Shown piece after piece: positions 1 through 64,000 of a DNA stretch of 64,000 nucleotides. This stretch comes from a virus. The notes under the pieces are model-generated. The model did not search any database and had not been told where the DNA came from. It was given only the letters and a program-made list of their open reading frames with translations. The translations under genes and the position numbers were made by a program. The stretch is from positions 39,146 through 103,145 of IMG/VR virus record IMGVR_UViG_3300028840_004913; one strand, written 5' to 3'. Numbering within the stretch: the stretch's first letter is position 1; the number at the start of each line of letters is the position of its first letter.

Positions 1-95
1 TTTACCCGCCCTTGGCACTCGGGAGTCCTCTGTAAACCGCAACGGCTGCAACCAATTACGACTCCAGCAGGAAGCGACCTATGCCCTCTATGGTT
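1..95 (-). ncRNA. 5' half of a putative kissing-loop ncRNA (homologue of 59252-59413), cut by the window edge
   Basis: Shared blocks AACCWTAGAGGGCAY, GGTTGCAG and CGAGTGYCAAGRGCGGGKAAA; stems GGCAT/GTGCC and GGAGTC/GACTCC. Confidence 0.6.
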
Positions 96-106
96 AATGT
101 TTAAAT

Positions 107-234
107 TGGTAGCCTGGCAAGGAGTTGAACCTTGCACGCCTATCCTGGAGCGACCAGGGTCTTTGCACGCGACTACTAACATACTGAGCCAGCCGACAAC
201 CGGTATGGACTGACTGTTCTGCTTTGTCCAGGCC
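107..234 (-). ncRNA. tRNA-like ncRNA (acceptor stem, T arm and CCA; no canonical D or anticodon arm)
   Basis: GGCCTGG/CCAGGCT-A-CCA acceptor; CAAGG-TTCAACT-CCTTG T arm; about 93 nt of non-canonical interior. Confidence 0.65.
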
Positions 235-244
235 ATAAAGTATT

Positions 245-329
245 TGGTAGCGCGGGTTGGAGTTGAACCAACACAGGCCTAAGCCCACAGATTTACAGTC
301 TGCTACCCTCGCCTATGGGTTGCCACGCT
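245..329 (-). tRNA. tRNA-Tyr(GUA)
   Basis: GCAGA-CTGTAAA-TCTGT anticodon arm, variable arm, T arm, encoded CCA. Confidence 0.9.
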
Positions 330-546
330 ATTGATCTTCGTCCGCTGCCATCCACAGCGTTACAAAATCATCCGTTTGCATTGGAGACGGCTGCGGTATC
401 TCATGAGCCGGATAAACTGTTTTGCTTTCCCATATCGAAAAAAGGCACCCGCATTTAAAGCATCGATAATACTCACCATTAAGATGCTCCCACGGATAGG
501 GATGTTTGCATTTAGAAAGTTTCCCGGCGAACACCTCTTTAATCAT
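328..546 (-). CDS. Small Zn-ribbon-like hypothetical protein
   Basis: CKHPYPW...RCFKC conserved in homologue 59665-59889; start chosen from the homology. Confidence 0.7.
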   Translation of the reverse strand: MIKEVFAGKLSKCKHPYPWEHLNGEYYRCFKCGCLFSIWESKTVYPAHEIPQPSPMQTDDFVTLWMAADEDQ

Positions 547-856
547 CAGCTTTATACGGCCATGGTATTTCTGCATGATCATACCATACGCTGATTGTGA
601 GCTTCTCCTCCGGATCCCGTTCTGGCCTATCATCCTCTTCGCAAAGCCGCTTGTGGAAAACATAATACGCGAGCGTCAGGGGATTCGTATGGAAAAGGCG
701 GCCGGCAAGGTGTTCGTCGACTACCTTCTCAGAAGGAAATGCAATGCTAAGCAGGTGTTTTGACACGAAAAAAATACATTTTCCCGTTTCCTTCTTGATA
801 AAAAGGACACGGTCGCCATCGTCTAAGTATCTGTATTCTCCTGGTACTATTCCCAT
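539..856 (-). CDS. Hypothetical protein
   Basis: Strongly conserved homologue at 59882-60193. Confidence 0.8.
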   Translation of the reverse strand: MGIVPGEYRYLDDGDRVLFIKKETGKCIFFVSKHLLSIAFPSEKVVDEHLAGRLFHTNPLTLAYYVFHKRLCEEDDRPERDPEEKLTISVWYDHAEIPWPYKADD

Positions 857-1147
857 TTAAGCGTCCTCCCAAAAGACCGATATTTTATATTGTTTACCGC
901 ACCGTGGGCACCGTGTATTCACGATCTTATCTACCGAAAAAACGGATACCTCATAAATAGACTCGACATCCACCCGAACACCACAACACGGACCCTGGAA
1001 CAGCCTGAGGATCTTCGTATCGTTAATATGCTGGTCCTTGACTGTTCGCCGGCTGTCGCATTTGCCGGTCATTAGACAATCGTAAGCCTTCATTTCTGTG
1101 TTGATTCCCATTGCATCTAATGGGCGATCCACCAAATATCTATTCAT
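857..1147 (-). CDS. Cys-rich (Zn-finger-like) hypothetical protein
   Basis: GPCC...RCPRCG; homologue at 60193-60492; G-rich RBS before MNRYL. Confidence 0.75.
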   Translation of the reverse strand: MNRYLVDRPLDAMGINTEMKAYDCLMTGKCDSRRTVKDQHINDTKILRLFQGPCCGVRVDVESIYEVSVFSVDKIVNTRCPRCGKQYKISVFWEDA

Positions 1148-1167
1148 TGCTCCCCCTTTCAAATGAA

Positions 1168-1257
1168 CTGGTAGCCCAGGGGATCTTAACCACCATGGCC
1201 GGCCAAAGCCATGGGAGCCTCACCCCCGGGTATTACCAGACCTGCTGCAGTCCAGGT
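1168..1257 (-). ncRNA. Putative structured ncRNA element B (copy 1)
   Basis: ACCTG/CAGGT hairpin, then long stem CTGGTA/TACCAG, CCCGGGGG/CCCCTGGG, CCATGGC/GCCATGG; covaries with 60515-60603. Confidence 0.7.
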
Positions 1258-1260
1258 TTT

Positions 1261-1307
1261 ACCGTTTTGCACTCTAACATTCGTAATGTTATTGTGCAAA
1301 AAATGGT
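1261..1307. repeat. Inverted repeat (hairpin) at the site where copy 2 carries rtcB
   Basis: TTTTGCAC..TAACATT / AATGTTA..GTGCAAAA. Confidence 0.75.
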
Positions 1308-1308
1308 T

Positions 1309-1384
1309 GGGTAGCCAGGTCTGGATCCCTGGCCGCCCCGGGCTGCATTCTCCGATACGGAAGAGCGCAGCCTCTGTCCAGATG
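1309..1384 (-). ncRNA. Putative structured ncRNA element A (copy 1)
   Basis: TCTGGA/TCCAGA, GGCTGC/GCAGCC, GGGCGGCCAGG/CCTGGCTACCC; conserved with 61799-61877. Confidence 0.65.
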
Positions 1385-1804
1385 TTATGAGCCATCGAGA
1401 ACAGGCTCAAATCCGATAACCACCGCGCTGCTGGCGCCCGATACGTCAGATCCATAGATACCGCGCAGGACGTCCATCAGGACGATAGGATTGCGACATA
1501 TGCCGTCATGCAACTTTGTGAACACAAACGGCGGGATATCTGCCAGGCTGCAGGTCATGACATGCGTTATGACAGCGTTGCCGATCTGCTGTTCGTCCGA
1601 ATCTTGCATCGGCAGGACCTTGCCTACTAACATCGGTTTGGCCCATTTATCACCAATGCGGACGGTGAAATTGAGCCCCTTCTTAAACTCGAGGCGCTTA
1701 AAATCCAATGTTTTCGGAAGGATAGCGTCTCCTAAAGGCGCCTGGTATCCTTTCGGATTGCAGCCTTCATCCCCGAACTCATCCATTAAAGGATCTGTGC
1801 TCAT
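1385..1804 (-). CDS. ASCH/PUA-like domain protein
   Basis: Pattern TVR-x-G..G..A-x-IT-x-V...LAD...H...L..IY...VVIGF resembles ASCH; homologue at 61878-62288. Confidence 0.6.
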   Translation of the reverse strand: MSTDPLMDEFGDEGCNPKGYQAPLGDAILPKTLDFKRLEFKKGLNFTVRIGDKWAKPMLVGKVLPMQDSDEQQIGNAVITHVMTCSLADIPPFVFTKLHDGICRNPIVLMDVLRGIYGSDVSGASSAVVIGFEPVLDGS

Positions 1805-1819
1805 GATGATAACCCCCTG

Positions 1820-2068
1820 TTATAAAAGGTTTTTGATGTCTTGCACGACCTGCTCGACCAGCACAGGAATGACGACATTCGCCATATCCTCAAGCTCGCT
1901 TTCTTCTATCAAGATATCGCCTGTGTAAGAAACAAACCCATTTGATACCTCGACCTTCAACATAAACGTGCCTGGTAGCTTGTGGCCGGCCAGGGTAGCC
2001 CGTGCAAATATTCCCTCTCTATTCATTAATGACACCATTATATCACGATTAATGTCAGAATGGTGCAC
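1820..2068 (-). CDS. Hypothetical protein
   Basis: Homologue at 62301-62519; true start probably near 2038. Confidence 0.7.
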   Translation of the reverse strand: MHHSDINRDIMVSLMNREGIFARATLAGHKLPGTFMLKVEVSNGFVSYTGDILIEESELEDMANVVIPVLVEQVVQDIKNLL

Positions 2069-2168
2069 CCTCTACTTCGATACACCACCATAAATATAAC
2101 AGCCCGAGCGCGGCGGCTGCCAGGGCAATCCAAATGTCGGCATCTTTGTCAGGATCATATTTTTTCAA
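2055..2168 (-). CDS. 37-aa single-pass membrane microprotein (not in the ORF track)
   Basis: GGAGG RBS, TTG start, MKKYDPDKDADIWIALAAAALGLLYLWWCIEVEGAPF; same-length homologue at 62579-62692. Confidence 0.7.
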   Translation of the reverse strand: MKKYDPDKDADIWIALAAAALGLLYLWWCIEVEGAPF

Positions 2169-2281
2169 TTTCGTCAATCCTCCTGTTTAATTTAACGAGT
2201 ACATCCAACACCCCTCTAAGCACAAAATAAATAGATCCGACAATCACGCAGAGCCCGAGAATCATAACGAAAAGAACGTTC

Positions 2282-2545
2282 TCAATCACGGAGCCCCCTT
2301 TGCTGCATTGCTGTATTACGGTCCTGGCTCGTTCTGTACGCTTCCATAGCCTGGTCGTATCCTTCCCAACCGTCGACTCCGAAGGTCATAAGGATCAATA
2401 AGAATTTGACATCTGCCTTGAGTGCATCATATTCCTGTTTTGTGATTGTAACGCTCTCATCTGTATCCACATAAACAGAAAGACCTGAATCGGTGCGGTG
2501 GCGTTTTATCGACTCATCCTTTGATTCAATATTCGACTCATCCAT
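2282..2545 (-). CDS. Hypothetical protein
   Basis: C-terminal VTITKxEYxALKxDVKFLL..GVDxWEGY shared with 62854-63117. Confidence 0.7.
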   Translation of the reverse strand: MDESNIESKDESIKRHRTDSGLSVYVDTDESVTITKQEYDALKADVKFLLILMTFGVDGWEGYDQAMEAYRTSQDRNTAMQQRGLRD

Positions 2546-3096
2546 TATCCGACCTCATGGGGAAGCCTGCCCCTGTTTTGCCCATCGATTGATACCAGGA
2601 TCTGCGTGAGATTGTTTATAATCGTGTCGCCTACCGGATCCTTCTTGAACCCCATAATAGTCTCAAGCCTATCGAGTGCGGCACCCTTCGAGTGGAATTT
2701 GAGTGTCCGCTTTGTCACGCCGGCGACGGACGACTCCCTGATCTCAGATATGGCCCGGGCAACATCGTCAGGCAGATCTTGTATCGGCTTTATATTTCCG
2801 TTGTTATCATAAAGATCCTTCGGATTGAGGAATGCAATACAAGCCTCTTCCGATAAGATCCGGTCGAGATCGACATAAAGATTCTGCTCTGCGACGTCCT
2901 GGGCCTTTGTCTCTAACTCGCTAAGCCTCTGTATTACAACAGGATCCTTAAGCCATCGTGAGGCCTGAGCCCAGGCGCTTTCCTTCTTGCAATTCGGAAA
3001 GACCTGCATATAGGCTTTGCCTGCAGAGCTCGGGTCCCTGAAATAATACTCTGCGAATTTATTTCTATTCGCTATGGCTACTGAGGATTTGCTCAT
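2545..3096 (-). CDS. terS: Terminase small subunit
   Basis: N-terminal FAEYY..AGKAY..AWAQASRWLKDPVV; IAF.....LYD.NG.IKPI.DLPDD..RAI; K..ALD.L. Confidence 0.8.
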   Translation of the reverse strand: MSKSSVAIANRNKFAEYYFRDPSSAGKAYMQVFPNCKKESAWAQASRWLKDPVVIQRLSELETKAQDVAEQNLYVDLDRILSEEACIAFLNPKDLYDNNGNIKPIQDLPDDVARAISEIRESSVAGVTKRTLKFHSKGAALDRLETIMGFKKDPVGDTIINNLTQILVSIDGQNRGRLPHEVG

Positions 3097-3108
3097 AATA
3101 TCAGACGG

Positions 3109-3363
3109 TTACCAATTGATATCGAGTTGAATACTAAACCCAAGGAAGCCTATCCAAAGGTTTATATGGTTATAACCATTCTGCCAGGCAAACTCAAAAG
3201 AGGCGCCGGCACCAAATCCAAGGGTCCTTGAGAGAAGGTCAGAAGTCATAAAGGTGAACGCAAGGCCAACCTCAGGGCATCCTGCTGGATCGCTCAGGTA
3301 ATTCCAAAGTCTGGTTGCGCTTTCCTTAACACATTTGGTTATTTTCTCAAAACCTATAAACAT
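3109..3363 (-). CDS. Hypothetical protein
   Basis: AGGAGG RBS; C-terminus homologous to the partial ORF at 63968-64000. Confidence 0.65.
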   Translation of the reverse strand: MFIGFEKITKCVKESATRLWNYLSDPAGCPEVGLAFTFMTSDLLSRTLGFGAGASFEFAWQNGYNHINLWIGFLGFSIQLDINW

Positions 3364-3376
3364 GATGCTCCTCCTT

Positions 3377-3733
3377 TTATTCTGGCATTTCGCCGCAAAC
3401 GCGACATGGCTTCGGGACACGATATCCCTTTGCCAGTTTTTCAACCCAATTACGGCCTACATCGGTGGCAACATAGAAATAGGTAAGCCTTCCACGTTCA
3501 TGCGAAAAATTATATTCCCTTATTGCCTCGAGGACATAATGCGTTGTCGGTGTATTAACAACAATCTCTGTCGCCATCTGGAGCCCACCATCTGGCATGA
3601 CAGGTATCTTTGGGTAAACCCTATCGGCCCTCTCATAAGACTTCGGAAGGAATGACCCTTCCATCTTTACATCAAGCCGCTCTCCGTCGGCATGACCCCC
3701 TATATGCAGGATGTTCGCAAATTCTTCTTTCAT
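3377..3733 (-). CDS. Hypothetical protein
   Basis: Fits the tightly packed minus-strand operon; C-terminal CxxC. Confidence 0.55.
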   Translation of the reverse strand: MKEEFANILHIGGHADGERLDVKMEGSFLPKSYERADRVYPKIPVMPDGGLQMATEIVVNTPTTHYVLEAIREYNFSHERGRLTYFYVATDVGRNWVEKLAKGYRVPKPCRVCGEMPE

Positions 3734-3734
3734 G

Positions 3735-4073
3735 TCATTCTCCAGCGCATTTATCGCATTTTGTTTTAAGCCAGGGTCCTTCCCGAAGCTTCCCGGGATT
3801 CCCGCAGAATTCACATGTTGACCTGGACAACTCTGAAGCCGCTTCTATGGACTTCCGGATATCCTTTGTCGCAATATTTATATAGAAATCAAGGGCTCCA
3901 AACTTTTCCTTTACCTGTGTAGCCTGGCAACGGCCGGTGGGGTCCTTCTCTATGATATCGGAGCACAGCATATCGATAATATCATACCAGCCATCCCCAC
4001 ATTCGAAGTAAATACCCCTCGGAAATATGCTCGGATATCTGTCAACCAACTGATTTGTAAGGGTTTCATTCAT
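3735..4073 (-). CDS. Conserved phage hypothetical protein
   Basis: ECGDGW...QVKEKFG.L.FY...CE.CG.PG motif, a recurrent phage family. Confidence 0.75.
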   Translation of the reverse strand: MNETLTNQLVDRYPSIFPRGIYFECGDGWYDIIDMLCSDIIEKDPTGRCQATQVKEKFGALDFYINIATKDIRKSIEAASELSRSTCEFCGNPGKLREGPWLKTKCDKCAGE

Positions 4074-4084
4074 GTTTGGCCCTC

Positions 4085-4627
4085 TTATCTGGATCCTTTG
4101 GAAGCAATTGGCACCCATGAAATACATATCCACCCACAAGGGATAAAGTATTCCTTCCCCTCGAGTGTTTTTATCCTATGGGCGTCATTCGACCCGACCC
4201 AATCGAAGCCTGGGTCATGAATGACGAGAAGCTGTGACGGATAAACAACCGTGACAGTCGACTCATCCGGATATGTATATATGCGCCATGCCTGGTCGCT
4301 GACATCAAGCCATTCCTCTGACCTAAAGAAGGGTGCATCGGCCGGACAATTAAGGGCCTCTTCCAATTCGTCCATATCCTTGAACCCACCGATACGGTGC
4401 CACCCGTCGTCGTCCTCGAATTCGTGAGGTAGGTCGTGCGTCGACATATCGACCATGATAGGCGGCTTTACGATCTGACCGCACGCATGACATTGCCAAA
4501 CGAGCTCCCTGCTCGGTAGCTTCCCGGTGCCAACCTTCTCCTGGCATTGCGGACAAAGCACATATATGCCGGTATCATCCCTCAAAATGCAATCTGCCCT
4601 ATCTACTATCACGTTTTTATCTTTCAT
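4085..4627 (-). CDS. Zn-ribbon-containing hypothetical protein
   Basis: CPQC...CHAC; G-rich RBS. Confidence 0.6.
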   Translation of the reverse strand: MKDKNVIVDRADCILRDDTGIYVLCPQCQEKVGTGKLPSRELVWQCHACGQIVKPPIMVDMSTHDLPHEFEDDDGWHRIGGFKDMDELEEALNCPADAPFFRSEEWLDVSDQAWRIYTYPDESTVTVVYPSQLLVIHDPGFDWVGSNDAHRIKTLEGKEYFIPCGWICISWVPIASKGSR

Positions 4628-4641
4628 TGTAACCCCCCGAT

Positions 4642-5049
4642 TTAAAAGGTTATTTCTAACCAGAAACACCATAAAATAATGGCGGCAAATATCGCAGCAC
4701 CTATGTAGGTATAAACAGGACTGATATATGTCTCTGATATCCACCACGAAAGCCTGCTTAACCATCCGTCATTATTGAAGTTTTCTGATACTACCTGGGT
4801 ATGGCCGTCACCAAACTTTTTCTCGTATGCTTTGATTATCGAGGATTTTTTTATTGTCTCACCATCGCGGACATCGAACATAAACCATCCACCGTCGGTC
4901 AGATAAATTGTGACATGCCATACATGGAGCTCCCTGTTGTGCCCCGTATTCAAAAAAGCAAGCTCCCGTCCTAAACCCCTCAAGCAGTCGGCCACAAAAT
5001 CGATAAGATCTGGAGCCATATCCTCAAAAGCTTTTTTTGTATCGTCCAT
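4642..5049 (-). CDS. Hypothetical protein with a C-terminal TM helix
   Basis: Hydrophobic C-terminus; G-rich RBS. Confidence 0.55.
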   Translation of the reverse strand: MDDTKKAFEDMAPDLIDFVADCLRGLGRELAFLNTGHNRELHVWHVTIYLTDGGWFMFDVRDGETIKKSSIIKAYEKKFGDGHTQVVSENFNNDGWLSRLSWWISETYISPVYTYIGAAIFAAIILWCFWLEITF

Positions 5050-5337
5050 CAGGAACGCCCCCCGATTAATATCATCAAAAGAAATGCACCTATGGCTATA
5101 GCCAGCCCACATATAAGCTCACCCATTGGTGCCATCCCCCATGAGCATAATCGCCGGCAAGCATACCGTACAATATACAACCAGTATGATAACCAGGCAG
5201 ATTAATTTCGCGAGCACGAGCATCCGGAGCCAGATCCCTCGCAGCAACCTTTTGATTCCTTTGAACATTTGCAATCCCAACGGATCTGATCATAATGCTT
5301 CCGGTATTCCGGAGTGGATGATCGATCCTTTCTTTTT

Positions 5338-6024
5338 TTAATGTGTTTTGCCATCGGCTAAAACCAGTATCCTTTCATCCGATAATTTCCGGACATCTTC
5401 AATATCGATACCATATATTATACCATAGATATCCTCGAAAAGGGGTGGGCACGCCAAAAAAAACATATGGAGTATGGTCTTAGCTATTCGACGGATCTCC
5501 GGATGCGCCTGTTTGCTGGCCCTGAGGGTCAATATATGGCGCCACTCCCTGGCATTCGCCGTGACAACGATATCTGCCTTTGTCATTGTCGGTAGGATCT
5601 CCCTGGCCTGCTGTGGCTTGTATCCAGCCTTAAGCATGTATGAATAAAGATTTTGGGCCTCTGTGAGGAAGCGCTCCATACGCTTAGCAAGCTTCTGATC
5701 CATTCCGGAATACCATTCAGGCTCACAGTATTCTACGTCGCTGTACCGAACATACCTGGTCGACTCCTGAGAGAATGATGCAAGCCTGTGACGAACGAGC
5801 TCGTGAGTTACACCGCGGCCGGTCCTGATCAAAACAGTTGCGCCGACATGCTCTATAACAGAATGGTGACCGCTCCTTATTATCATCCGGACAAAGTCTG
5901 TCGCTGAATTGATATCATACTCAGATTCTGATTTATAGCATGTTCTACCGGCTATCTCAAGATATGTCAAATCGTATATTTCGAAGCTTCTTAATGCCTT
6001 TACAACCGGCTCAACCATTTCCAT
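5338..6024 (-). CDS. thyX: FAD-dependent thymidylate synthase
   Basis: GHHSVIEH and ThyX motif HELVRHRLASFSQESTRY; AHPEIR. Confidence 0.95.
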   Translation of the reverse strand: MEMVEPVVKALRSFEIYDLTYLEIAGRTCYKSESEYDINSATDFVRMIIRSGHHSVIEHVGATVLIRTGRGVTHELVRHRLASFSQESTRYVRYSDVEYCEPEWYSGMDQKLAKRMERFLTEAQNLYSYMLKAGYKPQQAREILPTMTKADIVVTANAREWRHILTLRASKQAHPEIRRIAKTILHMFFLACPPLFEDIYGIIYGIDIEDVRKLSDERILVLADGKTH

Positions 6025-6422
6025 CTTTTCCCCCCTTTATCAGAACTAACCCCAACCTGCAATAATGCGCCCTTATTACGCTCTGGACCCTAAAGTCCTC
6101 GACCGGATTGTTCGCGGGGCAAAACGGATCATGCCTGTATGAACGCAAATCGGCACCGCAAAAAGTACACTCATACCATTGCCGGTGCCGATTATCCATT
6201 CCATATCCCCCCCCCAGGTTATTATTTGCCTTGCTGTTTTTGCTTCGGCAGCGACATCCCTTTAGCCGCCGACCCCGAAAACTCCTCCTTCACCTTAACG
6301 GATTCGCTCGGTGGAACGCTTCCCTTGCCGGCGCTACCCGGGAATTCCTCTTTGGGCTCAATATCTTTGATCGTGGACTGCATGTGATACCTCCTTGCAT
6401 TTCTTCGGATAAATTTTAATCA

Positions 6423-6617
6423 TTAGGTGGTTTCCTTCTCCGGAAAATCCTTAATGACAACTCCCGGGCTCATCGGTGCGCGGTATTCATCCCGCATACG
6501 GTCCTCATCGGACCACCCGGGGATATCCCCCAGGCATTCGCAATCCTTTGTGCGCGGAACCTTTGTTTTCATTTTAGTTTTTACGGCCAAGGTTTCCTCC
6601 TTTTTCGACAAACTCAC
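6423..6617 (-). CDS. Hypothetical protein
   Basis: ORF in the operon orientation. Confidence 0.4.
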   Translation of the reverse strand: MSLSKKEETLAVKTKMKTKVPRTKDCECLGDIPGWSDEDRMRDEYRAPMSPGVVIKDFPEKETT

Positions 6618-6879
6618 ATATTGAATTTAACATAAACCTAAGCGCAAGCTCCCTATCGACGTCCAAACCCTCTGTTTTAACATGACATTCATGACAAAGG
6701 GGTATGCAGTATATGTCTGGCGGCTTCATCGAGACGCCGCAATTCCCAAATCGGCGATCATGGTGGGGATCATTCGGTCCCGGCCGGCCACATTCGGGTC
6801 TGATGCAGGCATACCTCGACACATGCTCGCGGTATTCCCTGCAAATAAGCTTAGCGCTTTTCAGAATGCTGTATACCAT
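6574..6879 (-). CDS. DUF968-like putative HNH/Zn-binding protein
   Basis: C...CG....DPHH...KPPD..CIPLCHECH. Confidence 0.75.
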   Translation of the reverse strand: MVYSILKSAKLICREYREHVSRYACIRPECGRPGPNDPHHDRRFGNCGVSMKPPDIYCIPLCHECHVKTEGLDVDRELALRFMLNSICEFVEKGGNLGRKN

Positions 6880-6896
6880 TATATGCTATGTCAATA

Positions 6897-7535
6897 TTAA
6901 GTTAAGTCTCCAAAAACACGGAGGATTTTATTAACATTCGCAGACACGGTCGAAGCCCATACCCCGAGCTCCGAAGCGATCTCACCTTGTTTTAAAAGTC
7001 TGTCAAAATATAGCTCGCCGATATTCCTCGATAGCTCTGTCGGGAATTGCTCATCTTTTATTTTTTCCCAATAATCTCGCTTTGCCTTCTTTTTAATGAG
7101 CTCACGCTTAGCTGTCTGGTGGCGCATATCGACTGCCTGGTCAGTTATGCCGAGGATCTCAGCTATTTCACAATTTCGTTTTCCCTCGAGATAATACAAC
7201 TCGAGATACTCCCAGGACTTCTTGCTTATGTTCAATCCCTTAAGGATCTCCATTGCTTTGTCCTGTTCATCTGAGTCCCAACCGATTTCAACCCCGTGAT
7301 TTAAGTACATAATATCAACAAAGTCAAATTTGCTTTCGTCTGTATCTCCGGCGGCTCCATTAAGCATTACTTCCTTGTGGGGTGAGGGGTTGCGAAAATC
7401 CTGGCTTATCCATCGTTCAACGGCGGCACATGGCTTTTTAGTCTCAAGACAAACCTTATTCTTGCATTCTGTGCAATCCTTAGGCCTGTCGTTCGCTACC
7501 TTCGCCCTCCGGAAGGGGGGTTTCAGATTCTGCAT
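6897..7535 (-). CDS. Transcription regulator with two sigma-70 region-4-like HTHs and an N-terminal Cys cluster
   Basis: LYYLEGKRNCEIAEILGITDQAV and LYFDRLLKQGEIASELGVWASTVS. Confidence 0.7.
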   Translation of the reverse strand: MQNLKPPFRRAKVANDRPKDCTECKNKVCLETKKPCAAVERWISQDFRNPSPHKEVMLNGAAGDTDESKFDFVDIMYLNHGVEIGWDSDEQDKAMEILKGLNISKKSWEYLELYYLEGKRNCEIAEILGITDQAVDMRHQTAKRELIKKKAKRDYWEKIKDEQFPTELSRNIGELYFDRLLKQGEIASELGVWASTVSANVNKILRVFGDLT

Positions 7536-8256
7536 TTTGCTCCTCCTTTATCAGTCCGTATATGAGAGCGTTATAATTCCGGATATCTCCCAGGGCGTCC
7601 ATTATGGATTCTCCCTTTACCTTTAATTTCCCCTTCTCAACATAGGTGCGTACCCTTTGCATCTTATCCCTCATCCTGATCATGACACCAATCACAGGAT
7701 GAACACCAAGTCCTTCGCTATCTCTGAAATTGGCATATGGATCTCCGGACCCTCCGGTATAATCATGATTTTTTTCCTTCATTATACCGTCGCCGTATTC
7801 GTCAATTTCATGAGCGCAATACATCGGATTTGGGTATCCGTTTATGAATTCGGGGATTGATTCGTCGGCGTTAGACGTCCATCCACCCCAAATATCCGGT
7901 GTAATATCTTCATGTTGCGGTGGCTCAGAAATAATTTCGAACATCGGCCTTACTATCGTATCTTCTTTTTCGGAATTCTTCGATACGCTGGCATAATGAT
8001 AGCAATATTCAGCGAGGTCCCTCGGCGTTAATGTGTTTATCAATAAGGATTTTGTTTTGAATCCGGCACCTTCCAGGTCCACAATAAGTTTAGTTATCTC
8101 ATCTTCTTTAAGAAGCGTTTCTATATGTGAATCCCTAAAATCTCGCTCGTGGATTAGAAATTTTTCATTACCAGACAGAACATAAATCTCTGCCATCACC
8201 ATTTGTATAGCCTTATCCCAAGTCGGATCTTTAAACAAATCTTTTGAGTAATCCAT
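7480..8256 (-). CDS. Protein with a C-terminal DUF1599 / nucleotide-modification-associated domain
   Basis: KNHDY....PYANF...IRMRDKMQR...ESIMDALGDIRNY. Confidence 0.7.
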   Translation of the reverse strand: MDYSKDLFKDPTWDKAIQMVMAEIYVLSGNEKFLIHERDFRDSHIETLLKEDEITKLIVDLEGAGFKTKSLLINTLTPRDLAEYCYHYASVSKNSEKEDTIVRPMFEIISEPPQHEDITPDIWGGWTSNADESIPEFINGYPNPMYCAHEIDEYGDGIMKEKNHDYTGGSGDPYANFRDSEGLGVHPVIGVMIRMRDKMQRVRTYVEKGKLKVKGESIMDALGDIRNYNALIYGLIKEEQNAESETPLPEGEGSERQA

Positions 8257-8812
8257 CTTTATCCCCCCTTAATATATCCATAACGGTTACGGCAATGCCA
8301 TATGCTTGCCAGATATCATCATGAAATGCGTGGCCATCTGTGTTGAACCATGTGTCCTTGGCCTCCCTGATCATTGCTGTGCGCTTGATTTCACCAGAAT
8401 GGCACCTGTGCCATGCATCCGGTGCGAATCTCTTTATGAGAGCGTCCCTGATCTCTTTGTCGCCTCCAGATTTTTTACGGGTCAGGTGGTGGATCTGCCT
8501 CGATCGTGATACCCAAAAGGTATTTGATTTACAACTCCTTGCATGGTGGGCGCCGGAGAACAGTCCGGACCATATTGCAGCATCTGAAACTTCCCTGCCG
8601 GCCCATTTCCTTGAAATGATATATTCCATTGCGATTGTTTCCGGCACGACTTTAGGAAAACCTGGTCCTACCGTGAAGCCATTAAATCTATCAAATAATT
8701 TTTCATTTTCTAAAATTCCAGATTCAGCCGGCTGGAGGTTTTCGTATATTGTGCAAAACGCTGTTTTCTCAGATCCCGGGTCTATTCCCATCACCAACGT
8801 TGGAATTGTCAT
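8231..8812 (-). CDS. RuvC-like Holliday junction resolvase
   Basis: VMGIDPGSEKTAF, IAME, DIWQAYGIA (RNase H fold pattern). Confidence 0.7.
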   Translation of the reverse strand: MTIPTLVMGIDPGSEKTAFCTIYENLQPAESGILENEKLFDRFNGFTVGPGFPKVVPETIAMEYIISRKWAGREVSDAAIWSGLFSGAHHARSCKSNTFWVSRSRQIHHLTRKKSGGDKEIRDALIKRFAPDAWHRCHSGEIKRTAMIREAKDTWFNTDGHAFHDDIWQAYGIAVTVMDILRGDKDGLLKRFV

Positions 8813-9006
8813 ACTGTGCCTCCCAATTATCGCAATACTCATCAAATACTAAAAACATGCAGCGCTTTGCATTCGTGGCGTCACGATAATAAAAACATTC
8901 TTTCTGGCTATCGTGGCTACTATGTGCACAGCACTCGCTTAACCCCCAACCCTTTTTGCAATGGCTTATTACCAGGCTCATATATTCCTTTTCCGCGCAA
9001 GATAAC

Positions 9007-9031
9007 GGAGGGGGGTGACCAGCCCCCCTCC
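9007..9031 (-). terminator. GC-rich hairpin, probable terminator
   Basis: GGAGGGGGG/CCCCCCTCC stem after the 9067 stop; weak U tract. Confidence 0.5.
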
Positions 9032-9066
9032 ATATTAACCGGTTCAGCCACCCCTGGTATTCCCGA

Positions 9067-10071
9067 TTAATGATCGATAGGATTATAGCCCGATCTTAAC
9101 TGAGGCTTTTTTACCTCAAGGATACCTGTGCTATAACATTCATAAACTCCCTCGGGGAGAAGCTCATTCCTGGACTTTGCCTTTCCGTATCCAGTAGATG
9201 TGCTCGGCGTTATAATGCTATCACCGCTCGAGGACGCCACGCTCCCCTGGCCGCCGAAGCCGATACCCCAGGAAACACCCTCAAGATGTTTTCCCTCTGC
9301 TCCCTCGTATACGGGAATCATATGGGTTACCCCGTTCTCCATTGCGGATTCTGCTGCTTTACCAACGACGCCTGTGGCAACAGCATCCAAACCGTCGACG
9401 GTAACATATATGTAACCCATAAACTTGCCAGCCTTACCGTATGAAATACTGGAAGTAGGCTCGCCCTGGAACACGAGTCCTGGGGTCACAACGGCATCTG
9501 GAGCTCCGTCGGCGAGTGCCTTGGCCTGCTTTTTTGTAATAAAACCAAGACGTTCAAGGATATTATACCCCTGGACCTTGGCCTTGAATGCCTTGGCTGC
9601 TCCATCAACCTGGCCATCCGGAACAGTCGGGCCGGCCGCGGACGGGTGGTTCGCCTTGTTCTCTGCCTCTTCGAATATTACCGTCTGGCTGACACCCTCG
9701 TTATTCGCTGATTGATTTTGCCCCTGGATCTGCTTCTGGTCTTGTGCCTGGACCTGCTTTTGATCCTGCTTTTGGTGCTGCTTTTGGTCCATGTCGATCT
9801 CGTTATCAACATCGACAATATTAGCGTTCAGGTTCAGGTTCGTGTTTTTATTGCTGTTGGTATTTGTGTTCAGGTTCGTGTTTAGATTCGTGTTCGTATT
9901 CTTACTGGACGAATCCACCGTAACAATCGTCATACCGGGGTCTGACGATTCATCCGGAACACATTTCCACCCCTTTTTAACCTGGCCAGGAGGACAGTCT
10001 GCGGCCATAACCGACGTCGCGAACATCAAGGAAACAAACAATACAAGCATAATAACAAAATTCTTTTTCAT
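9067..10071 (-). CDS. Secreted protein with Asn/Thr- and Gln-rich repeats
   Basis: Signal peptide MKKNFVIMLVLFVSLMFATSVMA; NTNTNLN and QKQxQ repeats. Confidence 0.75.
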   Translation of the reverse strand: MKKNFVIMLVLFVSLMFATSVMAADCPPGQVKKGWKCVPDESSDPGMTIVTVDSSSKNTNTNLNTNLNTNTNSNKNTNLNLNANIVDVDNEIDMDQKQHQKQDQKQVQAQDQKQIQGQNQSANNEGVSQTVIFEEAENKANHPSAAGPTVPDGQVDGAAKAFKAKVQGYNILERLGFITKKQAKALADGAPDAVVTPGLVFQGEPTSSISYGKAGKFMGYIYVTVDGLDAVATGVVGKAAESAMENGVTHMIPVYEGAEGKHLEGVSWGIGFGGQGSVASSSGDSIITPSTSTGYGKAKSRNELLPEGVYECYSTGILEVKKPQLRSGYNPIDH

Positions 10072-10240
10072 TTTTTTACCCCCCCATATAATTTTTTGAT
10101 CGTCCGCAGGGGAGCTCTCTACTTAGGATTTCGCTACACCCTGCCGGTGCTGTACGCACATCAACCCATAAACGGCTTTTGCGGACTATTTGAGAAACAT
10201 TATAACACCTTTTTTGCGTTAATGGTGCATTAATAGAACA

Positions 10241-10675
10241 TTAAAACGGAATATCATCATCCTCTGGACCAGGGTAGCTACCACCTTCTGGAGGATCTGC
10301 CTGGACAGGGCTCTTTTCATATCCGGAATCACCACGACCGAGATCGATAAAATTCATATCTCTGAGGACAAACTCTGTCGTGTAATTCTTCCGGCCGTCG
10401 TTACCCTCCCACGAACGCGTCTGTACCTGGGCCTCGACATATATCCGGCTTCCCTTTGAAAGGTAGTCCTTGCATATGTCTGCCCATTTTTTGAATGCGA
10501 CAATACGGACCCACTCCGTCTGTTTCTTTTGCTCGCCGCCGCCCTTCGGAGTCCATACCTGGGTTACAGCGATCGAAAAATTTGCTACGGGATCTCCGTC
10601 TCTCGTATATCTGACCTCGGGATCTCCCCCCAACCTACCAATAAACATGCATTTGTTAAGACCTTTTTCTCCCAT
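10241..10675 (-). CDS. ssb: Single-stranded DNA-binding protein
   Basis: LNK..FIGRLG.DPEVRY...TEW.RIV; acidic DDDIPF tail. Confidence 0.97.
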   Translation of the reverse strand: MGEKGLNKCMFIGRLGGDPEVRYTRDGDPVANFSIAVTQVWTPKGGGEQKKQTEWVRIVAFKKWADICKDYLSKGSRIYVEAQVQTRSWEGNDGRKNYTTEFVLRDMNFIDLGRGDSGYEKSPVQADPPEGGSYPGPEDDDIPF

Positions 10676-10687
10676 TTGTTGCCTCCT

Positions 10688-11620
10688 TTAATTTGATAGA
10701 ATTATGAATCCCTGGTGCTCGTCAACAACTATCTTCCGAACAGCCTGGATCCTGCCGTTCCTTACTTCCGTTACGGTGAATCCGAGGGCGACGGGATCAT
10801 ACCCCGCCATTTCTGCATAGCCGCTTGAATGTTTTCTATCTTCATCATACTTAACCGGCCGATACAGTTTTAAGAACGATCCGGTGTTTGCGTAATACCT
10901 TAATTCGTCTGGTATATAATCAACGTCACCATAATATTTTTCCGGATTCGTATACCCCTGGATTATCTTCCCCCCACCGACATGCCTCATATAAAGCTCC
11001 TGGTGAGGAGTGTATACCTCAAGCTGGTGGGTATGGCCCATGCACATTAGCATGCAATTTGAAGCCTTTGCGGCGAGCTTCATCATTAGGGATATCTCCC
11101 TGTTTGCCTTGGCCCTCTTCCCGGGCTTAACCTTTGAGCTTATCGAACCCCATCCATGCCCAACGAAATTTCTAAACATGACAGTACCGTGGACAGTCTT
11201 GAATGTCAAAACAGCCTGATATGTACCAAATTCGCCGCCGACTCTTTTCGCGTGCTCATATGTAGAATTTCCAAGAGGCCTCAACTTCCTGGTATTAGAA
11301 TGATTTCCATCCATCCATACTAAAAACTTTTTAGCATATGGCCTGTGCATATTCTCGGATGCATCTACCATCCAATACATATCCTTTTCAGCGTCATGTA
11401 CCCCTGGGTCAAACCTGTAATCGTCCATGTAAATACCCTCATGGATATCTCCGACATGAACAGCGACATTACGAGACGCCGGCAGCCCTCCCCATTCTGA
11501 GTCTAAAGCATTAAGGGCCATCATATACCCTCGCTCATACATCATGCTGTTTCCAAGGTGGTTATCCCCTATATGGAATAAATTAAAATCGTCTGGTAAA
11601 ACAAAGTCAAGGTGCCTCAT
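10688..11620 (-). CDS. Calcineurin-like metallophosphoesterase
   Basis: GDNHLG, GDIHE, GNH, HG and GHTH motifs. Confidence 0.85.
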   Translation of the reverse strand: MRHLDFVLPDDFNLFHIGDNHLGNSMMYERGYMMALNALDSEWGGLPASRNVAVHVGDIHEGIYMDDYRFDPGVHDAEKDMYWMVDASENMHRPYAKKFLVWMDGNHSNTRKLRPLGNSTYEHAKRVGGEFGTYQAVLTFKTVHGTVMFRNFVGHGWGSISSKVKPGKRAKANREISLMMKLAAKASNCMLMCMGHTHQLEVYTPHQELYMRHVGGGKIIQGYTNPEKYYGDVDYIPDELRYYANTGSFLKLYRPVKYDEDRKHSSGYAEMAGYDPVALGFTVTEVRNGRIQAVRKIVVDEHQGFIILSN

Positions 11621-11622
11621 TT

Positions 11623-11958
11623 CTATACCCCTCTTTTCCTGGTTGATCCTTCACGACAGTTTATGCACCGCACATAACCAGCATCCTCCTCCCTCAAAGG
11701 ACCTGAGCACGCTACACATCTGCCCTCATTAACCATTTTCTGTTCATAGGCCTTTCTTATCCTATGGACTTTCCCCCCGGCACGGCGAATATAATCTTTT
11801 CGCCATTGGTTATTATATTCTAAGCAGGTTCTACACCGAACCCTACCATCTGCTGTACTCTCTTTCCCACATTGGACACAGACTCCGGCCGCACGGTATG
11901 CTGCGTATTTCATTTTAGTCTGATCCAAAAGGGACCTCCCTATCGGAAAGGTTTTCAA
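11623..11958 (-). CDS. Cys-rich Zn-finger protein
   Basis: Two GxCVxC...RCxxC repeats. Confidence 0.7.
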   Translation of the reverse strand: MKTFPIGRSLLDQTKMKYAAYRAAGVCVQCGKESTADGRVRCRTCLEYNNQWRKDYIRRAGGKVHRIRKAYEQKMVNEGRCVACSGPLREEDAGYVRCINCREGSTRKRGV

Positions 11959-13267
11959 ACTGTGCGAACCGTTTTAAAAACTTTAGCTTCGCAACGCCAA
12001 GAGGGCCATTCCGCTGTTTGCAAATTCCAAACTCGGTATAGCCCTCGAATGGTGACTCATGTTCTTTATCGGAATAAACCTCTGGACGATAGAGGAATGA
12101 AATGACATCTGCATCCTGCTCGATATTGCCAGACTCCCTCAGGTCAGACATTCTCGGCCGTTTATCGTCTCGATTTTCAAGGTTACGGTTTAATTGGCTC
12201 AATACAACACTCGGTATATTCAACTCCTTGCTCATTTCCTTAAACGCCCTTGTCATGGCGCCAAGGTCCTCGTTTCTATTGCTCTGACGTTTTGCTGTCC
12301 CACCGACAAGCTGTAGGTGGTCAATAATTATCAACTTGATCCCATGGGACCGCTTTAATTTTCTTGCCCGTCGACGTATCTCGTTATATGTAAGACCACC
12401 CTCATCGTCGATTATTATCGGGAGCCGCTTTAGGGGATCTTTGACAAATATGATTTTCTTCATATCCTCTTCGCTGAACATACCAGATCTAAATTTCTGC
12501 CCGTCTATACTTGCCTCAGCAGCCGTAAGCCTGTCAATCAATTGGCTTTTTGGCTGTTCAAGAGAGAATATTGCTACGGGAAGCTGTAGTCCAGCAGCGT
12601 GTCTCGCGATTCTTAAAGCCAATGCTGTCTTACCCATGGACGGTCTGGCAGCTACAATTATCAAGTCTGCCGGTTGAAAGCCACAGGTAAGAAAGTCAAA
12701 ATGCCTCAACCCCGTTGGGACCCCTGTGATATAACCTTCCCGGCCCTGGATCTCTTTCCAGTATTCAATCTGCTTGTCAAGAAGATGGCCAATTAACTCG
12801 GCATTTCCATCATTGCCTCCAGATGGATCTATCGCAGATATGGACTTTTGGATATACTCGATTGTCTCAACAGGATCATTCGACTGATCAAAACATCTTT
12901 TCATTCCAGCGTTACATAATTCTATCGCCCTCCTTAACGCTGACTTCTGTTTTAGTCTCTGTATTGTATATCGTATGTCAAGAAGGAATGTCTTATCAAG
13001 CAGATACGATAGATATGAGGCTCCTCCGGACTTCTCGATATTCCCATTATCTGACAGGTCGCCGAACACGGTTGTCAAGTCAACAGGATCCCCGCAGAAA
13101 TGAAGCCTCTGTGCTGTTTGGAATATTAGCTGGTTCTTTGTCGCATAAAAATCGCCAGGCTCCATCGAGTCCATAATCTCCTCGAGGGATTCGGTCGACC
13201 TAAACATTTCGCCAAGGATAGCCTCTTCTGATTCAACGTCACTCGGTTGTATTTGCAATTCAGTCAT
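11915..13267 (-). CDS. dnaB: Replicative DNA helicase
   Basis: AARPSMGKT, FSLE, IIDHLQL, LSQLNR, DLRESGNIEQDAD, KQRNGP. Confidence 0.98.
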   Translation of the reverse strand: MTELQIQPSDVESEEAILGEMFRSTESLEEIMDSMEPGDFYATKNQLIFQTAQRLHFCGDPVDLTTVFGDLSDNGNIEKSGGASYLSYLLDKTFLLDIRYTIQRLKQKSALRRAIELCNAGMKRCFDQSNDPVETIEYIQKSISAIDPSGGNDGNAELIGHLLDKQIEYWKEIQGREGYITGVPTGLRHFDFLTCGFQPADLIIVAARPSMGKTALALRIARHAAGLQLPVAIFSLEQPKSQLIDRLTAAEASIDGQKFRSGMFSEEDMKKIIFVKDPLKRLPIIIDDEGGLTYNEIRRRARKLKRSHGIKLIIIDHLQLVGGTAKRQSNRNEDLGAMTRAFKEMSKELNIPSVVLSQLNRNLENRDDKRPRMSDLRESGNIEQDADVISFLYRPEVYSDKEHESPFEGYTEFGICKQRNGPLGVAKLKFLKRFAQFENLSDREVPFGSD

Positions 13268-13965
13268 GAATTATCTCCGGTCTGTTTGGCCCATTCCGTC
13301 TCGAATTCGGAAAGTTGTCTGTTCATTTCCTCTACCTGCTCAGCGTATAGCTGGTCGTCGCTCTTTCTGAAAAACTTTGGATGGTAATCCTTTTGGCGTT
13401 TTATCCATGTCCTCCAGGTCGCCAGGAAATTAGCTCGCTTTACACCCTGGTCCTCGTGCCAATCACAAAAGCCATCGTAAACCTCACGATAACCCCAAAG
13501 CATACCGAGCTCCTTTGCGACCTCGATAAATTTTGGAAAAATCTTACGGTCCTTTTCGTCCCTGATCAAAAGCATGCACGACGGGATATATTTTTTTACT
13601 CCAGACCGATTCCCGCAAACGATTTCTTTGTAACCAAAAAACCCATCGTCTTTTTTTTCAGATTCCGGCTGCACCTTGTTTTTATTTTTATTATTATATA
13701 GTAATACCGGCTCCAATTCAAAAGCACCCCTTACAGAGGGGTAAGCCTTTCCTTTTATTACAGATATTTTATCTTGTGTTTGGAATGATTCAATACCACA
13801 ATTAGAGGTTAATGTGAACCCATACTGGCTGGTCTTTTTTACATTTATTAATAATGATCCCAGGCAGATAGTAACCTCTTCATCGTAAGGAAAAGCCTCT
13901 GTAGCCAGACCCCCACCCTGGCTCGCATCGAGAATCAACTGAACCATTTTACCATTAGCACCCAT
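13264..13965 (-). CDS. Putative replication initiator
   Basis: Directly upstream of dnaB; C-terminal FCDWH..G.K.ANFLATWRTWIKR resembles phage replication proteins. Confidence 0.55.
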   Translation of the reverse strand: MGANGKMVQLILDASQGGGLATEAFPYDEEVTICLGSLLINVKKTSQYGFTLTSNCGIESFQTQDKISVIKGKAYPSVRGAFELEPVLLYNNKNKNKVQPESEKKDDGFFGYKEIVCGNRSGVKKYIPSCMLLIRDEKDRKIFPKFIEVAKELGMLWGYREVYDGFCDWHEDQGVKRANFLATWRTWIKRQKDYHPKFFRKSDDQLYAEQVEEMNRQLSEFETEWAKQTGDNS

Positions 13966-14417
13966 TATAACCCCCCGTTTTCTAAGGTTTTTGTTAAATC
14001 AAAATCATTTACATCGTCGACTTCATTCGGAAGCGGGATCCAAATATTCCACTCCGTACTGGCCCAATGACGAATGGCCGCGAGGTAGTCCTCCATTTGT
14101 GATGTATTAAGGACAGTCGTCGATAAGGTTATCGGCAAACCAGGGACGGGCTCTATAGTTAAAAACATACTGGCCATGGTTGAATGCATATCGTCGACTG
14201 AGTACCCAAAATAATTACACAGGTACTTCCTTAGAACGACTCCACGATAGTATGCGTTCTGTTCATTCGACCTTATCGTTTTTTTCGTCGCCTTCTCAAG
14301 AGAAACGAATACTCTATCACCAGGCTTAAATTGAGCCTTGTGCTTAGAGTATAGGTCTGGACGGTCAAGCCTCGGATGGCCCTGGTCGTCGATCGTTGCT
14401 GAAAATTTAATTCCCAT
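13965..14417 (-). CDS. NinB-like recombination protein
   Basis: RSNEQNAYY...STTVLNTSQMEDYL..I...IPLP. Confidence 0.7.
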   Translation of the reverse strand: MGIKFSATIDDQGHPRLDRPDLYSKHKAQFKPGDRVFVSLEKATKKTIRSNEQNAYYRGVVLRKYLCNYFGYSVDDMHSTMASMFLTIEPVPGLPITLSTTVLNTSQMEDYLAAIRHWASTEWNIWIPLPNEVDDVNDFDLTKTLENGGL

Positions 14418-14715
14418 TTTTAAATGATACCACAACTTTGTCGATAATGGTGCATGGATCGTCAGACAAATACAAAAAGGCCAGGTGCTCAGCGATAGCG
14501 TCCTCCTCATCCTCCCTTATCGGGCGCCCGAGCGAGATTTCTATCCGCTCCAAAAGCATCAAGGCCAGCATCCGGCGAAAATATTTTTCTTTTGCGCTTC
14601 TTAGGTTTCTCTTCGCTATGTCATATGATATCCCGAGGTCCTCAGCTATCTCATTCACAGGTACAAGCTCTTCTGACTCCGGTTTTTTTCCTGGTTTTGA
14701 TCCTGGTACAATCAT
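14407..14715 (-). CDS. HTH DNA-binding protein
   Basis: VNEIAEDLGISYDIAKRNLRSAKEK. Confidence 0.6.
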   Translation of the reverse strand: MIVPGSKPGKKPESEELVPVNEIAEDLGISYDIAKRNLRSAKEKYFRRMLALMLLERIEISLGRPIREDEEDAIAEHLAFLYLSDDPCTIIDKVVVSFKNGN

Positions 14716-14878
14716 TTTAACCCCCCTGCTTTATATGAGTTTTTTATCGTTTCGTGACCTGAGTTGATCATGGCGGCCGTGCATGTGAATAATATTGTCA
14801 AAATGATCCATGCGATTAAGACTGATCTGATCTTCATTTTTCTCATTATAAATTCCCCTTGTTGATATTAATTTTGGT

Positions 14879-14903
14879 GGGGGGAGCTACCGGTGCTCCC
14901 CCC
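14879..14903. terminator. GC hairpin without a U tract
   Basis: GGGGGGAGC/GCTCCCCCC; same stem as 16148-16167. Confidence 0.4.
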
Positions 14904-14912
14904 GGGTTAGGT

Positions 14913-15191
14913 TTAGTCGGTTACGACGAATGATTCACCGTTCATTGTGATCGTCCTGAGGGTATCCAGGTTAATACTCCGGAACCCACCAACCTGCATG
15001 TCAAATACGCGCATGACAGGAACATCCAGACCAACGGATTTGCCGGTGAATTTGACGCCCTTCTTGACACCAAGGCGGCAATTCATTTCGCGAAGGGATC
15101 CGTCCTTCTTGATAAAGGTTACGGTGAATACTCGGCCATTGCTGGCGCGAAGCTGGTTGACGACGTTTACTCTGTGAATTGCTTTTTTCAT
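14913..15191 (-). CDS. SH3-fold / WYL-like (DUF2693-type) protein
   Basis: FTVTFIKKDGSLREM...VFD....FRSI. Confidence 0.7.
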   Translation of the reverse strand: MKKAIHRVNVVNQLRASNGRVFTVTFIKKDGSLREMNCRLGVKKGVKFTGKSVGLDVPVMRVFDMQVGGFRSINLDTLRTITMNGESFVVTD

Positions 15192-15193
15192 GT

Positions 15194-15397
15194 TTAGATC
15201 TCCCTTTTAGTTTTGATCAACCGAATGTGATCGTGTTTGATATCGCTGACAAACATTGCAGCCTTAGCCATACTAAAAAATCCGAATGATGCGAAATGAT
15301 CTTTACTCTCTACTGTTACAATTATCATCCCGCTGTCTAACTTATTTACCTGAGCCCTGAGGCCGTTCTTAAATGTTTCATCGAATGTCATTTTCAT
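15194..15397 (-). CDS. Hypothetical protein
   Basis: GGAGG RBS; directly after a promoter. Confidence 0.65.
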   Translation of the reverse strand: MKMTFDETFKNGLRAQVNKLDSGMIIVTVESKDHFASFGFFSMAKAAMFVSDIKHDHIRLIKTKREI

Positions 15398-15422
15398 GTT
15401 TTTTCCTCCGCTGTTGTATACT

Positions 15423-15449
15423 ATATCGGCAGATTCTAAAATAACTTTA
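15423..15449 (-). promoter_or_regulatory. Sigma-28-type promoter
   Basis: TAAA-GTTATTTTAGAATCT(15)-GCCGATAT with an upstream A tract. Confidence 0.8.
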
Positions 15450-15528
15450 GCTCTTTTTTTACATTAATGAAAATAAAATTGCAACCCCACCCCAGGCAAA
15501 AAGAATTAAAATTAAGAAGCCAATTAAA

Positions 15529-15785
15529 TTATTTGATTTTCTCGATCTCAAGATCCGTCCTCCCGCAAATTGAACATGTCAAATTCAATGTGTTAATGTC
15601 ATTATGTAGGCATTTAAAATTATCTGCTCCCACAATGACACGCCTCGCACGATTGCCTCTTCCCCGTGTAACGAGCTCAAACTTTCCCTTATCCTTACCC
15701 GTCTTGATTAGCCTGGCAGCGTATGCCGGCCGCCATCCGTCACCGTAAAACGTCCCTACTACTGTTCTCAGGTCCTCAGTCGTCA
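15529..15785 (-). CDS. Hypothetical protein
   Basis: Probable start MTTEDL; C-terminal CxH/CxxC. Confidence 0.5.
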
Positions 15786-15928
15786 TTTCCCTTAACTCGT
15801 GGGCTCTGTTCTGGATGTTCTTTTTCAACGTGGTCCTCCAATTCGTCGCATGTGAATCCCTTTTTAAACGGAGTGCAAAAGGGGCATTGGTATTTGCCGG
15901 CGACATGTTTATATCTTTGTTTTGCCAT
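15776..15928 (-). CDS. Small C2H2-like Zn-finger protein
   Basis: YQCPFC...LEDHVEKEH. Confidence 0.55.
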   Translation of the reverse strand: MAKQRYKHVAGKYQCPFCTPFKKGFTCDELEDHVEKEHPEQSPRVKGNDD

Positions 15929-16133
15929 TGCAAAATCTCCATATCTCGAGAGTGTTATATCCGCAATCAAAGCAATGGGTTATCGAATCGTCCTCTTCGA
16001 CCTTTACCCAGGTATTTTCGCTTGAGCAATCTAAGCACGGCTCAGGTATAGACCGCATCCACTCGACCTCACATTCGTCACAGCAAAAAATATCGTGTAA
16101 ATTTATTGGGTTAAAGCAATTAAGACAGAACAT
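15909..16133 (-). CDS. Cys-rich hypothetical protein
   Basis: GGAGG RBS; four CxxC-type motifs. Confidence 0.55.
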   Translation of the reverse strand: MFCLNCFNPINLHDIFCCDECEVEWMRSIPEPCLDCSSENTWVKVEEDDSITHCFDCGYNTLEIWRFCNGKTKI

Positions 16134-16147
16134 TTAAAACCTCCAAT

Positions 16148-16167
16148 GGGGGAGCCGAAGCTCCCCC
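16148..16167 (-). terminator. UUCG-capped hairpin after the DUF932 gene
   Basis: GGGGGAGC-TTCG-GCTCCCCC on the minus strand. Confidence 0.5.
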
Positions 16168-16181
16168 CGTAAGCCTTTGAT

Positions 16182-17195
16182 TTATTTTCCGATCAGGGCC
16201 TTGGCTGCTGCGAACGCCTTGGCTTTCATGGACCGGCCGGCACCAGACACGGCGGCCTTAAACCGGTTATTGATCGATCGAGCAGGTTTCTCGTGATCGA
16301 TATACTCGGTAACCGCATTCAGGGCACCCCACAGGGTACGGTATGAGGTTTTGAGCTCGGCGCCACGGCCATCAAGGAAGCCCTGCATAATTTTAAGGAA
16401 GGCTTTCTTTTTTGCATTCGGGCGCTCTTTCCAGGTTTTCTTGAGCTCTTCGGCGTCGAATACGATCTCAGCGAAAAACTTGAATGCCTCGGTGGTCGGC
16501 ATGGTATGCTTTACCATTTCCTGGCACAGTCTGGAGAATTCAAGCCAACCGAGCTCGATAAGGCCTGCTTCCAATTTGACCTGGGCGGCATCAAACTTTT
16601 CGGTATGCGGGACCTTTATCACAGTCGGACCCTCTTCTCCGTTCTCTGAGGCGGCAATCGCAAACTCCAATGTGTTATTGCAAACAACGCGAATTGACGT
16701 AAACATAAGGGTGGTAGCCAGCGACGTATCATAGCTCGTCATGAGCAAGACATAGGGATAGACCTCATCACCGTCTCCCAGGTCGACACAGTCGCCGACT
16801 TCGGCCAGAGCCCAAACACGCTTTCCGTCGTCCAAGGATCCAGCGGTATGGATACGGAAGCCGTGAAGCTCGATAAGATCGCGATAGAATTCAAGGATCT
16901 CGTGCGGCTGGACAACGTTATATCCTTCGGATACTATTGATAGGGGTGAGAAATTATCTGTCCGGAAAAGGACCTTCCGAGTAGGCATGTCAGCCTCGAT
17001 CTTCGCGTCGCGAAAACCACCGGCTATTTCGTATTTGACGATTGACTCCATAACCCGCCAATCTAAATGAGCTTTCTTTTCCCACTCCTCGATAGTTGCA
17101 TTGGGGTCTACCTGTTGTCCAAGTCCATGCCAAGGTTTGTCGCCAACATAAGCCATGCTGTGTTCGCCGTTGATTTCGTAAACTTTGTGACTCAT
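16182..17195 (-). CDS. DUF932/DUF945 family phage/plasmid protein
   Basis: PWHGLG, YNVVQP, TAGSL..GKRVW, TSIRVVCNNTL, TLWGALNAVTEYIDH. Confidence 0.92.
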   Translation of the reverse strand: MSHKVYEINGEHSMAYVGDKPWHGLGQQVDPNATIEEWEKKAHLDWRVMESIVKYEIAGGFRDAKIEADMPTRKVLFRTDNFSPLSIVSEGYNVVQPHEILEFYRDLIELHGFRIHTAGSLDDGKRVWALAEVGDCVDLGDGDEVYPYVLLMTSYDTSLATTLMFTSIRVVCNNTLEFAIAASENGEEGPTVIKVPHTEKFDAAQVKLEAGLIELGWLEFSRLCQEMVKHTMPTTEAFKFFAEIVFDAEELKKTWKERPNAKKKAFLKIMQGFLDGRGAELKTSYRTLWGALNAVTEYIDHEKPARSINNRFKAAVSGAGRSMKAKAFAAAKALIGK

Positions 17196-17250
17196 AATTT
17201 TTCTCCTTTGTTGATTGTTTTTGTTGGTATTTCTCTGACTCTACTATTTA

Positions 17251-17277
17251 TTATCGGCAATGTCAATATAAACTTTA
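17251..17277 (-). promoter_or_regulatory. Sigma-28 promoter with an embedded sigma-70 -35
   Basis: TAAA-GTTTATATTGACATT(15)-GCCGATAA; TTGACA-N17-TAGAGT; A tracts upstream. Confidence 0.85.
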
Positions 17278-17326
17278 GCTTTTTTTTATTTTTTTTTGGC
17301 GGCCCGGGGAGGCACCGCCAATCTGG

Positions 17327-17545
17327 TCAGATGTCATTCCTCAACTTCGTGATTGTGGCCATTAGATCTTGAGCTTGCAGGGCGGCAACCCTAAGGTCAC
17401 CAGCGGCATCGTCATTCATTACCATAACTCTGAATTGGCCCAGGGTATCTTCGACCGCGAACATTTGCTTTTCAAGAATTCTTGCCAAAGATTTGTTGCA
17501 CTCATTAACACCCTCGCTGAAAGCGTCCATCGATTTACTTGCCAT
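17327..17545 (-). CDS. Hypothetical protein
   Basis: GGGAGG RBS. Confidence 0.6.
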   Translation of the reverse strand: MASKSMDAFSEGVNECNKSLARILEKQMFAVEDTLGQFRVMVMNDDAAGDLRVAALQAQDLMATITKLRNDI

Positions 17546-17563
17546 TTTTACCTCCCTCAGTTT

Positions 17564-17758
17564 TTAATTAATTTCGTTACCGTTATCATCTTCCATCCTG
17601 AGATACCCACCACAACTGACGAGATCTTGATAATAAGGATCAAATGAATTATGCGAGGTCAATTCTTCGAAGCGAGCAATACATTCGTCTTTTGTATCAT
17701 ACTCCTCTATCGCGTTTGCCCCATTATCATTTGTCTGTTCTATTATTTTGTATTTCAT
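17564..17758 (-). CDS. Hypothetical protein
   Basis: GAGG RBS after the promoter. Confidence 0.6.
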   Translation of the reverse strand: MKYKIIEQTNDNGANAIEEYDTKDECIARFEELTSHNSFDPYYQDLVSCGGYLRMEDDNGNEIN

Positions 17759-17801
17759 TTTGGCCTCGTTTTTGTGATGATTCCGTATCGTACTATGAAT
17801 A

Positions 17802-17828
17802 TTATCGGCATGTCAAGAATAAACTTTA
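17802..17828 (-). promoter_or_regulatory. Sigma-28 promoter with an embedded sigma-70 -35
   Basis: TAAA-GTTTATTCTTGACAT(15)-GCCGATAA; TTGACA-N18-TACGAT. Confidence 0.85.
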
Positions 17829-17846
17829 GCTTTTTTTTATTTTTTT

Positions 17847-18326
17847 TTACATTATTTTTTGGCGAAGCTTGTCAGCGATCTCAAGCTTCCGTTTTATTTC
17901 GTTTTTCAAGCGCACCCTCTCTTCATTAAGCCTATCTATATCTGAGCTCAAATCATAATATAGCTTTTCTCCAGGGCTCATATCGTCTGTCTGTATCAAA
18001 AAGGTTCCATAATAACTGCTTTCTGAAACCCTGACAGGGCGACCCTCAAGTAGCTTCGACCCCCTGTAAAAACAAGCTTCTCGAGACATATCGACATTTG
18101 TGTCGCGAACAATAACTTTTACTTTTGCTCTTTTGCGAGGATATTCATTTTGCCTTTCTATGCGTTCGAATGTCAGGGCATACGTTGCCTTAGGCGCCAG
18201 GTTAAGGGCGATTTCATCAAGGAATCCCTCGTGGTATCCAAGGTTTTTTATTGACCTGCCCTCGACATCACCCTCGGTATGTACTTTCCAATAGCCAAAT
18301 GCCGGATGATCTTCTTTTTTATTCAT
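17847..18326 (-). CDS. Hypothetical protein
   Basis: GGGGAGG RBS before MNKKEDH. Confidence 0.6.
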   Translation of the reverse strand: MNKKEDHPAFGYWKVHTEGDVEGRSIKNLGYHEGFLDEIALNLAPKATYALTFERIERQNEYPRKRAKVKVIVRDTNVDMSREACFYRGSKLLEGRPVRVSESSYYGTFLIQTDDMSPGEKLYYDLSSDIDRLNEERVRLKNEIKRKLEIADKLRQKIM

Positions 18327-18672
18327 GATGCCTCCCCTCAATATAATCACCTGAAATTAAAATAAATTCTACCCTTAGAATATCCTTAATTTTAACATCG
18401 CCAAGGGCCTTTATGGCGTCGACAAGCAGCCTCGATATTCTCCTGGCTACCATTTCGGACCCTGGCATCTGATACATTTCCCACCATTCACGGTGGAATT
18501 TCGTCCTCGCTAACCGGTCAATAACGGCGTCGCCCCTTCCCTCGTACGCCATTCTTATTGATCGCTTCCGCAAAAAATTTGGCTCAGTATCGGCGCAACC
18601 AAACCGACTGCTTTTCCTGATGTAATTTTCAAGGGCATCCAATTTTTTCGCAAATTTTAATACTCTGTCCAT
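18319..18672 (-). CDS. Hypothetical protein
   Basis: AAGGA RBS; overlaps the next gene. Confidence 0.6.
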   Translation of the reverse strand: MDRVLKFAKKLDALENYIRKSSRFGCADTEPNFLRKRSIRMAYEGRGDAVIDRLARTKFHREWWEMYQMPGSEMVARRISRLLVDAIKALGDVKIKDILRVEFILISGDYIEGRHHE

Positions 18673-18699
18673 TTCAATAATCCTTTCTGTTGTTATTTT

Positions 18700-18880
18700 T
18701 TATTGACCCCAAATGCCGACATCCTCATTACTCAACTCGTCCGGATCAAGAAACTCTGGATATTCAGCAAGGTTGTCCTGGTTGAATAGCCGTTCCTTTT
18801 CCCGAGCCTCTTCAATATATTTCGTATACTCCTTTACCGCATGTTTTTGCCATCCCTGGCGCTGTCCTTTTGCTGGCATG
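18700..18880 (-). CDS. Hypothetical protein
   Basis: GGGGG RBS before MPAKGQ. Confidence 0.5.
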
Positions 18881-19203
18881 TCATTCCCCCTTTTCAATTT
18901 CAAAGTATTCACCGCATTCGTCACATTGCTCGGCGCCCAACGGTACCTCAGTCTCATTATCGCATCCGCAATTCGGGCACTCCCATTCCCACCTGTAAGC
19001 GTAAGCTGTTGCTTTTTCCATTTATTTAGTCCTTTCGTATTTCCTGCCGATTATAAATGCACAAACGATAGCTGAGAATATTAGAACCGGCGCAGGGTTT
19101 TCGATAAAGTCCTGTACCCAATGAATAATAACAAATCCCAAAAATAGAAAACCAAGAATACCACCGATTATTTCTAAAATTTTATCCCACATTATTGATC
19201 CCC

Positions 19204-19392
19204 CTAATCAAAGTAAAGTCTGGTTATAAGTTTTTCAGATCTGTCCAGGTCGCGGATATCGCCGGTCCTCAAATACTGTTTATATGCTCGGCGGCACGCC
19301 CTCTTGTGGCGGGTTACGGCGTCCTGGACTTCTTCTTTGCTCCATATGGTAAATTTCGGTTTATAATCTTTTATGACATTGTATCCGGCCAT
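19204..19392 (-). CDS. Hypothetical protein
   Basis: Probable start MAGYNV just after the upstream stop. Confidence 0.5.
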   Translation of the reverse strand: MAGYNVIKDYKPKFTIWSKEEVQDAVTRHKRACRRAYKQYLRTGDIRDLDRSEKLITRLYFD

Positions 19393-19393
19393 T

Positions 19394-19768
19394 TTATTTT
19401 CCCTCAAAAAATTCTTTGGTGTATTCATCGATCTTTTCAAAAGAAAGACCCTGCTTCCAGAAAAAATGCTCGACGTCCTGCTTGAATTCCATATCGACGT
19501 CCTCGGCATCCATCAGCCACCGGATAGCCGTCTTTCTATCAGGGGCACCAATACTGATTGTGTATTCGATCATTTCCTCGAATACCCGAAGGCTTTCGGC
19601 CTGATTGACGGCCTCTAAAGCCATATTTGCCTTGGTGAGGTCACAGAGATATTCGATCTCAATATCGAGATCTTCCTGCGTCCACCATTCTTTATAATGG
19701 CCACGAGGACGGAAACCGTGGGCGTCTTTGAAGAGATCTGAAAGGCATGTTTCTGAAATGTGTATCAT
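19394..19768 (-). CDS. Conserved phage hypothetical protein
   Basis: SDLFKDAHGFRPRG...GAPDRKTAIRWL motif; GGAGG RBS. Confidence 0.7.
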   Translation of the reverse strand: MIHISETCLSDLFKDAHGFRPRGHYKEWWTQEDLDIEIEYLCDLTKANMALEAVNQAESLRVFEEMIEYTISIGAPDRKTAIRWLMDAEDVDMEFKQDVEHFFWKQGLSFEKIDEYTKEFFEGK

Positions 19769-19812
19769 TTTTACCTCCTGAAAAGTTGTTGTTTTCCCCT
19801 TACTATACCATA

Positions 19813-19839
19813 GTATCGGCACATGTCAAGAATACTTTA
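19813..19839 (-). promoter_or_regulatory. Sigma-28 promoter with an embedded sigma-70 promoter
   Basis: TAAA-GTATTCTTGACATGT(15)-GCCGATAC; TTGACA-N16-TATAGT with TGn extension. Confidence 0.85.
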
Positions 19840-20023
19840 GGACTTTTTTTAATTTTTTTTCAAGGGCAAATAATTCAGAGGCTGCGTTGTGGCCATGGAG
19901 CCCTATCTCTATGTGCTCCTCTGTCAGATCTCTGAATTTACTTGTTACCTCTATAATAGATTCCCTGGCCTGCTCAAGTATTTCTATGTCCCTTTTTAAA
20001 AGGGCCTTTATTTCAGGATTCAT
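19826..20023 (-). CDS. Coiled-coil hypothetical protein
   Basis: GGGGG RBS before MNPEIK. Confidence 0.5.
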   Translation of the reverse strand: MNPEIKALLKRDIEILEQARESIIEVTSKFRDLTEEHIEIGLHGHNAASELFALEKKLKKVLKYS

Positions 20024-20210
20024 AATCCCCCCGGTATTTTTCTTTTCGAGTATAACGTTTTTTGTCCCTGTGCACCTGAGTCTCTCTAACCGTAGGCTTA
20101 CGGACCTTTGTGTAATGGGGAGCCCTCCAGCCGCACCGCCGGCACTCCCCACTCTTTGTCATTGCAGAACCACAAGCCTCGCACCTTATCCTAAACATAG
20201 ACCGAGACAT
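20013..20210 (-). CDS. Small Zn-ribbon protein
   Basis: CEAC..CRRC; G-rich RBS. Confidence 0.55.
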   Translation of the reverse strand: MSRSMFRIRCEACGSAMTKSGECRRCGWRAPHYTKVRKPTVRETQVHRDKKRYTRKEKYRGDYES

Positions 20211-20296
20211 GACAACCCCCTAATCTTATTCGTTTTGACCTGTTCGCCCGGGCCATAGCCTGTTTTATTGCCGCAAACTGCGACAGCCTCTTAAGC

Positions 20297-20503
20297 TCAA
20301 CTTTCGCATTCTTCTTGCTCGATTGAACACTCTGTATTTGTAATTGGTACTTCATTTAGAATAACCTCCATTTCCTTAAATGCCGCGACCCTGGCCGCGA
20401 AAATTTCGTCGACAAGACCCTTACCTTCCAATATAGATTGCTCTTTTGACCTTTCTGCCAGATATAGCCGAAGTCGTTCCACCGTCATAAACCCATCTCC
20501 CAT
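20297..20503 (-). CDS. Hypothetical protein
   Basis: ORF in the operon orientation. Confidence 0.45.
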   Translation of the reverse strand: MGDGFMTVERLRLYLAERSKEQSILEGKGLVDEIFAARVAAFKEMEVILNEVPITNTECSIEQEECES

Positions 20504-20978
20504 TTAATTTGATATAACCCATTTCGACCAATATAGGATCCTTCGGGCTCGAGAATCCGGCCTGTTCTGACCTGCGAATAACCCGCAAGTTTAGCTCTTC
20601 TCTCTTTTGGAATTTCCTCCAGAAATTAATAAGCCGCATAAACTCATCGGCGAATTCTTGCCCATGGGGTTTGAGCCGTTTATCCACCTGGGTATTGGCA
20701 TAGATGTGAGCCAACTCATGCAGCACAACCCATACGCTGTGTCTATATATTTTTACTCTGCGCTGTCTCGGCCAGGCAGTACCCAGGCGCCTCGAACATT
20801 TCCTGTTTGACAATTCAACTGTAGCACCCTTTAGTTGATATGCATTCTGGTACTGCCGCATGAACTCAAGCATCGGCTTTTTTTCTTTTTCTATAATGGT
20901 GTTGTTCAGCCTGAGAGCGTATGCGTAAATGACCTTAACCTTCGAATTGCCTGTCCCGATGTTGTTCATGTATTTCAT
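20421..20978 (-). CDS. SprT-like zincin metallopeptidase
   Basis: VVLHELAH...PHGQEF. Confidence 0.75.
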   Translation of the reverse strand: MKYMNNIGTGNSKVKVIYAYALRLNNTIIEKEKKPMLEFMRQYQNAYQLKGATVELSNRKCSRRLGTAWPRQRRVKIYRHSVWVVLHELAHIYANTQVDKRLKPHGQEFADEFMRLINFWRKFQKREELNLRVIRRSEQAGFSSPKDPILVEMGYIKLNGRWVYDGGTTSAISGRKVKRAIYIGR

Positions 20979-21014
20979 TTTTCCCTCCGTTGGTTTTTTG
21001 TTGCGTTACAAACT

Positions 21015-21041
21015 GTATCGGTCACCTGAAAATAAACTTTA
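21015..21041 (-). promoter_or_regulatory. Sigma-28-type promoter at the start of the leftward early region
   Basis: TAAA-GTTTATTTTCAGGTG(15)-ACCGATAC; A tracts upstream. Confidence 0.75.
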
Positions 21042-21123
21042 GCATTTTTTTTATTTTTTTGTCAACATTTTTTTTAAATATTTTTTTGCACCATTCCTGG
21101 CATAGTTGTGGTAGTATAGTTCC

Positions 21124-21696
21124 ATGCCTTACAAAAACGACACAGGTTACCCGTCGTCCACCAAGATCCTTGAATATTGGATTGATAAAAAATGGTTCAA
21201 GCCAATCCATTCAGAGCGCGGATCTGCGGTGCACGGCCAATGTAGCGCAAACCTCTTAGGATTACCGGTCATGCCACAGGACCGCTGGCCTACATATTAT
21301 GAATCATTTCTTAGGCTTAGGCCACATATTTTGGAGGTTTTTGTCGTTGAGGTCCGGTACGTTGATGAAGATCTCGGCTATTGTGGCCAGCCGGATCTGG
21401 TCGCCAAGATGGATGAAACCTATAATAACTGGATCATTCTTTGGGACTGGAAAACTTCGCAGGCCAGGCATAAGTATTGGGGCCCACAAACGGCTTCATA
21501 TAAACACCTGGTCGAATCCAATACTGGACTACCGATTGATCGGTGCGCGACGGCTCGGCTGAGGGGTGAAAACAATAACCCACACCTGCCACCGCTGGTC
21601 GATATTTTTGAACCGGAGCAAACAGAATTTCATTGGCAGGTATTCTGTAACGCCCTGGTAAACCACAACTTTTTTGGAGGACAATATGGATATTGA
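21124..21696 (+). CDS. PD-(D/E)xK exonuclease
   Basis: PS.T.IL, RGS.VH, VE, GYCGQPDLV, DWKTS, QTASY; possibly leaderless (TGnTAGTAT ends 7 nt before the ATG). Confidence 0.85.
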   Translation: MPYKNDTGYPSSTKILEYWIDKKWFKPIHSERGSAVHGQCSANLLGLPVMPQDRWPTYYESFLRLRPHILEVFVVEVRYVDEDLGYCGQPDLVAKMDETYNNWIILWDWKTSQARHKYWGPQTASYKHLVESNTGLPIDRCATARLRGENNNPHLPPLVDIFEPEQTEFHWQVFCNALVNHNFFGGQYGY

Positions 21697-22411
21697 TCTG
21701 AACGTAACCAAAAAACGAGAGAGGCACGATCTGGTCGTCTCTAAAATGGCAGATGCTGTCGTAGATGATAGGGATTTCTCGATCAAGAATCTGGCCCTTT
21801 TTGGGAAAAACGTCATGCTTAAAGTCGAGGCCATGCAGGAAGAGGCTAATTCATTTCGGGCAACCTCGGCGAATAAAGACGACGCCACCGAGAGGGGAGC
21901 CCAAGCAAAGAAGCTGGCAACTATATTCGACAAAAAGCGGAAGGCCTATAAGGAGCCATACCTTCGCCATGGTAAAGAGATCGACTCCGTCTTAATGCCA
22001 ATCGTTAAGGCGCTGAGAGAAGTCGAGAAAACCATGGGCATCAAGCTGTCAAAGGTACTGCATAGAGAGGCCGAGAAAAAACGCCTGGAAGAGGCCGCTC
22101 GCAGGGCTGCTGAGGAAGAGGCAGCCAAAGCCGCAGCCAAGCTCACAAAACAGAAGATCGCCCCGCCTGTGGCCTCTCAGCCAGCCGCAGCACCGGTCAA
22201 AAGGGTTCAGGCTGAGACTGGATCTGCCGGCCTGAAATATAAACCGGAGTTTAAATTAACCGGATCCCTGGCTGATGTTGATCCAAAGTACCTGCAGTTG
22301 AATGAAGAGGCCCTGGCCGCCGCATATAAGGCCGGAAGCCGAGGCAATGATATCAAGGGTATCGAGATTGTTAAGGTGCCCGTAACCAGTTTCGCAAATA
22401 AAAGGAGTTAA
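21674..22411 (+). CDS. Coiled-coil protein of the recombination module
   Basis: Helical, KRKAYKEPYL...ID pattern; lies between the exonuclease and RecT-like genes. Confidence 0.6.
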   Translation: MEDNMDIDLNVTKKRERHDLVVSKMADAVVDDRDFSIKNLALFGKNVMLKVEAMQEEANSFRATSANKDDATERGAQAKKLATIFDKKRKAYKEPYLRHGKEIDSVLMPIVKALREVEKTMGIKLSKVLHREAEKKRLEEAARRAAEEEAAKAAAKLTKQKIAPPVASQPAAAPVKRVQAETGSAGLKYKPEFKLTGSLADVDPKYLQLNEEALAAAYKAGSRGNDIKGIEIVKVPVTSFANKRS

Positions 22412-22413
22412 TT

Positions 22414-24054
22414 ATGTCAGACAAAAACTTGCCGGCAATACCGGTCGAAAAGGGTGAGATCGCACCGAGCGACATTGAAGGCCTATGGTGGCTGGCCAAT
22501 AGATTCTCAAACTCTGGAATGGTTCCAAAGACTTATGTCAATTCTCCAGAAAAGGTCATCGTCGCCTGGGATATGGGTTTGTCCCTCGGGCTGAACCGCA
22601 CCGCAGCCCTGCAGAACATAGCCGTGATCAACGGCATGCCATCAGTATGGGGTGACGCTGCTCTCGGCCTGGTCCAGAATTGCGAAGAGTTCATCGATTG
22701 TATTGAAACCTTCGACGGCGATATGTGGGATGGTGACAAAATCAATAAGAATTTCAAGGCCGTATGCACCATCAAGCTCAAGGACCGTGAAGATGTTGTC
22801 AGGGATTTCTCAATTGGTGATGCCATTAACGCAGATCTCTGGAATAAGGATATTTGGAAAAAATATCCAAAGCGCATGCTGCAGATGCGAGCTCGCTCAT
22901 GGGCTATCCGTGACGCTCTCCCTGGTGCCCTGAAAGGTTTGAAGGTTGCCGAGGAAGCCATGGATTACGACGTTAATATGGTCCAGGGTGCCGACGGATC
23001 CTATACGTCAGAGCCAGAAGTCATGTCTAATGAAAAGGTTGAAGAGGCTCTCCAGTTTATCTTTGAAGAAGATGATATGGAACCTGAGTTTTTTCAATAC
23101 CTTATAAAAACTATGGAGGCTAACGACGCCGATCCGAAAGCATTCCTTGAATATGTCGGTGACAATGCCAAGGAATTAATGGCGGCCTATAAAGCCGAGC
23201 CCGTGGTAGAGGCTGAGGTCGAGCCGGAAGAGGAAGCCCCTGAGCCCGACGTTGTGAAGGATGAAGCCGGCAATGTCGTCGCCGGCAGGACCGGATGGAA
23301 GGCTCCGGATTGGGCGGCCGGTAATGAAACTCTATTGAACCTCGGTATCAAGTTTAATTCTGGTCTGAAAAATGTCGTCGACTGGATCAATATAGTTTGC
23401 GAGCGCCAGGATCTCAGACCTGGAGACGTTGTCGTTTATATCGAAAAACATATTGAGAAGGCCGAAAAGACCTTTGGCGATTACGTCGAAGAGATCCGCA
23501 GGGTTTCAGACGAAGAGTTAGCCGATTCAGAGGGCGCTGAGATAGAGCGAGAATTCGAAAAGTCTGCCGAGGAAGAGGTCGCCAAAGAGGATCCCGTCGT
23601 CGAGCCCGAGCCAAAAATGACTCCGGCCGCAGAGATCCGGCTGTTCAACCATATGTCTGCAGCCGATCTCGAGGAATGGGTAACCAATAACCCTGAGATT
23701 GTTGACTCCTTATCAGAAGAGTCTCACGGTAAGCTGGTGGCCAAATGGGATCGCCTGATTAAAAAACCTTTCCCTGGTGGTCTGGAAGCAGATGAAGAGC
23801 CCCAAGAAACTGAGCCCGTCCGCACAGCCCAGGAGAAAGGTCCGGACCTTGATGATATCGAAAGCAAGATGAAAGATAAGATCCGGACCCGACTCCTGCA
23901 CCTGCGAAAAACATACCCGAATACCTGCGAAGAAATTCGGGAGAAACATGGCTTCGGCCAAATGGTAGCCAGCGACAACGCCGCCAGGATATGGGTAGAT
24001 GATGTGGTCGAGCTACTCGCCAAAAAGAAGTCCGCTGGAAAGGAGTTAGATTAA
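22414..24054 (+). CDS. RecT/Redbeta-like ssDNA annealing protein with a long acidic C-terminus
   Basis: SGMVPK.Y...GL.LGL...ALQNIAVINGMPSVWGDA...WKKYPKRMLQMRARSWAIRDA. Confidence 0.85.
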   Translation: MSDKNLPAIPVEKGEIAPSDIEGLWWLANRFSNSGMVPKTYVNSPEKVIVAWDMGLSLGLNRTAALQNIAVINGMPSVWGDAALGLVQNCEEFIDCIETFDGDMWDGDKINKNFKAVCTIKLKDREDVVRDFSIGDAINADLWNKDIWKKYPKRMLQMRARSWAIRDALPGALKGLKVAEEAMDYDVNMVQGADGSYTSEPEVMSNEKVEEALQFIFEEDDMEPEFFQYLIKTMEANDADPKAFLEYVGDNAKELMAAYKAEPVVEAEVEPEEEAPEPDVVKDEAGNVVAGRTGWKAPDWAAGNETLLNLGIKFNSGLKNVVDWINIVCERQDLRPGDVVVYIEKHIEKAEKTFGDYVEEIRRVSDEELADSEGAEIEREFEKSAEEEVAKEDPVVEPEPKMTPAAEIRLFNHMSAADLEEWVTNNPEIVDSLSEESHGKLVAKWDRLIKKPFPGGLEADEEPQETEPVRTAQEKGPDLDDIESKMKDKIRTRLLHLRKTYPNTCEEIREKHGFGQMVASDNAARIWVDDVVELLAKKKSAGKELD

Positions 24055-24341
24055 TGGAGCGACGACCAGATGAATCCTTCGAGGATTATAAGGAGCGCCG
24101 GAAAAAGGCGAATGAGGATACCAAGGCCAGGCTAAAAGGCCGGCGGGTGTTTAACTCCACCTACTATGTGATGGAGAAGGATCCTGAAACCGGTGAGGAA
24201 AAACCCGTAAAGAAAACACAGACTCACCAGCGTGGGAAGACTCAGCTATCCGGATCAATGGCAGATAAAAACCGATATGATGCCTTGCTCCGTAAGGCAG
24301 AGAGGAAAGCGAAAAATGAAGAGAAAGCAACCGAACATTAA
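24054..24341 (+). CDS. Hypothetical protein
   Basis: Translationally coupled (TAATG). Confidence 0.65.
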   Translation: MERRPDESFEDYKERRKKANEDTKARLKGRRVFNSTYYVMEKDPETGEEKPVKKTQTHQRGKTQLSGSMADKNRYDALLRKAERKAKNEEKATEH

Positions 24342-24972
24342 GTTTGACTTCGATGGATCCCTGGTGGATTGGGCCACCTATTTCAGGAAATGGGTGGAGT
24401 CAAAGAGGTTCACGATCGTCGATAATGGTAGCTTTTATTGGGAGCTACTTGACCAGCATGGTTCACCTGTGAGCCATGAAGCGGCTTCGCGGCTCGTATA
24501 CAGATCAATGTCGCACATCGAAGAGTTTGAGCCCATGGACGGTGCCGAGCTATTTCTCGGATGGTATTATGCACAGACCGGAGTTCCAATACAGGTTGTC
24601 ACCTGCAGGCCGCACCATGTTGCCGGCTATACACACCAGGTGTTCGCCAGGCTATTCCCGCACATACCGTTTACGATCTCGTTTGTAGACGACGCTGTGC
24701 ATAAGCCTTTATATATGGAAGATTGCACGGTATTTTATGACGATCGCCGGAAAACAGCGGTTGAAATGGCAGGCAGGGGATTCACGGTATTCATGCCTGT
24801 GCGAGATTATAACTTTCCGATCCGTAATTGCGAGGTGCCAGTTGTCAGGCTTAACAAACTGGATCCCGAGGCATCATATCACCCCGATATGCTAATCGGC
24901 GGCAGGATTATCCTGGTAGATTCGATAGCTGATCTGACAGACAAGCGGATAGTAAATCTGCTTTTCCGATAG
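24316..24972 (+). CDS. HAD-superfamily 5'(3')-nucleotidase-like protein
   Basis: FDFDGSL, VVTCR, K, YDDR, YN. Confidence 0.75.
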   Translation: MKRKQPNIKFDFDGSLVDWATYFRKWVESKRFTIVDNGSFYWELLDQHGSPVSHEAASRLVYRSMSHIEEFEPMDGAELFLGWYYAQTGVPIQVVTCRPHHVAGYTHQVFARLFPHIPFTISFVDDAVHKPLYMEDCTVFYDDRRKTAVEMAGRGFTVFMPVRDYNFPIRNCEVPVVRLNKLDPEASYHPDMLIGGRIILVDSIADLTDKRIVNLLFR

Positions 24973-24990
24973 CCATGACGTCAAAAGTAT

Positions 24991-25010
24991 GGGGGCCGTG
25001 GCTGGCCCCC
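24991..25010. terminator. Hairpin between convergent transcription units
   Basis: GGGGGCC/GGCCCCC. Confidence 0.55.
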
Positions 25011-25017
25011 CGCGCAT

Positions 25018-25437
25018 TTATTTTGTAATGCCGTGCAGCTTTTCGTAGGTACGAGATGCACCCAGGCCGAGCATGGCAAGGATTAAACTGACAATAACGC
25101 CGGCATCGAGATCTGGTGCCAGGATCTTATCCCCGACCAAAGCGGATCCCCACTCGAGTAATGGAAAGGCCAGGAAATGGGCCCCGAGTGCCAGACCGCA
25201 GATCCAACCGATGAACGGTCGCCAGCCGGCGACAAAGATTGTGCGGTGGCCTGCCTCGATCTTATTGATCTCAACTTGCCATTTGTCTGGCTCCTGCAGC
25301 ATCTTCATTCTCAGGAGCTCGGCAGCCGCCTTCTCTTCCGGAGTCTCCACAAACTTGTCGATCGCATCGGCAACCCCACCTACCAGGCCGCCGCCGGCAC
25401 CACCAACTAAACTGCCAAGGATCTTGATCAGGCCCAT
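25018..25437 (-). CDS. Holin (3TM, GTA-type/DUF3154)
   Basis: AGWRPFIGW...MLGLG..RTYEK; next to the lysozyme. Confidence 0.85.
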   Translation of the reverse strand: MGLIKILGSLVGGAGGGLVGGVADAIDKFVETPEEKAAAELLRMKMLQEPDKWQVEINKIEAGHRTIFVAGWRPFIGWICGLALGAHFLAFPLLEWGSALVGDKILAPDLDAGVIVSLILAMLGLGASRTYEKLHGITK

Positions 25438-25862
25438 TATTTCCCCCTCTCCATTATGCCGGCCAATTCGATTGCACGGTAACCTACCTGCTTAGCCCAC
25501 CTACTATCGAGCATCTCAGCGGAGGCCTTGCGCCAATCAGAACCTTGCATGGCCGCTATGAATTTTTTGAATTTATTCAGGCCCTTATAGCCCATATTAA
25601 AAATCATATTAAAGATAACTTCCTGCCGGCGATCGTCAAGCCATTCAATCTGATGCTCGCTCAGGAAGGACTCGGTATCCCTTAGCTTTTCGGAAATATC
25701 ATAGGATAAAATTTCATCCCAAATATGATCCGGAAGTTTGGATCCCTTATGGAATGCATGGCCATAGCCACCCGTCAACACACCTACCGTATCAACATAG
25801 ATGTGGTCACGGTATCCCTCGTGACGCTTAATGTCCTGCTTAATCTTTTTGAGATTCATCAC
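25437..25862 (-). CDS. Endolysin, GH24 (T4-type) lysozyme
   Basis: HEGYR..IY.DTVG..TGGYGH; NM.FNMG; EMLDSRWAKQVG.RA. Confidence 0.93.
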   Translation of the reverse strand: MMNLKKIKQDIKRHEGYRDHIYVDTVGVLTGGYGHAFHKGSKLPDHIWDEILSYDISEKLRDTESFLSEHQIEWLDDRRQEVIFNMIFNMGYKGLNKFKKFIAAMQGSDWRKASAEMLDSRWAKQVGYRAIELAGIMERGK

Positions 25863-25881
25863 AACCCCCCGATTTTATAGG

Positions 25882-26184
25882 TTATTTATTATTCATCTGT
25901 ATCAAGAGCGTCTTGACCTCGCCTACCTGATCTCCGACGCCATCAACTTTCCGCTCCAAAGAATCTTGCCTGGTGTGTATTCTGTCAAGCTCGCGCTGGA
26001 TAGAATTCCCCTCTTTTTCATGGAGTTTTGCGCTATCCTCCTTTGTGATATAAACCTCCGGAAACTCAGCAACTTTTTCAAATTGCCAGGCACCTAAAAA
26101 GCTGAGGACTCCCATAAACCCCATGATTATTATTGTTATCCACCAGCTATGCTTTTCTAAGGGCTTTCGAATCTGATTAACCAT
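25882..26184 (-). CDS. Membrane protein with a coiled coil (lysis accessory?)
   Basis: N-terminal TM helix. Confidence 0.6.
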   Translation of the reverse strand: MVNQIRKPLEKHSWWITIIIMGFMGVLSFLGAWQFEKVAEFPEVYITKEDSAKLHEKEGNSIQRELDRIHTRQDSLERKVDGVGDQVGEVKTLLIQMNNK

Positions 26185-26201
26185 TACGCCTCCGCTCCGA
26201 T

Positions 26202-27746
26202 TTATTTGGTCCCTATCTGGCGTGACCCAAGGGTATCAACCTGGTAATGGATACCGGCTGTTTGAATTAATGCATCACCTGCGAAGGCGTCACCTACTGC
26301 CGCGATCCTTGTCAGGGTAAAAAAGAACTGATCACCTATTTGTACTGGCGTTCCATTCGGTCCAGCCGTGCTACCATCTATCGCTGCAAAGTCTGCTCGA
26401 TAGTTTTCATACTGCGTATCGACGGCCGTATCTCCCGTGGTGATCACGGTTTTTGTGTCGGTCGTTTCGTCGTCACGCATGATTACATAATCCATTTGCC
26501 AGTTCACATTATCGGTCCCTGTGGGAGCCGCAATTATCTGGAAATGGACATGAGGAATAAAGTCCGAACCGTTTTTATAATCATGCTGGATCTCAAATCC
26601 GGCATGGACCTTTTCACCGACTGCGAATGCAAGCGTCTCAATCCCTGTATCGGTGCCGCCTTCATCTCTGAATGAATCAGTATCTGGCTGAGAGGATGAA
26701 GGTTGAGAGAATTGAGCCGCACCGAGGTTCAAATCCTTGTATACAGGCTCAACTAATTCGAGAGTTTTTTCGGTACCGCAATCGACTTTTAGATCTGATG
26801 GAGCGACGGCATCTGTAAGGATGATCATGTCGGTTCCGTCATATTGCAGGTAAGCGTCCTGGGACTCTCCGAGATAAACCTTTCCTGTATCGGTCAGAAC
26901 GCCAAAGCCGTCTGTCAGGGTTTTGAATACCCACGTCCCATTATAGCCAAGCTGTACGGAAAAGTCTGGATCGGCATTGAAAACATCCGACGCACCACCG
27001 AGATTTTTTTCGAGGGTAATCGTCAGATTTCCAGAGGCAGCATCGTTGACCATATTGAAGTTGCTCGAGAATGAATCATAGAAGAACTGGAATTCCTGGC
27101 CAGCATACATGGCGGCGAAACCGTCTCCATCCGTATCACCAACGTCCCTCAGGGTTTTTAGGGCTGCGCCACCAGCATTATAAAGAGTGACCGGTCCGTC
27201 CGGATCTAAATCCCCCATGACTACGCTGCCACCACCACCGGCCTGGTTGCCATTAAGGGTAATGTGCTCTTCATTGATAAGAGCGGATATCTTTAACTCT
27301 CCGGCAACCGATCCGTCCATTATTCCTGACGCTGCGCCACCAGCCCTATGAACGGCAACATTCCCGCCGTTAGGATTGGCGTTAAGGGCGGCTGAAAGAT
27401 CGTAATTCGTCGGATCAAGCACAGCAAACGTACAAGCCGTGCCATCTGTAAAAAGATATGCGATCGGATATTTCGTGTCTAAAGCTACCTCGGCACCAAG
27501 GTAAAACCCGTTGTCGTCCTTTGTCCCGAGAAGCATCGGGATATCTCCGGAGCCTGAGTCCTGCAGAAACCGGAAACACTCGTTCCCATCGATAGTCACA
27601 TTGACAACCCCACCTGCGCCGGTATCTATAACCTCGACGCTCGAGTCAAGCTGCTCTATCTTGCTAAGATCTAATGCGGCAATCGCATCATCGACGATTT
27701 GCTGCAAAATCTCTTCGGTATTCCATCTACCTATCCATCCACCCAT
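26202..27746 (-). CDS. Tail fibre/spike-like protein
   Basis: G/D/T-rich, beta-strand-like sequence with short repeats; end of the structural operon. Confidence 0.6.
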   Translation of the reverse strand: MGGWIGRWNTEEILQQIVDDAIAALDLSKIEQLDSSVEVIDTGAGGVVNVTIDGNECFRFLQDSGSGDIPMLLGTKDDNGFYLGAEVALDTKYPIAYLFTDGTACTFAVLDPTNYDLSAALNANPNGGNVAVHRAGGAASGIMDGSVAGELKISALINEEHITLNGNQAGGGGSVVMGDLDPDGPVTLYNAGGAALKTLRDVGDTDGDGFAAMYAGQEFQFFYDSFSSNFNMVNDAASGNLTITLEKNLGGASDVFNADPDFSVQLGYNGTWVFKTLTDGFGVLTDTGKVYLGESQDAYLQYDGTDMIILTDAVAPSDLKVDCGTEKTLELVEPVYKDLNLGAAQFSQPSSSQPDTDSFRDEGGTDTGIETLAFAVGEKVHAGFEIQHDYKNGSDFIPHVHFQIIAAPTGTDNVNWQMDYVIMRDDETTDTKTVITTGDTAVDTQYENYRADFAAIDGSTAGPNGTPVQIGDQFFFTLTRIAAVGDAFAGDALIQTAGIHYQVDTLGSRQIGTK

Positions 27747-27758
27747 GGTGGTACCTCC

Positions 27759-28130
27759 TTATTGCATGGCCAGCCAAGCATTAATCACGGCAGGGCTATC
27801 GGCTGTTTCCTCGAAGATAAACTTAATCTTCCGGCATATTTTCGGATTGACGTCGAATAAGGCATTGCCATCCGAGTCTGGCCCACTCGCAGATGTGAAA
27901 GCTGTGGCGATTACGCCGGCTGCTTCCTGGTCCACAAAGACGGGATTTCTATCCATATTGCTCAGCTTATATGAAATATCAATCGCGGCGGCCACGCTAA
28001 CGACGTTTATCTGTAGGGAGAAAACCCCTTCAAGATTGAACCGTTCAAGATCTATAACATACTCGACGGTCCCGAGCGCCGGCAGAGCCTGGTCACCAAG
28101 AATCTGTATTGCTGATGTAGGTGTACTCAT
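27759..28130 (-). CDS. Structural hypothetical protein
   Basis: GGAGG RBS; position in the operon. Confidence 0.6.
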   Translation of the reverse strand: MSTPTSAIQILGDQALPALGTVEYVIDLERFNLEGVFSLQINVVSVAAAIDISYKLSNMDRNPVFVDQEAAGVIATAFTSASGPDSDGNALFDVNPKICRKIKFIFEETADSPAVINAWLAMQ

Positions 28131-28145
28131 TATAACCTCCTGAAT

Positions 28146-31100
28146 TTATTTCTTATTTTCGTACATTTGCATAACCCTACGGACGATCTCATTTTTCTGT
28201 CCGGTCCATTTATCGATCTTGGCTTTTTTCTCGTCACCGTCCATAGTTTCGCTTAGCCAAGCCTTCCTGATTTTACGGTTGAGCTCCGTCAACTTCCTGC
28301 GATCCTTATGGAAACGCTTACGCATGGACAGCTTTTTACGATGCTTTTCTTTGATCGCCCTGGCTGCCTCATAATCACCGATCGCGTTCAGGTGCTTCAC
28401 GTCTGCGTAAAGCTGGTCGGCTTGCCTCGTAATGTCGTATAACTTACTAATATACTTGGTGTAACGAGGATTGTCGGCCTGCCTCAAAAATCGACCTATC
28501 ATCGGGTAATCATCCACCCGTTTTGTCGGACGCTCCGGATAGTCCATCAACCATCTGGCTGCTGGATCTGTAAAGAATAGGGCCAGATTAACATAAGTCG
28601 CAAAGTATCCTTTGACAAGGGACTCTGTTCTTTTTGGCGGCGTACCTATTAATTCACCGAGCATCTTGAAAGTCTCAGATGTCCACGGTTCAGCCCTAAG
28701 CCCTGGAGATAACTTGGAAATCCGCTGACCTTCAATCGGCCTGCCGGTGAACATACTTTTATTAAATACCTGTTCGACGATAGGGATAGCGGCCTGAGGC
28801 ACCGGATTGAATGCGAATGTGTCCATCACCGCATGTCCGATAGTCCTTAGCACATATGTCCATGGTTCATTCCCCTTAGCGGCATCGGCTGTGGCTGTCC
28901 ACAGAGTAGATCCAATAACACCCGTTTCAAAAGGCTTCGGGATCCGGATATGCCAATCTCCAAGCCAGAAATTATAGTATTGCCATTTCTCCCAATCCTC
29001 GAGCTCTTTATATCGATCATCGTCGGCATACGCAGCCCAGGCGGCCAGGGACATAGCGGCCAGGATAAGAGTCTTGCCGGCGAATACTTTGGGGTTTTCC
29101 CTGGCAGCGCGGCCCATTTTATAGAGGCCCTGGATCCTGGCATTCAGGAACGGCACCACCGAGGTGAAAAAGTTTAGGGTATCGGACGTTCCAGACATTT
29201 GAAAGTCCATGATATCTCGAGCAGCGAAAGAAGCCTCAAGCTGCGTTTTACCTTTCTTCCTAAGGTTGCTATACAGTTGTACCCTGGCGGCGTTCTCAGA
29301 GGCCTCACCGATCGCCTCCCATAGCCTCCATGGTGAGCTCACGACGTTCCATACCTTACCGCGCATCTGTTTCTGAGTAACCCCTTTCAGGTGCTTCGAC
29401 ACAGCCTTAGGATCATCGGCCCTTACATATGATCCTGCAAAGGCGTGGCCGGAGGCCAGATACTCGACATACTCTTTGTCGTTGAATAGGATCTTGCCAA
29501 CACCACGGAGCGAATCAAGGAATGGAATAAAGTCATTCGAGATCATTCCGGTATGCAGGGTATCCCGCAGGAAGTTTGCCATCTTAAAAGCTGGCCCAAA
29601 GGTGGCTCCCATGGTCAACCACCGCTTCGGATATCTCAGAGCATTCACGAGCATATTGTCAGCGGTCACATTCCGCATCAAGCTCATGGCTGCGAAAAGC
29701 TCCGGATCATTCACTCGGTAGAACCTTGTTTTACCCTTATCCTTAAACCCGAGGACCGGCTCTCCCGTTTTCTGCTCGATAAAGGTGGCCTTGCCAACCC
29801 CCTTAAACCTAACGGTATCCTTCCATTGGACCTCTTCGACAAGGGGCTTCTCAACTTCATTACCGTCTTCGTCAAGGCCGTAGTACCCGCTCGGCAGGGC
29901 GAGTCTCTCCGCAGTCCGGAATGCATCACCACGAGATTTATTCTTAATACTCTCGACGACAAGGTGGTTCCAGTTTTTCATAATATTTTCAAAGGGATCG
30001 CCAATCTTTTTCTCGGACCCTTTGAGCCGTTTTATCTGCGCGGAAAGAAATTTGGATCCCTGCTTCGGGCTCTTTACAAACTCAATCGCAGTCTCTTCAT
30101 CCTCGAATACACGATAAAACGGAATGTAAAATTCCTGCTGAAAAAGTTTTCTTGAGGCCGGATCTATAAGGCCGGCTTCTTGCGCGATATCGAGGATTGC
30201 ATCATTAAACGCTTGGAATTCTTTGTTAAGTTCATCCCAGGATTTATTCCCTTTTGGATCGCCAACCCAGGCCATGATCTTATCACGATCTGATTTACCG
30301 AGAAGTTTCTCTCGGCCCTCTTTCTCCAGGGCCTCAGCCCTCTTGACAACCAGCCAGTAAAAAAATTTCTCACCATCTTTTTTAAGGCCCTTGACCCATG
30401 GGATAAAACCCTCACCCTTTGTGTCGACAGTCAGAACGTCGCCGGCCGCATTCCATTTCAACTTTCCATGCAGAAGCTGTCCGAGCATCGAGGTCGGTGC
30501 ACCAGGAATACCCCTGTGCATCATGTACTCAACGCCTTCTCCGAAATGCTTCTTAACCGGAGCAAACTTGTCGACCACCAGCGTGGCTTTATTTTTCCAG
30601 AATGAATTCCATGCCTTAGCGGTTCTCTCCCTGAGTGGCTGGTCTGTACGGCCGATCTTGGCGTCTATAACCTCTTTGGCGTCCTGAGTAATCGGCTCCA
30701 TGGTATCAAAGCCAGGAATGATCGGAACGTCGTCGACGGTATTCATATCAAACCAGGTTTCGTCGACAAATTCTTTAAAGCTATCGTATCCGGAATCCTT
30801 CATTATCGCGTCAAGGGTAGACAGGTCCGTATTGTCGTCATAGATAAAATCGTTTAATTCATCCATGGCAGTATCATACGCACCGTCCCTTTGCTCAGGA
30901 TTTAAGATCTCCCTGTTTATCGTTTTGATAATAAGCCGCTCGGCCTTATCAGCTATTTCGCGCCGGTCCTCCCGTGTCGCATCCCAGGTCATGGGAGCGA
31001 TATCTTCGAGCCTGGAGTCTACAAACTCGGAAAAGGTTTTATACCCGTCGACAGCATCATCTATGATGGAGTCAAGAAGGTCCGACTCTGTGGTACCATC

Positions 31101-34100
31101 GTCTATGAAATCCTGCAGATCATCTTGCGCGGCCTCCCAGGTATCAGTAGCCCTGTCTGTAAATCCAAACTTGTTATCGATTGCAGTCTTTACCGGATGG
31201 TAAAGCTCTTGCGCTATTGCTTCACGCTCGATAACCGTAGCATCCTCTGGCATGAAGTCAAACTCTGGCATAGGCGCAACCCCAATAGGTCCAGCGACCG
31301 GAATCATATTCTCGTGAGCTCGCTCACCTATAAAGGTACCCTTTTCGTCACCATCCAGGGATTCATAGAAATACTGAGGACGGTCATTTCGCATATCCCA
31401 TAGCCGGCCGGTAATCCGGTACATTTTTCCGGTCTGTTTTGACTTGACCTTTTGGCCGGCTTCGAATTGCCACCCGTCGTAGGCGTCGACCTTCTCCCTC
31501 ATTTCATTCGCGCCGTCTCGGATCTTTTCATTAAGATCTGCAGCAAAGTCACGGAGCGGCTTAGTTATCAAGTCTTCGACCACAGGCCGTTCCTCAGCCT
31601 GAGGTGCCTTGGCAGCCTTCTCGATCTTTTTGCCTAACGATCTCATGGACCGCATAAGGGGCTTGCTGACCGTTTCAATCCCATATTCAGGATGGTAATC
31701 GTCGGCTATATATTGTGCGAGATTATCCAGTTCACCGGACAGGAGATACTTGCTACCCTTCTTTGTTACGGAGATAGCTCCATCTTCGATCTGTGAATCG
31801 TAAAAGGTTTCTATTTCATCTGCCTGCGCCTTTGTTATTTCTATGGTATCGCCAAGCTCTATTGCATTGAACTCCACGACAGCTTCGTCTTTACGGGGGA
31901 GGTCGGCAACCCCGAGCTTACCATTTATTTCCTTAACCTCTTCATCGGTAAGGATCCGGTTTACTTTGATCTCACCGCTGATCAACCATTCTCCGGTCAT
32001 ATTCGGATTTGTCTTATACCGGTAATGGCCACCCTCTGGTACCTGGTCAGAGATCTGAGCCGTTCTCGGGATGATCTTACCCTGTTTTGTAACGGATGCT
32101 CGCTTATTCGCTTCTTTCTGCCAATTAACGTCGTTTGATACCTCGACCTCAGCCCATACCTGGTTATCCGGTCGGTAGTTTGGTTTCTTTAACCGGTTAT
32201 CGGACTTGCCTCCGATATGGGTAGCGACAGGCATGTCTCCAGAATGCCATCCTGGTCTGAACGCCAGTTGACCTATCTTGGATTTAACCTTACCTCCGAC
32301 CATTGGGCCCACGTCGGCGGCCAGCCATTTACCCATAGGCACAGTCTCATTCGCCTTTACAAAAAGCGGATATAGTTCACCGTCCTTTTGGGTGAATAGC
32401 TTGTAGGCCTTCACGGTCTTTTTCGGGATACGCTCCGGATCTGTGATAACATCGAAGTCTGGCTCGACGTCTATCTTTTTCCCCTCTTCGTAGCGGATCT
32501 CATTTTGGATCTCACCACCAGGTAGCAGGGAGGATTGGAATTTTCGAGCGTCCTCGATCATGCCGAGCAGGTTTCCGATATAGGAATTCGCCGCATCGAC
32601 ATTGTCGACGTATTTCACATCATCAGGGTAATGGAGATTTTTGATTGCGATCTTAGGCTGAGCCGGCTTTTTCTCCGGCATCGGTTTGCCTTTTTTCTGC
32701 TTCCCATACGGTGGTAGAGTTTTCTTATTCGGATCAAAATTCTCACGGATGAATTCTGCCTCGAGGAACTTCCTGATATTCAGCCTGATCAAATCGATAG
32801 ACTTCTGCAGGCGGCCGATATAAACCTCACCGAGGGACTTGGATTTTTCCTTACCCTCGACAAAGGCTGTGATCGGAGTCAGGTCGGTCGGTGCCTTCGG
32901 ATCCATGATCTTCCATGGCTTTCCGTCCTTATCGATCCCATATTCGCTAAACGCCATGAAACAGCCAGATTCTGACAAGGCGCATTGTTTGCAGCTATAG
33001 AAATATGTGCGCTCGCCTGAGTCGCATGGGCATCCGGTTTTACGGAGCTCTGCAGGAAGCTGATCATGCAGCTTTGTATCGGCAGCCAGGACAAGCTGTA
33101 GGGCACCCTTTTTATTCAGGGCCTCGATAGCCTTTATCTCGCTCGCGTCTGTCATTAACCAGGCATTCGCTATACCGTGCTTCTTCATATTCTCGGCCAG
33201 CTTTTTAGGACCGTAGAATTTGTAAAGATCGGCATCGATGGATCCCATTTTAATAAACGGAGCATTAGGCTGAGACTTCAACTTTTTAAGCATATCATGG
33301 TGCCGGCTGAAAATATGGATCGGCCGGTCAAGCAGCTTGGCCAATTCATTCATACCCTCAACCTGTTCGTCTGTGATCAGGTCGCCGGATCCGAGCATAC
33401 GGACAAAAGGTAGCTCGGTCTTTTTCTTTTTCATGACCTCGGCAGCCACAATCTTGGCCCATCCCTTAGGATCTGTCAAAACATGAATGGTCGACCTAAG
33501 CGCTTTTTTGACGGCGCTCATTCTGATCATGGCAGCGGCCGCATAACATTCTTTACACGGAGTTGTTGGGTGGCAGGTGGCCAGTAAGAAGTCTGCCGAC
33601 ATACCAGCTTTCCCATTATTTCCAAGGGTTTGTGTCTTGGATTCAATATCGTACATCTTGCCGTTCCGCAGGCTGTGAAGATGATCAAGGAACCGTTTGC
33701 GCTCCTTACCCTTTAGGCCTTTTGAATCAGCAATCTCTTCGATGGTTTTGGTTTTATCGAGCAACGTAGCAACCTGGCCATCGTCAATCACCCTGTAAAT
33801 TTCATCCAGTAAATCATAGGTTGTGATCGACCTGGTAAGTTCCCTCTTATTTTTTACATACTTTCCAGGTACTTCGACGGCTTTCATGGTAGGCCCAAAC
33901 AGAACCTCAAAGGCCTCGAGCTCTTTGCTGAGCCGATTATTGACAACGCCGAACTCTTCCTGTTCAAAATCAACATCCCACCCGCGCTCTTTAACATCGA
34001 ATAAAATCTGAGGGTTACCGGCTGCTCCAACTGGTAGGCCAGCCGCACCGATATTCTGCGCCAGGGGTGAATCCATGAGATCTGCCTCTGGCTTCGGAGC

Positions 34101-37100
34101 TCTGATTCTATCCAAAACTTCTCTTGCATACACATCAAATTCGCCCATGCCGGCAGTATACTCACCAGCGCGATACTGGTTATACTGGCGCACCATGGTG
34201 GCCATGAGCTTTTGAGCGGTAGCAAGATCGTCAAAATAGACACGATCAAATTTATTTGGCTGAGCGAGGATAGCGTCGCCCATTTTCTTAATAACTTCGC
34301 TGACCATGCCGACGATTTTCTCGAACAGGGTTTGGTCCTCTTTCATGACCTCGCCCAAAAACTTTTCATCGAACAGGGATGATCCGAGAAACTCTTGAAC
34401 GTATTCGTCGAATACAGCGTCTTCAATATCTGCAGGATTTAGTTCATCTGCCGGAATACCCTTCTTTGCGGCCAACTGCCGAGTGTAAAACGGTAGTTTG
34501 CGATTACGGAATCTCGTGTAGTCGCCTTCATTTCTCATCCTCCACATCAGGGCCTTCAACACCTTGTATTTCTTTGGCATTGTTTTTTCTATCTCGTGAC
34601 CCATCTCGTGGCCGGCGACCTGGAGGCCTGGAGTTTCGTTCCTGGTATTGATAAAAATAAATCCGTTCTCACGATCTATGTCCCGCATCCGGATTGTATT
34701 GCCATTCGTATTGTTCAGGAATGCGTTATCGGTTTCAAAAAACACAACATTCTCAAAGCCGAAAACAGTCTTCATGAAGCTGACGATAGCCTCTCCATTA
34801 TTGACATTCTCTGGTTTGATCAGATCAAAATCGTCCTCGGTAAGCTGCATATCCTCTGGCCAGCGCTGAGACATTTTGATGTAATGCTCTTTGATATTGG
34901 CCAGGGTTTTCCTGACCGGCGGCTTTACAGTTTCCTCTACAGCTTGAGGCTTTTTAGGATCACCCTTTTGCAGCCATTCCTTAAATTCAGGCATGGACTT
35001 TTTGGTGACCCGCATCTGAGTAAAGTCGAATCCCTTTGGGTAATGAGCACGGTATGCCATTTGAGCCTGCTTCCTGGTCTTATAGCCAAGCATTACCTTT
35101 GGTTCATCAAAGGTCCCGTCCTCATTCGCCTGATCAATAATGTAAACATTCTCGGAGGTTACGTCGTCACCGACGAACACATCAACACCCTCGCCGTCTT
35201 TTGCCTTGCGGCCGGTTTTAAAAAAACCATATACGGCTTTCATACGGACACGCCAGGAAGGTTTCTTGCCTGGTGGCACGTTCTCTTTCCTGGTGGACCC
35301 TTTGGCGTTCTCGATCGATATCGGAAGGCCCTGGATTTCGACTTCCCCCTTTCTGTAGGTGCCGTCTTTTATTTCCTTGTATGATGGGTTTGGATCTGTT
35401 TCGGCGGCTGCTTCATGAAGCTGTTTCGCGGTGGTGACCTTCTTAGGTCCTTTGGCAGATACTGTGGTGGCATTGCGGAAAACCTTTTTCCCGAATGCAT
35501 TTACAAACCCCTCCCTGGCTTTACCCTCTTCCATCATTTTCCGCTGCTCAGGGGTGGCCTTATTGTAAATCTCTCCGGACGTGGCTCCCATTATTGTGGT
35601 GCCATCCGGAAACTGAAAAAAATTCCTTTTCCCTGGTGGAGAGATTTTTTCTTTAGCTTTTGGTGCCGTAGGCTTTTTAGCTTTTTCTGTTTTGCCTTCT
35701 CTGGCAATGATCGTATTGGCGATCTCTTCGGCCTCGAGCCTGCTCTTACCCTCACCCAAAAGGGACTCTATGATCTCCTCCCTGGTTTCCTGTGGGGCTT
35801 CCTTTTTCTTTGCCTGTTTATCTATCTCTTTCTGGCGCTCCCTGGCCGCACGTTTGGCGCGGTCTGCAGGGACCTGCTCGACGTCCGCAGGAGTGGCATC
35901 GATAACTGCCTGCGCCTCTTCCTGTGGAGTCATTTCTGCAGATACAATAGGCTCTTCGATAGCCGGCGGCGGCTCGGTGATGACAGTCTCTTCGCCCATG
36001 GTCCGGTCGATCTCAGCTTGCCTGGCTTCAGCTTCGGTTTGCTGTTCGCCCTCCACGCCCCTTATATATCCTTGGCGTTCATCTGGCGTCCGGAGCGGAC
36101 CTAACTCAATATCTTCAATCGGGATAATAGGCTCGGTTACTGGTAGCGGTGGTGGTTCAGTCGCCGGCAGCGGTGGAGGACCACCTGGCTCAGGGATAGC
36201 ACCCTGTTCAGCGGCAGCCTCTTTAATGCCACGATCAAGTATTTCGGCAGCTTCATTCGGAGACGTAACCCTTTGAAGATCTCCAGTTTCATCCCTCTTA
36301 CCGGTGAGCATGTCATAGGCTTTCCGGAATTTACCGACTCTCTTCTCGGTCTTAGCGCTCTCTGGTTTTGCGTCAGCGCCCCCAAGCAGTAGGCCGTATG
36401 GTGCGGCAGCGAGCCCCTCAGGAGTCGCCTTCTTAACACCTTCCCATGCCATATCAGCAAGCATTTTTGCCTGAGTCCTTACATCGGCCTCAAGGAATTT
36501 CTTGCGTTCATCCGGCATGGCCAAGGTGCCCGTGACCTCTTCTGGAGCGCCTTGCAGGGTTTCAGTTACACCTTCTGTGAATGCACCCAAAATCCTCGAA
36601 GCAATAAATCGCTTTATACCGGACCCAATACCTGGGGCCCTTAGCATCCATCCAAAAGACAGAGCCTCCATCGGTGCCTGAATACCGGCATTCGCTAAGG
36701 CGGCAGCCATGGCCTCTTTTGGAGAGGCCCCATTAGAAAGGTTTTCCTCGTAAGAGTTACCGGCTATATTGACAAACATCATGGCTCCGGACAGTAGCTT
36801 ACCACCTTGAAGATGGGCCAGCGCCTGGGCCTGGATCTGCGGAGCGAGGCCTACCACATTCGATAGGTAGTTCTCGGCCTTATTCTTTTCCTCTCGGCGC
36901 AATGCATATCCGAGATCGCTTTTTAGATTGGGAGATTCTGTAATCTTTTCAAGGGCTTTATAGTTTATGTCAGCGAATGCATCAGCACCACGGACTGCCA
37001 TGTCTTGAATTTGATCCCATACATTATCGGACTCGGTAGGTATAGCGGCAGGCTTATTTGGATCATATCCGGCAATATCCATAAAACCCTTGCCAAGCCA

Positions 37101-37499
37101 GAATGGTGATCTAACCATCTGCTTGACGGTTTCTATGGTCGGAGCCTCTACCTCAATCCCCTGTAATGATTCTGGAAGGAAGGCCTTTTGAGCTCTGCTC
37201 TTTAGATCTTTGCCACCGTAAATCTCAGAGGTAGGACGAACACCAGTTACAGCCTTAACGCCGGCACGGATAGGTAGCGGCATTTGGGATAGACCAGCAT
37301 CGATAGCCCTTTCAAGCCTCGGCTTTGTCTGGATCCATGGCACCTCGATATCGTCCGATACGTCAGCGACGAACTGGTCATAGGCATCAGGACCGCTTGG
37401 CGATTCTGGTGTAGGGATTGCTCCGGTAGGAGATTGTGGAGCTACAGGATCATCGTCTCGCAGATTGTCTGCGACAAATTTATCATAGAAATCAGACAT
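28146..37499 (-). CDS. Giant internal virion / large polyvalent protein (3117 aa)
   Basis: InPase-like segment (ISIEN.KGS.R...YG...DG..VDVFVG...FDE.KVMLGY), HEMGH, GP88-like Cys domain, RPGWH domain, LPD38-like C-terminus (RIPKPFE.G, N.S.FTGRPI). Confidence 0.8.
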   Translation of the reverse strand: MSDFYDKFVADNLRDDDPVAPQSPTGAIPTPESPSGPDAYDQFVADVSDDIEVPWIQTKPRLERAIDAGLSQMPLPIRAGVKAVTGVRPTSEIYGGKDLKSRAQKAFLPESLQGIEVEAPTIETVKQMVRSPFWLGKGFMDIAGYDPNKPAAIPTESDNVWDQIQDMAVRGADAFADINYKALEKITESPNLKSDLGYALRREEKNKAENYLSNVVGLAPQIQAQALAHLQGGKLLSGAMMFVNIAGNSYEENLSNGASPKEAMAAALANAGIQAPMEALSFGWMLRAPGIGSGIKRFIASRILGAFTEGVTETLQGAPEEVTGTLAMPDERKKFLEADVRTQAKMLADMAWEGVKKATPEGLAAAPYGLLLGGADAKPESAKTEKRVGKFRKAYDMLTGKRDETGDLQRVTSPNEAAEILDRGIKEAAAEQGAIPEPGGPPPLPATEPPPLPVTEPIIPIEDIELGPLRTPDERQGYIRGVEGEQQTEAEARQAEIDRTMGEETVITEPPPAIEEPIVSAEMTPQEEAQAVIDATPADVEQVPADRAKRAARERQKEIDKQAKKKEAPQETREEIIESLLGEGKSRLEAEEIANTIIAREGKTEKAKKPTAPKAKEKISPPGKRNFFQFPDGTTIMGATSGEIYNKATPEQRKMMEEGKAREGFVNAFGKKVFRNATTVSAKGPKKVTTAKQLHEAAAETDPNPSYKEIKDGTYRKGEVEIQGLPISIENAKGSTRKENVPPGKKPSWRVRMKAVYGFFKTGRKAKDGEGVDVFVGDDVTSENVYIIDQANEDGTFDEPKVMLGYKTRKQAQMAYRAHYPKGFDFTQMRVTKKSMPEFKEWLQKGDPKKPQAVEETVKPPVRKTLANIKEHYIKMSQRWPEDMQLTEDDFDLIKPENVNNGEAIVSFMKTVFGFENVVFFETDNAFLNNTNGNTIRMRDIDRENGFIFINTRNETPGLQVAGHEMGHEIEKTMPKKYKVLKALMWRMRNEGDYTRFRNRKLPFYTRQLAAKKGIPADELNPADIEDAVFDEYVQEFLGSSLFDEKFLGEVMKEDQTLFEKIVGMVSEVIKKMGDAILAQPNKFDRVYFDDLATAQKLMATMVRQYNQYRAGEYTAGMGEFDVYAREVLDRIRAPKPEADLMDSPLAQNIGAAGLPVGAAGNPQILFDVKERGWDVDFEQEEFGVVNNRLSKELEAFEVLFGPTMKAVEVPGKYVKNKRELTRSITTYDLLDEIYRVIDDGQVATLLDKTKTIEEIADSKGLKGKERKRFLDHLHSLRNGKMYDIESKTQTLGNNGKAGMSADFLLATCHPTTPCKECYAAAAMIRMSAVKKALRSTIHVLTDPKGWAKIVAAEVMKKKKTELPFVRMLGSGDLITDEQVEGMNELAKLLDRPIHIFSRHHDMLKKLKSQPNAPFIKMGSIDADLYKFYGPKKLAENMKKHGIANAWLMTDASEIKAIEALNKKGALQLVLAADTKLHDQLPAELRKTGCPCDSGERTYFYSCKQCALSESGCFMAFSEYGIDKDGKPWKIMDPKAPTDLTPITAFVEGKEKSKSLGEVYIGRLQKSIDLIRLNIRKFLEAEFIRENFDPNKKTLPPYGKQKKGKPMPEKKPAQPKIAIKNLHYPDDVKYVDNVDAANSYIGNLLGMIEDARKFQSSLLPGGEIQNEIRYEEGKKIDVEPDFDVITDPERIPKKTVKAYKLFTQKDGELYPLFVKANETVPMGKWLAADVGPMVGGKVKSKIGQLAFRPGWHSGDMPVATHIGGKSDNRLKKPNYRPDNQVWAEVEVSNDVNWQKEANKRASVTKQGKIIPRTAQISDQVPEGGHYRYKTNPNMTGEWLISGEIKVNRILTDEEVKEINGKLGVADLPRKDEAVVEFNAIELGDTIEITKAQADEIETFYDSQIEDGAISVTKKGSKYLLSGELDNLAQYIADDYHPEYGIETVSKPLMRSMRSLGKKIEKAAKAPQAEERPVVEDLITKPLRDFAADLNEKIRDGANEMREKVDAYDGWQFEAGQKVKSKQTGKMYRITGRLWDMRNDRPQYFYESLDGDEKGTFIGERAHENMIPVAGPIGVAPMPEFDFMPEDATVIEREAIAQELYHPVKTAIDNKFGFTDRATDTWEAAQDDLQDFIDDGTTESDLLDSIIDDAVDGYKTFSEFVDSRLEDIAPMTWDATREDRREIADKAERLIIKTINREILNPEQRDGAYDTAMDELNDFIYDDNTDLSTLDAIMKDSGYDSFKEFVDETWFDMNTVDDVPIIPGFDTMEPITQDAKEVIDAKIGRTDQPLRERTAKAWNSFWKNKATLVVDKFAPVKKHFGEGVEYMMHRGIPGAPTSMLGQLLHGKLKWNAAGDVLTVDTKGEGFIPWVKGLKKDGEKFFYWLVVKRAEALEKEGREKLLGKSDRDKIMAWVGDPKGNKSWDELNKEFQAFNDAILDIAQEAGLIDPASRKLFQQEFYIPFYRVFEDEETAIEFVKSPKQGSKFLSAQIKRLKGSEKKIGDPFENIMKNWNHLVVESIKNKSRGDAFRTAERLALPSGYYGLDEDGNEVEKPLVEEVQWKDTVRFKGVGKATFIEQKTGEPVLGFKDKGKTRFYRVNDPELFAAMSLMRNVTADNMLVNALRYPKRWLTMGATFGPAFKMANFLRDTLHTGMISNDFIPFLDSLRGVGKILFNDKEYVEYLASGHAFAGSYVRADDPKAVSKHLKGVTQKQMRGKVWNVVSSPWRLWEAIGEASENAARVQLYSNLRKKGKTQLEASFAARDIMDFQMSGTSDTLNFFTSVVPFLNARIQGLYKMGRAARENPKVFAGKTLILAAMSLAAWAAYADDDRYKELEDWEKWQYYNFWLGDWHIRIPKPFETGVIGSTLWTATADAAKGNEPWTYVLRTIGHAVMDTFAFNPVPQAAIPIVEQVFNKSMFTGRPIEGQRISKLSPGLRAEPWTSETFKMLGELIGTPPKRTESLVKGYFATYVNLALFFTDPAARWLMDYPERPTKRVDDYPMIGRFLRQADNPRYTKYISKLYDITRQADQLYADVKHLNAIGDYEAARAIKEKHRKKLSMRKRFHKDRRKLTELNRKIRKAWLSETMDGDEKKAKIDKWTGQKNEIVRRVMQMYENKK

Positions 37500-37516
37500 T
37501 TATAAACCTTCTTAGA

Positions 37517-38587
37517 TTAGCTTAGGCCTGGGAATCTTTCTCTAAGCCCCTGCGCTATTTCAGCGTCAGAAATCTTTGGGTTTGCCCTTTTCAGGGATCT
37601 TGCGTACTCGAGCATTTCCGCTGGACTTGGCTGCGCGGCGTCTGGTCCAGGGATTGCTGCGCCGGCTGGAGCGACTGCGCCACCGGCCATAACCTGCCGG
37701 CCACCGACTGAGCCTGTCGGTAATGCCATGGCCTGTTTTTCTTTGGCAACACCGATCGCTTCATCGAGCCCTTTCATATATTCTCGGTAATACTCTGCGG
37801 CCCTTTCCATAAGGGCGGCTGGATCCAAAGCCTCGCCCTGATCCTCGGCGTCGTCTCTGGCCTCTTTAACCATATCATCCCAAATTTTTGCCTTATCTGG
37901 TTCGCTGGCGGCTTTCTTAATTCTCTCCAGCTTACCAACATCTCCGGTCCTCATGGCTTCGGCAACGGATTCTTGTGAGAATTTTTTAGTCAACTTCTCC
38001 CACCGGTCAAAGCGGTCGTCGGCGGCCTTGATCAATGCCTCGTGTCTTTCCTTTACCCGCTTTTGAAACACCTGCAATTCACCCTGTGTGGCATAAGCCT
38101 TTGGTTTTCCTGGTGCAACGGACTCCCAAATTTCATCAAGACTGTTTGCAATACCCTCTTTTGCAACCACAAGCGGATCTGCCAGCGGATTATTCATATT
38201 CACACCACCACCGGCCGGCTGTGCTGGAGCACCTGCAAGTCCATCACGCTGCAGTCTCGGTGTTCGATCGTCTACCTGAAAGGCTCCATGCTGATATTCA
38301 CCACCCTGCATGCCTGCCATTTGTCGAGTAGGATCGTCTGTGAATGTAGGGGTTTGGCCAGCCTGCCGTGCAAGCTCAAGATACTCTTTTATGGACTTCG
38401 GCTTTTCGAATGCATCTGGACCAGGCACAACCCCACCCGTGCCGGCCATGGTCGGATCGGTAGCGACTGGAGTGTGGGCGAGTGCCAGTTCATTTGGGAC
38501 CATTGATTTGGCCTGATTAAGATTAAAGACGGCTTCTGGCTCTGTCTCGTCCCAAATAGCTCTGTTTTGTGGAATATTTTGAGGCAT
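37517..38587 (-). CDS. Putative internal virion (ejection) protein
   Basis: A/P/E-rich helical sequence; upstream of the giant protein. Confidence 0.55.
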   Translation of the reverse strand: MPQNIPQNRAIWDETEPEAVFNLNQAKSMVPNELALAHTPVATDPTMAGTGGVVPGPDAFEKPKSIKEYLELARQAGQTPTFTDDPTRQMAGMQGGEYQHGAFQVDDRTPRLQRDGLAGAPAQPAGGGVNMNNPLADPLVVAKEGIANSLDEIWESVAPGKPKAYATQGELQVFQKRVKERHEALIKAADDRFDRWEKLTKKFSQESVAEAMRTGDVGKLERIKKAASEPDKAKIWDDMVKEARDDAEDQGEALDPAALMERAAEYYREYMKGLDEAIGVAKEKQAMALPTGSVGGRQVMAGGAVAPAGAAIPGPDAAQPSPAEMLEYARSLKRANPKISDAEIAQGLRERFPGLS

Positions 38588-38602
38588 GTAACCCTCCGGA
38601 TT

Positions 38603-39511
38603 TTATACTAATCTTAGGCCGTAACCTACCCTCATGTACTTTGGAGTCGGCGTTTCTTGACCAACTCTTTGGGCCAGCGGCTGTGCCTTATAATTTGCGA
38701 CGTCGAGAGCATAATCATCTCGAGCGGCCTGGGTATCTTGCATCCAATTCTGTACTAAGGCATTGACTTCATTCATGTAATTTGTCTTAGCCTCGTCAGT
38801 CATGGCAGAATATTTCGCATTGTAAATAGCCATATCTTCTCTGCGCTTCTGGCCGGCTGCCTGCATTGCTGTCCTGGCAGATGTATCATAAATCTGGCCA
38901 AGCGCCTGGCCATAACCCTTAACCGTTTCCCTGGCCAGTTGTCTCCGCATTGCTGGATTGTCTGCAGATCTATTTGCCAGCATCTGCTCAGCGGTAGCCT
39001 GGCGCAGTTGAGCGGCCTGGTTTCCTACAAGCTCCTGTCGTTTGCCGCGCTCGTAGCCGGCATCCTCTTCTGGAGGGGCATACTCAGGCGCTACATAGGA
39101 TGGAACATCAGGATATGGAGTGGTTTGGAATACAGGTTTTTCCAAGGGCTTATCGAGGATAACGCCGGCACCACCACCACCACCAACGCTATAACCACGA
39201 CTCTTGCTAACGGTGCGAGGGCCTGTCATTTGACCCCATGGCCTACCGTAAGAATCTTGCCTATTCTGCGTATTCGAAGGTGTTATTACCACCTGTGTCT
39301 TGGCGCTCCCTTGATTGCCGGCAGTAGGATTGCTCTGCATAAAAGCGAGTCCTGCAGCATCGGCTCTATACCGGTCTGACATTGCCTGTAGGGATCTATT
39401 CACCTGTTCCTCGGTGCCACCACCACCATGTCTTGTAACCATTCCGGAACCACCACCACCTGTAGGTGTGGGTATCGCCCCTTCAGCCGAATACCTTGGC
39501 TCTATTCTCAT
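38603..39511 (-). CDS. Putative internal virion (ejection) protein
   Basis: G/Q/A-rich; position. Confidence 0.55.
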   Translation of the reverse strand: MRIEPRYSAEGAIPTPTGGGGSGMVTRHGGGGTEEQVNRSLQAMSDRYRADAAGLAFMQSNPTAGNQGSAKTQVVITPSNTQNRQDSYGRPWGQMTGPRTVSKSRGYSVGGGGGAGVILDKPLEKPVFQTTPYPDVPSYVAPEYAPPEEDAGYERGKRQELVGNQAAQLRQATAEQMLANRSADNPAMRRQLARETVKGYGQALGQIYDTSARTAMQAAGQKRREDMAIYNAKYSAMTDEAKTNYMNEVNALVQNWMQDTQAARDDYALDVANYKAQPLAQRVGQETPTPKYMRVGYGLRLV

Positions 39512-39546
39512 GAAACACCTCGCTTATATTAAAAATAATCTATTTT

Positions 39547-39560
39547 ATACACCATGTCAA
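39547..39560 (-). promoter_or_regulatory. TTGACA-N5-TAT repeated motif
   Basis: TTGACATGGTGTAT; related copies at 6881, 49411 and 55187. Confidence 0.45.
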
Positions 39561-39562
39561 TA

Positions 39563-39958
39563 TCATTGATACTGTGTAAAATCAAAGCCTTCTCCGGCTT
39601 CCTCAGCCCTTTTGATATCTGTCATGATGGACCTTATCCCGACTTCTGTAAAATATCCCCACCCACAATCGGTGTTATTGCAATCAATCAGGGTATTCTT
39701 TCCCTCAACCATGTACCTCGGATTTTTATTCAATTCAAATACAGCTACTCCATAGCCACATTCTGGACAAGATCCATTTGGTAGCACATGGATAGAACTC
39801 TTCGCCGGCTGCACATCTGAGAGTCTTACGCTCTTAACGGCAGCTTCCACGGCAGGCAGTCCATGCTCTTCGATATCTTCAAAGAAATCGTTTAATATCA
39901 ATAACATAGATTCCCTGCAGGATTTGTGTGAACTCTTTAATCTGGCTGTGCACCTCAT
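39563..39958 (-). CDS. Zn-ribbon hypothetical protein
   Basis: CPECG...C....CGW. Confidence 0.55.
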   Translation of the reverse strand: MRCTARLKSSHKSCRESMLLILNDFFEDIEEHGLPAVEAAVKSVRLSDVQPAKSSIHVLPNGSCPECGYGVAVFELNKNPRYMVEGKNTLIDCNNTDCGWGYFTEVGIRSIMTDIKRAEEAGEGFDFTQYQ

Positions 39959-41679
39959 ATTTTGTATACCCCCTGGTGAAGTTGCGTGGTGAACGAAAGC
40001 GCTATCTGCGTATACGCTGGAAACGCCACCTTCGCATCATCTATAATTTGCTGGACCATTGCCTCAAAAGCAGCCTTTCTGGAATCGGCAAATGGTCTAT
40101 TCAACTGATTATTATGAATAAATCCTGTATGATCATAAAAAAGGTCTGCGTAAAACTCTTCATAAAACACGGGATTTCCACCACCAATATCCTCTACCTT
40201 ATGATCGAATGCCACGAGGTGAATCAGCGAGTCAGGATTTTCTGGAGCATCCAAAGCAGGATTATAATAGTCTGAGGCGAGAGTCAAGTTGTTTCCGGAT
40301 ATCAAGGAGATAAATCTATCCGGAGCCTCAGCGCCGGCCCCAAAGGTATCCCCCTGGACGTCGATATACCAGTTTATATTGTGGCTCAACCTCGGCACGA
40401 TACCAGTATCAACACAGGCCCCGCCGACCTCTATATTGGCTTCGAAGAAAACCTCGATCGTCTCATACATAAATACCTGTTCGTAGTTGTATTCTGTGGA
40501 CGTGAAGCCATAAGCCCACTCACCTGATCCAAGGGCAGACGGTGATGTAAGTAATGGAAAACTCTTTGTAATTGTCGTGAAGCAGTCACCTTGTTGGATT
40601 GGTGGCGGCGTCGTATTACAGAATGAACATATTACCTCGCAGGATCCAGCGCTATCGTAAAACTGCGTAAAACCGCATCTCCAATAGATCACATCGGTAT
40701 AATCGTCACCTATCCCATCAAGCCCCGTGTCACAAGGTGGTAGCACATCTTGACTAAAAGAGCAACTCCGGCCGATGGTAACATCCTTGGACCCTATTGA
40801 CGGCACCAGGCCGCGCCAGTACGCGAGAGATGCATCCAGCACAGGCAGGGTTAATGTGCCGCCGATACCATCTGGAATATCTGTCGGTATTTCCTCTCGC
40901 CACATATCCCATACAAAAGATCGCTCATATATACCGGCACCGGTATTCACGCTGATCTTAATATCGAAATACTGGCTCGGGCACCTTTCATCTTGGAATG
41001 AAGCGATATCTATATTTGCCTCAGACAGACCTGGCACAGGGTTAATGGCCCCGCCAGGATTATCGGCCTCCATATATGCCCGAATCCTTAACAGCCCATT
41101 CCATCCTATATTTCCAGGGATCAAAACCTCGATGATATCTTTCCCTGATCCTGGGTACCGGAACTGCGTACCGCTTGGAGCGAATGGAAGTTCAACAAGT
41201 ACAACGGGGTGTGTCGGCTGTAAGTCGATAAGCGTCCACGTTCCAGGGCAAACCTCACCCACCGCAGACCATTGAGGATCCGTTGAGAGCGTCACGACCA
41301 CAGGATCGATATCGAAGACAAATATAAAAGGCAGCCCACCACCAATAACACCGTCGCCGGTAGGCGTCGGCCATGGCACACCTGGTGGAGGCACCCAACC
41401 TGGAGGGATATCTGAGAAGCCTGGAGGTGGTTCGAGCTCATATTCCATCTGCTCGTAACCCTTTGACTTGTAAGGCTTTTTGTGCTCAGACTGCTTTAGA
41501 AGATCGGAGCTTAGGGAGTTGCTTGCATCGGTAGGGATCTCTGGCGTAAATTCTGCCTGCTCTGGTATACGGGTAGTAACGGCAGACCATTTCTCTTTGG
41601 CCGACGGCCGGCGAGCCTGTTCCGGATATACCGTCGCCGGAACGTACATCCGTTTTTCCCAATCCTTTTGAATTGCCAT
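39955..41679 (-). CDS. Virion structural protein (unknown)
   Basis: 574-aa ORF abutting the tail gene. Confidence 0.65.
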   Translation of the reverse strand: MAIQKDWEKRMYVPATVYPEQARRPSAKEKWSAVTTRIPEQAEFTPEIPTDASNSLSSDLLKQSEHKKPYKSKGYEQMEYELEPPPGFSDIPPGWVPPPGVPWPTPTGDGVIGGGLPFIFVFDIDPVVVTLSTDPQWSAVGEVCPGTWTLIDLQPTHPVVLVELPFAPSGTQFRYPGSGKDIIEVLIPGNIGWNGLLRIRAYMEADNPGGAINPVPGLSEANIDIASFQDERCPSQYFDIKISVNTGAGIYERSFVWDMWREEIPTDIPDGIGGTLTLPVLDASLAYWRGLVPSIGSKDVTIGRSCSFSQDVLPPCDTGLDGIGDDYTDVIYWRCGFTQFYDSAGSCEVICSFCNTTPPPIQQGDCFTTITKSFPLLTSPSALGSGEWAYGFTSTEYNYEQVFMYETIEVFFEANIEVGGACVDTGIVPRLSHNINWYIDVQGDTFGAGAEAPDRFISLISGNNLTLASDYYNPALDAPENPDSLIHLVAFDHKVEDIGGGNPVFYEEFYADLFYDHTGFIHNNQLNRPFADSRKAAFEAMVQQIIDDAKVAFPAYTQIALSFTTQLHQGVYKI

Positions 41680-44600
41680 TTATCTCTTCCCGAGCGCACC
41701 GAGATCCACAGAATAATCATATAACCAGGTATCCGTATCAATCTCATTATTTCTAAACACCAGGGTAAGGTGTGTTTCCTGGGTAGCGTTCACGACCAAT
41801 CTATGACGCCTCACATCGTCGCCTGTTTCCTCGGCGCTCATGTCGAGCTCGTCCTCGTGGTCAGGATATGTGCGAGAATCTTCAAGGATATCAAAGGTTA
41901 ATACGGCACCCTCGATTGCCAGCATACGGATCCAGACCTCTCGCAGATCCAGAAGCGCTGCAGCGGCATTCATTTCAAGGTAGGCAACCGCATCGATCGC
42001 GTCACCATTATCATTCAGGCCGTAGTTAAAACGACTGGCCCATGACTTGCTGTAATTCATTTGAATTACTGGCAAAGATCCGCTTCCGGCGTCAACTTCT
42101 CCAACCGTTGTCGGAGCGTTGGCATCGTCTTCAAAGGTATCAAACAGCCAGTCGCCGGTCGTTAGATCATAAACAGGGAAGACATTCGGCAATTCGGCAC
42201 CCTCTCCGGAGCATATGCCGAATCGCACAACCTCACAGGAGCTATCATATGCAGCCCAGGCGAGGCCCTCCTTGCCTTTTGTGAGGCACTCAGGAAATCG
42301 TGGATCAAAGTAATTCTGAATGTCCTGAGATATCCTGGTAACAATACGACCATCGGTTTGATAGATACCGTATCGGCTTATCCAGTATGCTCGCGTCTGA
42401 GCGGTTTCATCCGTCCTGATCACAGATCCCTGTGGACCATCGATAACCGTGACGGCGTCTTCATTCAGGGCCCCGACCCTGGTGGATAACACAAGTCGAC
42501 CGAATGTAGATGGGCTGTAACCCTCGAAAATCGTTGTGCATCCACCGTCCATGCCTCTCTCTTGCTGGTGGACCAGGAGCTCATTATGAAATTTTTTCAT
42601 GGATATGATCTTATTCGGCCGGCCATCACCCGCTCTCAGGATTGCAAAATCTGTACCAGACAAAACATTTGGCCCGATAGTCGAAGAGACATACAGGTAA
42701 TGCGGGAACCGATTAAAGGAATACGCAGCCCTATCTTTGAACGCTGCATTAGATATTCCTATGGCACCATAATCCTCAGAAACATTAGTCATTACAGGGG
42801 CATAGGTTACTGACAGATTAGCCTGTTCAGATAGAGGACCTCCGGTGAACTGTATCTCATACCAGTATAGCGCAAAATTTGAATCATTAAACCTGTGCTT
42901 TTCAACCAGGGTTTCAGATCCATATAGCGTTACCTGGCCCTTCTCAGAGAATCCTGAGCTCCCGTCATTAAAGGATATTGAGCTAAAGCTAACCCCTTTC
43001 CACCCGCGCACGGCAGTAATCGTGGCAGTATTCGAAACATTATCATTCGGCTGCTCACCAGGATCAAACTCAAAAAACTGGACCTTATCGGCTGTACCGA
43101 TGTAAATCCTATCTGAGGACGTGAGCTCATTCAATACCACAGACCCTGCAGCGTATAAAAAGGTTTTATCGTCTGAGGCGTCATATACTTGAACCTCGGC
43201 CGGAATACGCGAGATACCGTCCCACAGATTGTGCTCCAGGGACACAAACTCCTGGTTTCCATAGGTGATACTGGAAATCGTAATTGTGCTCCATGCTGAG
43301 CCATTCGGAACGATCCTGTACCAATATCCGGTGATACCAGCGAATGTCGCAGGCACCTCTGCGGTCGATTTGGTAAAGGTGACAGATCCACTCCCTGCGA
43401 GCCCGTCAGACCCGTTGAGGGTGGTATCGGACACGATCGTTGCCGTACCCCAACCGCTCTGATATCCCCTCCAGTAAAGAACTCTTGTCGGAGATGCGTT
43501 AGTATTTCCCTGTGTTATCACAAAGTTAAGTATATCTGCAGGTGTTTGGCAGCACACCATTAAACCAACATCTGTAGAGGCCAGGCCTCCAAACTGATAA
43601 TCAAGACTGTCATTACCGACTACAAACTCCCAAATATCGGAACCACCTGATAATACATCAAAATTTGTATTATAAGTTTGCGAGTCGTAATGCGCCCCTT
43701 TTATCTTTTGACGGTTTCCAGCCCAAAGCTGGTGCTGAGATATTGCATCCGAAAAAATCATAATGCCGTCGATATCTGCATAGCTCGCCGGCTGCAGGAT
43801 GATATCTCCGGAGTCATAGAACAGAGGGCCAAATACACCAGCGGTGAAAACAGGCGGCTCGTTTGTGGCCTTCAATAGAATGCCGTCCGAAAGCTGGACA
43901 AAGGTGTGGCGCTCGAAGTCGGCCGTGTCAGGATCTTCTTCCCATGACTTTGTGAACTGCCAGTTTGAGATCGGGAAGCGATCAATAGAAGCGAATCCGG
44001 TGAACAGCGGTATATCTGGATGACAGGCAGGAGGGCTGTCGTCCGCGCCCAATCTCGGCGCATACAAATATGCGACATTTGTGGGTACCGGTGGTGTGTT
44101 TAGATAATCAAAGGAATAGTTTTTGATCATCAACCCCATGATGGTTCCAGGTCCATAGATCCCATTAAGAACATCCTGAATATGCTGTAACCCTGCGGCA
44201 TTAAAGGTAAAAGTATACTCTGCACCGACGACTCCGGATGGAGTAAAGATATTATCGGAGATCAGGGTATTCGAGGTGAAATCATAGAAGATATCTGGTA
44301 TCTCAAAGAATGGTGGCACCTGTGCGGTAACGTCGACCAGGCAGATATCCATGTAATCAAAATTTGGAGGCCCACCAAATAGGGCGGGAGCGTCGAAGGC
44401 AGTCTCGATCCTCAGGGTGGCATCCGTGATCGTCGTCCCGACAAATCCGGATATATCGAACATCATTATTGCCCTGGCATTTTGAGCGGTGAACCCATAA
44501 TCCACCGAAACCATAGGAGCATCCGGAAGGGTAGAATCACCGAGAAACATCCTTGACGGACCACCATCTCTTGCCTCTGTCCAGCTATCAGCGAAAGCTG

Positions 44601-44865
44601 TCCAAACGACGTCAGAGAAATGCGCTGGACCCCCATTGCCAAGGATCCAGGTCCCGCACATAGACTCTTCATAAATATCAAAGGCCTCTGAATGTAAGGC
44701 CTCCATACCACCACGTTTTCTTATGCCAGGGTAGTAATTTCGGAAGTTATTACAGACGCTTAGCTCACCTATGGTAAGTTGAGCGGCAGGCCTACGGGTG
44801 ACAGTCCGACCATGGAAAGGCGAATAGCCACCTACCTGAAATCGATCTTTTCTGAATTTATCCAT
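41680..44865 (-). CDS. Tail tubular/nozzle (gp10/gp12-like) protein with inserted domains
   Basis: N-terminal N......IRKRGG; propeller-like C-terminus (YWIS..GIY.TDG..V.RIS.DI..YF). Confidence 0.65.
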   Translation of the reverse strand: MDKFRKDRFQVGGYSPFHGRTVTRRPAAQLTIGELSVCNNFRNYYPGIRKRGGMEALHSEAFDIYEESMCGTWILGNGGPAHFSDVVWTAFADSWTEARDGGPSRMFLGDSTLPDAPMVSVDYGFTAQNARAIMMFDISGFVGTTITDATLRIETAFDAPALFGGPPNFDYMDICLVDVTAQVPPFFEIPDIFYDFTSNTLISDNIFTPSGVVGAEYTFTFNAAGLQHIQDVLNGIYGPGTIMGLMIKNYSFDYLNTPPVPTNVAYLYAPRLGADDSPPACHPDIPLFTGFASIDRFPISNWQFTKSWEEDPDTADFERHTFVQLSDGILLKATNEPPVFTAGVFGPLFYDSGDIILQPASYADIDGIMIFSDAISQHQLWAGNRQKIKGAHYDSQTYNTNFDVLSGGSDIWEFVVGNDSLDYQFGGLASTDVGLMVCCQTPADILNFVITQGNTNASPTRVLYWRGYQSGWGTATIVSDTTLNGSDGLAGSGSVTFTKSTAEVPATFAGITGYWYRIVPNGSAWSTITISSITYGNQEFVSLEHNLWDGISRIPAEVQVYDASDDKTFLYAAGSVVLNELTSSDRIYIGTADKVQFFEFDPGEQPNDNVSNTATITAVRGWKGVSFSSISFNDGSSGFSEKGQVTLYGSETLVEKHRFNDSNFALYWYEIQFTGGPLSEQANLSVTYAPVMTNVSEDYGAIGISNAAFKDRAAYSFNRFPHYLYVSSTIGPNVLSGTDFAILRAGDGRPNKIISMKKFHNELLVHQQERGMDGGCTTIFEGYSPSTFGRLVLSTRVGALNEDAVTVIDGPQGSVIRTDETAQTRAYWISRYGIYQTDGRIVTRISQDIQNYFDPRFPECLTKGKEGLAWAAYDSSCEVVRFGICSGEGAELPNVFPVYDLTTGDWLFDTFEDDANAPTTVGEVDAGSGSLPVIQMNYSKSWASRFNYGLNDNGDAIDAVAYLEMNAAAALLDLREVWIRMLAIEGAVLTFDILEDSRTYPDHEDELDMSAEETGDDVRRHRLVVNATQETHLTLVFRNNEIDTDTWLYDYSVDLGALGKR

Positions 44866-45609
44866 TTAGAACACCCAGGAACTTCCACGCGATCCACCGT
44901 AATGCGGGAATTGAACCTGAGTAGTTCTGCGGGTATAGCCCGATTGCTTTTTACTCTTTGCCTCGGTAACCCACGAATCATATTCAGCTTCCTTGATCTT
45001 CCCGAGCTCTTCATCGGACCACGGTTTATTTGTGAGTTGCATCAAACTGCCAGCGATACCGGTACCGATCGCTCTCTTGTATTGCCTCCAAAAGAAATCA
45101 GGTAACTCGGTGGCCGTATGGGCCGGCATAAGTATCAGCCTGGCCTCGATACCATCCGGAGCGGAATCTAATTCTGGAGTAGGGTGCAAAAATAAAATAT
45201 TATCGAGCTCGTCAAAATAGAAGTTTGTGGGCTCGTTTCCGGTGTAATATTGCCATCCCCCAGCATTCTTATCCGGCACGTTCTCAACCCATGCTCGAAG
45301 CGGTGGAAGGTCCCGATATGTATCAGGATCCTCTCCATCAGACTTGAATTTAACGCTCTCGATTATAACGATATCTGCGGCATTCGGATCAGGATCTGCA
45401 GGGAATAGCCCGTCAAGCGGATAATAGTTGATATCAGCAACAACATCAAACCAAACATCATACCACCATAAGGCAGTACGCTTACAGAAATCCCTGAGGG
45501 TGTCTCGTATTTCATCCTCAAGCAACGTCTGGTATTTGGTATTATCTATCCCCTTGACATATTTGGCAACTTCATCCTGCCAACCGGTCAGGAAATCTAT
45601 ATTGGCCAT
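44866..45609 (-). CDS. Head-tail adaptor / tail tubular protein A-like
   Basis: RDFC.RT..W, L.LHPTP, LPD......I..G..LM....KPWS. Confidence 0.65.
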   Translation of the reverse strand: MANIDFLTGWQDEVAKYVKGIDNTKYQTLLEDEIRDTLRDFCKRTALWWYDVWFDVVADINYYPLDGLFPADPDPNAADIVIIESVKFKSDGEDPDTYRDLPPLRAWVENVPDKNAGGWQYYTGNEPTNFYFDELDNILFLHPTPELDSAPDGIEARLILMPAHTATELPDFFWRQYKRAIGTGIAGSLMQLTNKPWSDEELGKIKEAEYDSWVTEAKSKKQSGYTRRTTQVQFPHYGGSRGSSWVF

Positions 45610-45611
45610 AA

Positions 45612-46280
45612 TTAACCCTTCGCCTGAATGAACAGCTTGCCGTGTTTTGCAAGCTCGTCAATCATGGCAATGGCCTGTTCGCGGAGCTCTGGAAGATCAT
45701 CCATTGGTATCAGGTTGACCTTGTATTTCTCCAGCATATAGGCCTCTAAGGTATTGGTTTTGCGAAACTTATGGAGCTCTTTGATCTCGTCTTCCTTGAT
45801 CATCTCCTGGGTTTTCATGGCATCCGACACGACCGTCTGCTCTTTGGCAGGCTCTACAACCGATAGGATATCATTCTCCTCCAGGTAGCCATCTTCATCA
45901 ACACCGATCTCGCCGGCAATGTCTTCCTGGGTAACCGCAACCTCTGGATTTTCCTCACCATCCTCGAGGAACTCACTCTCGCCGTCGTCCTTAATTAGGC
46001 CGGTTTGGGCGACCTTTTTCTCGAGATCCGGAGCGGCTTCATCTTCGGCGGCCTGCTCTTCTATCTGCTCTTCCTCGTCAACCCGCATAACAACCTTGCC
46101 ACCACGAGCGGCAACACCCTTCTCAAGATCCTTGTCCAGCCACCTCTGATATTGTGCTGGAGACATGGGCGTCATGTCGTCGCGCTGAGCGAGCCCGACC
46201 GTCCAGATGTGCACCCTTTCATCACCATTCGGCAATGTCTGTAGAAGATATTTTGCCCTTACAACTTTTTTCTGTTTCAT
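45612..46280 (-). CDS. Acidic hypothetical protein
   Basis: G-rich RBS. Confidence 0.65.
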   Translation of the reverse strand: MKQKKVVRAKYLLQTLPNGDERVHIWTVGLAQRDDMTPMSPAQYQRWLDKDLEKGVAARGGKVVMRVDEEEQIEEQAAEDEAAPDLEKKVAQTGLIKDDGESEFLEDGEENPEVAVTQEDIAGEIGVDEDGYLEENDILSVVEPAKEQTVVSDAMKTQEMIKEDEIKELHKFRKTNTLEAYMLEKYKVNLIPMDDLPELREQAIAMIDELAKHGKLFIQAKG

Positions 46281-46324
46281 GATAACCCCCCATTTTAATT
46301 AGGTATTCGCTATTCGCAAACCAG

Positions 46325-46361
46325 AAAATAAAAAGGGGAGGCGGCTATGCCACCACCCCTT
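46325..46361 (-). terminator. Rho-independent terminator
   Basis: AAGGGGTGGTGGC-ATA-GCCGCCTCCCCTT followed by a U tract. Confidence 0.75.
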
Positions 46362-46387
46362 GATAGAGTTATAATTATTTTACCAGA

Positions 46388-46999
46388 TTACGGGATTATG
46401 AAGGGTACCAGGTTGTCCTCGAACCCATCAATATCACCGTCCATGGTATGGAAGCCGAGCATGAAAAGCTGCAGCACCATTTCGTCCAGAAGAGCACCAT
46501 CCGTTTCGGCCAGGCTTTCGAATGTCAGGTCGATCGATGTATTACCAATCGCCATGTAATACGACGGAAGACCGGAGTTAACGGGGGAGCATGCGGCTGG
46601 ACCTGTAAAGCCGGAATAATACATCTTGCCAAAAAGCAGATCTGCCTGGTCAACGAAAAAGTCCGGATCCGCTGTTGCGTCTCCGGAGACGTTTTTGACG
46701 ATCAGATCATCGACATTGTCACCGAGGGACAGGACATTCCCTGGCTCGGTGCCGGCGTAGGCGTCGTCGACAATAAAGCCGGCGCACATGATCATGAAGC
46801 CGCGCTTTACGTTAAAGATCTCATAAATATCGCCGGATTCGATAGAGGCCGGAACCACATCGAGGCCTGTAGCCGGATTGACCAGCTTGGTTTCGCCGGA
46901 AAGGACTTTGGCCATATCGAGGGTAACGCGCTCAACGTGGAAGCCAAAGGCGTCGTAGGCATGGTTATAACCGCTGCCTTTGAATGCATAGGTAGACAT
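46388..46999 (-). CDS. Putative capsid decoration / minor head protein
   Basis: Directly after the capsid gene; GGAGG RBS. Confidence 0.55.
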   Translation of the reverse strand: MSTYAFKGSGYNHAYDAFGFHVERVTLDMAKVLSGETKLVNPATGLDVVPASIESGDIYEIFNVKRGFMIMCAGFIVDDAYAGTEPGNVLSLGDNVDDLIVKNVSGDATADPDFFVDQADLLFGKMYYSGFTGPAACSPVNSGLPSYYMAIGNTSIDLTFESLAETDGALLDEMVLQLFMLGFHTMDGDIDGFEDNLVPFIIP

Positions 47000-47113
47000 A
47001 TCTTAATACCTCCAGGGTTTAAAATTTTAGTTTGGGCACGGAGCCCGTCAAGACTTAGTCCATCAGGGCTCCGGCCACGGGGGGGATATTTAATCCCTCG
47101 GGATTAGCTCGGA

Positions 47114-48031
47114 TTAGCCCTTCCGGACGTACATATCGACCAGCGATTCTGGTTTCAGAACCTCGTAGCCGTAGACGTTCAGACCACGGACCAGGGTACC
47201 AAAGGTACTTTCGGCTCGCAGGCTTTCCATTTTGGTCATTTGGGCGGCGAATGAAATCGCGCTCTTATGACCGGCCATTGGATGGTAAGCTCGGAAGGCA
47301 CCATCGGTAACGCTGGTCAGCAAGTTGCTGGCGTAGATGGTGAACCGATCGATCATACCGATCCGGCCATTTCGCAGGATGCTGGTGCCGTCGCCGGCAA
47401 GGGAAGCATCCTTGAGATCGGACTTGAGGATCATACCGCACATCCACGGAGGCAGTACCATCCAACGGGAGTCCTCAGGGATATTCTGTTCGTCGAGGAC
47501 AGTACCGACGTCCACGATGAAGTCCAGAATATTGGCCTTGGTGATCGCTACCGGAGCACCGGTTACGCCAAGGTCGAAAGAGGCAGAGTCAGCGCCGGCC
47601 GTCGCGCCTTGGTTGGCGGGATCTGCATCGGCATAGACGTCGCCAAGAAACTCACGGTCGACGACGATCTTCATTTGCTGACCGGCATCTCTGGACCAGG
47701 AATCCATCAGGGCGATATCGGTTTGGTGCTTGTCGATATCGTCGCAGATCATATTGAAATACTTGGCCTTGTCGATCAGGAGCTCTTTATTCGGAGCTTC
47801 CGGCCGTTGGATCTGCAGGCTCTGGCCTTTGTTATAGTCACGGATGATGATATCCGGAACCGTGCGGATAATGACTTTGTCGCCTTTATCCTTGATCTCG
47901 CCTTCATAGTCCGTATTGGAGATGGCGGCGATTACGGTTGCGGCATAAAACTTAACGAGCAATTTGCCCGACCAAATCTCCGGAATAAAAGTACCGGAGT
48001 ATTGCGGGGTACCAGGGGCGGCTGGAATCAT
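47114..48031 (-). CDS. Major capsid protein
   Basis: FIPEIWSGKLL, N.DYEGEI...GD.V.I, LDEQNIP...RW.V, RGLNVYG. Confidence 0.9.
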   Translation of the reverse strand: MIPAAPGTPQYSGTFIPEIWSGKLLVKFYAATVIAAISNTDYEGEIKDKGDKVIIRTVPDIIIRDYNKGQSLQIQRPEAPNKELLIDKAKYFNMICDDIDKHQTDIALMDSWSRDAGQQMKIVVDREFLGDVYADADPANQGATAGADSASFDLGVTGAPVAITKANILDFIVDVGTVLDEQNIPEDSRWMVLPPWMCGMILKSDLKDASLAGDGTSILRNGRIGMIDRFTIYASNLLTSVTDGAFRAYHPMAGHKSAISFAAQMTKMESLRAESTFGTLVRGLNVYGYEVLKPESLVDMYVRKG

Positions 48032-48097
48032 TTTATTTCCTCCAAGATTTTAAATATTTATGCGGTCTGACTGGAGGATTAGAAGGCCGGTCAAGCC

Positions 48098-49228
48098 TTA
48101 TGTTACTAACCCTGCAGCGATTGCCGCTTGAAAACGATTGCTTACCTTATCGAACTCGGCCTCGGTAATTTTCTGAGTCGTAAACCGCTTCTTAGCGGTA
48201 TTGAACTCTTCACGGGTGGCATACTTGGTTTTATCCATTGCAGCATTCCCCGTTTCCTCACCGACTGCGCCTGTGGCATCCGGAACCAAAAGGTTCGCTT
48301 TGGGATCCTGTGCAGGCTCTGCCGCGCTATTCTGTGCTGGTGGGGCCCCGCTCTCGGCCAGGTATCGGTTAAAAACCGCTATGACTCTTTGCGAATTGAG
48401 CGCCTTGGCACTCTGAGTCAATATCTGGATTCGAGGATAGCCGGTCATTGGATCCGGCTGGTCACACCATGCCAAAAACTTCGGATCATGGTTGATGGTC
48501 TGCCAGTTTGGTAATGCGGCGGCGAGCTCGTCAAAGTATTTGTCCTTTGCGGATTTAACGGTCAACTGCTCAACCGTCTCAAATCTTTGCATAAACTCAT
48601 TATCAGGTGCCGCTCCTCCTGCCGGCTGACCAATACTCTCGAGCTTCGCATAAAGCTGAGAGATCAGATCTGCCTGGCTGTTAAATCCCTGCGCCAGGCG
48701 AATAACTTCGTCACCGTATCCGTCCATGGTATCGAGGTCAATCTTCGAGGTTGCGCTGGAAACAAGATCGTTTGCCGGTGCAGCCGGAGCAGGCGCGGCC
48801 GGAGCCTTCGTCTGCTGGTCGAGAATGGCCTCGAGACGCTCGATGACCTTCTGTGAGTTGTTGAGTTGTCCCTGCATTGCGATCTGCGACTCGCGCATAT
48901 CGGAAATCTCTCGATTGTACTTACCCTGCAGGACCTTGTACTTTTGCTCCCAATCTCCCCCCGTGGCCGGAATGTCTGGAGTCGGTATGGCTTCGGCTCC
49001 AATTTCTGGATCGGCCGTTACGCTCAAATCGATCTCTGAATCCGGCACATTGTCGGCTGGATCCGGATGCGTCGGCTTTAATGGTTCAGCCGGTGGATCG
49101 GCCGGCGTCGCAACCTCGGGTTCGGGCTCGGTGCCGGCGGCTTTTGCGATTAGAGCGTTTGCTGCCTCTTCCTGTTTGGAAACGGCAGAGGGAATTTCGG
49201 GCTCATGACTTGCTTTCTTTTTGGGCAT
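48098..49228 (-). CDS. Capsid scaffolding protein
   Basis: WEQKYKVLQGKYN.E, P.WQ.IN.DP.F..W; upstream of the capsid gene; GGAGG RBS before MPKKK. Confidence 0.75.
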   Translation of the reverse strand: MPKKKASHEPEIPSAVSKQEEAANALIAKAAGTEPEPEVATPADPPAEPLKPTHPDPADNVPDSEIDLSVTADPEIGAEAIPTPDIPATGGDWEQKYKVLQGKYNREISDMRESQIAMQGQLNNSQKVIERLEAILDQQTKAPAAPAPAAPANDLVSSATSKIDLDTMDGYGDEVIRLAQGFNSQADLISQLYAKLESIGQPAGGAAPDNEFMQRFETVEQLTVKSAKDKYFDELAAALPNWQTINHDPKFLAWCDQPDPMTGYPRIQILTQSAKALNSQRVIAVFNRYLAESGAPPAQNSAAEPAQDPKANLLVPDATGAVGEETGNAAMDKTKYATREEFNTAKKRFTTQKITEAEFDKVSNRFQAAIAAGLVT

Positions 49229-49238
49229 TTTGTCCTCC

Positions 49239-49300
49239 TTTTGAGCCGCATATGCGGTATTCAAAGTCTTTGACCGGAGCCATATGGTATTCCGATCAAG
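49239..49300 (-). promoter_or_regulatory. Two tandem hairpins in the scaffold leader
   Basis: GAATACC-ATAT-GGCTC and GAATACCGC-ATAT-GCGGCTC, next to the RBS. Confidence 0.6.
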
Positions 49301-49410
49301 GTTGAGGGAGATAGCCCAACCAAATTTACAATAAATTCAACAACTTGAACTTAAAGAGATCCGCTGTACGGATTTTGGTTGACCCCCCTTGCAACTACCT
49401 TATACATTAC

Positions 49411-49424
49411 ATACGCCGTGTCAA
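49411..49424 (-). promoter_or_regulatory. TTGACA-N5-TAT motif / promoter upstream of scaffold-capsid
   Basis: TTGACACGGCGTAT; TAAGGT lies 16 nt after TTGACA. Confidence 0.5.
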
Positions 49425-49588
49425 GCGATATTTCCTTTTATTACGACCGCTTATGAGTCGTAGGTAACTCTTCTGCTTCCTCAAAGCGAGGATTTTGGGC
49501 CGACATTAAGAAATAACCCCATCCACGGTATGGATCGAGTAGCAATTCTGGCACGGCGAAAGCTCCGTAAGCATTATCCTGCTCTTTG

Positions 49589-49984
49589 CTAATATAGAGA
49601 TCCATTTGAATAAAACTCATACCTGCGAGCGATATCATTAACGTAGATCTGGCCCATGAACAGGACTATCTCCCCGTTTTTATAGAGGTATGTACCATTT
49701 CTGGTATCATCCTCGGCGTTGGCCTTGGACTCTATGACAACCCCATTCACAGCGAGGATCTCTTGCCACTCCTGGCCAGCATGTTCAGCCGTAAGGCCAT
49801 TGGCCTGGAATTTGGACATGGTTTCCTCGATATCAACTCCGGTGCATTTCCTGAGGGCCATGCGTAGCATCTGGCCTTGCATGGCCACCAGGACTGACCG
49901 AGACTTGTCAAGGTACCGGTCAAGCTGCAGGCTCATGAAGTTGTCGACGTCCCTCGATTTGAGGTCCTCTAACCGGTCGCCCAT
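49589..49984 (-). CDS. Hypothetical protein
   Basis: Translational coupling; RBS. Confidence 0.65.
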   Translation of the reverse strand: MGDRLEDLKSRDVDNFMSLQLDRYLDKSRSVLVAMQGQMLRMALRKCTGVDIEETMSKFQANGLTAEHAGQEWQEILAVNGVVIESKANAEDDTRNGTYLYKNGEIVLFMGQIYVNDIARRYEFYSNGSLY

Positions 49985-50220
49985 TAGCCGGCCTCCCCGT
50001 CATTAGGAATTATAGTTTCCTTTTGGGAACTATTGTTTCCCTCTGGCTTCGGGATATGGCGGCAGACCAGGCCAGGTTTTTGCTGATCACCAATAAAGGA
50101 TATCGTGGGAATCAAAACACAACCATGCTTTTTAAGGATCCCTTGGACTTCCTCCAGGCACCTGCGAGCTTTGAGCTCATTCAACATTTCCGGACTAATT
50201 TCTGGCTGATTTTCAGACAT
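49984..50220 (-). CDS. Hypothetical protein
   Basis: G-rich RBS. Confidence 0.6.
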   Translation of the reverse strand: MSENQPEISPEMLNELKARRCLEEVQGILKKHGCVLIPTISFIGDQQKPGLVCRHIPKPEGNNSSQKETIIPNDGEAG

Positions 50221-50266
50221 TGTAACCCCCCTAATTTATTGGTTTTTATGAAAAATAAACGACAAC

Positions 50267-51655
50267 CTATGCTGCGTCAACCATATCCTCAAATTCTTCA
50301 AAATATGCTATGGCTGATATTTGACCCTGAGCCGTAAAAACACCACCACCATTTTTCGTTAAAACGATATTGGTCACGGCTCCAGTTAAAGGCGAATTAG
50401 CGTTTGGATCAAAAAATTTATTCACCTTTGTATTTTTTGCGACGGCCTGATTTGTGGCTATCGACTGTATTGTGCCACCATCATTCCATTCGGCATCCCA
50501 TGTATCGCCACCTGCGAGCGCAGAGTCCACTCTCATTTGAACCCCTATCAACCGAGAACCTGCCGGAACAGCTACTCCGATCGACAAAGATGCAAAAGCC
50601 GCAATTCCGGTGAGGGCGATACTTTGCTTCCTAATTATCTTTCCATCATAAGCGGAGTTTTGAGATCCAATCTCCATAACCTCCGCTGTCACCGTATTCA
50701 CATCAAGCGAAGATGTTACCGGAGTCGTCCCGCTCGTCAATATAACTAACCCATTCTCGGATAAGATATCTCCCTTGAACCAGGCGTCTGTGCCATCAGT
50801 ACCATTCCAAAAAACAGGAACAGAGCCAGCTTCGGAATGGATCTCTCCGATCATAACAGCATCGGTCCCGTCGGTTCCAGGCTCGAACATTACAGATCCG
50901 TCCTCTGCGCGAATCTGACCCTTGAACCATCCGTCGGTTACGTCGGTGCCAACATCGAGAACGATTGTGCCGTCATGGGCTGCCAAGTTTATCTTGGACC
51001 ATCCGGTACCGAGAGATCCGGCACCTGGACTTGCAACAATATCTGACCCGTCTATCGTTTGCCACAAAGAACGAAGGTATGACGTACCCTGGCTTGAGCC
51101 GGATACGAGGATTTCTGAGCCATTCTGAGCACGGACATCACCCGTGAACCATGCGTCGGTCCCGTCAGTACCATTACCGAGAACTGCGGTTTCGTCGCCA
51201 GCCAGAATTCCCCCCTGGATATCCCCTATGAAATATCCACCACCGACTATCTGAATAATACCGGCAGTAATTTCGCTCAGGGTTTGATCGGCTCCAGATA
51301 ATACGATAGGGGATCCGTCCTCGGCCATAACGTCTGCCGTTATGAACGCATCCGTTCCATCCGTCCCATGATCCAATACAACCGTGCCATCTGCAGATTG
51401 AACATCACCCCTTAGATCAGCGATTGCAAGGGCGTCCGCGCCGTCGGTACCATGCTGAAATACCACGGTATCGTTTTCGGCCAGGATATCACCCTTTATG
51501 TCATATTCGATATATCCATTAACTGCGGCATCTGCCAGGATATTCAAATCCTCTGCGGACGCTACAACCAGGACGCCGAGATCCCCTATGCCCTCACCGA
51601 GAAACAGGCGTATGATATGGGTATCTTTGAAAAAAGCATCTTCTCTCCAAGACAT
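50267..51655 (-). CDS. Fibre-like protein with about ten 24-aa repeats
   Basis: Repeat consensus GD(I/V)xAEDGxxVLxxGTDGTDAWF. Confidence 0.65.
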   Translation of the reverse strand: MSWREDAFFKDTHIIRLFLGEGIGDLGVLVVASAEDLNILADAAVNGYIEYDIKGDILAENDTVVFQHGTDGADALAIADLRGDVQSADGTVVLDHGTDGTDAFITADVMAEDGSPIVLSGADQTLSEITAGIIQIVGGGYFIGDIQGGILAGDETAVLGNGTDGTDAWFTGDVRAQNGSEILVSGSSQGTSYLRSLWQTIDGSDIVASPGAGSLGTGWSKINLAAHDGTIVLDVGTDVTDGWFKGQIRAEDGSVMFEPGTDGTDAVMIGEIHSEAGSVPVFWNGTDGTDAWFKGDILSENGLVILTSGTTPVTSSLDVNTVTAEVMEIGSQNSAYDGKIIRKQSIALTGIAAFASLSIGVAVPAGSRLIGVQMRVDSALAGGDTWDAEWNDGGTIQSIATNQAVAKNTKVNKFFDPNANSPLTGAVTNIVLTKNGGGVFTAQGQISAIAYFEEFEDMVDAA

Positions 51656-51738
51656 AACTTACTCCTTTTCGCCACCAACCCCCCGACTTAATTAATCAAA
51701 GGGCCGCCGGCACTCGCCATTGGCCCCATGTTAGCGGA

Positions 51739-52296
51739 TTAAGGCACGTCGCAAGGCGCGATCGTATTATCCTGATTAAGAACGTAGGTCGCAACTACCG
51801 GATAGCTATTTCCGGATGGGCCCTGGACCCATACATCGATCTGAGTTGTGCCGGCAGGGATAGGGATATCAAGGACCGCTTGTGTCGGATCGGTCACAAA
51901 AACCGGAGGACCGTCACCGTTAAGAAGGACAGCGTACTGAAAATCGCCCAATGACTGCTCCAGCGCCGTCGCTCTGATGGACGTGATAAGATCGAATGCC
52001 GATACCCTGAGTGTACAAATACCAGGCTGCAAAATACCGATCAGCCCGTTGACACAAAGGAATTCAAATTCGTAAATACCACCGGACAAGCGTTCATCGG
52101 TGATAATCGGGACTTCGAGGCTCGGGCCCCCACCACCGGACACAACCGCATCGATCTCGGCCGCTGTGCTAACCAGATTTGTACCGAGATCGGTCAGCGT
52201 ATCTGTTACCTCTTCACCAAGCTGGCCATTATCGTCACCGAGAAACAGCCGGCTAACCCTGGTGATACCTAATTTGACGTCTTCTCTAAAACCCAT
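51739..52296 (-). CDS. Structural protein sharing its N-terminus with 50267-51655
   Basis: MGFRED......RLFLG...G.LG vs MSWRED......RLFLG...G.LG. Confidence 0.6.
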   Translation of the reverse strand: MGFREDVKLGITRVSRLFLGDDNGQLGEEVTDTLTDLGTNLVSTAAEIDAVVSGGGGPSLEVPIITDERLSGGIYEFEFLCVNGLIGILQPGICTLRVSAFDLITSIRATALEQSLGDFQYAVLLNGDGPPVFVTDPTQAVLDIPIPAGTTQIDVWVQGPSGNSYPVVATYVLNQDNTIAPCDVP

Positions 52297-52326
52297 TATT
52301 ACCTCCCAACCCCCTAAGATTATTAA

Positions 52327-52602
52327 TTAATCAACTAATGACTGTCCCGCAGCCTTTTGTCGCAGGACTTCCAAATCATCTATATTTGTGTAGGTCTGTG
52401 GTGAGTTGTCGAGCAAAGTTTTGATATGCTTAAAGGCGAATGCGATACCACGTTTAAATTCATTCCCGTCGTCCACAAGCCCCTCTTTTAACACATCATA
52501 TGCTCGATCGACGAACTTGCTAAAGCCGACGATCCCCGTCTCACCCATGCGAGCACCGTATCCAACCTCACGGCCCTCTACCTCATTGAAGCCTGGTACC
52601 AT
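52327..52602 (-). CDS. Hypothetical protein
   Basis: G-rich RBS; after the portal gene. Confidence 0.6.
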   Translation of the reverse strand: MVPGFNEVEGREVGYGARMGETGIVGFSKFVDRAYDVLKEGLVDDGNEFKRGIAFAFKHIKTLLDNSPQTYTNIDDLEVLRQKAAGQSLVD

Positions 52603-52623
52603 TACAACCCCCCCCGATTTTAT

Positions 52624-52872
52624 TTAGATTCTACCGGCCTCGTCAAGCTGGCCCATATACTTTTTCTTGGCGCTCTTGCTAACGTATCCGGCACCTTTCT
52701 TTTGGTCGCCAGTATCTCCGGCCTGGCTCTTCATCTTTTTATTCCGACGCCTAACTCTGGATTTCACGTCGCCGCCCATATCCGGCATCTCTGTGGACTT
52801 TTGCCCATCTTTCGCATAATTTCCGGTACTTGTGTCCATCTGGACCTCCTTATAATCTCGCCATCCGTTCAA
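52624..52872 (-). CDS. Hypothetical basic protein
   Basis: GGAGG RBS before MDTST (start probably 52839). Confidence 0.55.
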   Translation of the reverse strand: MNGWRDYKEVQMDTSTGNYAKDGQKSTEMPDMGGDVKSRVRRRNKKMKSQAGDTGDQKKGAGYVSKSAKKKYMGQLDEAGRI

Positions 52873-54931
52873 GAGGCGGCATTAATTTATTTTCTCCACC
52901 GTCCCGTAGAGGCATTGCACCACCACCTCCACCCATAGGCATCCCCATCTGAGCCTGCATCATATTTTGCTGCAGCATCATCTCGAGATCCTTATCTTCT
53001 GGAATGATTTCTTCCTGCATTTTCAGGGCCTTAACATTCTCTCGGAGCACCTTGGCCCTTCCACCGTAACCGATGATAGCCATGTCGACGTCATTATTAG
53101 TTAGAGCGAGGAATTCAGCCCGACGTGCCTGCAGTTGCTCAGCCTGGATCAGATATTCGCTGGCCCTGGCCATGACCTCAATATCACCCCGCGCATCGAT
53201 ATCATCGAATAGCAAGATATGTGTCCACATCGATTTGACAATCGGCTTGATCACATTCTGGTCAATAGCGACAATGGCATCCTTCATGATCTTGGAGGCC
53301 GCAGACATTAACATGGACAACCCGTGCGCGGTCTGACCGGCACCTGAGGCCGCCCCGCCAACACCGGATTCATACGCCGGCACACCTAATTGTTCGCCGG
53401 CCTGGTTAAAGAAATACTGGTAAACCTTCATCAGCATATCCGTCAGCGCATTCGGCTGATAGAAATGTATCGCCTTGTTATTCTTACCCATAGGATCCGA
53501 TTTGGTTTTCCAGATCTTCCAGGGATAGAGCTCTTCGAGGTTGTCGCCTGGATCCATTCGGTCCTTATGTATCTCAACTTGTGGGCCTGAGGCAATCGCC
53601 AGGTTATTAACCATGGCCCGAGCGGTAGCATTGCACACCCGCTGGCAATCTTCCATGTGCTCAGGTGGCGCAACACCCCATATGGAGTCATTCGACTGGT
53701 CAAAGGAAGCCCCATAATAAGGCTTCTCGCCAAGGGGATTATCATTCAGCCTGGCCATGATCACATGCCGGCCGACCATCATGCAGACACAGGCCACAGG
53801 CTCTGCCGGATTATCGATCTCTTTGGGATCCATCCCCCAATCAATAAGCAGGTGGCCAGGGATTTCCCCATGATATTCGAGGGTTTCGATAACTGCCTGG
53901 GGATCCTCTTGCTCATTTGGCCTGAATTCAATATTGGCTCTTTCCTGGTCTGTCCAAAGCCAATCCTGCAGCATGCCACCACGGTACTCTGTGAGGACCT
54001 CGTCAATGGCGTCCGAATCAAAGCCTGGAACACCCTTCATTTTGACAAGGTCATTCTCTCTAAGCCTCTGCCTTTCCAGGGAATATCCATCATTGATATT
54101 TTTGGCACCGGCTGCGAAGTACATATCGAATGGGCTCACACATTTCCATGAACGGTAGTAAACCCAATCGACCTTAGGGGTACGCTTTCCGTCTGGACCA
54201 TCCTCCCATTTAAGGGCTTTCTTTCGACGGATAAAGGGGCCTTTCAAAAAAGCGGTCGGATACGTTGCAAAGTCCTTGATAAACTTGGCAATCTCTCCGT
54301 AGAAGTCACCCTCGTTAAAGCCGTCCTCGATGATATCTGTGATACGCTCGGCTTCCTGGGCGGCCAGGGCTCGGTCTTCACGCTGCAGATCATTCCGCAG
54401 ATCCATCATGCGCTGATCAATCATATCCGGAGTGATCTCTGCCGCTGGCACGGTCTGCAGGATCATAGCCACCTCAGACTGTACTCGCTTTGTGAGACGG
54501 ATCTCCTGCTCAACCGGTAGGTCTGGAACTGGTGAAGGGGAAATACCCCATGGCTTCTCACCCGCTGGCAGCATAACGTCTTTGATCCAGGCCTCGATAG
54601 TCCTGCATTTGACGTTAGTTAGCATCATGAAGATCTGAGAGCCACCAAACTTGCGGATATGCGCCAGGTCATCCGGATCATACTTACCCTTCCGTTGCCG
54701 GATGCATTTTAAAAGGCGCTCTTCGACGAACCATTTGGTATTTTTTGCGGATTCCCAATGCTGCTTGATATGAGAGGCCAGGCCGATTATCTCTGGCCGA
54801 TTCTGCATTTCCTCGGCCTTTTTCCTATCGGACTCCATCTTGTCAAGCTGGTCATTGTTTAAAACCCGCAAGAGGCCATTCCGTTCAGGAATAGCCCCAT
54901 AGGTGGATTGCTGTACCGCTGGTGCAGGCAT
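52850..54931 (-). CDS. Portal protein
   Basis: 693 aa after terL; CQ..CNA.ARAMVNN.AIASGPQV, TA.GLSMLMSAASK; P22-like portal pattern. Confidence 0.9.
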   Translation of the reverse strand: MPAPAVQQSTYGAIPERNGLLRVLNNDQLDKMESDRKKAEEMQNRPEIIGLASHIKQHWESAKNTKWFVEERLLKCIRQRKGKYDPDDLAHIRKFGGSQIFMMLTNVKCRTIEAWIKDVMLPAGEKPWGISPSPVPDLPVEQEIRLTKRVQSEVAMILQTVPAAEITPDMIDQRMMDLRNDLQREDRALAAQEAERITDIIEDGFNEGDFYGEIAKFIKDFATYPTAFLKGPFIRRKKALKWEDGPDGKRTPKVDWVYYRSWKCVSPFDMYFAAGAKNINDGYSLERQRLRENDLVKMKGVPGFDSDAIDEVLTEYRGGMLQDWLWTDQERANIEFRPNEQEDPQAVIETLEYHGEIPGHLLIDWGMDPKEIDNPAEPVACVCMMVGRHVIMARLNDNPLGEKPYYGASFDQSNDSIWGVAPPEHMEDCQRVCNATARAMVNNLAIASGPQVEIHKDRMDPGDNLEELYPWKIWKTKSDPMGKNNKAIHFYQPNALTDMLMKVYQYFFNQAGEQLGVPAYESGVGGAASGAGQTAHGLSMLMSAASKIMKDAIVAIDQNVIKPIVKSMWTHILLFDDIDARGDIEVMARASEYLIQAEQLQARRAEFLALTNNDVDMAIIGYGGRAKVLRENVKALKMQEEIIPEDKDLEMMLQQNMMQAQMGMPMGGGGGAMPLRDGGENKLMPPLERMARL

Positions 54932-54960
54932 ATATGCTCCCTCGACTTAGAGGGCTATCG

Positions 54961-55179
54961 TCATAACCCTCCGATTTCTTTAAATAAAAATAGAGGTGGA
55001 TTATCCTGGGTGACTATCGCTCCAGACTTGCCACACCCACAAGGATCCCATGCACGGCCGCCGAATATCTCGATGGCGTCCAATGCTAATTGAGACGGTG
55101 ACAGGTTATCACCGCAAATTCGACATTTTATTTCATGATCGTCTCCTGCCTCGTATTGAGCCCAACCTTTTTTAATCAT
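54961..55179 (-). CDS. Small Zn-finger hypothetical protein
   Basis: CRIC...CGCG. Confidence 0.45.
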   Translation of the reverse strand: MIKKGWAQYEAGDDHEIKCRICGDNLSPSQLALDAIEIFGGRAWDPCGCGKSGAIVTQDNPPLFLFKEIGGL

Positions 55180-55186
55180 TCAGAAT

Positions 55187-55200
55187 ATACTCCATGTCAA
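55187..55200 (-). promoter_or_regulatory. TTGACA-N5-TAT motif upstream of the portal operon
   Basis: TTGACATGGAGTAT. Confidence 0.45.
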
Positions 55201-55203
55201 GGT

Positions 55204-56832
55204 TTATGTCCATCCCTTAGGGCTTGCCATTTGTTTCTGTCTCTCTACATGCTCCGGCGAGGCTTTCGGTGGCGGCTGCGGGACCGCGCCGGCAATGTCT
55301 CCCTTCAAAGCGAGCTCTTTAAATGCTGAGGCACCATGGCTGGCCCAATCATGCAGGATCTTCTCTTTGAAGCAGCCGAGCTTATCATTCCATTCTTTAC
55401 GCAGGGAATCCAGGCAATCTATCCCCCGCTCACAGCCGGCTTCATCAAAATAACAGATCGGCAGGAATAGCCTGACGGATTCAATCTGCATCGTCTCTGA
55501 TACACGAGGGCCAATATCGAATTCAACGCCAGCTTCCTTACATAGCTGCCAGACGCTCTTATCCAGCGCCCAAACGTGCTGAGCCAAGTCATGAGGGCCT
55601 TGCCATAGCCTTATCCGAGATTTGTGCTCCTTAGCCCATTCTATCGCATAATCACGGTAATGGGGGAAGCCCTCACCAGAGTTTTCGTAATAATGTAGCA
55701 GGTGGACCTCACGGCCGACGTTCTGAGCGAACCAGATCGCTGTTTCATCATGATACCCAATATCCCAATATGTGTCTATCGGCAGGTGCTCGACGACAGG
55801 GACCCTACCTATTCGGCCCTGCTTCCTGGCGGCTCGCATCTGTTTCTGGTAGTAGGCACCCTCCATAGATTTATAAAAGGCCTCTTCCGGAGTCGACGGG
55901 TGCTCTTGAAACATAAACTCACCCTGAGTCGACTCTGTCTCGACATACCATGCCTTTTGCTCTTCTGTCAGGTGGATCCTGTGCTTAACCTCGAGCTCTT
56001 CGAAATAATCCTTCAACCTATCAGGGGTAGCTGTCCCGCTCGGCTCGAGTCGATTGAGATCATTCTCTGGCCACCCGAAAAAGAAAAACTTGTACTGCTT
56101 CTTACCGAGATTAGACCTCATATCCTTTAAGGCTCTGGCGGTCTTGACCATCTCGTAATATTTACCCTCGCGCCCCTCTGCCGTGGATTCGATCGTCACG
56201 ATATTGCCGGCATGGATAGCATTTAGGGTACCGGTGATAACCTCCTGGGCTTTCAAGGGATACTTGGCGCAGATCTTCCCGAGCTCAGAGATATGGATCA
56301 ACTGGTAGGTACCAGACCGGCCAGACGTCGTCACCCTGATGGAGGATCCGTTTTTAAAGGACAGGTGTTTGCTCGAGATCTTGCTGCCACCCATCTGATT
56401 TTTTAATTGTTCCGGAAGGTTATCGTAGGCGAACTTCACCTTCTTTTGGAAAAAGTCCTCGGCATCATCCTTGTTATGGGCGATAATAGCCGCATGCGTA
56501 TTAGAGTTGAACATGCAGATATCCAAATATAACAGACACATAAAGGTGGTGATACCGTGCTGGCGAGATTTAAGGATGATATTGCAGTACCACATCCCAA
56601 GGTATAGTAGCTTTTGGGCGTAGTTCATTTGAAATGGGATCTGGTTACCATCGGCATCTACTATCTGATACAGATTATCTATTCGCCACCGCTGAGATGC
56701 AAATTTTTTATGAAGCTCGATGTATGCATCTATCTCGGTCGGTGGCATGCCTGCCAGTTTAAGCTGCCGTTTTAACTCGGTATAATACTCAGGACTCCTG
56801 ATCTCCGGCAATTTGCTTGTTTCTACAATCAT
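55204..56832 (-). CDS. terL: Terminase large subunit
   Basis: LKSRQHGITT (Walker A-like), IHISE, ESTAEG, WDIG..D.TAIW nuclease motif. Confidence 0.95.
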   Translation of the reverse strand: MIVETSKLPEIRSPEYYTELKRQLKLAGMPPTEIDAYIELHKKFASQRWRIDNLYQIVDADGNQIPFQMNYAQKLLYLGMWYCNIILKSRQHGITTFMCLLYLDICMFNSNTHAAIIAHNKDDAEDFFQKKVKFAYDNLPEQLKNQMGGSKISSKHLSFKNGSSIRVTTSGRSGTYQLIHISELGKICAKYPLKAQEVITGTLNAIHAGNIVTIESTAEGREGKYYEMVKTARALKDMRSNLGKKQYKFFFFGWPENDLNRLEPSGTATPDRLKDYFEELEVKHRIHLTEEQKAWYVETESTQGEFMFQEHPSTPEEAFYKSMEGAYYQKQMRAARKQGRIGRVPVVEHLPIDTYWDIGYHDETAIWFAQNVGREVHLLHYYENSGEGFPHYRDYAIEWAKEHKSRIRLWQGPHDLAQHVWALDKSVWQLCKEAGVEFDIGPRVSETMQIESVRLFLPICYFDEAGCERGIDCLDSLRKEWNDKLGCFKEKILHDWASHGASAFKELALKGDIAGAVPQPPPKASPEHVERQKQMASPKGWT

Positions 56833-56989
56833 TCTCTATCCTTAGGGTATCCTCACAACTGCATTTCCAGGCGTGAATGACCTCAAAGTAGATCCCATCC
56901 CCCTGAATTATATAGACTTTCGGCTCCATATCATTGAAGCAATATGGGCATGTCGGCGGCATATCGACTGGTGGTAGCTTTATTTCCAT
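56789..56989 (-). CDS. Small Zn-ribbon protein
   Basis: CPYC...W.C.C. Confidence 0.5.
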   Translation of the reverse strand: MEIKLPPVDMPPTCPYCFNDMEPKVYIIQGDGIYFEVIHAWKCSCEDTLRIENDCRNKQIAGDQES

Positions 56990-57183
56990 GACGCATCCAT
57001 TGCCTCTATCAGTACAAAATCCGGATTCAACTTCATCCGTTTATCGAGCTCAGCCCCACCTCTATACGCATTACGAAGGCTCGGCCTCTGTGTCATAAAC
57101 AAAGAGCCGTCCGCTCGAGTCCCGAGATAGCGGCCAGATTCACGGCTCATAACATAGTAATACTTTTCGCTATCCGAACTCAT
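56980..57183 (-). CDS. Hypothetical protein
   Basis: G-rich RBS. Confidence 0.55.
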   Translation of the reverse strand: MSSDSEKYYYVMSRESGRYLGTRADGSLFMTQRPSLRNAYRGGAELDKRMKLNPDFVLIEAMDASWK

Positions 57184-57200
57184 ACCCCCCCCAATTTCTG

Positions 57201-57497
57201 CTATAAGCTATCGTAATAATTAACAATCTCGACAGCGGCTTGTCTGCACCATTTCCTAAGAAACCTTGTTGTGGCCAGGCGCTCTGCCTCCGTATATGAG
57301 TCTCCGATGAACAGGTTACACCCTGGCCCGACAATCATAAGTCTTATCAGATATTTATCTGAATTAGGGTAACAGCCGATAAACACCGTCGGACAACAAA
57401 TTCCATCCGGCAGATACATTGCCATCAACTTTTTGACTCTGTCCCTGGCCTTCACGTCCGGAACGAGTCCGCTTTTTACCTTCATTGCATAAGCCAT
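57201..57497 (-). CDS. Hypothetical protein
   Basis: Overlaps the upstream stop. Confidence 0.55.
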   Translation of the reverse strand: MAYAMKVKSGLVPDVKARDRVKKLMAMYLPDGICCPTVFIGCYPNSDKYLIRLMIVGPGCNLFIGDSYTEAERLATTRFLRKWCRQAAVEIVNYYDSL

Positions 57498-58096
57498 CCT
57501 TTTATGTACTTCATGTCGTAAAGCGCTGAGATCGGGATCATATATGCATTCGCATCCTTAATCTCACCGTACTGACGCTTCGTACCCTTAGATAGCTTCT
57601 GTGCGCGACTCCAAAATTCCTCTGATCCAATCCATCCTACAGCCCAGGCGTCATGTACTGTGCTGCGATCTTTAGGCATAAACACCTTCTGAAAGACGTA
57701 TGCCTGGCACCGCTGCTTATGAGGCCTATCATCCCAACACGAGCTCACCAGGCAATCCCAATGCATCTGAGGATACTGGTGAACGGTAGCCGTCTTTATC
57801 TCAGTCCGTACTTTACCGAGCATAAAGTCGTAATCGCCGGTATCGTGAAACACCGAATCCGGCAGTTTGTAAGTTGACTTGAACATCAACTCACCCCTTG
57901 GGCCCATTAAATGGCGCTGCATTGCCTTCTCTGTCTCTGCATAACCAAACTGATTTGTACGCCTATCACCGCTGACTCCGGCCATCTTGTCCATGGCCAT
58001 TGCTACGGCCTGCTCTTCGATCTCTTCGTTCCAGACTAACCTCTTGAATCTTTTGGGTGATGCTACTCTTTCCCAGGTCATTTTGATCTCCTTCAA
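57482..58096 (-). CDS. Restriction-endonuclease-fold (PD-(D/E)xK) protein
   Basis: G..GE..F...D.GDYDF......EIKT...AYVF...GWI. Confidence 0.6.
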   Translation of the reverse strand: MKEIKMTWERVASPKRFKRLVWNEEIEEQAVAMAMDKMAGVSGDRRTNQFGYAETEKAMQRHLMGPRGELMFKSTYKLPDSVFHDTGDYDFMLGKVRTEIKTATVHQYPQMHWDCLVSSCWDDRPHKQRCQAYVFQKVFMPKDRSTVHDAWAVGWIGSEEFWSRAQKLSKGTKRQYGEIKDANAYMIPISALYDMKYIKGWLMQ

Positions 58097-58328
58097 ATGT
58101 TAGCGGATTAAGCTCTTCGATCTCACAGATTAAGCCATGAGGCTGAGATTGTCTATGCCTATATCCGCTGGTTTCAAGTTATTCAGGCGGCTCATGTACG
58201 CCTGACTGCAGTTCACCCTCTAAATGTTAAAACCATAATACCACAGTTTTGTATGGAATGGTGCAAAGTTTTGTATAAAAACAACACATTTCTTGTACCA
58301 AATCGATCAAAAAACAACATATAAATTG

Positions 58329-58404
58329 TGGGGTGACCCTGAGATTTGAACTCTTTCACGATATTCACAGTATCGCTGGCTTGCGCCACAGCCACGAGGC
58401 CACC
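58329..58404 (-). tRNA. tRNA-His(GUG), short T stem
   Basis: G-1:C73; CGATA-CTGTGAA-TATCG; CCA. Confidence 0.8.
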
Positions 58405-58412
58405 ATAAATGC

Positions 58413-58491
58413 TGGTCGCGGAGGCAGGATTTGAACCTGCGATCTGATGGTTCCAAACCACCCGTCCTAAGCCAGACTGGACCACTCCACG
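58413..58491 (-). tRNA. tRNA-Pro(UGG)
   Basis: GGTGG-TTTGGAA-CCATC; C1-G72, A73, CCA. Confidence 0.92.
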
Positions 58492-58492
58492 A

Positions 58493-58569
58493 TGGTACGG
58501 GATGCTGGACTTGAACCAGCAAATTACGGTTTCTAAGACCGTTGCCTATTCCAATTCGGCTAATCCCGC
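58493..58569 (-). tRNA. tRNA-Leu(UAG), short variable loop
   Basis: ACGGT-CTTAGAA-ACCGT; A73; CCA. Confidence 0.9.
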
Positions 58570-58572
58570 ACA

Positions 58573-58659
58573 TGGCAGCGGGTAGGTGATTCGAAAACCT
58601 GGACGCTATTAACGCCACCGGTTAGCAACCGGCTGGATTACCACTCTCCTCAACCCGCT
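58573..58659 (-). tRNA. tRNA-Ser(GCU)
   Basis: GCCGG-TTGCTAA-CCGGT; long variable arm; G73. Confidence 0.9.
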
Positions 58660-58676
58660 GTAATTACTATAAATGT

Positions 58677-58759
58677 TGGCAGAGGGTGGATGAATCGAAC
58701 ACCTACGTTTAACCGCACCACGGGGTTCAAGCCCGATTTGTCCCTTGACGGCACCCTCC
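58677..58759 (-). tRNA. tRNA-Ser(UGA)
   Basis: CGGG-CTTGAAC-CCCG; variable arm; G73; atypical D arm. Confidence 0.82.
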
Positions 58760-58760
58760 T

Positions 58761-58836
58761 TGGAAGAGGGTAATGGATTTGAACCATTAACAATCGGCGT
58801 CAAAGGCCGATGCTCTGCCAGTTGAGCTAACCCTCT
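58761..58836 (-). tRNA. tRNA-Gln(UUG)
   Basis: TCGGC-CTTTGAC-GCCGA; U73. Confidence 0.9.
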
Positions 58837-58844
58837 AATATTAC

Positions 58845-58923
58845 TGGTGTTCCTGGTGAGAATTGAACTCACGATCTCGAGATTGAAAGTCTCGTGGCCT
58901 TTACCATTTTGGCCCACAGGAAC
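58845..58923 (-). tRNA. tRNA-Glu(UUC)
   Basis: CGAGA-CTTTCAA-TCTCG. Confidence 0.9.
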
Positions 58924-58928
58924 ATTAC

Positions 58929-59004
58929 TGGCTGGCGCGGTAGGACTTGAACCTACGATATCCGGCTTAACAGGCCGGTGCATTGCCAACTTTGCTACAC
59001 GCCA
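58929..59004 (-). tRNA. tRNA-Asn(GUU)
   Basis: CCGGC-CTGTTAA-GCCGG; G73. Confidence 0.92.
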
Positions 59005-59009
59005 AATTG

Positions 59010-59080
59010 TGGAGCCCGATGTAGGAATCAAACCCACCTTCCATGGGTACAAACCATGTTAGATCTCAGACCAATCGGGC
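59010..59080 (-). tRNA. tRNA-Thr(UGU), reduced D arm
   Basis: GCCCGAT/ATCGGGC; CATGG-TTTGTAC-CCATG; 71 nt. Confidence 0.82.
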
Positions 59081-59081
59081 C

Positions 59082-59159
59082 TGGCAGACGTTACGGGATT
59101 TGAACCCGCGCCCTCCGGCGTGACAGGCCGGCGCTCTGACCAGACTGAGCTAAACGTCT
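59082..59159 (-). tRNA. tRNA-Asp(GUC)
   Basis: CCGGC-CTGTCAC-GCCGG; G73. Confidence 0.93.
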
Positions 59160-59160
59160 A

Positions 59161-59246
59161 TGGTTGGCAGGGAGGGATTTGAACCCCCGAACTCCGGAGA
59201 GGGCTGATTTACAGTCAGCCTGCTTTAGCCTCTTGCATACCTACCA
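59161..59246 (-). tRNA. tRNA-Tyr(GUA)
   Basis: GCTGA-CTGTAAA-TCAGC; variable arm; A73. Confidence 0.93.
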
Positions 59247-59251
59247 ACAAA

Positions 59252-59413
59252 TGGTGCGAGCAGGTGGCCGGTTTCGCTGGCTATCATAAGGATTTGCAGA
59301 TCCTTCAAGCCTCCACGGTTTCCCCGCTCTTGACACTCGATTGATCTTATCACCTTCTGGATGGACTGCAACCCGATCCAGGGTGACTCGATCGCCCTGT
59401 GCCCTCTAAGGTT
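59252..59413 (-). ncRNA. Putative kissing-loop ncRNA ending in CCA, inside the tRNA array
   Basis: Two long arms with complementary apical loops TTGCAG and CTGCAA; 5' arm conserved at 1-95. Confidence 0.65.
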
Positions 59414-59434
59414 GCCGAATGGCATCCTAAAATG

Positions 59435-59510
59435 TGGTGGCCGATCCTGGGCTTGAACCAGGGACCGCTCGATTATCGGTCGAGTGCTCTCCCAACTGAG
59501 CTAATCGGCC
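59435..59510 (-). tRNA. tRNA-Ile(GAU), C33
   Basis: CTCGA-CCGATAA-TCGAG. Confidence 0.92.
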
Positions 59511-59585
59511 TGGCAGACGCTGCAGGAATTGAACCCGCCCACAAGGGTTTGGAGCCCTCGTCGCCACCTTGGAACATGAGCGCCT
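59511..59585 (-). tRNA. tRNA-Trp(CCA)
   Basis: GAGGG-CTCCAAA-CCCTT; G73; atypical D arm. Confidence 0.85.
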
Positions 59586-59586
59586 A

Positions 59587-59664
59587 TGGTAGCGGAGATG
59601 GGATTTGAACCCATGACCTTCGGCTTATGAGGCCGACGCGCTTACCTGGCTGCGCCACTCCGCA
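59587..59664 (-). tRNA. tRNA-Met(CAU), initiator-like
   Basis: TCGGC-CTCATAA-GCCGA; unpaired 1:72 (U:U). Confidence 0.9.
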
Positions 59665-59889
59665 TCATTCATCCTCAAAAGGCCAGGCCGTTCCGGATAT
59701 CTGCGTAGGGATTATGGCCTGCTTCCTTCCTGCGTACTCTTCCTCCTCTTCCATTTTGGCCGGTCGCCATGGCTGATTTGAGAATATCGCCTTGCATTTA
59801 AAGCACCTATACCATTGTCCGTCAAGATGATCCCATGGATAAGGGTGCTTGCATTTAGGGATCTTGCCCCCTTTTATCTCCCTAAGCAT
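59665..59889 (-). CDS. Small Zn-ribbon-like hypothetical protein
   Basis: Homologue of 328-546. Confidence 0.7.
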   Translation of the reverse strand: MLREIKGGKIPKCKHPYPWDHLDGQWYRCFKCKAIFSNQPWRPAKMEEEEEYAGRKQAIIPTQISGTAWPFEDE

Positions 59890-60193
59890 CAACCTTGTAT
59901 GGCCACGGGATTTCCGCATGGTCATACCATATGCTTATTTTCAGCTTCTCTTCTGGATCTCGCGCCGGCCGATCATCTTCCTCACACAATCCCTTGTGCA
60001 GAACATAATAGGCCAGGGTTAAAGGGTTAGTATGGAAGTCCTGTTTCGCCAGGCTGTGGTCGACCATATGCTCCGACGCCAGGCTAAGCATCTGTTTTGT
60101 AACGAAAAAAACGCATTTGCCCGTCTCTTTCTTGATAAACAGGATCCGATCACCATCGTCTAAGTATCTGTAATCCTTAGGAACGAAGCCCAT
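59882..60193 (-). CDS. Hypothetical protein
   Basis: Homologue of 539-856. Confidence 0.8.
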   Translation of the reverse strand: MGFVPKDYRYLDDGDRILFIKKETGKCVFFVTKQMLSLASEHMVDHSLAKQDFHTNPLTLAYYVLHKGLCEEDDRPARDPEEKLKISIWYDHAEIPWPYKVDA

Positions 60194-60492
60194 TAGCTGT
60201 CCTCCCAAACGACCGATATATTGTACCGTTTACCGCACCGTGGGCACCGTGTATGCAGGATATTATCCGTCGCATTAACAGACACAATATCCACCCGAAC
60301 CTTGCAACATGGGCCCTGGAACACCCTCAGGATCTGAGTATCATTCCTGTGCTGGTCTTCAGCCGTGCGCTGATGATTACATTTGCCACGCATTAAACAG
60401 TCAAAGGCCGTCATCTCTGCCTCAATACCTCTGACGTCCAAAGGGCGATCACCTAAATATTTTATCGGCTTACCCTGTTCACATTTCTCCAT
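60193..60492 (-). CDS. Cys-rich hypothetical protein
   Basis: Homologue of 857-1147. Confidence 0.75.
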   Translation of the reverse strand: MEKCEQGKPIKYLGDRPLDVRGIEAEMTAFDCLMRGKCNHQRTAEDQHRNDTQILRVFQGPCCKVRVDIVSVNATDNILHTRCPRCGKRYNISVVWEDS

Positions 60493-60514
60493 ATGAACCC
60501 CCTCTCAAATGAAA

Positions 60515-60603
60515 CTGGTAGCCCGAGAGCTCAGCGACCACAGCCGGCCAAAGCTGTGGACCACCTTACCCTCGGGTGTTACCAGACCTGCTGCAGTTCA
60601 GGT
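60515..60603 (-). ncRNA. Putative structured ncRNA element B (copy 2)
   Basis: CCACAGC/GCTGTGG vs CCATGGC/GCCATGG in copy 1; invariant TTTGGCCG loop. Confidence 0.7.
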
Positions 60604-60604
60604 T

Positions 60605-61774
60605 TTATCCTTTAACGACCAGTATCGGCCGAAAATTATCAATAATTCTAATCAGTTTAGACGAACCGCTCAATACATATCCTATGTCCTTATATGCATA
60701 GGCCGATTCATCGAGCAGCTTCTCGACTGGCTGAGAAACCATTATACCATCCATTGACTTTGAATGGTCTGCCATGTCGATTGTTTTTTTGGCCCTGGTG
60801 CGCGACATGGTACGGCCGCATCCGTGAGGCGCTGACTCGAGACACTCTTTATTGCCAAGCCCCTCTGTGATCCAAACACCATCCCGCATATTCGCTGGTA
60901 TGATGCCTATATCCCCCTTTGAAGCCGGCGTAGCGCCTTTACGATGGATAACCCCATCATCGGTAACCGTCGCATGGTTATGGTTCTCATTCACCATATC
61001 CATCATTAGCCTGCGGACCTGGCCAGACTGGAGCCCTAAGGCCTTGAGGGCTTTCTTCATCATGAGCTCTCGGTTGCGAAGGGCAAAGCTGAGAGCCCAA
61101 TTCATATCTGCCAGGTATTGCTGGCCGAGCTCAGACTCAAGAGGTATCGGCCCACCGGACATACGCATATAGAAGTCACCGATATTATATCCAGACTTCC
61201 GTGATCCTGAATGAATGGTAACGCCAACCTCTTCTGTGCGCTGGCTGATACCGTACTCGAGGAAATGATTGCCACCACCGAGAGTACCGACCTGCCAGGC
61301 TGCCTTCATATTGACCGCATCGGCTAAGGCTTTGTATTTACTGGCATTCCTAAACCGCTCGAATCCATTGGATTTAGTCTTTCTTGAGTCGAAACCCACC
61401 GGAATCATTGATAATACTCTCTTCTTGATATCCGTCCTGGTGGTCCCGAGCTCGCCATAGGTTATGCCAGTATTCACATGGCACATACCGCATCCAATGT
61501 CATAACCCACAGCCCCTGGCCAAATATAACCGTCCAATAATGCTACAGATCCTATCGGTAGATCATAGCCGGCATGCACGTCTCGCATGATAGCCAGGCG
61601 CTTAACAATGTACCGATCTGCAGCATATCTGCCTGGATCCTGCCGTGGATACATAAGGGCATTCACGATCTGATCCTTCGCAGGGTCCTCTATATCTTCC
61701 CATGGCAGCGTTAATTCCAGGCGGCCACCTGCAAAGTCGATAGCATCTTCCGTGGTAATCAGTTCAATAGCCAC
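60605..61774 (-). CDS. rtcB: RNA 2',3'-cyclic-phosphate/5'-OH ligase RtcB
   Basis: DVHAG..PIG, VGYDIGCGM, GTLGGGNHFLE, HSGSR, HNH, HRKGA, SAPHGCGR, DES..AYK; GTG start at 61774 after GGGGGAGG. Confidence 0.97.
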   Translation of the reverse strand: MAIELITTEDAIDFAGGRLELTLPWEDIEDPAKDQIVNALMYPRQDPGRYAADRYIVKRLAIMRDVHAGYDLPIGSVALLDGYIWPGAVGYDIGCGMCHVNTGITYGELGTTRTDIKKRVLSMIPVGFDSRKTKSNGFERFRNASKYKALADAVNMKAAWQVGTLGGGNHFLEYGISQRTEEVGVTIHSGSRKSGYNIGDFYMRMSGGPIPLESELGQQYLADMNWALSFALRNRELMMKKALKALGLQSGQVRRLMMDMVNENHNHATVTDDGVIHRKGATPASKGDIGIIPANMRDGVWITEGLGNKECLESAPHGCGRTMSRTRAKKTIDMADHSKSMDGIMVSQPVEKLLDESAYAYKDIGYVLSGSSKLIRIIDNFRPILVVKG

Positions 61775-61798
61775 GCCTCCCCCTCTCGTTAAATGATT

Positions 61799-61877
61799 GG
61801 GTAGCCAGGTCTGGATCCCTGACCGCCCCAGGCTGCCCCCGTCCCTGTGCGACACGGGGTACAACCTTGTCCAGATG
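61799..61877 (-). ncRNA. Putative structured ncRNA element A (copy 2)
   Basis: TCTGGA/TCCAGA, AGGTTGT/GCAGCCT, CCCCGT/ACGGGG, GGGCGGTCAGG/CCTGGCTACCC. Confidence 0.65.
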
Positions 61878-62288
61878 TTATGAGCCGTCCAATACAGGCT
61901 CGAAGCCTATGACGACCGCGACGCTGGCACCGGAAACTTCCTGGCCATAGATCCCGCGCAGGACGTCCATCAGGACGATCGGATTAGCGCAGATCCCGTC
62001 ATGATGCTTTGTAAAGATGAACTTCGGGATATCGGCCAGGCTGCACACCATGACATGGGTAATGACCGCATTCCCGATTTGCTGTTCGTCGTCGTCATTC
62101 ATCGGCAGGACCTTGCCCAATAGCCCAGGCTTTGCCCATCTGTCACCAATACGGACGGTAAAATTGAGCCCCTTCTTGAACTCGAGCCGTTTAAAATCTA
62201 ATGATTTCGGCAGGATAGCATCACCCAAAGGTGCCTGCGCTGCCTCACGATCGTCTACAAACTGGTCCTGAGCATTCTCTACACTCAT
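61878..62288 (-). CDS. ASCH/PUA-like domain protein
   Basis: Homologue of 1385-1804. Confidence 0.6.
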   Translation of the reverse strand: MSVENAQDQFVDDREAAQAPLGDAILPKSLDFKRLEFKKGLNFTVRIGDRWAKPGLLGKVLPMNDDDEQQIGNAVITHVMVCSLADIPKFIFTKHHDGICANPIVLMDVLRGIYGQEVSGASVAVVIGFEPVLDGS

Positions 62289-62300
62289 GATAACCCCCTG

Positions 62301-62519
62301 TTATATAATGTTTTTAATGTCTTGCACGACCTGTTCGACCAGGACCGGAATGACCACATTGGCCATATCCTCGAGCTCTGATTCATCTATCAGAATGTCA
62401 CCAGTATGAGAGACAAACCCATTTGATACCTCGATCTTCAAGACAAAGGTGCCTGGCAGACTATTGCCGGCCAGGGTAGCTCGTGCAAAAATTCCTTCCC
62501 TCTTCATTTCGACCACCAT
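62301..62519 (-). CDS. Hypothetical protein
   Basis: Homologue of 1820-2068. Confidence 0.7.
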   Translation of the reverse strand: MVVEMKREGIFARATLAGNSLPGTFVLKIEVSNGFVSHTGDILIDESELEDMANVVIPVLVEQVVQDIKNII

Positions 62520-62578
62520 AATGACACAGGAATATTCATTCCCTCTTAATTTCGACCACTATAATAACACAGATCTGC

Positions 62579-62692
62579 TTAGAATGGGGCACCCACCCGC
62601 TCGATACACCACCACAAATAAAGCAGCCCGAACCCTATGGCTGCGAGGGCAATAAAAACCTCAGCATCTTTTTCCGGATCATTTTTCTTCAA
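62579..62692 (-). CDS. 37-aa membrane microprotein (not in the ORF track)
   Basis: TTG start; MKKNDPEKDAEVFIALAAIGFGLLYLWWCIERVGAPF; homologue of 2055-2168. Confidence 0.7.
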   Translation of the reverse strand: MKKNDPEKDAEVFIALAAIGFGLLYLWWCIERVGAPF

Positions 62693-62864
62693 GGCGTCTC
62701 ACCCTCGCGTCCAGGTTAAGCAGGATCTTTATTATCCCGCTGAGCACACCGCATGCGAATAATGCGGCAAAGCTGGCCACAGCTAAAAGGCCAAGCACAA
62801 GTATATTCTCAATGATCTCGGTGTTGGCTGGATCCATAAACCAGGTGACCAGGCTATTCACCAC
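62679..62864 (-). CDS. Small membrane protein
   Basis: Central TM segment; overlaps its neighbours. Confidence 0.6.
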   Translation of the reverse strand: MVNSLVTWFMDPANTEIIENILVLGLLAVASFAALFACGVLSGIIKILLNLDARVRRLEEK

Positions 62865-63117
62865 GCATCTCCCTGGCTATCTCATATCCTTCCCATTCAT
62901 CGACGCCGGCAGCCATGAGGCACAATAGGAACTTCACGTCCTTTTTGAGAGCGGCGTACTCTTCCTTTGTTATCGTCACCATCTCGCTATCGTCGATCAG
63001 ATCTGCAGGATGATCCTTTGGTTCATCTATCTTTAAGCACCCGCCTGGCCCGATCTCGCCATGAACGTATGCAGACCCATTAAAAACCAGGTCGCTACCG
63101 CATATAGAGCATTTCAT
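62854..63117 (-). CDS. Hypothetical protein with an N-terminal Zn-binding motif
   Basis: C-terminal half homologous to 2282-2545; different N-terminus. Confidence 0.7.
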   Translation of the reverse strand: MKCSICGSDLVFNGSAYVHGEIGPGGCLKIDEPKDHPADLIDDSEMVTITKEEYAALKKDVKFLLCLMAAGVDEWEGYEIAREMRGE

Positions 63118-63128
63118 CCTAACCCCCT

Positions 63129-63398
63129 CTAATTATAGGATATACACCATTCGCTGGCGATCTCGTCCATAACCCAACATAGATCATCGTCGCTTATATC
63201 GGGATCCTCAAAGTAGACAGCCTCTTGCACGGCCTGTGATTCAGCCTGGCCACGGCCCTGCTCTTCATAGGCCTCATGGATATCATCGAATTCGTATTCC
63301 CAATCTGAGTCGAGATAGTCGCCCTTTAGATCGTCGATAGTCTCCATGACCTCTGATTCTCTGTCTTTAACCCTCTGCAATACTTCGCTTTTATTCAT
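63129..63398 (-). CDS. Acidic hypothetical protein (absent from copy 1)
   Basis: ORF directly after terS. Confidence 0.65.
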   Translation of the reverse strand: MNKSEVLQRVKDRESEVMETIDDLKGDYLDSDWEYEFDDIHEAYEEQGRGQAESQAVQEAVYFEDPDISDDDLCWVMDEIASEWCISYN

Positions 63399-63399
63399 T

Positions 63400-63954
63400 T
63401 TAACCTACCTCGTGGGGTAGCTTCCCCCTGTTTTGTCCATCGATTGATACCAGGATCTGAGTCAGATTATTAATGATGGTATCCCCAATCGGCTCTTTCT
63501 TAAAGCCCATGATCGTCTCGAGCCGGTCAAGCGCTGCACCTTTGGCGTGAAACTTTAGGGTGCGCCTGGTAATGCCTCCGGCCACAGACGTCTCTCGGAT
63601 CTCAGATATTGCCCTGGCAACCTCATCCGGCAGATCACGGATAGCTTTAAGATTGTTATTCTCGTCATACAGATCTTTCGGATTGAGGAACGCGATACAA
63701 GCCTCTTCTGATAGAATACGATCAAGGTCAATCTCCAGGTTAGCTTCGGCAACCTCCTGAGCCTTTTCCTCGAGCTCGCTAAGCCGCTGTATTACAACGG
63801 GATCTTTAAGCCAACGTGACCCCTGAGCCCAGGCAGACGTCTTCTTACAGCTTGGAAACACCTGCATATAAGCCTTGCCTGCAGAGCTCGGATCCTTAAA
63901 ATAGAACTCTGCAAACTTTCGACGACGCTCTATGGCAACAGAAGATTTACTCAT
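63400..63954 (-). CDS. terS: Terminase small subunit (copy 2)
   Basis: Close homologue of 2545-3096. Confidence 0.8.
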   Translation of the reverse strand: MSKSSVAIERRRKFAEFYFKDPSSAGKAYMQVFPSCKKTSAWAQGSRWLKDPVVIQRLSELEEKAQEVAEANLEIDLDRILSEEACIAFLNPKDLYDENNNLKAIRDLPDEVARAISEIRETSVAGGITRRTLKFHAKGAALDRLETIMGFKKEPIGDTIINNLTQILVSIDGQNRGKLPHEVG

Positions 63955-64000
63955 AATATTAGACGCTTACCAGTTAAGAAACAAACTGACCGAAAAGCCC

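What the first reader, a model, noticed from the sequence alone, without database searches (positions are those of the whole stretch)
107..234. 128-nt tRNA mimic: acceptor stem, T arm and CCA, with a pseudoknot replacing the D and anticodon arms
Seen: 7-bp acceptor GGCCUGG/CCAGGCU, discriminator A, encoded CCA and a canonical T arm (CAAGG-UUCAACU-CCUUG). The interior can form AGUCAGUC/GGCUGGCU, whose loop CAUAC pairs with downstream GUAUG (H-type pseudoknot), plus hairpins GUC/GAC and CCUGG/CCAGG. It has no G3-U70 pair and no tag ORF, so it is not a standard tmRNA. It is absent from the copy 2 array. Inference: a decoy or mimic for synthetases, EF-Tu, RNase P or tRNA-targeting defence nucleases, or a tRNA with an unusual intron that RtcB could ligate.
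Basis: partly seen in the sequence, partly recalled or inferred. Interest (0 to 1): 0.7.

Follow-up and report, generated by a model that had tools for sequence, protein, structure and literature searches.

The report
Anticodon-less tRNA-shaped phage RNA gene
A 128-base gene in a phage tRNA cluster keeps only the top half of a tRNA (acceptor stem, T arm, CCA end) around a middle that shows no sign of structure, so it cannot read codons; it is most likely a reshuffled tRNA remnant that is still cut out like a tRNA, a kind of RNA known from phage T4 for 50 years.

Summary
The tRNA frame is real. On the minus strand, 234->107 has a 7-bp acceptor stem, a consensus T arm, discriminator A and an encoded CCA, 10 nt after tRNA-Tyr. 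This pattern is expected 0.01 times per random genome.

The interior claims do not hold. The 93-nt interior folds no better than shuffles (z +0.13). The proposed pseudoknot has 0-nt and 2-nt connecting loops across an 8-bp stem, which is sterically implausible. No homologue exists to test covariation.

It is not a tRNA, tmRNA or YrlA by ARAGORN or Rfam. None of 2225 single excisions restores a credible tRNA.

The record is two related phages joined head to tail (about 75% nt identity). The element occurs only in phage A and rtcB only in phage B, which argues against RtcB-dependent splicing.

The element sits where phage B has tRNA-Ile, directly upstream of a conserved ~190-nt RNA. Its ends resemble the neighbouring tRNA-Tyr, and its interior weakly resembles tRNA-Ile (p about 0.05).

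Best reading: a tRNA-derived, non-decoding unit left by array reshuffling, which would still be processed through its minihelix. A trans-acting decoy role remains possible but has no support.

The closest known thing is T4 species 1 RNA (rnaC). This scan has noted similar tRNA-framed RNAs in other phages.

The parts
107..234 (-). The 128-nt tRNA-framed element (index i = 235 - window position)
   Evidence: Sequence read. Unique in the record. Not called by ARAGORN at default settings or by Rfam.
228..234 (-). Acceptor stem, 5' strand (index 1-7)
   Evidence: Pairs with 111-117 over 7 bp, one of them G-U.
111..117 (-). Acceptor stem, 3' strand (index 118-124)
   Evidence: The 26 nt at 106-131 are 81% identical to the 3' end of the adjacent tRNA-Tyr (repeat D1).
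107..110 (-). Discriminator A and encoded CCA
   Evidence: All 14 minihelix hits in the record carry an encoded CCA, and so do the array's other tRNA-type genes as printed.
118..134 (-). T arm: 5-bp stem and 7-nt loop matching the T-loop consensus
   Evidence: A 15-nt stretch is identical to the T arm of phage A's tRNA-Gln.
187..215 (-). Interior hairpin 1 (8 bp, two of them G-U, 13-nt loop). Its 3' strand overlaps a D-arm-like GCUCAGU motif at 183-189.
   Evidence: Appears in the MFE fold, but the interior is no more stable than shuffles. MAFFT aligns the 5' half of tRNA-Ile to this region.
144..158 (-). Interior hairpin 2 (5 bp, 5-nt loop). It resembles the T arm of tRNA-Ile with a shortened loop.
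   Evidence: Local alignment to tRNA-Ile of phages A and B. ARAGORN at -ps80 reads it as a poor 'anticodon arm'.
132..139 (-). 8-nt direct repeat, copy 1 (copy 2 lies at 163-170, 31 nt away)
   Evidence: repeat D2. Compatible with an internal duplication, but weak evidence on its own.
245..329 (-). tRNA-Tyr(GUA), 10 nt upstream on the same strand
1..93 (-). 5' part of a ~190-nt conserved RNA that starts about 15-25 nt after the element's CCA and runs past the window start (the whole RNA is roughly L001:1318-1490, minus strand)
   Evidence: Alignment with its phage B copy. In phage B it follows tRNA-Ile directly.
59435..59510 (-). Phage B tRNA-Ile(GAU), which holds the position taken by the element in phage A (directly upstream of the ~190-nt RNA at about 59252-59413)

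Best explanation
The element is a tRNA-derived gene that can no longer decode. It keeps an intact acceptor/T-arm minihelix with ACCA, wrapped around about 93 nt that show no detectable tRNA core and no excess structure.

It most likely arose when the tRNA array of phage A was reshuffled. The Tyr, Ile and ~190-nt RNA genes are in a different order in sister phage B. The element occupies the slot that tRNA-Ile holds in phage B.

How it would work (inferred). It is co-transcribed with tRNA-Tyr and the downstream ~190-nt RNA. Bacterial RNase P, 3'-end trimming enzymes, the CCA-adding enzyme and the T-loop modifying enzymes all accept acceptor/T-arm minihelices, so the unit is excised like a tRNA. 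This excision separates tRNA-Tyr from the downstream RNA and helps define that RNA's 5' side. The released 128-nt RNA has no anticodon arm and no minihelix-level identity mark such as G3-U70. It is therefore probably neither charged nor used in translation.

Shown here: the frame, its context, the lack of a cloverleaf, and the lack of homologues. Inferred: transcription, processing, and the punctuation role.
For: - The frame is far beyond chance and sits in register inside the array.
- There is no tRNA, tmRNA or YrlA match.
- The interior is no more stable than shuffles.
- The record is two phages at about 75% nt identity, with TerL 86% identical. The element is in A only, and the arrays differ in gene order exactly around Tyr, Ile and the 190-nt RNA.
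- The 3' trailer after the element's CCA aligns with the trailer after phage B's tRNA-Ile.
- The 3' 26 nt are 81% identical to the adjacent tRNA-Tyr.
- The tRNA-Ile genes of A and B are the two best whole-tRNA matches to the interior (13.5 and 11.5, next best 7.5; 5 of 100 shuffles reach this).
- After two segments are removed post hoc, 52 of 58 aligned positions match phage A's tRNA-Ile.
- Phage A also has an intact tRNA-Ile downstream, so a second copy would be free to decay.
Against: - The tRNA ancestry of the interior is only marginal. With a spliced-alignment score, Tyr and Gln score almost as well as Ile, and 5 of 60 interior-shuffled controls reach the real score. Plain local alignment is at chance level.
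- A neutral remnant would be expected to lose its minihelix too. The perfect 12-bp minihelix, consensus T loop and ACCA suggest either a recent origin or selection, and selection could equally be for a trans-acting role.
- No expression or processing data exist.
Confidence: 0.5

Rival explanations
1. It is a functional, trans-acting tRNA look-alike of the T4 species 1 RNA kind. The stable CCA-ended RNA would use its tRNA top half to occupy a host factor, for example an acceptor-end or T-arm-recognising defence nuclease or toxin, RNase P, or the CCA-adding enzyme. The interior would supply specificity.
For: The minihelix, T-loop consensus and ACCA are intact although the rest is unrecognisable. 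T4 rnaC has the same frame, an acceptor-like stem plus a T arm around a non-tRNA interior in a tRNA cluster, and is a real stable RNA of unknown role (PMC3014915, PMC9697503). A second singleton with the same frame lies upstream of TerL in a relative (L012:1259-1394). These phages invest in RNA biology: large tRNA arrays, rtcB in phage B, and several conserved non-coding RNAs.
Against: It is a singleton. It is absent from sister phage B, from about 1.7 Mb of TerL-related viral and metagenomic loci, and from GenBank phages. The interior has z = +0.13, against -4.6 for T4 rnaC. The acceptor carries no anticodon-independent identity mark such as G3-U70, so an EF-Tu or synthetase decoy is unlikely. 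The record encodes no Ro60/TROVE partner.
Confidence: 0.25
2. It is a precursor tRNA with an intron or insertion that is removed, with the exons joined by RtcB, to give a decoding tRNA.
For: rtcB is present in the record. ARAGORN with a forced intron and a 70% threshold gives a weak 'tRNA-Ala' call.
Against: Of 2225 single excisions of 25-74 nt, only one gave an ARAGORN call, and it uses a different acceptor and is spurious. Nothing is called at the default threshold in intron mode. rtcB is only in phage B and the element only in phage A. At about 50 nt the extra sequence is too short for a group I intron, and Rfam finds no intron family.
Confidence: 0.04
3. It is an assembly artefact: a chimeric junction made when two co-occurring strains were assembled into one contig.
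For: The record is itself a head-to-tail join of two related genomes. tRNA arrays are rich in short repeats.
Against: Apart from the 15-nt T-arm match, the element shares no stretch longer than 13 nt with any other part of either genome. It therefore cannot be stitched together from sequences present in the contig. The A/B join lies about 20 kb away, near record position 59,887.
Confidence: 0.04

Closest known systems
Phage T4 species 1 RNA (rnaC, 139 nt), with species 2 RNA (rnaD), in the T4 tRNA cluster
   Same: Both are an RNA gene inside a phage tRNA cluster, on the same strand as the tRNAs. Both are closed by an acceptor-like stem that abuts a consensus T arm, with a roughly 100-nt non-tRNA interior. 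Both are similar in length and are followed or preceded by a second non-tRNA RNA gene. Neither has an Rfam family; both give only a weak tRNA-Sec-like partial hit. The function of the T4 RNAs is still unknown (PMC3014915, PMC9697503).
   Different: There is no sequence or covariance-model similarity: model R1 finds nothing in the T4 locus. T4 rnaC is strongly structured (z -4.6) whereas this element is not (z -0.4). The T4 stem has two U-U mismatches and no encoded CCA. T4 rnaC has been shown to be a stable RNA; this element has no expression data.
tRNA-like domain of tmRNA (RF00023)
   Same: An acceptor stem and a T arm frame a long non-tRNA insert, and the RNA ends in CCA.
   Different: The element has no G3-U70, no tag reading frame and no supported pseudoknots. 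It is only 128 nt long. Neither ARAGORN nor Rfam gives a tmRNA call.
YrlA / bacterial and phage Y RNAs (RF02553)
   Same: Both are non-decoding RNAs with a tRNA-like module, and YrlA genes are often found near rtcB.
   Different: In YrlA the tRNA-like module is internal and the RNA ends form the Ro60-binding helix. Here the RNA ends form the acceptor stem. There is no RF02553 match on the element, no TROVE/Ro60 gene in the record, and rtcB is in the other phage.
Degenerate tRNA genes (pseudo-tRNAs) in phage tRNA arrays
   Same: The element is tRNA-derived, lies in an array that also holds several aberrant tRNA genes missed by the standard callers, and is not conserved between close relatives.
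   Different: The decay is not uniform. The minihelix, T loop and CCA are perfect, while the D and anticodon regions are unrecognisable and about 50 nt longer than in a tRNA.

Membership tests
tRNA (RF00005) | Cloverleaf with a D arm and a 7-nt anticodon loop on a 5-bp stem | tested here: not met
   ARAGORN at default settings gives no call. Rfam gives no tRNA hit at E <= 10 even when only 150 nt are searched. ARAGORN at -ps80 forces a poor 'Ala(cgc)' call on index 50-128 with a mismatched acceptor.
tRNA (RF00005) | 7-bp acceptor stem stacked on a T arm with the UUCRANY loop, plus discriminator and CCA | tested here: met
   Chance expectation is 0.01 per genome.
tmRNA (RF00023) | G3-U70 alanine identity pair, tag-peptide reading frame, pseudoknots | tested here: not met
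   Position 3:70 is C-G. ARAGORN -m finds nothing even at 70% threshold. Rfam gives no hit.
YrlA / Y RNA (RF02553) | Match to the covariance model, and a Ro60 (TROVE) partner gene | tested here: not met
   No RF02553 hit on the element. PF05731 is absent from the record, while the control genomes are positive.
Intron-containing tRNA | Removal of one contiguous segment restores a cloverleaf that uses the element's own acceptor | tested here: not met
   2225 excisions gave one spurious call. ARAGORN -i and -io at default settings find nothing.
T4 species 1 RNA (rnaC) kind | Non-tRNA RNA gene inside a phage tRNA cluster, closed by an acceptor-like stem next to a T arm | tested here: met
   The T4 locus L087:1409-1547 (minus strand) was read and folded. 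The element was read and folded.
T4 species 1 RNA (rnaC) kind | Homology in sequence or structure to T4 rnaC | tested here: not met
   Model R1 gives no hit in L087. No curated rnaC family exists in Rfam to test against.
T4 species 1 RNA (rnaC) kind | Accumulates as a discrete stable RNA processed by RNase P | not testable with these tools
H-type pseudoknot | Connecting loops long enough to cross the grooves of the two stems, and support from covariation | tested here: not met
   The loops are 0 nt and 2 nt against an 8-bp stem 1 (sequence; geometry from established pseudoknot rules). No homologues exist for covariation.

The most novel reading that the evidence does not exclude
The element is a deliberately retained tRNA top-half decoy. 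It would be a stable, uncharged, CCA-ended RNA that phage A makes alongside its tRNAs to soak up a host factor that recognises the acceptor/T-arm half of tRNA, such as an acceptor-end-cleaving or CCA-modifying toxin of a defence system. It would be functionally akin to the still unexplained T4 species 1 RNA. Phage B would cover the same need differently, with rtcB and a larger tRNA set.
Probability: 0.15. Interest if true: 0.65.

Novelty: new member of a known kind. Interest (0 to 1): 0.3.

Why it matters
Phage tRNA clusters are now seen as counter-defence tools, and tRNA-framed RNAs that cannot decode have been unexplained since T4 species 1 RNA. A clear case with conserved interior structure would offer a handle on that old question. 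This case does not provide it. It is a singleton with an unstructured interior, and it is best read as a by-product of array reshuffling that keeps only the processing-competent half of a tRNA. Its value is as one more data point on two matters: that the acceptor/T-arm minihelix is the part of a tRNA gene that survives in phage arrays, and that two near-sister phages can differ in such units.

Tried and rejected
- Rfam at gathering thresholds on the whole window, and in E-value mode on 1.5 kb and on 150 nt: no family. The best hits were mascRNA (14.5 bits) and tRNA-Sec (11.7 bits), both non-significant.
- ARAGORN in tRNA, tmRNA, intron and mitochondrial modes.
- Homologue searches. blastn against GenBank phages found only tRNA-Tyr hits in Erwinia phages. 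An exact 25-mer and a gapped acceptor/T-arm pattern in IMG/VR gave 0 hits and 2 chance hits. blastn, nhmmer and the single-sequence covariance model R1 found nothing over 80 viral and 80 metagenomic TerL-related loci.
- TerL relatives top out at 59% identity, so no close relative was reachable.
A 103,413-nt contig holding the same TerL cluster could therefore not be fetched.
- I tried to reach relatives through the conserved core of the neighbouring ~190-nt RNA. A 25-mer gave 0 hits, and a 19-mer gave 5 viral and 6 genomic hits, all unrelated hairpins.
- The tmRNA idea for the look-alike in L012 was rejected: the Rfam hit is the T arm only.
- Derivation of the interior from a specific tRNA is suggestive for Ile but not robust.
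- The sigma-70 promoter and terminator scan around the array gave nothing above shuffles.

Full report
**What is there.** The feature lies on the minus strand, 234->107. It starts 10 nt after the CCA of tRNA-Tyr(GUA) (245-329).
- It opens with a 7-nt strand that pairs with 111-117 (one G-U at 1:72 and six Watson-Crick pairs).
- Next to that stem is a T arm: a 5-bp stem with a 7-nt loop that fits the T-loop consensus.
- It ends in discriminator A and an encoded CCA.
- ViennaRNA forms this minihelix in both the MFE and the centroid structure.
- I scanned the whole 103-kb record, both strands, for T arm + 7-bp acceptor + CCA. There were 14 hits, all inside the two tRNA arrays, and the element is one of them. 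Markov-shuffled genomes give 0.01 hits.

The tRNA frame is therefore real and the gene is tRNA-derived.

**What is not there.**
- ARAGORN at default settings and Rfam 15 do not call a tRNA, tmRNA, YrlA or any other family. This holds for gathering thresholds, for E-value mode on 1.5 kb, and for E-value mode on 150 nt.
- At a lowered threshold ARAGORN forces a poor 'tRNA-Ala(cgc)' onto index 50-128 with a mismatched acceptor.
- Position 3:70 is C-G, not G-U.
- The 93-nt interior is no more stable than dinucleotide shuffles (z +0.13; 109 of 200 shuffles fold as well). The whole RNA has z -0.38.
- The proposed H-type pseudoknot has no linker between the first stem and CAUAC. Only 2 nt connect the stem's 3' strand to GUAUG, and they would have to cross an 8-bp stem. 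Established pseudoknot geometry makes this implausible, and nothing supports it.

**Intron reading.** I removed every contiguous segment of 25-74 nt (2225 variants) and ran ARAGORN on each. Only one gave a call, and it used a different acceptor and an abnormal anticodon loop. Intron modes find nothing at default thresholds.

**Genomic context.**
- The window is bases 39146-103145 of a 103,145-nt IMG/VR record.
- Self-BLAST shows that the record is two related phage genomes joined head to tail. Record positions 1-42262 match 59887-103120 at about 67-90% identity, mostly around 75%. The two TerL proteins are 86% identical. I call the first genome phage A and the second phage B.
- Phage A's array reads Tyr, the element, a ~190-nt conserved RNA, a small ORF, Ile, Thr, Gln, Pro.
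- Phage B's array reads rtcB, Met, Trp, Ile, the ~190-nt RNA, Tyr, Asp, Thr, Asn, Glu, Gln, a Ser-like gene, Ser, Leu, Pro, His.
- The element is unique to A and rtcB is unique to B. This argues against phage RtcB acting on the element.
- The record has no Ro60/TROVE gene and no CCA-adding enzyme gene.

**Homologues.**
- GenBank phages gave nothing.
- Exact and gapped pattern scans of IMG/VR gave nothing real.
- About 1.7 Mb of loci around TerL relatives from IMG/VR and JGI metagenomes gave nothing by blastn, nhmmer or a single-sequence covariance model.
- The nearest TerL outside the A/B pair is only 59% identical.
- The interior structure therefore cannot be tested by covariation.
- My structural scan did find one comparable singleton. 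L012:1259-1394 is a 136-nt RNA with a 7-bp acceptor, a T arm, GCCA and a non-tRNA interior, just upstream of TerL in a phage whose TerL is 52% identical. It has no similarity to the element and no homologues either. Its Rfam 'tmRNA' hit is the T arm alone.

**Origin.**
- The last 26 nt are 81% identical to the 3' end of the adjacent tRNA-Tyr. Five of the seven acceptor pairs are the same as in tRNA-Tyr.
- The element occupies the slot that tRNA-Ile holds in phage B, directly upstream of the 190-nt RNA. The trailers after the two CCA ends align.
- When whole tRNAs are aligned end to end against the interior, the tRNA-Ile genes of A and B are the two best matches (13.5 and 11.5, next best 7.5). 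Five of 100 shuffles reach this score.
- A D-arm-like motif and a hairpin resembling the T arm of tRNA-Ile with a truncated loop lie in the right order.
- After two segments are removed post hoc, 52 of 58 aligned positions match phage A's tRNA-Ile.
- This support is only marginal. A spliced-alignment score ranks Tyr and Gln almost as high as Ile, and 5 of 60 controls reach the real score. Plain local alignment is at chance level.
- I therefore treat 'a mosaic of tRNA pieces produced by array reshuffling' as likely but not proven.

**Mechanism.** It is established that bacterial RNase P, the CCA-adding enzyme and the T-loop modifying enzymes accept acceptor/T-arm minihelices. This is background knowledge and was not tested here. 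From it I infer that the unit is excised from the array transcript like a tRNA. That excision would separate tRNA-Tyr from the downstream 190-nt RNA, the job that tRNA-Ile's frame does in phage B. With no anticodon arm and no minihelix-level identity mark, the RNA is unlikely to be charged. That makes an EF-Tu or synthetase decoy unlikely. A decoy for factors that read the acceptor end or the T arm remains possible.

**Closest known.** The closest known thing is T4 species 1 RNA (rnaC).
- I read and folded the T4 locus.
- rnaC is 139 nt and lies in the tRNA cluster next to rnaD.
- It is closed by an acceptor-like 7-bp stem with two U-U mismatches, next to a consensus T arm, and it has a non-tRNA interior.
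- Reviews and a 2022 transcriptome study still call its role unknown (PMC3014915, PMC9697503).
- It has no Rfam family and no similarity to the element.
- It is strongly structured (z -4.6), unlike the element.

Notes from this scan report other tRNA-framed, non-decoding RNAs in other phages. I took these as leads only.

**Verdict.** The best reading is a tRNA-derived, non-decoding, minihelix-processed remnant of array reshuffling (0.5). The rivals are a functional tRNA top-half mimic (0.25), an intron-bearing tRNA (0.04) and an assembly artefact (0.04). Interest is modest.

Noticed in passing
whole record G000 (window = G000:39146-103145): The 103-kb IMG/VR record is two related phage genomes of about 60 kb joined head to tail. 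Record positions 1-42262 match 59887-103120 at about 75% nt identity, and there are two TerL and two portal-sized genes. This is probably an assembly join of two co-occurring strains. A TerL cluster member sits on another contig of 103,413 nt, so the join may be reproducible.
   Followed up: partly
window 1-93 (-) continuing to L001:1318-1490 (-); second copy at window 59252-59413 (-): A ~190-nt non-coding RNA is conserved between the two phages, with a 30-nt core identical in both. It is closed by a terminal stem and ends GCA(C/U)CA. In both phages it follows a tRNA-type 3' end. It has no Rfam family and no homologue in IMG/VR or GTDB genomes by core-motif scans.
   Followed up: partly
window 59009-59080 (-), 58677-58759 (-), 58330-58404 (-): Three further tRNA-type genes in phage B's array are missed by ARAGORN and Rfam. 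Read by eye they are Thr(UGU), a Ser(UGA)-like gene with a weak D arm, and His(GUG) with G-1 and a weak T stem.
   Followed up: no
window 60605-61864 (-): An rtcB (tRNA-splicing ligase, phrog_1075, E 3e-88) lies directly upstream of phage B's tRNA array. The homologous site in phage A lacks it: an indel of about 1.2 kb.
   Followed up: yes
L012:1259-1394 (+): A second singleton tRNA-framed RNA: 136 nt, 7-bp acceptor, T arm, GCCA, non-tRNA interior. It lies 55 nt upstream of TerL in a phage whose TerL is 52% identical. It has no homologues.
   Followed up: partly
L007:3241-3341 (+): A 101-nt tRNA-Tyr(GUA)-like gene appears to carry an 11-nt tandem duplication between the D arm and the anticodon stem. 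ARAGORN does not call it.
   Followed up: no
L048:3993-4124, L057:3444-3578, L085:728-864 (+): Three 129-137-nt tRNA-like genes in more distant relatives (TerL about 44% identical) have normal class II D arms but long extra segments in the anticodon/variable region and no encoded CCA. They may carry insertions or extended arms.
   Followed up: no
L087:1409-1672 (-) (phage T4): T4 rnaC and rnaD have no Rfam 15 family. rnaC gives only a weak tRNA-Sec-like partial hit (17.5 bits).
   Followed up: yes

Follow-up and report, generated by a model that had tools for sequence, protein, structure and literature searches.

A selected minus-strand RNA structure that founds a new family and, with a sibling, flanks the RNA ligase gene rtcB in an uncultivated phage lineage

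Phage tRNA arrays and RtcB ligases are increasingly seen as counter-measures against host nucleases that cut tRNAs; to our knowledge, hardly anything is known about how such tRNA-array/RtcB modules are expressed and processed. Intercistronic hairpins processed by RNase III are found in coliphages (e.g., the R sites of T7 and the N leader of lambda), tRNA-like minihelices serve as substrates of RNase P (the 4.5S RNA precursor, phi80 M3 RNA and the T4 stable RNAs encoded in a tRNA cluster), and YrlA in Salmonella shares an operon with rtcBA. The bacterial and phage Y RNA family is defined by adjacency to the Ro60 gene, and YrlA mimics tRNA (PMC4201824).

Here we describe Element B, an RNA structure of a new family and one of a pair flanking a phage rtcB gene. 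Like the coliphage RNase III hairpins, Element B is a long irregular hairpin between cistrons, lies just before the next ribosome-binding site and has related copies at more than one junction. It differs from the T7 and lambda sites in that it shares no sequence similarity with them, carries an extra 5' hairpin (P1) with an invariant loop, occurs at only two junctions and is one for which we infer processing. Like the RNase P minihelices, it combines a hairpin, ACCA and an AU-rich trailer in a transcription unit with a CCA-encoding tRNA array, and its sibling, Element A, has a 7-bp hairpin followed by ACCCA. Unlike those substrates, it has its ACCA paired in the predicted fold, an extra CU after helix P2b, no T-loop and no match to tRNA models. 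The likeness to Y RNAs (YrlA) is that of a small structured RNA near rtcB with a tRNA-flavoured end. We nevertheless rejected a Y RNA or YrlA, because a search for a TROVE/Ro60 gene found none in the record (with positive controls working), no Rfam Y RNA matched and Element B has no tRNA-like D/T domain.

Two genomes in tandem and the surroundings of rtcB

The record is an IMG/VR virus contig of 103,145 bp, and the window, the whole stretch of 64,000 nucleotides analysed here, comprises its bases 39146-103145. Bases 1-42,262 of the record are collinear with bases 59,887-103,120 at ~75% identity. Judged from this collinearity, the contig amounts to some 1.7 lengths of a ~60-kb phage genome, with two diverged relatives in tandem, an arrangement that reflects either tandem prophages or a chimeric assembly. 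Because the two genomes lie in tandem, every "repeat" shared by the two ends of the window is a pair of orthologues. The copies of Element B are thus orthologous sites of two genomes and count as two sequences (i.e., a two-species comparison).

On the minus strand, a small terminase gene (Pfam Terminase_2) is followed by small ORFs, an ASCH-like gene, Element A, rtcB (in the second genome only), Element B, ORF1, ORF2/ORF3, a tRNA array, a probable large-terminase ORF that has no family match and an SU10-type portal gene. The main features, in window positions, are:

2545-3096 to about 52850-56832: RNA module (ASCH-like gene to tRNA array), flanked by the small terminase gene on one side and by the probable large-terminase ORF with the portal gene on the other
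1385-1804 and 61878-62288, minus strand: ASCH-like protein, 139 and 136 amino acids, upstream of Element A (ESM Atlas features 0.95)
60605-61774, minus strand: rtcB (RNA 3'-phosphate ligase), copy 2 only (Pfam RtcB, E 4.7e-71; PHROG tRNA-splicing ligase, E 2.6e-88)
1261-1307, minus strand: 47-nt hairpin, at the place of rtcB in copy 1
1168-1257, minus strand: Element B copy 1 (fold, pair counts and a covariance-model match of 108 bits, E 2e-19)
60515-60603, minus strand: Element B copy 2, the orthologous site of the second genome (model match of 106.5 bits)
1148-1167, minus strand: conserved ORF1 leader copy 1, UUCAUUUGAA and then the ribosome-binding site AGGGGGAG, with the AUG at 1147
60493-60514, minus strand: conserved ORF1 leader copy 2, UUUCAUUUGAGAGGGGG and then the AUG at 60492
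857-1147, minus strand: ORF1 copy 1, 96 amino acids, zinc-ribbon-like (weak zinc-ribbon matches only)
60193-60492, minus strand: ORF1 copy 2, 99 amino acids, 67% identical to copy 1
328-856 and 59665-60208, minus strand: ORF2/ORF3 region

The rtcB gene probably starts at a GTG at 61774, behind GAGAGGGGGAGG, and is bracketed by Element A on its 5' side and Element B on its 3' side. Element B fits its intergenic space closely: copy 2 begins one base past the rtcB stop codon, and the element stops short of the ORF1 ribosome-binding site by 11 nt and of the ORF1 AUG by 20-22 nt. The 47-nt hairpin that takes the place of rtcB in the first genome was considered as a relic of the gene and dropped, because no similarity between the two was detectable (968 of 1000 shuffles scored as well). 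The difference between the genomes is thus left as either an insertion of rtcB in one or its loss from the other.

The neighbours of Element B deal with RNA, namely RtcB and the ASCH-like protein, and an array of 12 tRNAs follows (second genome, ARAGORN), 12/12 of which encode CCA. Pfam gave no match for the 139/136-aa ASCH-like protein; its structure resembles clusters carrying ASCH in the ESM Atlas at TM 0.62-0.66. A search of 5.8 billion protein clusters revealed no relatives of ORF1 beyond the window's own two proteins, nor did ORF1 yield a confident model. A search for a conserved sigma-70-like promoter or an intrinsic terminator flanking Element B found none, consistent with read-through transcription. 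Element B is probably transcribed from the minus strand within a long polycistronic message, a transcript that must anyway be cut at a dozen tRNAs.

Several features of the region are recorded as observations. ORF2 (105 and 108 aa) and ORF3 (111 and 86 aa) overlap in different frames, by 125 and 44 nt, in both genomes, and could be two genes or a single gene with a frameshift. The rtcB genes of unrelated phages (L025 and L030; 39-47% identical) sit mid-array among 11-12 tRNA genes, so that the link between rtcB and tRNA arrays recurs. L087, a portal-gene relative, has tRNAs at the same place but none of the elements. A tRNA-like sequence at L087:3240-3345 (+), uncalled by ARAGORN, has GUA in its anticodon loop, an extended variable arm and a T-arm of GGUUCGAAUCC, and it terminates in CCA.

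A selected RNA structure on the minus strand

Folding of the minus strand revealed a structure common to both copies of Element B, in which a small hairpin, P1, is directly adjoined on its 3' side by a long and irregular one, P2. P1 is a 5-bp stem, ACCUG/CAGGU, with an 8-nt loop, GACUGCAG or AACUGCAG (RACUGCAG). P2 is a ~28-bp irregular hairpin (26-28 pairs) with internal loops; from its base upward it has the basal helix CUGGUA/UACCAG, then 8-9 bp with CCCGRGGG, a middle helix of 4-5 bp with many G-U pairs and, closing the loop UUUGGCCG, an apical helix of 8 bp. The helices of copy 1 lie at:

1257-1240, minus strand: P1
1239-1234 with 1173-1168, minus strand: P2a
1230-1223 with 1182-1175, minus strand: P2b
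1219-1188, minus strand: P2c and P2d, with the apical loop at 1206-1201

The predicted free energies of the minus strand are -46.5 kcal/mol for copy 1 and -49.9 kcal/mol for copy 2 (z -2.85 and -4.82), and the plus strand folds more poorly (-39.2 and -35.7 kcal/mol; z -2.5 and -2.1). Each copy contains 5-6 G-U pairs, which become A-C mismatches when read on the plus strand. The G-U pairs, the better fold and the direction of all neighbouring genes together place the RNA on the minus strand. Plus-strand ORFs run across Element B, and their frame is not kept between the two copies.

Comparison of the two copies shows that the pairing has been maintained through change. In the two-sequence alignment, 31/31 pairs form in both copies and none is broken. 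Both partners have changed in four pairs: U-A became C-G and G-C became A-U in the apical helix, U-G became G-C in the middle helix, and G-C became A-U in the lower helix. Four further pairs show single-sided swaps between G-U and Watson-Crick pairing. Controls with slid partners were only 28-52% paired. We also simulated chance by placing 12 random substitutions in paired columns and scoring whether all pairs survived: this happened in 0/200,000 trials with uniform substitutions (i.e., <5e-6), at a frequency of 7e-4 when 75% of changes were forced to be transitions and at 5e-3 with transitions only.

We then compared divergence with a neutral reference, the four-fold degenerate sites of five flanking genes, which are 46% identical between the genomes. 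Element B differs in 20/91 columns, compared with 54% at 200 such sites (P about 4e-10), and its first 31 columns hold just 2 differences (P about 2e-8). P1, the basal helix and both loops are invariant across the two copies, except for one R in the P1 loop. Since P1 and the basal helix never vary, the covariation supports the inner helices alone. The retention of all pairs together with the low divergence relative to four-fold sites demonstrates that Element B is a genuine, strongly selected RNA structure of the minus strand, on the evidence of two sequences.

The initial annotation of this DNA had proposed a functional RNA of ~90 nt at 1168-1257 and 60515-60603, and we find the sequence and coordinates as it described them. 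The ACCUG/CAGGU hairpin with its RACUGCAG loop and the long irregular stem appear in both folds; the two compensatory pairs that it reported in the apical helix are recovered in our pair count, as is a middle-helix swap of a G-U for a Watson-Crick pair, in the company of one-sided swaps and with 0 broken pairs. Its choice of the minus strand agrees with the 5-6 G-U pairs per copy and with the coding strand. A functional RNA, in the sense of a minus-strand RNA constrained in structure, is thus backed by the fold, the pair counts, the simulation and the four-fold-site comparison. It had also suggested a homologue search with a covariance model, and the model that we built from the two copies (R1) found only these two.

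R1 matched nothing beyond the two copies in the whole record or in 64 phage rtcB loci, and nothing in L001 (the only viral relative of the ASCH-like gene), in the portal-gene relatives L087 and L088 or in the others searched. Exact and gapped DNA patterns gave 0 matches in viral contigs, or chance ones in unrelated, mostly GC-rich sequence, and 5 matches each in metagenome and genome contigs, none otherwise like Element B and several of which look coding. GenBank phages gave no match by DNA or protein. No Rfam family reached its gathering threshold, and relaxing the cut-off to E 10 added just a trivial 22-nt hairpin (L13 leader, E = 3). Within the collections searched, from which close relatives may be missing, Element B stands as an orphan motif of two sequences from a single uncultivated phage lineage, which limits its reach.

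Kinship with Element A and likeness to tRNA

Element A, on the other side of rtcB, and the leaders that follow the two elements are located at:

1309-1384, minus strand: Element A copy 1, directly after the ASCH-like stop codon; it ends in a 7-bp hairpin, then ACCCA and CAUUU
61799-61877, minus strand: Element A copy 2; the 3' hairpin, GGCUACCCA, CAUUU and a ribosome-binding site make up the rtcB leader
61766-61835 and 1142-1203, minus strand: paralogous rtcB and ORF1 leaders (GGCUACC, CAUUU, GAGAGGGGG)

The motif GGCTACC, 2-5 nt, CATTT, 0-3 nt, GARAGGGGG has 3 occurrences in the 103-kb record, before rtcB and before ORF1 in both genomes, and is found nowhere else in it. Furthermore, a local alignment matched two segments, one made up of Element A's 3' hairpin and the rtcB leader, the other of Element B's 3' strand and the ORF1 leader, at a score that was reached by 0/2000 shuffles for one pairing of copies and by 29/2000 for the other. 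By this alignment, the segment that includes Element B duplicates the one that includes Element A. Both elements also open with a similar YCUGGAC motif right behind a UAA stop; apart from this CUGGAC, Element A has no clear counterpart of P1. Element A holds CCAGACCUG, the exact complement of CAGGUCUGG in Element B, invariant in both genomes, where CAGGUCUGG comprises the 3' strand of P1 and the basal helix. This complementarity is borderline (about 25-29/1000 shuffles do as well) and could represent long-range pairing across rtcB or a by-product of the shared CCUGG/CCAGG stems.

The ribosome-binding core of ORF1 is mostly unpaired (P 0.74 in copy 1 and 0.55 in copy 2). We searched for pairing that would sequester this core and found none, and the isolated 3' half of Element B also leaves it unpaired. 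A riboswitch or a repressor hairpin that hides the ribosome-binding site was rejected on these pairing probabilities and because no riboswitch family matched, and an anti-Shine-Dalgarno switch was dropped because there was no alternative pairing to sequester the core. An intrinsic (Rho-independent) terminator was likewise rejected, as the minus strand has no such site and the hairpin is followed by UUCAUUUGA and the ribosome-binding site.

The 3' side of Element B had been likened in the initial annotation to the 3' end of a tRNA mimic at 107-234. The letters of GGGCUACCA are indeed present; the likeness, however, is not above chance (332/2000 shuffles equal it), and we dropped a significant similarity between Element B and this 128-nt mimic. 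In both the minimum-energy fold and the ensemble, the ACCAG of GGGCUACCA pairs with CUGGU, with CU lying between P2b and ACCA. The CCA is thus predicted to lie in the 6-bp basal helix CUGGUA/UACCAG at the base of P2 and not in a free tail, so that a tRNA-like 3' end would need this helix to open. The AU-rich trailer after GGCUACCA resembles the trailers of the array tRNAs, and those of tRNA-Ile and tRNA-Pro contain a similar CAUUU. ARAGORN, which found the 12 tRNAs, omits Element B, the Rfam tRNA model gave no match to it even at E up to 10, and its apical loop is not a T-loop. A tRNA or tRNA-like structure was rejected on the lack of a T-loop and of a tRNA model match.

A candidate processing element and its alternatives

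We tentatively interpret Element B as a cis-acting intercistronic element for processing or stability, a reading to which we assign a probability of roughly 40%. A cis-acting role, rather than that of a free RNA that may dimerise, as the initial annotation had inferred, is suggested by the way Element B abuts the rtcB stop codon and by the paralogy of its 3' end and downstream leader with the 3' end of Element A and the rtcB leader, neither of which that annotation had mentioned. It is further favoured by the fit from stop codon to ribosome-binding site, the free ribosome-binding site, the ~28-bp helix, GGCUACCA with its AU-rich trailer and the presence of a sibling upstream of rtcB; the RNA-related neighbours and the tRNA array also agree with it. 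Element B would then act as a folded punctuation mark at which host RNases cut the polycistronic RNA and so part the upstream RNA from the message for ORF1. RNase III could act on the ~28-bp irregular helix P2, whose 26-28 pairs are adequate for this enzyme (about two turns of mostly double-stranded RNA). Alternatively, RNase E could cut the AU-rich trailer just past GGCUACCA, and RNase P or exonucleases could trim the ends. By either route the upstream RNA (rtcB or ASCH) would keep a stable hairpin at its 3' end, and the leader left to ORF1 would be short and unstructured, its ribosome-binding site free. Transcription of Element B, its cleavage, the enzyme and an effect on stability or translation are all parts that we infer. 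With its two related, strongly selected structures, which enclose rtcB exactly and span the gaps between stop codon and ribosome-binding site, the locus is a compact case of RNA-level module organisation.

Some alternatives place Element B in the same transcript and give it another role. The near invariance of P1, the basal helix and the loops fits a specific partner, whether protein or RNA, no worse than it fits a generic RNase site, and this keeps trans-acting RNA and protein-operator readings alive. Element B might be released, in the same way as the adjacent tRNAs and the array's other non-tRNA members that end in CCA, as a stable trans-acting small RNA ending at GGGCUACCA, whose invariant loops (CUGCAG and UUUGGCCG) contact a partner RNA or protein. 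The end in GGCUACCA with a trailer like those of the array tRNAs would suit such an RNA, as would loops, a P1 and a 5' 31 nt far more conserved than neutral sites, hexamer duplex energies of about -6 to -8 kcal/mol and the related loops UUGCAG and CUGCAA that a 160-nt array RNA carries at conserved spacing in both genomes. We consider this release unlikely, however, because in both copies a predicted 6-bp helix that pairs ACCAG with CUGGU forms the very base of P2, there is no T-loop, the tRNA model gives no match even at E up to 10 and the likeness to the tRNA mimic does not exceed chance. An operator is rather less probable still: the ORF1 product, RtcB or the ASCH-like protein would bind the invariant P1/basal region and control translation of ORF1, with the site in Element A controlling rtcB likewise. 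Sequence-specific recognition typically leaves near-invariant segments such as P1, the basal helix and the loops, Element B lies just upstream of a ribosome-binding site, one 3' motif and leader precedes both rtcB and ORF1, and ORF1 is a small zinc-ribbon-like protein; against this, the ribosome-binding site is predicted to be free and outside the structure, and of P1, which is conserved most strongly, Element A shows no clear equivalent other than CUGGAC. As ORF1 has neither relatives nor a confident model, RNA binding by it would be a guess. It is also rather doubtful that Elements A and B are "punctuation" minihelices that imitate the tRNA acceptor (hairpin, GGCUACC(C)A, AU-rich trailer), at which host tRNA-processing enzymes would cut the rtcB message out of the late transcript and release CCA-ended small RNAs as by-products or effectors. 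If it were true, this would be mitochondria-style punctuation in a DNA phage, and the use of tRNA-acceptor mimics as processing signals would extend tRNA punctuation to phage messages. A still bolder form of this reading adds a P1 loop that is cut by a host RNase and resealed by the phage RtcB, as considered below. It is highly improbable that no RNA element is involved and that the conservation is due to chance or to a signal in the DNA, for instance for packaging or recombination: in favour, Element B has the small terminase gene on one side and the probable large-terminase ORF on the other, a region that can hold packaging signals, and n = 2 sequences, but 31/31 pairs are preserved with 4 double changes, the G-U pairs make the fold strand-specific and conservation is far above neutral.

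The loop of P1 invites two further comparisons. The dimerisation hairpin of HIV-1 has, like P1, a 6-nt palindrome in its loop, with unpaired purines on both sides of the palindrome. P1 differs in its 8-nt loop without a 3' flanking purine and in its setting, the message of a DNA phage. Homodimerisation of Element B by kissing of CUGCAG loops, in the retroviral manner, would draw on the invariance of this palindrome in the 8-nt loop of both copies, on a possible six-pair CUGCAG duplex of about -7.7 kcal/mol and on a second palindrome, GGCC, in the apical loop. We nonetheless judge it very unlikely. CTGCAG occurs 71 times in the 103-kb record compared with 22.7 expected (three times over-represented), so a palindromic PstI-type loop is unremarkable in this genome, and by simple counting about 5% of random 8-nt loops hold some 6-nt palindrome. 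The palindrome also lies flush against the 3' side of the P1 stem, with two 5' purines and no unpaired base 3' of it, no biological reason for dimerisation of an intercistronic phage RNA is apparent and an invariant loop gives no covariation to read. The other comparison is with IRE1 and XBP1, which are eukaryotic and in which RtcB is the XBP1 ligase. The IRE1/XBP1 stem-loop and P1 share CUGCAG(C) in a hairpin loop, and P1 adjoins an rtcB gene; P1 differs in loop size and register, is a single site and comes with no IRE1-like nuclease that we could find. By analogy, the CUGCAGC loop of P1 would be opened by an RNase that the host uses in stress or defence and closed again by the phage RtcB. 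In favour of such a cleavage-religation site, CUGCAG in a stem-loop is the IRE1-alpha consensus (PMC2952871) and copy 2 of Element B directly adjoins rtcB. However, the loop has 8 nt and not 7 (CNGCNGN type), no second such hairpin lies across or near rtcB, the record has no KEN/RNase 2-5A domain, copy 1 keeps Element B without rtcB and, as for dimerisation, CTGCAG is common in this genome. Given the 8-nt loop, the missing partner hairpin and KEN nuclease and the rtcB-less copy, we regard the likeness as a coincidence, and a functional relationship as very improbable.

Related loops also occur within the tRNA array:

59252-59413 and about -30 to 95: ~160-nt RNA of the tRNA array

This RNA carries loops UUGCAG and CUGCAA at a spacing of 71-72 nt in both genomes, and these together with the CUGCAG of Element B form a set of YUGCAR loops within one transcription unit. 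In the record as a whole, CAGCTG (a PvuII site) occurs 0 times compared with about 23 expected, which looks like avoidance of a single restriction site, and GGATCC, CCATGG and CTGCAG are 2.5-3 times over-represented.

Follow-up and report, generated by a model that had tools for sequence, protein, structure and literature searches.

Five exactly spaced motifs precede the putative early genes of an uncultured phage and resemble promoters of the flagellar sigma factor sigma-28, which raises the question of which RNA polymerase holoenzyme reads them. The sigma-28 family includes FliA in E. coli, Salmonella and Pseudomonas, SigD in Bacillus and WhiG in Streptomyces. The window analysed here is a stretch of 64,000 nt (positions 39,146 to 103,145) of the IMG/VR record IMGVR_UViG_3300028840_004913. 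The record, 103,145 bp in length, comprises two colinear phage genomes with ~75% identity and is a chimera of two phages, with the junction in a shared stretch within the SprT-like gene. The phage is ~60 kb in size; a search of its genome revealed no integrase, and it is probably virulent. A preliminary description had treated the five sites as the set of a single phage. This holds for four of them, but site 21016 is in the second genome of the record, and the orthologous site of the first phage lies beyond the window, at record position 522-547.

The pattern TAAA-N16-CCGATA, equivalent to TAAA-N15-(G/A)CCGATA, has five exact matches on the minus strand of the window (15424-15449, 17252-17277, 17803-17828, 19814-19839 and 21016-21041), which confirms the number, spacing and positions originally reported. 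The only match on the plus strand is intragenic and unrelated. All five sites begin with CTAAAGT, no further site with one mismatch or fewer was found elsewhere in the window, and all five lie within the initial ~5.6 kb of the unit that is transcribed leftward. We considered whether the motif could be a chance likeness, or a functionless residue of a recently duplicated cassette; the shared A-tracts, and nothing more, speak for such an origin. The five matches compare with a mean of 0.06 (maximum 1) in shuffled sequences, the boxes are invariant whilst spacers and flanks differ, and the motif is kept in related phages and recurs in unrelated ones, as described below. The shuffles and the pattern of conservation refute this explanation, the probability of which we regard as negligible.

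The FliA consensus has been quoted as TAAAGTTT-N11-GCCGATAA (PMC7286023). The five sites score 14, 14, 16, 16 and 14 of 16 against this consensus, which is that of E. coli and Pseudomonas FliA and may differ from that of the host. The -35 box matches TAAAGTTT at 7-8 of 8 positions, both at the five sites and at a sixth site outside the window, and the -10 box matches GCCGATAA at 6-8 of 8, with CCGATA invariant. The spacing is constant at all sites (TAAA-15 nt-GCCGATAA, or N11 between the 8-mers), bearing out the proposed likeness to sigma-28 promoters. Every site is located on the coding strand, with 27-57 nt between the end of CCGATA and an ATG preceded by a Shine-Dalgarno sequence, and the 38 nt upstream of the sites have an A+T content of 53-92% and contain A runs of 7-9; the ribosome-binding sites and A tracts of the preliminary description are, thus, both present.

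Three of the sites had been described as fused to sigma-70 promoters. The overlap is real, but the count was too low: in a sigma-70 scan of positions 14000-22000, four of the five best matches fell on sigma-28-type sites, each with a perfect TTGACA and an overall score of 10-11/12. Site 15424 is the only one of the five without an overlapping sigma-70 -35 box, and at site 21016 the sigma-70 boxes are placed upstream, unlike at the other three composite sites. It should be noted that the sigma-70 boxes at four of the five sites might suffice alone.

An operator for a phage protein had been named as an alternative at the outset. In its general form, the sites would be ordinary sigma-70 early promoters, and TAAAGT and CCGATA would be the sites of a regulator, such as a shut-off repressor. 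At four of the five sites, a perfect TTGACA is followed at 16-18 nt by a -10-like hexamer, which is consistent with this explanation, as is the first promoter's place in a divergent control region, next to a promoter of a second class. However, the boxes are asymmetric, with no dyad, and they agree with the consensus of a known sigma at as many as 16/16 positions, which would be unexpected for an unrelated operator. The position of box relative to box is fixed, while TTGACA shifts by 1-2 nt within the spacer, and site 15424 has no sigma-70 -35 box at all. We consider ordinary sigma-70 promoters with regulator sites to be very unlikely.

The coordinates of the promoters and associated features are collected in Table 1. 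Pfam matches confirm the DUF932, SprT-like and WYL-like genes previously noted in the early-type block, the last of these as WYL_2. A second, lineage-specific class of putative promoters (class II, TGCACCATT-N13-TGnTAnnAT) precedes the recombination, replication and tRNA/packaging modules. Because class II heads these modules, the sigma-28-type set was assigned to the early class.

Table 1. Putative promoters and associated features in the window (predicted from sequence)
Feature	Coordinates	Strand	Remarks
A-rich UP-element-like tract	21043..21085	-	Upstream of first promoter; similar A runs at other four
Sigma-28-type promoter	21016..21042	-	CTAAAGTTT-N11-ACCGATAC, 14/16; upstream of SprT-like gene; second phage
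Sigma-28-type promoter	19814..19840	-	CTAAAGTAT-N11-GCCGATAC, 14/16; ATG at 19768, 46 nt on
Sigma-28-type promoter	17803..17829	-	TAAAGTTT-N11-GCCGATAA, 16/16; ATG at 17758, 45 nt on
Sigma-28-type promoter	17252..17278	-	TAAAGTTT-N11-GCCGATAA, 16/16; DUF932 gene 57 nt on
Sigma-28-type promoter	15424..15450	-	TAAAGTTA-N11-GCCGATAT, 14/16; ATG at 15397, 27 nt on
Sigma-70-type promoter	21036..21065	-	TTGACA-18-TGcTAAAGT; -10 shared with the sigma-28-type site (its TAAAGT box)
Sigma-70-type promoter	19802..19829	-	TTGACA-16-TGgTATAGT, 11/12, extended -10
Sigma-70-type promoter	17787..17816	-	TTGACA-18-TACGAT, 10/12
Sigma-70-type promoter	17238..17266	-	TTGACA-17-TAGAGT, 10/12
Class-II promoter	21087..21117	+	TGCACCATT-N13-TGgTAGTAT; back to back with first early promoter; precedes nuclease/RecT-like operon
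Class-II promoter	14424..14454	-	End of early block; precedes replication genes (DnaB, SSB)
Class-II promoter	10199..10229	-	
Class-II promoter	2037..2067	-	
Class-II promoter	58235..58265	-	Upstream of terminase and structural genes
Early-type gene block	14913..20978	-	~22 small ORFs, including SprT-like, DUF932, several zinc-ribbon proteins, WYL_2
Last early gene	14407..14715	-	102 aa; sigma-region-4-like HTH (weak, HTH_10 E=0.017)
P0001	6897..7535	-	212 aa; Cys-rich N-terminus and two sigma-region-4-like HTH domains, no region 2

The boxes could instead be read by a factor of the phage acting with the host core polymerase, whether a highly divergent sigma or a protein that appropriates sigma; the candidates are P0001 and the 102 aa HTH protein. 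In the phage proteins, Sigma70_r2 gave no match at E≤1 and the FliA_WhiG-type sigma model none at E≤0.1, and no sigma or anti-sigma domain was found among the early proteins; these searches used Pfam and NCBIfam models, which would miss a phage sigma as divergent as T4 gp55 or SPO1 gp28. The multisubunit polymerase search (PF00562) found no match in the phage and matched its positive controls, and the T7-type search (PF00940), with a control that could not have given a match, found none in the phage. The 3117 aa protein of the phage matched only InPase, GP88 and LPD38.

Both candidate proteins carry region-4-like HTH domains, and the weak matches of P0001 by profile and fold include FliA region 4, which speaks for a phage-encoded reader of the boxes. 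Against such a reader, the genome has neither a region 2 nor a FliA-type match, and the modelled P0001 has region-4-like domains only, behind its small N-terminus. P0001 follows class-II promoters, ~8 kb further downstream than the last sigma-28-type site (15424), and would, therefore, be too late for the first genes. Its homologues are present in G013, G031 and G032, relatives without the motif, and the same motif occurs in unrelated phages that have no P0001 homologue or identifiable sigma. We judge a phage factor unlikely. As a hidden sigma, P0001 was ruled out, since both profile and fold showed tandem region-4-like domains only. It can only be guessed that the 102 aa protein is a candidate activator of the class-II promoters.

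In IMG/VR, the combined pattern of A-tract and motif matched 72 stretches, many with 2-8 sites, against 26 matches of a reversed-pattern control, all of them single. A Shine-Dalgarno sequence and start codon followed 57 of the 93 distinct sites and none of the 26 controls. No TTGACA was present in the spacer at 76 of the 93 sites, a further argument against ordinary sigma-70 promoters with added regulator sites. The motif clusters of unrelated phages often adjoin a genome end, as in G002, a complete genome with direct terminal repeats (five sites, all on the same strand, in the leftmost 9.5 kb), and G005 (five sites in the terminal 4.5 kb of a contig). Motif-bearing phages have 0-3 proteins in common with each other and with the window phage. 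The Sigma70_r2 and FliA/WhiG models found no match in the complete genomes G002 and G006, and a search for region 4 was negative in G002 and produced a single match in G006, of 13 bits and under the cut-off.

A check of relatives for the motif had been suggested at the outset. The orthologous promoter of the divergent region keeps its boxes, with differing spacers, in G011 (portal 55% identical) and in the second phage of the record, but the motif is missing from 21 of the 22 long contigs in IMG/VR whose portal is related (39-55% identity), and the lineage as a whole does not, therefore, conserve it.

No cultured relative was found by blastn. In its large terminase subunit, the phage shows only ~44% identity to enterobacterial and Pseudomonas siphoviruses, and the relatives of the DUF932 protein in IMG/VR and metagenomes are at most 41% identical and without the motif. 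P0003 is a portal relative with 72% identity. In named genomes, the portal relatives lie in prophages of Gammaproteobacteria, Halomonadaceae among them, at ~40% identity, and a 53% portal match under the name of a Ketobacter MAG is a weak pointer to the host. A Desulfobacteraceae MAG that has FliA gave a 54% partial portal match; the contig is 59% GC, with only capsid, portal and a few other genes in common, and the MAG contains two exact motif matches, about the level of the reversed control.

We favour a host factor over a phage factor because no sigma or polymerase gene was found in the phage and because unrelated phages have the same motif. These observations point to a conserved host factor as the reader of the motif, most likely sigma-28, and we assign a probability of roughly 0.6 to the five sites being early promoters read by the host sigma-28-family holoenzyme. 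Under this model, host RNA polymerase with a host factor of the FliA/SigD/WhiG family would recognize TAAAGTTT and GCCGATAA across a gap of 11 nt, and the A-tracts upstream would serve as UP elements. At the four composite sites, the housekeeping holoenzyme could also start the same genes, ~10-12 nt away. The early block would end at the first class-II promoter, at which TGCACCATT replaces the -35 box and is combined with an extended -10, and class-II promoters would probably need a phage-made protein with sigma-region-4-like domains. The genes would be early under this model, and their expression may be linked to the motile state of the host, as the preliminary description proposed; its further suggestions, titration of sigma-28 and sigma-70 as a back-up, are possible functions of the sites.

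More tentatively, and at somewhat less than even odds, many unrelated uncultured phages may wire their first-expressed genes to the flagellar sigma factor of the host, often interleaved with sigma-70 promoters. To our knowledge, the early promoters of phages are regarded either as strong sigma-70 promoters or as targets of enzymes that the phage brings. The preliminary description knew of no well-described phage regulon of this kind, and our literature searches likewise found no paper describing a phage sigma-28 early regulon. Placing the early regulon under an alternative host sigma would couple the onset of infection to host motility and flagellar assembly. Early expression would be strongest in motile, FlgM-depleted cells, for example those entered through the flagellum, and could continue should the phage silence sigma-70. 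Mutations in fliA or flgM would then be predicted to alter phage susceptibility after adsorption. If correct, the model would represent a general and hitherto undescribed means by which phages select or sense the state of the infected cell, and the composite sites a compact natural design for dual-sigma promoters.

The closest likeness in promoter structure is with the class-3 flagellar promoters. The E. coli K-12 fliC promoter reads gaaaaaaattcTAAAGGTT-N11-GACGATAA with an upstream A run, and resembles the phage sites in both boxes, the 11 nt gap, the C before TAAAG and the A run. However, class-3 promoters serve flagellar and chemotaxis genes, whereas the phage sites precede ~22 small early-type genes, four of the sites are interleaved with sigma-70 promoters and their use of sigma-28 is our proposal. 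In temporal organization, phage T4 uses early sigma-70 promoters followed by MotA/AsiA middle promoters, and SPO1 uses host sigma-A followed by phage sigmas. The proposed order is similar: a host holoenzyme would read the early class, and a phage-specific class would follow, in which a sigma-70-type -10, in extended form, is joined to the foreign TGCACCATT box. It differs in that the early class matches an alternative host sigma, instead of or besides the housekeeping factor.

Particles of Salmonella phage Arash contain detectable beta, beta' (Gp216) and the sigma Gp10 (PMC10585845). Arash resembles our proposal in that phage transcription is independent of host sigma-70, but it brings its own polymerase and sigma, neither of which was found here; the promoters of Arash are absent from that paper. 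The nearest published case of phage-borne genes dependent on FliA is that of flxA (Qin) and ykfB (CP4-6) in cryptic E. coli prophages, for which the deletion column of Table 2 in PMC1935009 gives changes of -28-fold and -3.7-fold, respectively. We also found a lambdoid prophage in three E. coli genomes with a moron-like gene behind TAAAGTCT-N11-GCCGATAT. Whereas flxA and ykfB are isolated accessory genes of lysogens, the sites described here belong to a phage with no integrase, and comprise five promoters that would serve a whole early block.

A scan for TAAA-N16-CCGATA returned five minus-strand matches in the window, compared with a mean of 0.06 and a maximum of one in dinucleotide-preserving shuffles, and the five exactly spaced sigma-28-type sites claimed in the preliminary description are therefore present. 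The five-site pattern is real and highly non-random. All five sites start with CTAAAGT, and side-by-side comparison showed the boxes TAAAGT and CCGATA to be invariant, whilst the 11-nt spacer and the flanks vary. No further convincing sites were found in the whole 64 kb at three or fewer mismatches. Scored against TAAAGTTT-N11-GCCGATAA, the published FliA motif (PMC7286023), the sites reach 14, 14, 16, 16 and 14 of 16. The upstream A tracts and the placement before a ribosome-binding site and gene, both described previously, were likewise seen at every site: a long A-rich tract lies upstream, and a Shine–Dalgarno sequence and ATG follow on the same strand after 27–57 nt. Judged by sequence, the five sites agree with the sigma-28 promoter class in every sequence feature, and we consider it very probable that they are promoters.

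Promoter-like features of the window, with position, strand and pattern
Feature	Position	Strand	Pattern or remark
Sigma-28-type site	15424-15449	-	Exact TAAA-N16-CCGATA match; only site without a sigma-70 -35 box
Sigma-28-type site	17252-17277	-	Exact TAAA-N16-CCGATA match
Sigma-28-type site	17803-17828	-	Exact TAAA-N16-CCGATA match
Sigma-28-type site	19814-19839	-	Exact TAAA-N16-CCGATA match
Sigma-28-type site	21016-21041	-	Exact TAAA-N16-CCGATA match; second phage's site
Sigma-70-type promoter (consensus scan)	19829-19802	-	TTGACA-16-TGgTATAGT; TTGACA in sigma-28-type spacer
Sigma-70-type promoter (consensus scan)	17266-17238	-	TTGACA-17-TAGAGT; TTGACA in sigma-28-type spacer
Sigma-70-type promoter (consensus scan)	17816-17787	-	TTGACA-18-TACGAT; TTGACA in sigma-28-type spacer
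Sigma-70-type promoter (consensus scan)	21065-21036	-	TTGACA-18-TGcTAAAGT; TTGACA upstream of sigma-28-type site, TAAAGT box also the -10
Class-II promoter	21087-21117	+	TGCACCATT-N13-TGnTAnnAT
Class-II promoter	14424-14454	-	TGCACCATT-N13-TGnTAnnAT
Class-II promoter	10199-10229	-	TGCACCATT-N13-TGnTAnnAT
Class-II promoter	2037-2067	-	TGCACCATT-N13-TGnTAnnAT
Class-II promoter	58235-58265	-	TGCACCATT-N13-TGnTAnnAT

When positions 14000–22000 were scanned with the sigma-70 consensus, four of the five best matches fell on sigma-28-type sites, all with a perfect TTGACA. The three composites described previously, with TTGACA inside the spacer, were recovered, but the count was too low, as four of the five sites overlap a sigma-70 promoter. 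Within the three spacers, TTGACA shifts by 1–2 bases relative to the fixed boxes; we roughly estimate the probability that chance would place a perfect TTGACA in three of five 15-nt spacers at ~1e-7.

The IMG/VR record is 103,145 bp long, of which the window covers positions 39146–103145. Because record positions 1–43260 are colinear with 59886–103145 (~75% nucleotide identity across 80% of their length), and the first ~100 bases of the record are identical to those at 59886, the record is not one genome but two related ~60-kb phages, joined at this identical stretch inside the SprT-like gene. The SprT-like ORF at 20421–20978 is therefore probably a chimera of both phages, and the 'completeness 100' label of the record is misleading. 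Window positions 1–4115 correspond to ~59887–64000 of the window, and the first phage's orthologue of the 21016 promoter, at record positions 522–547, keeps the boxes with a changed spacer. Each phage consists of one long leftward gene series, opposed by a short rightward nuclease/RecT-like operon. The leftward series comprises small early-type genes, replication genes (DnaB, SSB, ThyX), a tRNA array with RtcB, terminase, portal and capsid genes, and a polyvalent protein of ~3000 aa (3117 aa in the window copy, 2988 aa in the other phage). No tyrosine integrase was found. The 3117-aa protein (28146–37499, minus strand) contains InPase, GP88 and LPD38 domains, and its InPase stretch (residues 719–852) has a match in the C-terminal portion of a 'gp19 portal' chain from a phage (PDB 9b41, E=8e-21). 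The tRNA array, 11 genes at 58413–59664 (minus strand), adjoins rtcB (60605–61864), and the other phage has a further tRNA-Tyr in the corresponding position (245–329, minus strand).

A second promoter class, here called class II, occurs five times in the window and also at equivalent places in the other phage of the record. Its members combine a sigma-70-type extended -10 with a foreign box at the -35 place, a design reminiscent of middle promoters that depend on an activator, such as the MotA class of T4, and they head the recombination, replication and tRNA/packaging modules. A related TGCACC-N18-TGnTATAAT is present in G011, the nearest relative with a complete genome (portal 55–57% identical). 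As the sigma-28-type sites are confined to the first ~5.6 kb, in a block that stops at the first class-II promoter, we assign them to the early class, and the arrangement reads as a putative early class with a phage-activated class after it. The 102-aa product of the last early gene (14407–14715, minus strand) has a sigma-region-4-like HTH and no region 2. P0001, a 212-aa phage protein (6897–7535, minus strand) with some 40 homologues in a set of 1.8 billion representatives, has a Cys-rich N-terminus and two sigma-region-4-like domains, again with no region 2. Our guess is that one of these two proteins could be the class-II activator that reads the box.

Searches of the genome found no Sigma70 region 2, FliA/WhiG-type sigma or multisubunit RNA polymerase, nor a T7-type polymerase, although the positive control of the last search was unable to give a signal; no sigma or anti-sigma domains were found among the small early proteins. 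A very divergent phage sigma is a less likely reader of the sigma-28-type boxes. For P0001, a structure model built from 26 homologues (mean pLDDT 81) has isolated sigma region-4 domains as its only predicted structural relatives, and structure comparison found no region-2-like domain in it; with class-II promoters in between, the gene is situated ~8 kb downstream of the last sigma-28-type site.

The distribution of the motif amongst other phages points to the host. The pattern AAAANNCTAAAGT-N14-CCGATA matched 72 stretches in IMG/VR, compared with 26, all single matches, for a backward-read control, and many of the real matches were clusters of 3–8 sites, several of them beside a genome or contig end. 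Eight sites were found in G001, six in G006 (complete, 43 kb), five in G002 (complete, terminal repeats; one strand, within 9.5 kb of the left end, 834–9545) and five in G005 (within 4.5 kb of the contig end, 206–4495). G003 has a cluster at 6172–10641, and contigs like it contain repeated copies of TAAAGTTTTGTTGACAAGTGCCGATAacagtTATAGAAT, which interleaves a perfect sigma-70 promoter and the sigma-28 boxes. A Shine–Dalgarno sequence and start codon follow within 64 nt at 57 of 93 distinct sites but at 0 of 26 controls; 17 of the 93 share the composite design with TTGACA in the spacer, and the consensus is an A-tract, C and TAAAGTTTT-N10-gCCGATAag. These phages have only 0–3 proteins in common, pairwise or with the window phage. 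The complete genomes of G002 and G006 matched neither the Sigma70 region-2 nor the FliA/WhiG models; when searched for sigma region 4, G002 was negative and G006 gave a single 13-bit match that did not reach the cut-off. This box specificity is precisely that of sigma-28. Because the motif is common to unrelated phages, a conserved host factor is the best explanation, an argument stronger than that from missing phage sigma or polymerase genes. We therefore favour a host sigma-28-family holoenzyme as the reader of the five sites, with a probability of roughly 0.6. That the phage may sense motility or titrate sigma-28 is a reasonable hypothesis.

The motif scan proposed in the preliminary description bore out the five significant sites and added the clusters in unrelated phages, but among 22 long IMG/VR contigs with a related portal, 21 lack the motif. 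As G011 alone carries it, at two sites of which one is the orthologue of the first promoter, the wiring is not a lineage trait. This patchy distribution fits adaptation to a host, but also allows little phylogenetic footprinting.

Taken from the E. coli K-12 genome for comparison, the fliC promoter is gaaaaaaattcTAAAGGTT-N11-GACGATAA and shares its geometry and upstream A run with the phage sites. In the literature, we found no phage with an early block headed by sigma-28-type promoters, and in a review of flagellotropic phages FliA appears only in the reference list. The published examples that come closest are flxA (Qin) and ykfB (CP4-6), individual genes of cryptic E. coli prophages that depend on FliA (PMC1935009). 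A further site, TAAAGTCT-N11-GCCGATAT, is present in a lambdoid prophage carried by 3 of the 5426 complete E. coli genomes; in NCTC11023 (NZ_LS483297.1; about 4288–4313, plus strand, of the stretch examined) it precedes, by 56 nt, a 201-aa hypothetical gene between dinI and nin-region genes. This gene resembles a FliA-controlled moron, comparable to flxA. The early block of the phage would be a new use of a known promoter type, a claim that is directly testable with synthetic promoter fragments.

Follow-up and report, generated by a model that had tools for sequence, protein, structure and literature searches.

Between the genes for tRNA-Ile(GAU) and tRNA-Tyr(GUA) of this phage DNA lies a stretch that takes up the place of a tRNA gene without being recognised as one, and the question arises what kind of element fills this slot and what it could do for the virus. 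From our point of view, the best reading, which we put forward tentatively, is that of a real small RNA of the tRNA operon, namely a non-decoding mimic of an anticodon arm that is clamped by a loop-loop contact. In the following, the window denotes the whole stretch of 64,000 nucleotides that was analysed, corresponding to G000:C1:39146-103145 of a virus record of 103,145 bp.

A slot in the tRNA arrays of two related genomes

ARAGORN and Rfam place 12 tRNA genes in the window, all of them on the minus strand. The earlier note had located the RNA between tRNA-Ile and tRNA-Tyr, inside the tRNA array and spaced like its tRNAs, and both statements hold: the element runs on the minus strand from 59413 to 59252 and has array-type spacers around it (Table 1). 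The spacer on its 3' side, UUUGU, is of the same style as the remaining inter-tRNA spacers, and an AU-rich AUUU is present after the upstream CCA end and also after the element's own end. The length of 162 nt reflects the limits of conservation with a second copy of the element (copy 1) and not mapped RNA ends. Scans for promoters and terminators gave no call inside the element.

Table 1. Features of the element (copy 2), its neighbours and the part of copy 1 that lies in the window; positions are those of the window.
Feature	Position	Strand	Basis or remark
Whole element, copy 2	59252..59413	minus	162 nt, limits set by conservation with copy 1
5' single-stranded segment AACC(U/A)UAGAG before arm 1	59404..59413	minus	two-copy alignment, 89% identity including the junction
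Arm 1, 72-nt irregular hairpin, closing helix GGCAC/GUGUC	59332..59403	minus	MFE fold
Loop 1, UUGCAG	59366..59371	minus	fold; invariant across both copies
AA linker joining the arms, 2 nt	59330..59331	minus	fold and alignment
Arm 2, 72-nt hairpin, 7-bp closing helix GAGCGGG/CCUGCUC	59258..59329	minus	fold; 88% identity between the copies
Loop 2, CUGCAA	59294..59299	minus	exact complement of loop 1
3' tail GCACCA (copy 1: GCAUCA)	59252..59257	minus	followed by spacer UUUGU
Upstream neighbour tRNA-Ile(GAU)	59435..59510	minus	CCA end 21 nt before the element
Downstream neighbour tRNA-Tyr(GUA)	59161..59246	minus	5 nt past the element
Portion of copy 1 within the window: 5' junction, arm 1 and beginning of arm 2	1..95	minus	rest at G000:C1:39078-39145

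The presence of two copies is best understood from the architecture of the record. When the record is compared with itself, C1:1-43,260 is colinear with C1:59,887-103,120 at 66-80% identity, and two terminase large subunits (86% identical) lie 59.9 kb apart. Since the complete genomes of relatives measure ~60 kb, we read the record as a complete genome to which ~72% of another genome, ~75% identical to the first, is attached head to tail; the 103-kb record may have arisen by chimeric assembly, or it may be a concatemer or tandem pair. As such, the two RNA copies represent the equivalent loci of two related phages, i.e. n = 2. The complete copy 1 extends over G000:C1:39078-39240, from position 95 of the window to 67 nt left of it, and its arms measure 72 and 73 nt. 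The earlier note, which saw only the first of these arms, had made its reading depend on a complementary second loop that it predicted left of the window; the arm is present there and carries the identical loop CUGCAA.

The two arrays surround the RNA differently: in unit A, it is preceded by Tyr and then a 128-nt tRNA mimic and followed by a small ORF and then Ile, and in unit B it comes after Ile and before Tyr. Since the flanks thus differ, the element is a self-contained, discrete module. A gene for an RtcB ligase is found in unit B only, and since unit A carries the RNA without rtcB, a dependence of the RNA on RtcB can be ruled out. With regard to the host, the nearest TerL in public protein data outside the record is 60% identical, and among the TerL relatives in IMG/VR, which are without tRNA arrays, the highest identity is 54%; the hosts of cultured relatives (~44% TerL identity) are Klebsiella, Erwinia, Pseudomonas and Vibrio, from which we infer that the host of the phage is probably a member of the Pseudomonadota.

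Two arms with complementary tips

The minimum free energy fold of copy 2 (-58.3 kcal/mol, z = -2.4) consists of two arms of 72 nt each, and all helices that the earlier note had drawn for both arms are reproduced in it. The 10-nt segment that precedes arm 1 (AACCUUAGAG) is unpaired, the 5' and 3' ends of the element do not pair with each other, and a GUUCRANYC loop is absent. The middle of arm 2 is less well defined, as at least three pairings compete there (GUGG/CCAC, CCG/CGG and a cloverleaf). Loops 1 and 2 lie exactly at the positions first given for them and are perfect 6-nt complements with six Watson-Crick pairs (duplex -6.1 kcal/mol), and both are predicted to be unpaired in copy 2 with P = 0.92. 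In dinucleotide shuffles of the element, a complementary run of at least 6 nt between two hairpin loops arose in 2 of 1000 cases.

How much weight this complementarity can bear depends on the sequence of the tips. Both read Y-U-GCA-R and are thus laid out like a GCA anticodon loop. Within UUGCAG of loop 1 lies the Cys codon UGC, and the loop can alternatively be read as U33-GCA-R37. Because UGCA is palindromic, four of the six loop-loop pairs are automatic if both tips resemble GCA anticodon loops, and with UUGCAA being a perfect palindrome, two loops of the GCA type are largely complementary for free. What goes beyond this palindrome effect are the matched departures from it (the G in loop 1 stands opposite the C in loop 2), the invariance of the loops and the equal length of the arms. 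Hairpins with a UGCA loop are not enriched genome-wide (68 observed and 57 expected, inside the range of the shuffles).

The comparison of the two copies separates the element into conserved and free parts, in line with the earlier observation that copy 1 keeps the junction sequences and the UUGCAG loop and has its stems rewritten. Identity amounts to 89% in the 5' tail and junction, 82% in loop 1 including its closing pairs, 79% in the second junction, S2 (CGAGUGYCAAGRGCGGG), and 88% in arm 2, compared to 23-30% in the interior of arm 1, which is the random level; loop 1 itself is invariant. For orientation, tRNAs that form pairs across the two arrays have identities of 64-88% (84% for the tRNA-Ile and tRNA-Pro pairs). 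Since the interior of arm 1 has reached random identity, neutral sites are saturated, and we take the junctions, both loops and arm 2 to be held by selection, as judged from two related copies. In arm 1, the length is the same to the nucleotide in both copies and the sequence is not.

In the RNAalifold consensus, 40 of 40 pairs are standard in both copies, five of them, near the tip of arm 1, being altered on both sides, and in a control in which the 3' partners were slid by 1-3 columns only 34-46% of the positions pair; these pair statistics are weak, given that two rows entered them, that the consensus structure itself had been obtained from these rows and that the observed values were reached in 15 of 500 shuffles. 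The stability of arm 1 differs between the copies, with z = -3.4 relative to shuffles in copy 2 and z = +0.1 in copy 1, i.e. no better than shuffled. In copy 1, loop 1 is fully open at P = 0.10, since its outer U and G can pair. The CCA end that had been described for the element is present in copy 2 (GCACCA) and missing from copy 1, which has GCAUCA instead, so that the encoding of CCA in the genome is not conserved.

A tRNA-like arm tip and possible explanations for the element

The tip of arm 2, GGAU-CUGCAAAUCC, differs from that of Escherichia coli cysT, GGAU-UGCAAAUCC, by one inserted C, and arm 2 further has, like cysT and in the same order, a 7-bp closing helix, a 'variable' stretch of 4-5 nt and a CCGG...CCGG. 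In global alignments with 144 distinct tRNAs, arm 2 of copy 1 scored best with E. coli cysT, a score reached by none of 200 shuffles, and three of the four tRNA-Cys ranked among the top seven. The corresponding signal of arm 2 of copy 2 in the same comparison was not significant, and the preference for tRNA-Cys vanished once the anticodon arm was masked, so that almost all of the signal comes from that arm; arm 1 has no tRNA likeness. In the permissive metazoan-mitochondrial mode of ARAGORN, arm 2 of both copies is returned as a cloverleaf of 74-75 nt whose acceptor stem has 7 bp and whose "anticodon" has four bases, UGCA, in a mode that is unspecific, making 205 calls across the 103-kb record.

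A true tRNA can nevertheless be ruled out by the tRNA finders, the Rfam model and the energies. ARAGORN reports nothing for the element in its standard and -ps modes, the Rfam tRNA model (RF00005) gives nothing at E <= 10, and the cloverleaf of arm 2 (-12 to -14 kcal/mol) is 14-16 kcal/mol worse than the extended hairpin (-28 kcal/mol). The loop of arm 2 measures 6 nt if closed or 8 nt if open, compared to the 7-nt anticodon loop of a tRNA, and the 3' tail reads G-CA-CCA in copy 2 and G-CA-UCA in copy 1, with no discriminator-CCA and no NCCA in register. Arm 2 also differs from tRNA-Cys in having neither a T-loop nor the discriminator U73, the main identity element for CysRS. With an 8-nt (or closed 6-nt) loop, no T-loop and no proper NCCA, arm 2 cannot decode. 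Our conclusion is that arm 2 imitates, at its tip, the anticodon arm of tRNA-Cys, and it is possible that the whole of arm 2 descended from a tRNA.

The mechanism that we favour would start from a non-coding RNA gene which, in two phage genomes of ~75% identity, stands in the tRNA operon in the place of a tRNA. The 3' arm of its product, conserved in sequence, would imitate with its tip the anticodon arm of bacterial tRNA-Cys(GCA) without decoding, and the 5' arm would serve as a spacer rod of fixed length and free sequence, inside which only the tip UUGCAG is conserved. UUGCAG and CUGCAA would form six Watson-Crick pairs that include UGC with GCA, a contact of the codon-anticodon type, which would act as a clamp and hold the two arms next to each other within the molecule. 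That the tips pair within one molecule is suggested by the equal arm lengths together with the fixed-length, sequence-free rod, which is what such a clamp needs. Host tRNA-processing nucleases would presumably cut the RNA from the polycistronic tRNA transcript, and the released RNA may accumulate as a stable species, which could, as decoy or competitor, engage a host factor that recognises the anticodon arms of tRNAs, such as an anticodon nuclease or an anticodon-loop-modifying enzyme. A role as tRNA mimic fits, if loosely, the theme of tRNA supply and repair in the neighbourhood, with its tRNA arrays and the RtcB of unit B.

The most serious alternative, although we regard it as unlikely, is that the element represents the decaying relic of one or two tRNA-Cys genes plus spacer that drifts without function. 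The complementarity of the loops would then be a by-product of two GCA anticodon loops and the palindrome UUGCAA, in agreement with the anticodon-loop layout of both tips, and the tRNA-like linear sequence of arm 2 in copy 1, the poor stability of arm 1 and the loss of the CCA end in that copy would all be signs of decay. Phage tRNA arrays, moreover, turn over fast, and the two arrays of this record differ in content and order. However, arm 2 (88%) and, at the upper end of their range, the junctions (79-89%) are more alike between the copies than the tRNA-Ile and tRNA-Pro pairs (84%) and the coding background (66-80%), and with the interior of arm 1 at random identity, these conserved parts point to selection. 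Drift would also hardly preserve the arm length to the nucleotide, and the two departures from UUGCAA, G in loop 1 and C in loop 2, compensate each other.

Decidedly less probable, in our opinion, is a self-assembling RNA, in which the arms are stacked end to end and the tips pair in trans to give dimers, rings or filaments, comparable to the pRNA of phi29 or to ROOL and GOLLD cages. Complementary 6-nt loops on one molecule are what such an assembly would use, and the short AA linker opposite the free 5' and 3' tails would permit coaxial stacking. There is also precedent: phage-associated RNAs that adjoin tRNAs form homo-oligomers via kissing loops (PMC12286853), as does the pRNA (PMC4201828), and RNAs of less than 200 nt are able to do so as well (bioRxiv 10.64898/2026.07.01.735769). 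Arms of equal length, however, are needed by a clamp within the molecule and not by a rod that pairs in trans, the element matches none of the pRNA, ROOL and GOLLD models, and the packaging genes of the phage are an ordinary TerS/TerL/portal set.

One could speculate further that the element is a tRNA-Cys anticodon-arm mimic that masks itself by means of a built-in codon hairpin paired to its anticodon-like loop or, alternatively, an RNA-only assembly formed by tip pairing between molecules, an idea that we consider improbable and mention for its consequences. If self-masking were true, a host enzyme that reads anticodons, e.g. a tRNA-cleaving defence nuclease, would bind the RNA and be unable to cut it, and the phage would possess an inhibitor of tRNA-targeting immunity made of RNA only.

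It is also conceivable, with a still smaller probability, that the stretch merely looks like a gene and is a cis-acting element of the tRNA operon, either a processing scaffold or a transcription signal. Its 3' end, CGCACCATT (59250-59258), is one mismatch away from a repeated box, the 9-mer TGCACCATT, of which the window holds six exact occurrences, and the AUUU found behind the element as well as behind the upstream CCA end could be read in the same way. Copy 1, however, has two mismatches to the box, a -10-like sequence is absent at the expected spacing, where the tRNA-Tyr gene already starts, the scans for promoters and terminators gave no call within the element, and a two-arm fold of 160 nt far exceeds the needs of a cleavage site.

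A ligand-sensing RNA related to the lysine riboswitch, a resemblance that the earlier note had drawn loosely, is very improbable and did not stand up. UAGAGG on the 5' side and GYCAAG on the 3' side of arm 1, together with the loop-loop contact, recall the L-box of the Bacillus subtilis lysC leader, and the two approximately parallel arms could share a 6-bp loop-loop helix in the manner of the P2 and P3 arms with their L2-L3 kissing contact. Yet RF00168 gives no match to the 192-nt segment at E <= 10, the element has two helices instead of five and no P1, its ends are unpaired, and instead of a leader it occupies a position flanked by tRNA genes, with neither an expression platform nor a terminator. 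Lastly, we attach next to no credence to a small protein gene: an ATG-started ORF of 66 codons does span copy 2 (59225-59425, minus strand), but it overruns into tRNA-Tyr, a 1-nt indel breaks its frame in copy 1, where the arm-1 part encodes unrelated residues, and the substitutions in arm 2 have no third-position bias between the copies. With this only long ORF out of frame in copy 1, the element is not a protein gene, in agreement with the earlier note, which had called it a non-coding RNA.

What the comparison of the two copies shows at the level of sequence is a discrete, non-coding module in a tRNA slot, maintained by selection as far as n = 2 allows this to be judged, with arms of equal length and complementary, invariant tips, one of which resembles the anticodon arm of tRNA-Cys. 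The clamped, non-decoding RNA of the tRNA operon remains the reading under which we compare it with other RNAs.

Relation to known RNAs

The element had been called undescribed, and the family models agree with this: Rfam 15, run on the whole window, on segments of 1.5 kb and of 192 nt and on copy 1, assigned no family to the element or to copy 1 at gathering scores or at E <= 10, and this search covered the lysine riboswitch, GOLLD, ROOL and YrlA. As modelled in Rfam 15, the families of the lysine riboswitch, tRNA, YrlA, pRNA, GOLLD, ROOL, the T-box and the self-cleaving ribozymes are thus excluded. The YrlA and other bacterial Y RNAs near rtcB have in common with the present case a tRNA-mimicking small RNA close to a gene for an RtcB ligase. 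The element, in contrast to that setting, also occurs in a unit without rtcB; the YrlA model (RF02553) has no match in it, its weak matches falling solely on true tRNAs, and the record contains no Ro60/TROVE gene (PF05731; controls were detected), which rules out a Ro/Y-RNA system.

Among phage RNAs, the pRNA of phi29 also has two mutually complementary loops (PMC4201828). It is similar to the element in size, but its loops join separate molecules into a ring that sits on the portal of phi29-like phages, whereas the equal arms of the element favour a contact within the molecule; the pRNA model (RF00044) gives no match, and the phage has a classical TerS and TerL. GOLLD and ROOL, too, have no model match and measure at least 500 nt compared to ~160 nt for the element. 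The T-box offers an analogy for the contact itself, in that loop 1, read as U-UGC-A-G, presents a Cys codon plus purine to a GCA anticodon-like loop in a way that recalls Stem I; unlike in the T-box, the contact would be in cis, the T-box model does not match, and both an antiterminator and a distal platform are missing, so that the likeness stays an analogy.

Homologues beyond the two copies were not found. Neither a blastn search of the element against 50,697 cultured-phage records nor exact or degenerate patterns in viral contigs returned one. By the covariance model R1, the 88 and 5 viral-contig stretches that matched a pattern are chance matches and all 33 pattern-matched stretches from metagenome contigs are false, and the 4 from bacterial and archaeal genome contigs match the pattern itself only. 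The same model detected nothing in 80 loci of TerL relatives, in 63 loci of RtcB relatives and in 5 whole related records; one match of 12.9 bits (L278) was rejected, as it is unstructured and lies inside an ORF of 591 aa. In 16 inter-tRNA gaps of other phage arrays, no convincing RNA with two kissing hairpins was seen.

Since T4, phage tRNA clusters have been known to hold stable RNAs that are not tRNAs and whose role has been unexplained for fifty years. The element belongs to this known kind, and the closest known thing to it is RNA C of T4 (rnaC, species 1 RNA), a likeness of kind and not of sequence family, as the covariance model finds no similarity between the element and T4. The genes for RNA C and RNA D are found where the tRNA cluster of T4 ends, on the strand of the tRNA genes; both have been verified by Northern blot as late RNAs (PMC9697503), and their roles are unknown (PMC3014915, PMC9697503). 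Reading the T4 sequence directly, we found that the hairpin tips of rnaC, UUGACG (43-48) and CGUCAA (97-102), are likewise perfect 6-nt complements.

The two RNAs thus have in common the location in a phage tRNA cluster on the tRNA strand, the lack of a decoding function and two complementary 6-nt tips; the element is in addition spaced like a tRNA and present in both genome units. The differences concern the frame into which the tips are built: T4 rnaC measures 139 nt, its 5' and 3' ends are joined by an acceptor-like stem and it has a canonical T arm (GGUUCGAAUCC), whereas the element has free ends, no T-loop and two long arms of equal length. Two related copies in one record make the present case a lead and not a result. 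The element also offers a small and tractable RNA for structural studies of loop-loop clamps. Overall, two hairpin tips that match each other are a specific design common to the element and to RNA C of T4, and if this design recurs, it would suggest a testable idea for such RNAs, namely tRNA mimicry in the conflict over cleavage and repair of host tRNAs.

Composition of the record

In the 103-kb virus record, a genome of ~59.9 kb is succeeded, in head-to-tail arrangement, by ~72% of another genome, which is colinear with the first and 66-80% identical to it. Two TerL genes are present in the record, the proteins of which share 86% identity. The record probably represents a concatemer, a tandem pair or an assembly chimera; any "duplicate" within the window has to be read with this two-genome make-up in mind. 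In the following, unit A denotes the genome unit that carries copy 1 of the two-armed RNA and unit B the one that carries copy 2.

Coordinates of the features discussed (window positions unless another sequence is named)
Feature	Position	Strand	Remarks
Colinear segments	G000:C1:1-43260 vs 59887-103120; window 1-4115 vs 59794-63975		
tRNA mimic, ~128 nt	107-234	-	immediately upstream of copy 1 of the RNA
Long tRNA-like RNA	58660-58760	-	101-nt gap, tRNA-Gln to tRNA-Ser
tRNA-like sequence	59005-59081	-	77-nt gap, tRNA-Asp to tRNA-Asn
Exact copies of 9-mer TGCACCATT	2059, 10221, 14446, 21087, 57245, 58257		
Hairpin ACCUG-AACUGCAG-CAGGU	60584-60605		directly 3' of rtcB stop (minus strand)
RtcB RNA ligase gene	60605-61864	-	Pfam, 240 bits
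58-codon cysteine-rich ORF	L002:1231-1407 = G000:C1:38808-38984	-	
Small protein with T7 gp5.9-like RecBCD-inhibitor domain	62854-63117	-	Pfam PF25708, 58 bits
Phage T4 rnaC	L085:2909-3047	-	

Genes and short elements around the arrays

Only unit B has the rtcB gene, 1.2 kb upstream of its tRNA array; at the colinear position of unit A the gene is absent, and the whole record holds a single RtcB match. The loop of the hairpin behind rtcB, like those of the RNA (UUGCAG and CUGCAA), carries the UGCA palindrome, and the hairpin is also conserved at window ~1245 in unit A. Across the genome, hairpin loops with this palindrome are not enriched. The 9-mer occurs in six exact copies in the window, and a single mismatch separates it from CGCACCATT at the RNA's 3' end (59250-59258, minus strand).

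In unit A, the cysteine-rich ORF, which encodes a CxxC motif and four further Cys, is located between tRNA-Ile and copy 1 of the RNA, and the equivalent place in unit B is without a counterpart. The gene for the gp5.9-like small protein adjoins that of the small terminase subunit (63400-63954).

tRNA-like sequences and phage T4 RNA C

In the tRNA mimic, the T arm is perfect (CAAGG-UUCAACU-CCUUG), the acceptor stem has 7 bp and the sequence ends in ACCA, but the interior contains about 100 nt of non-tRNA sequence; the mimic gave a weak mascRNA-like match (14.5 bits) and has no counterpart in the other genome unit of the record. Within the array, the tRNA-like sequence between tRNA-Asp and tRNA-Asn, which was missed by ARAGORN and matched tRNA-Sec in Rfam weakly (15.9 bits), ends in CUCCA and contains the stem CAUGG/CCAUG and the loop UUUGUAC with the anticodon UGU (Thr). 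In the longer one, between tRNA-Gln and tRNA-Ser, the acceptor stem is GGAGGGU/ACCCUCU, with GCCA directly after it, and a UUCGAUU loop is present; its Rfam score was only 22.8 bits, again to tRNA-Sec.

In phage T4 RNA C, the hairpin tips UUGACG (43-48) and CGUCAA (97-102) are perfect complements, which we did not find stated in PMC3014915 or PMC9697503, and a canonical T arm adjoins these complementary tips.
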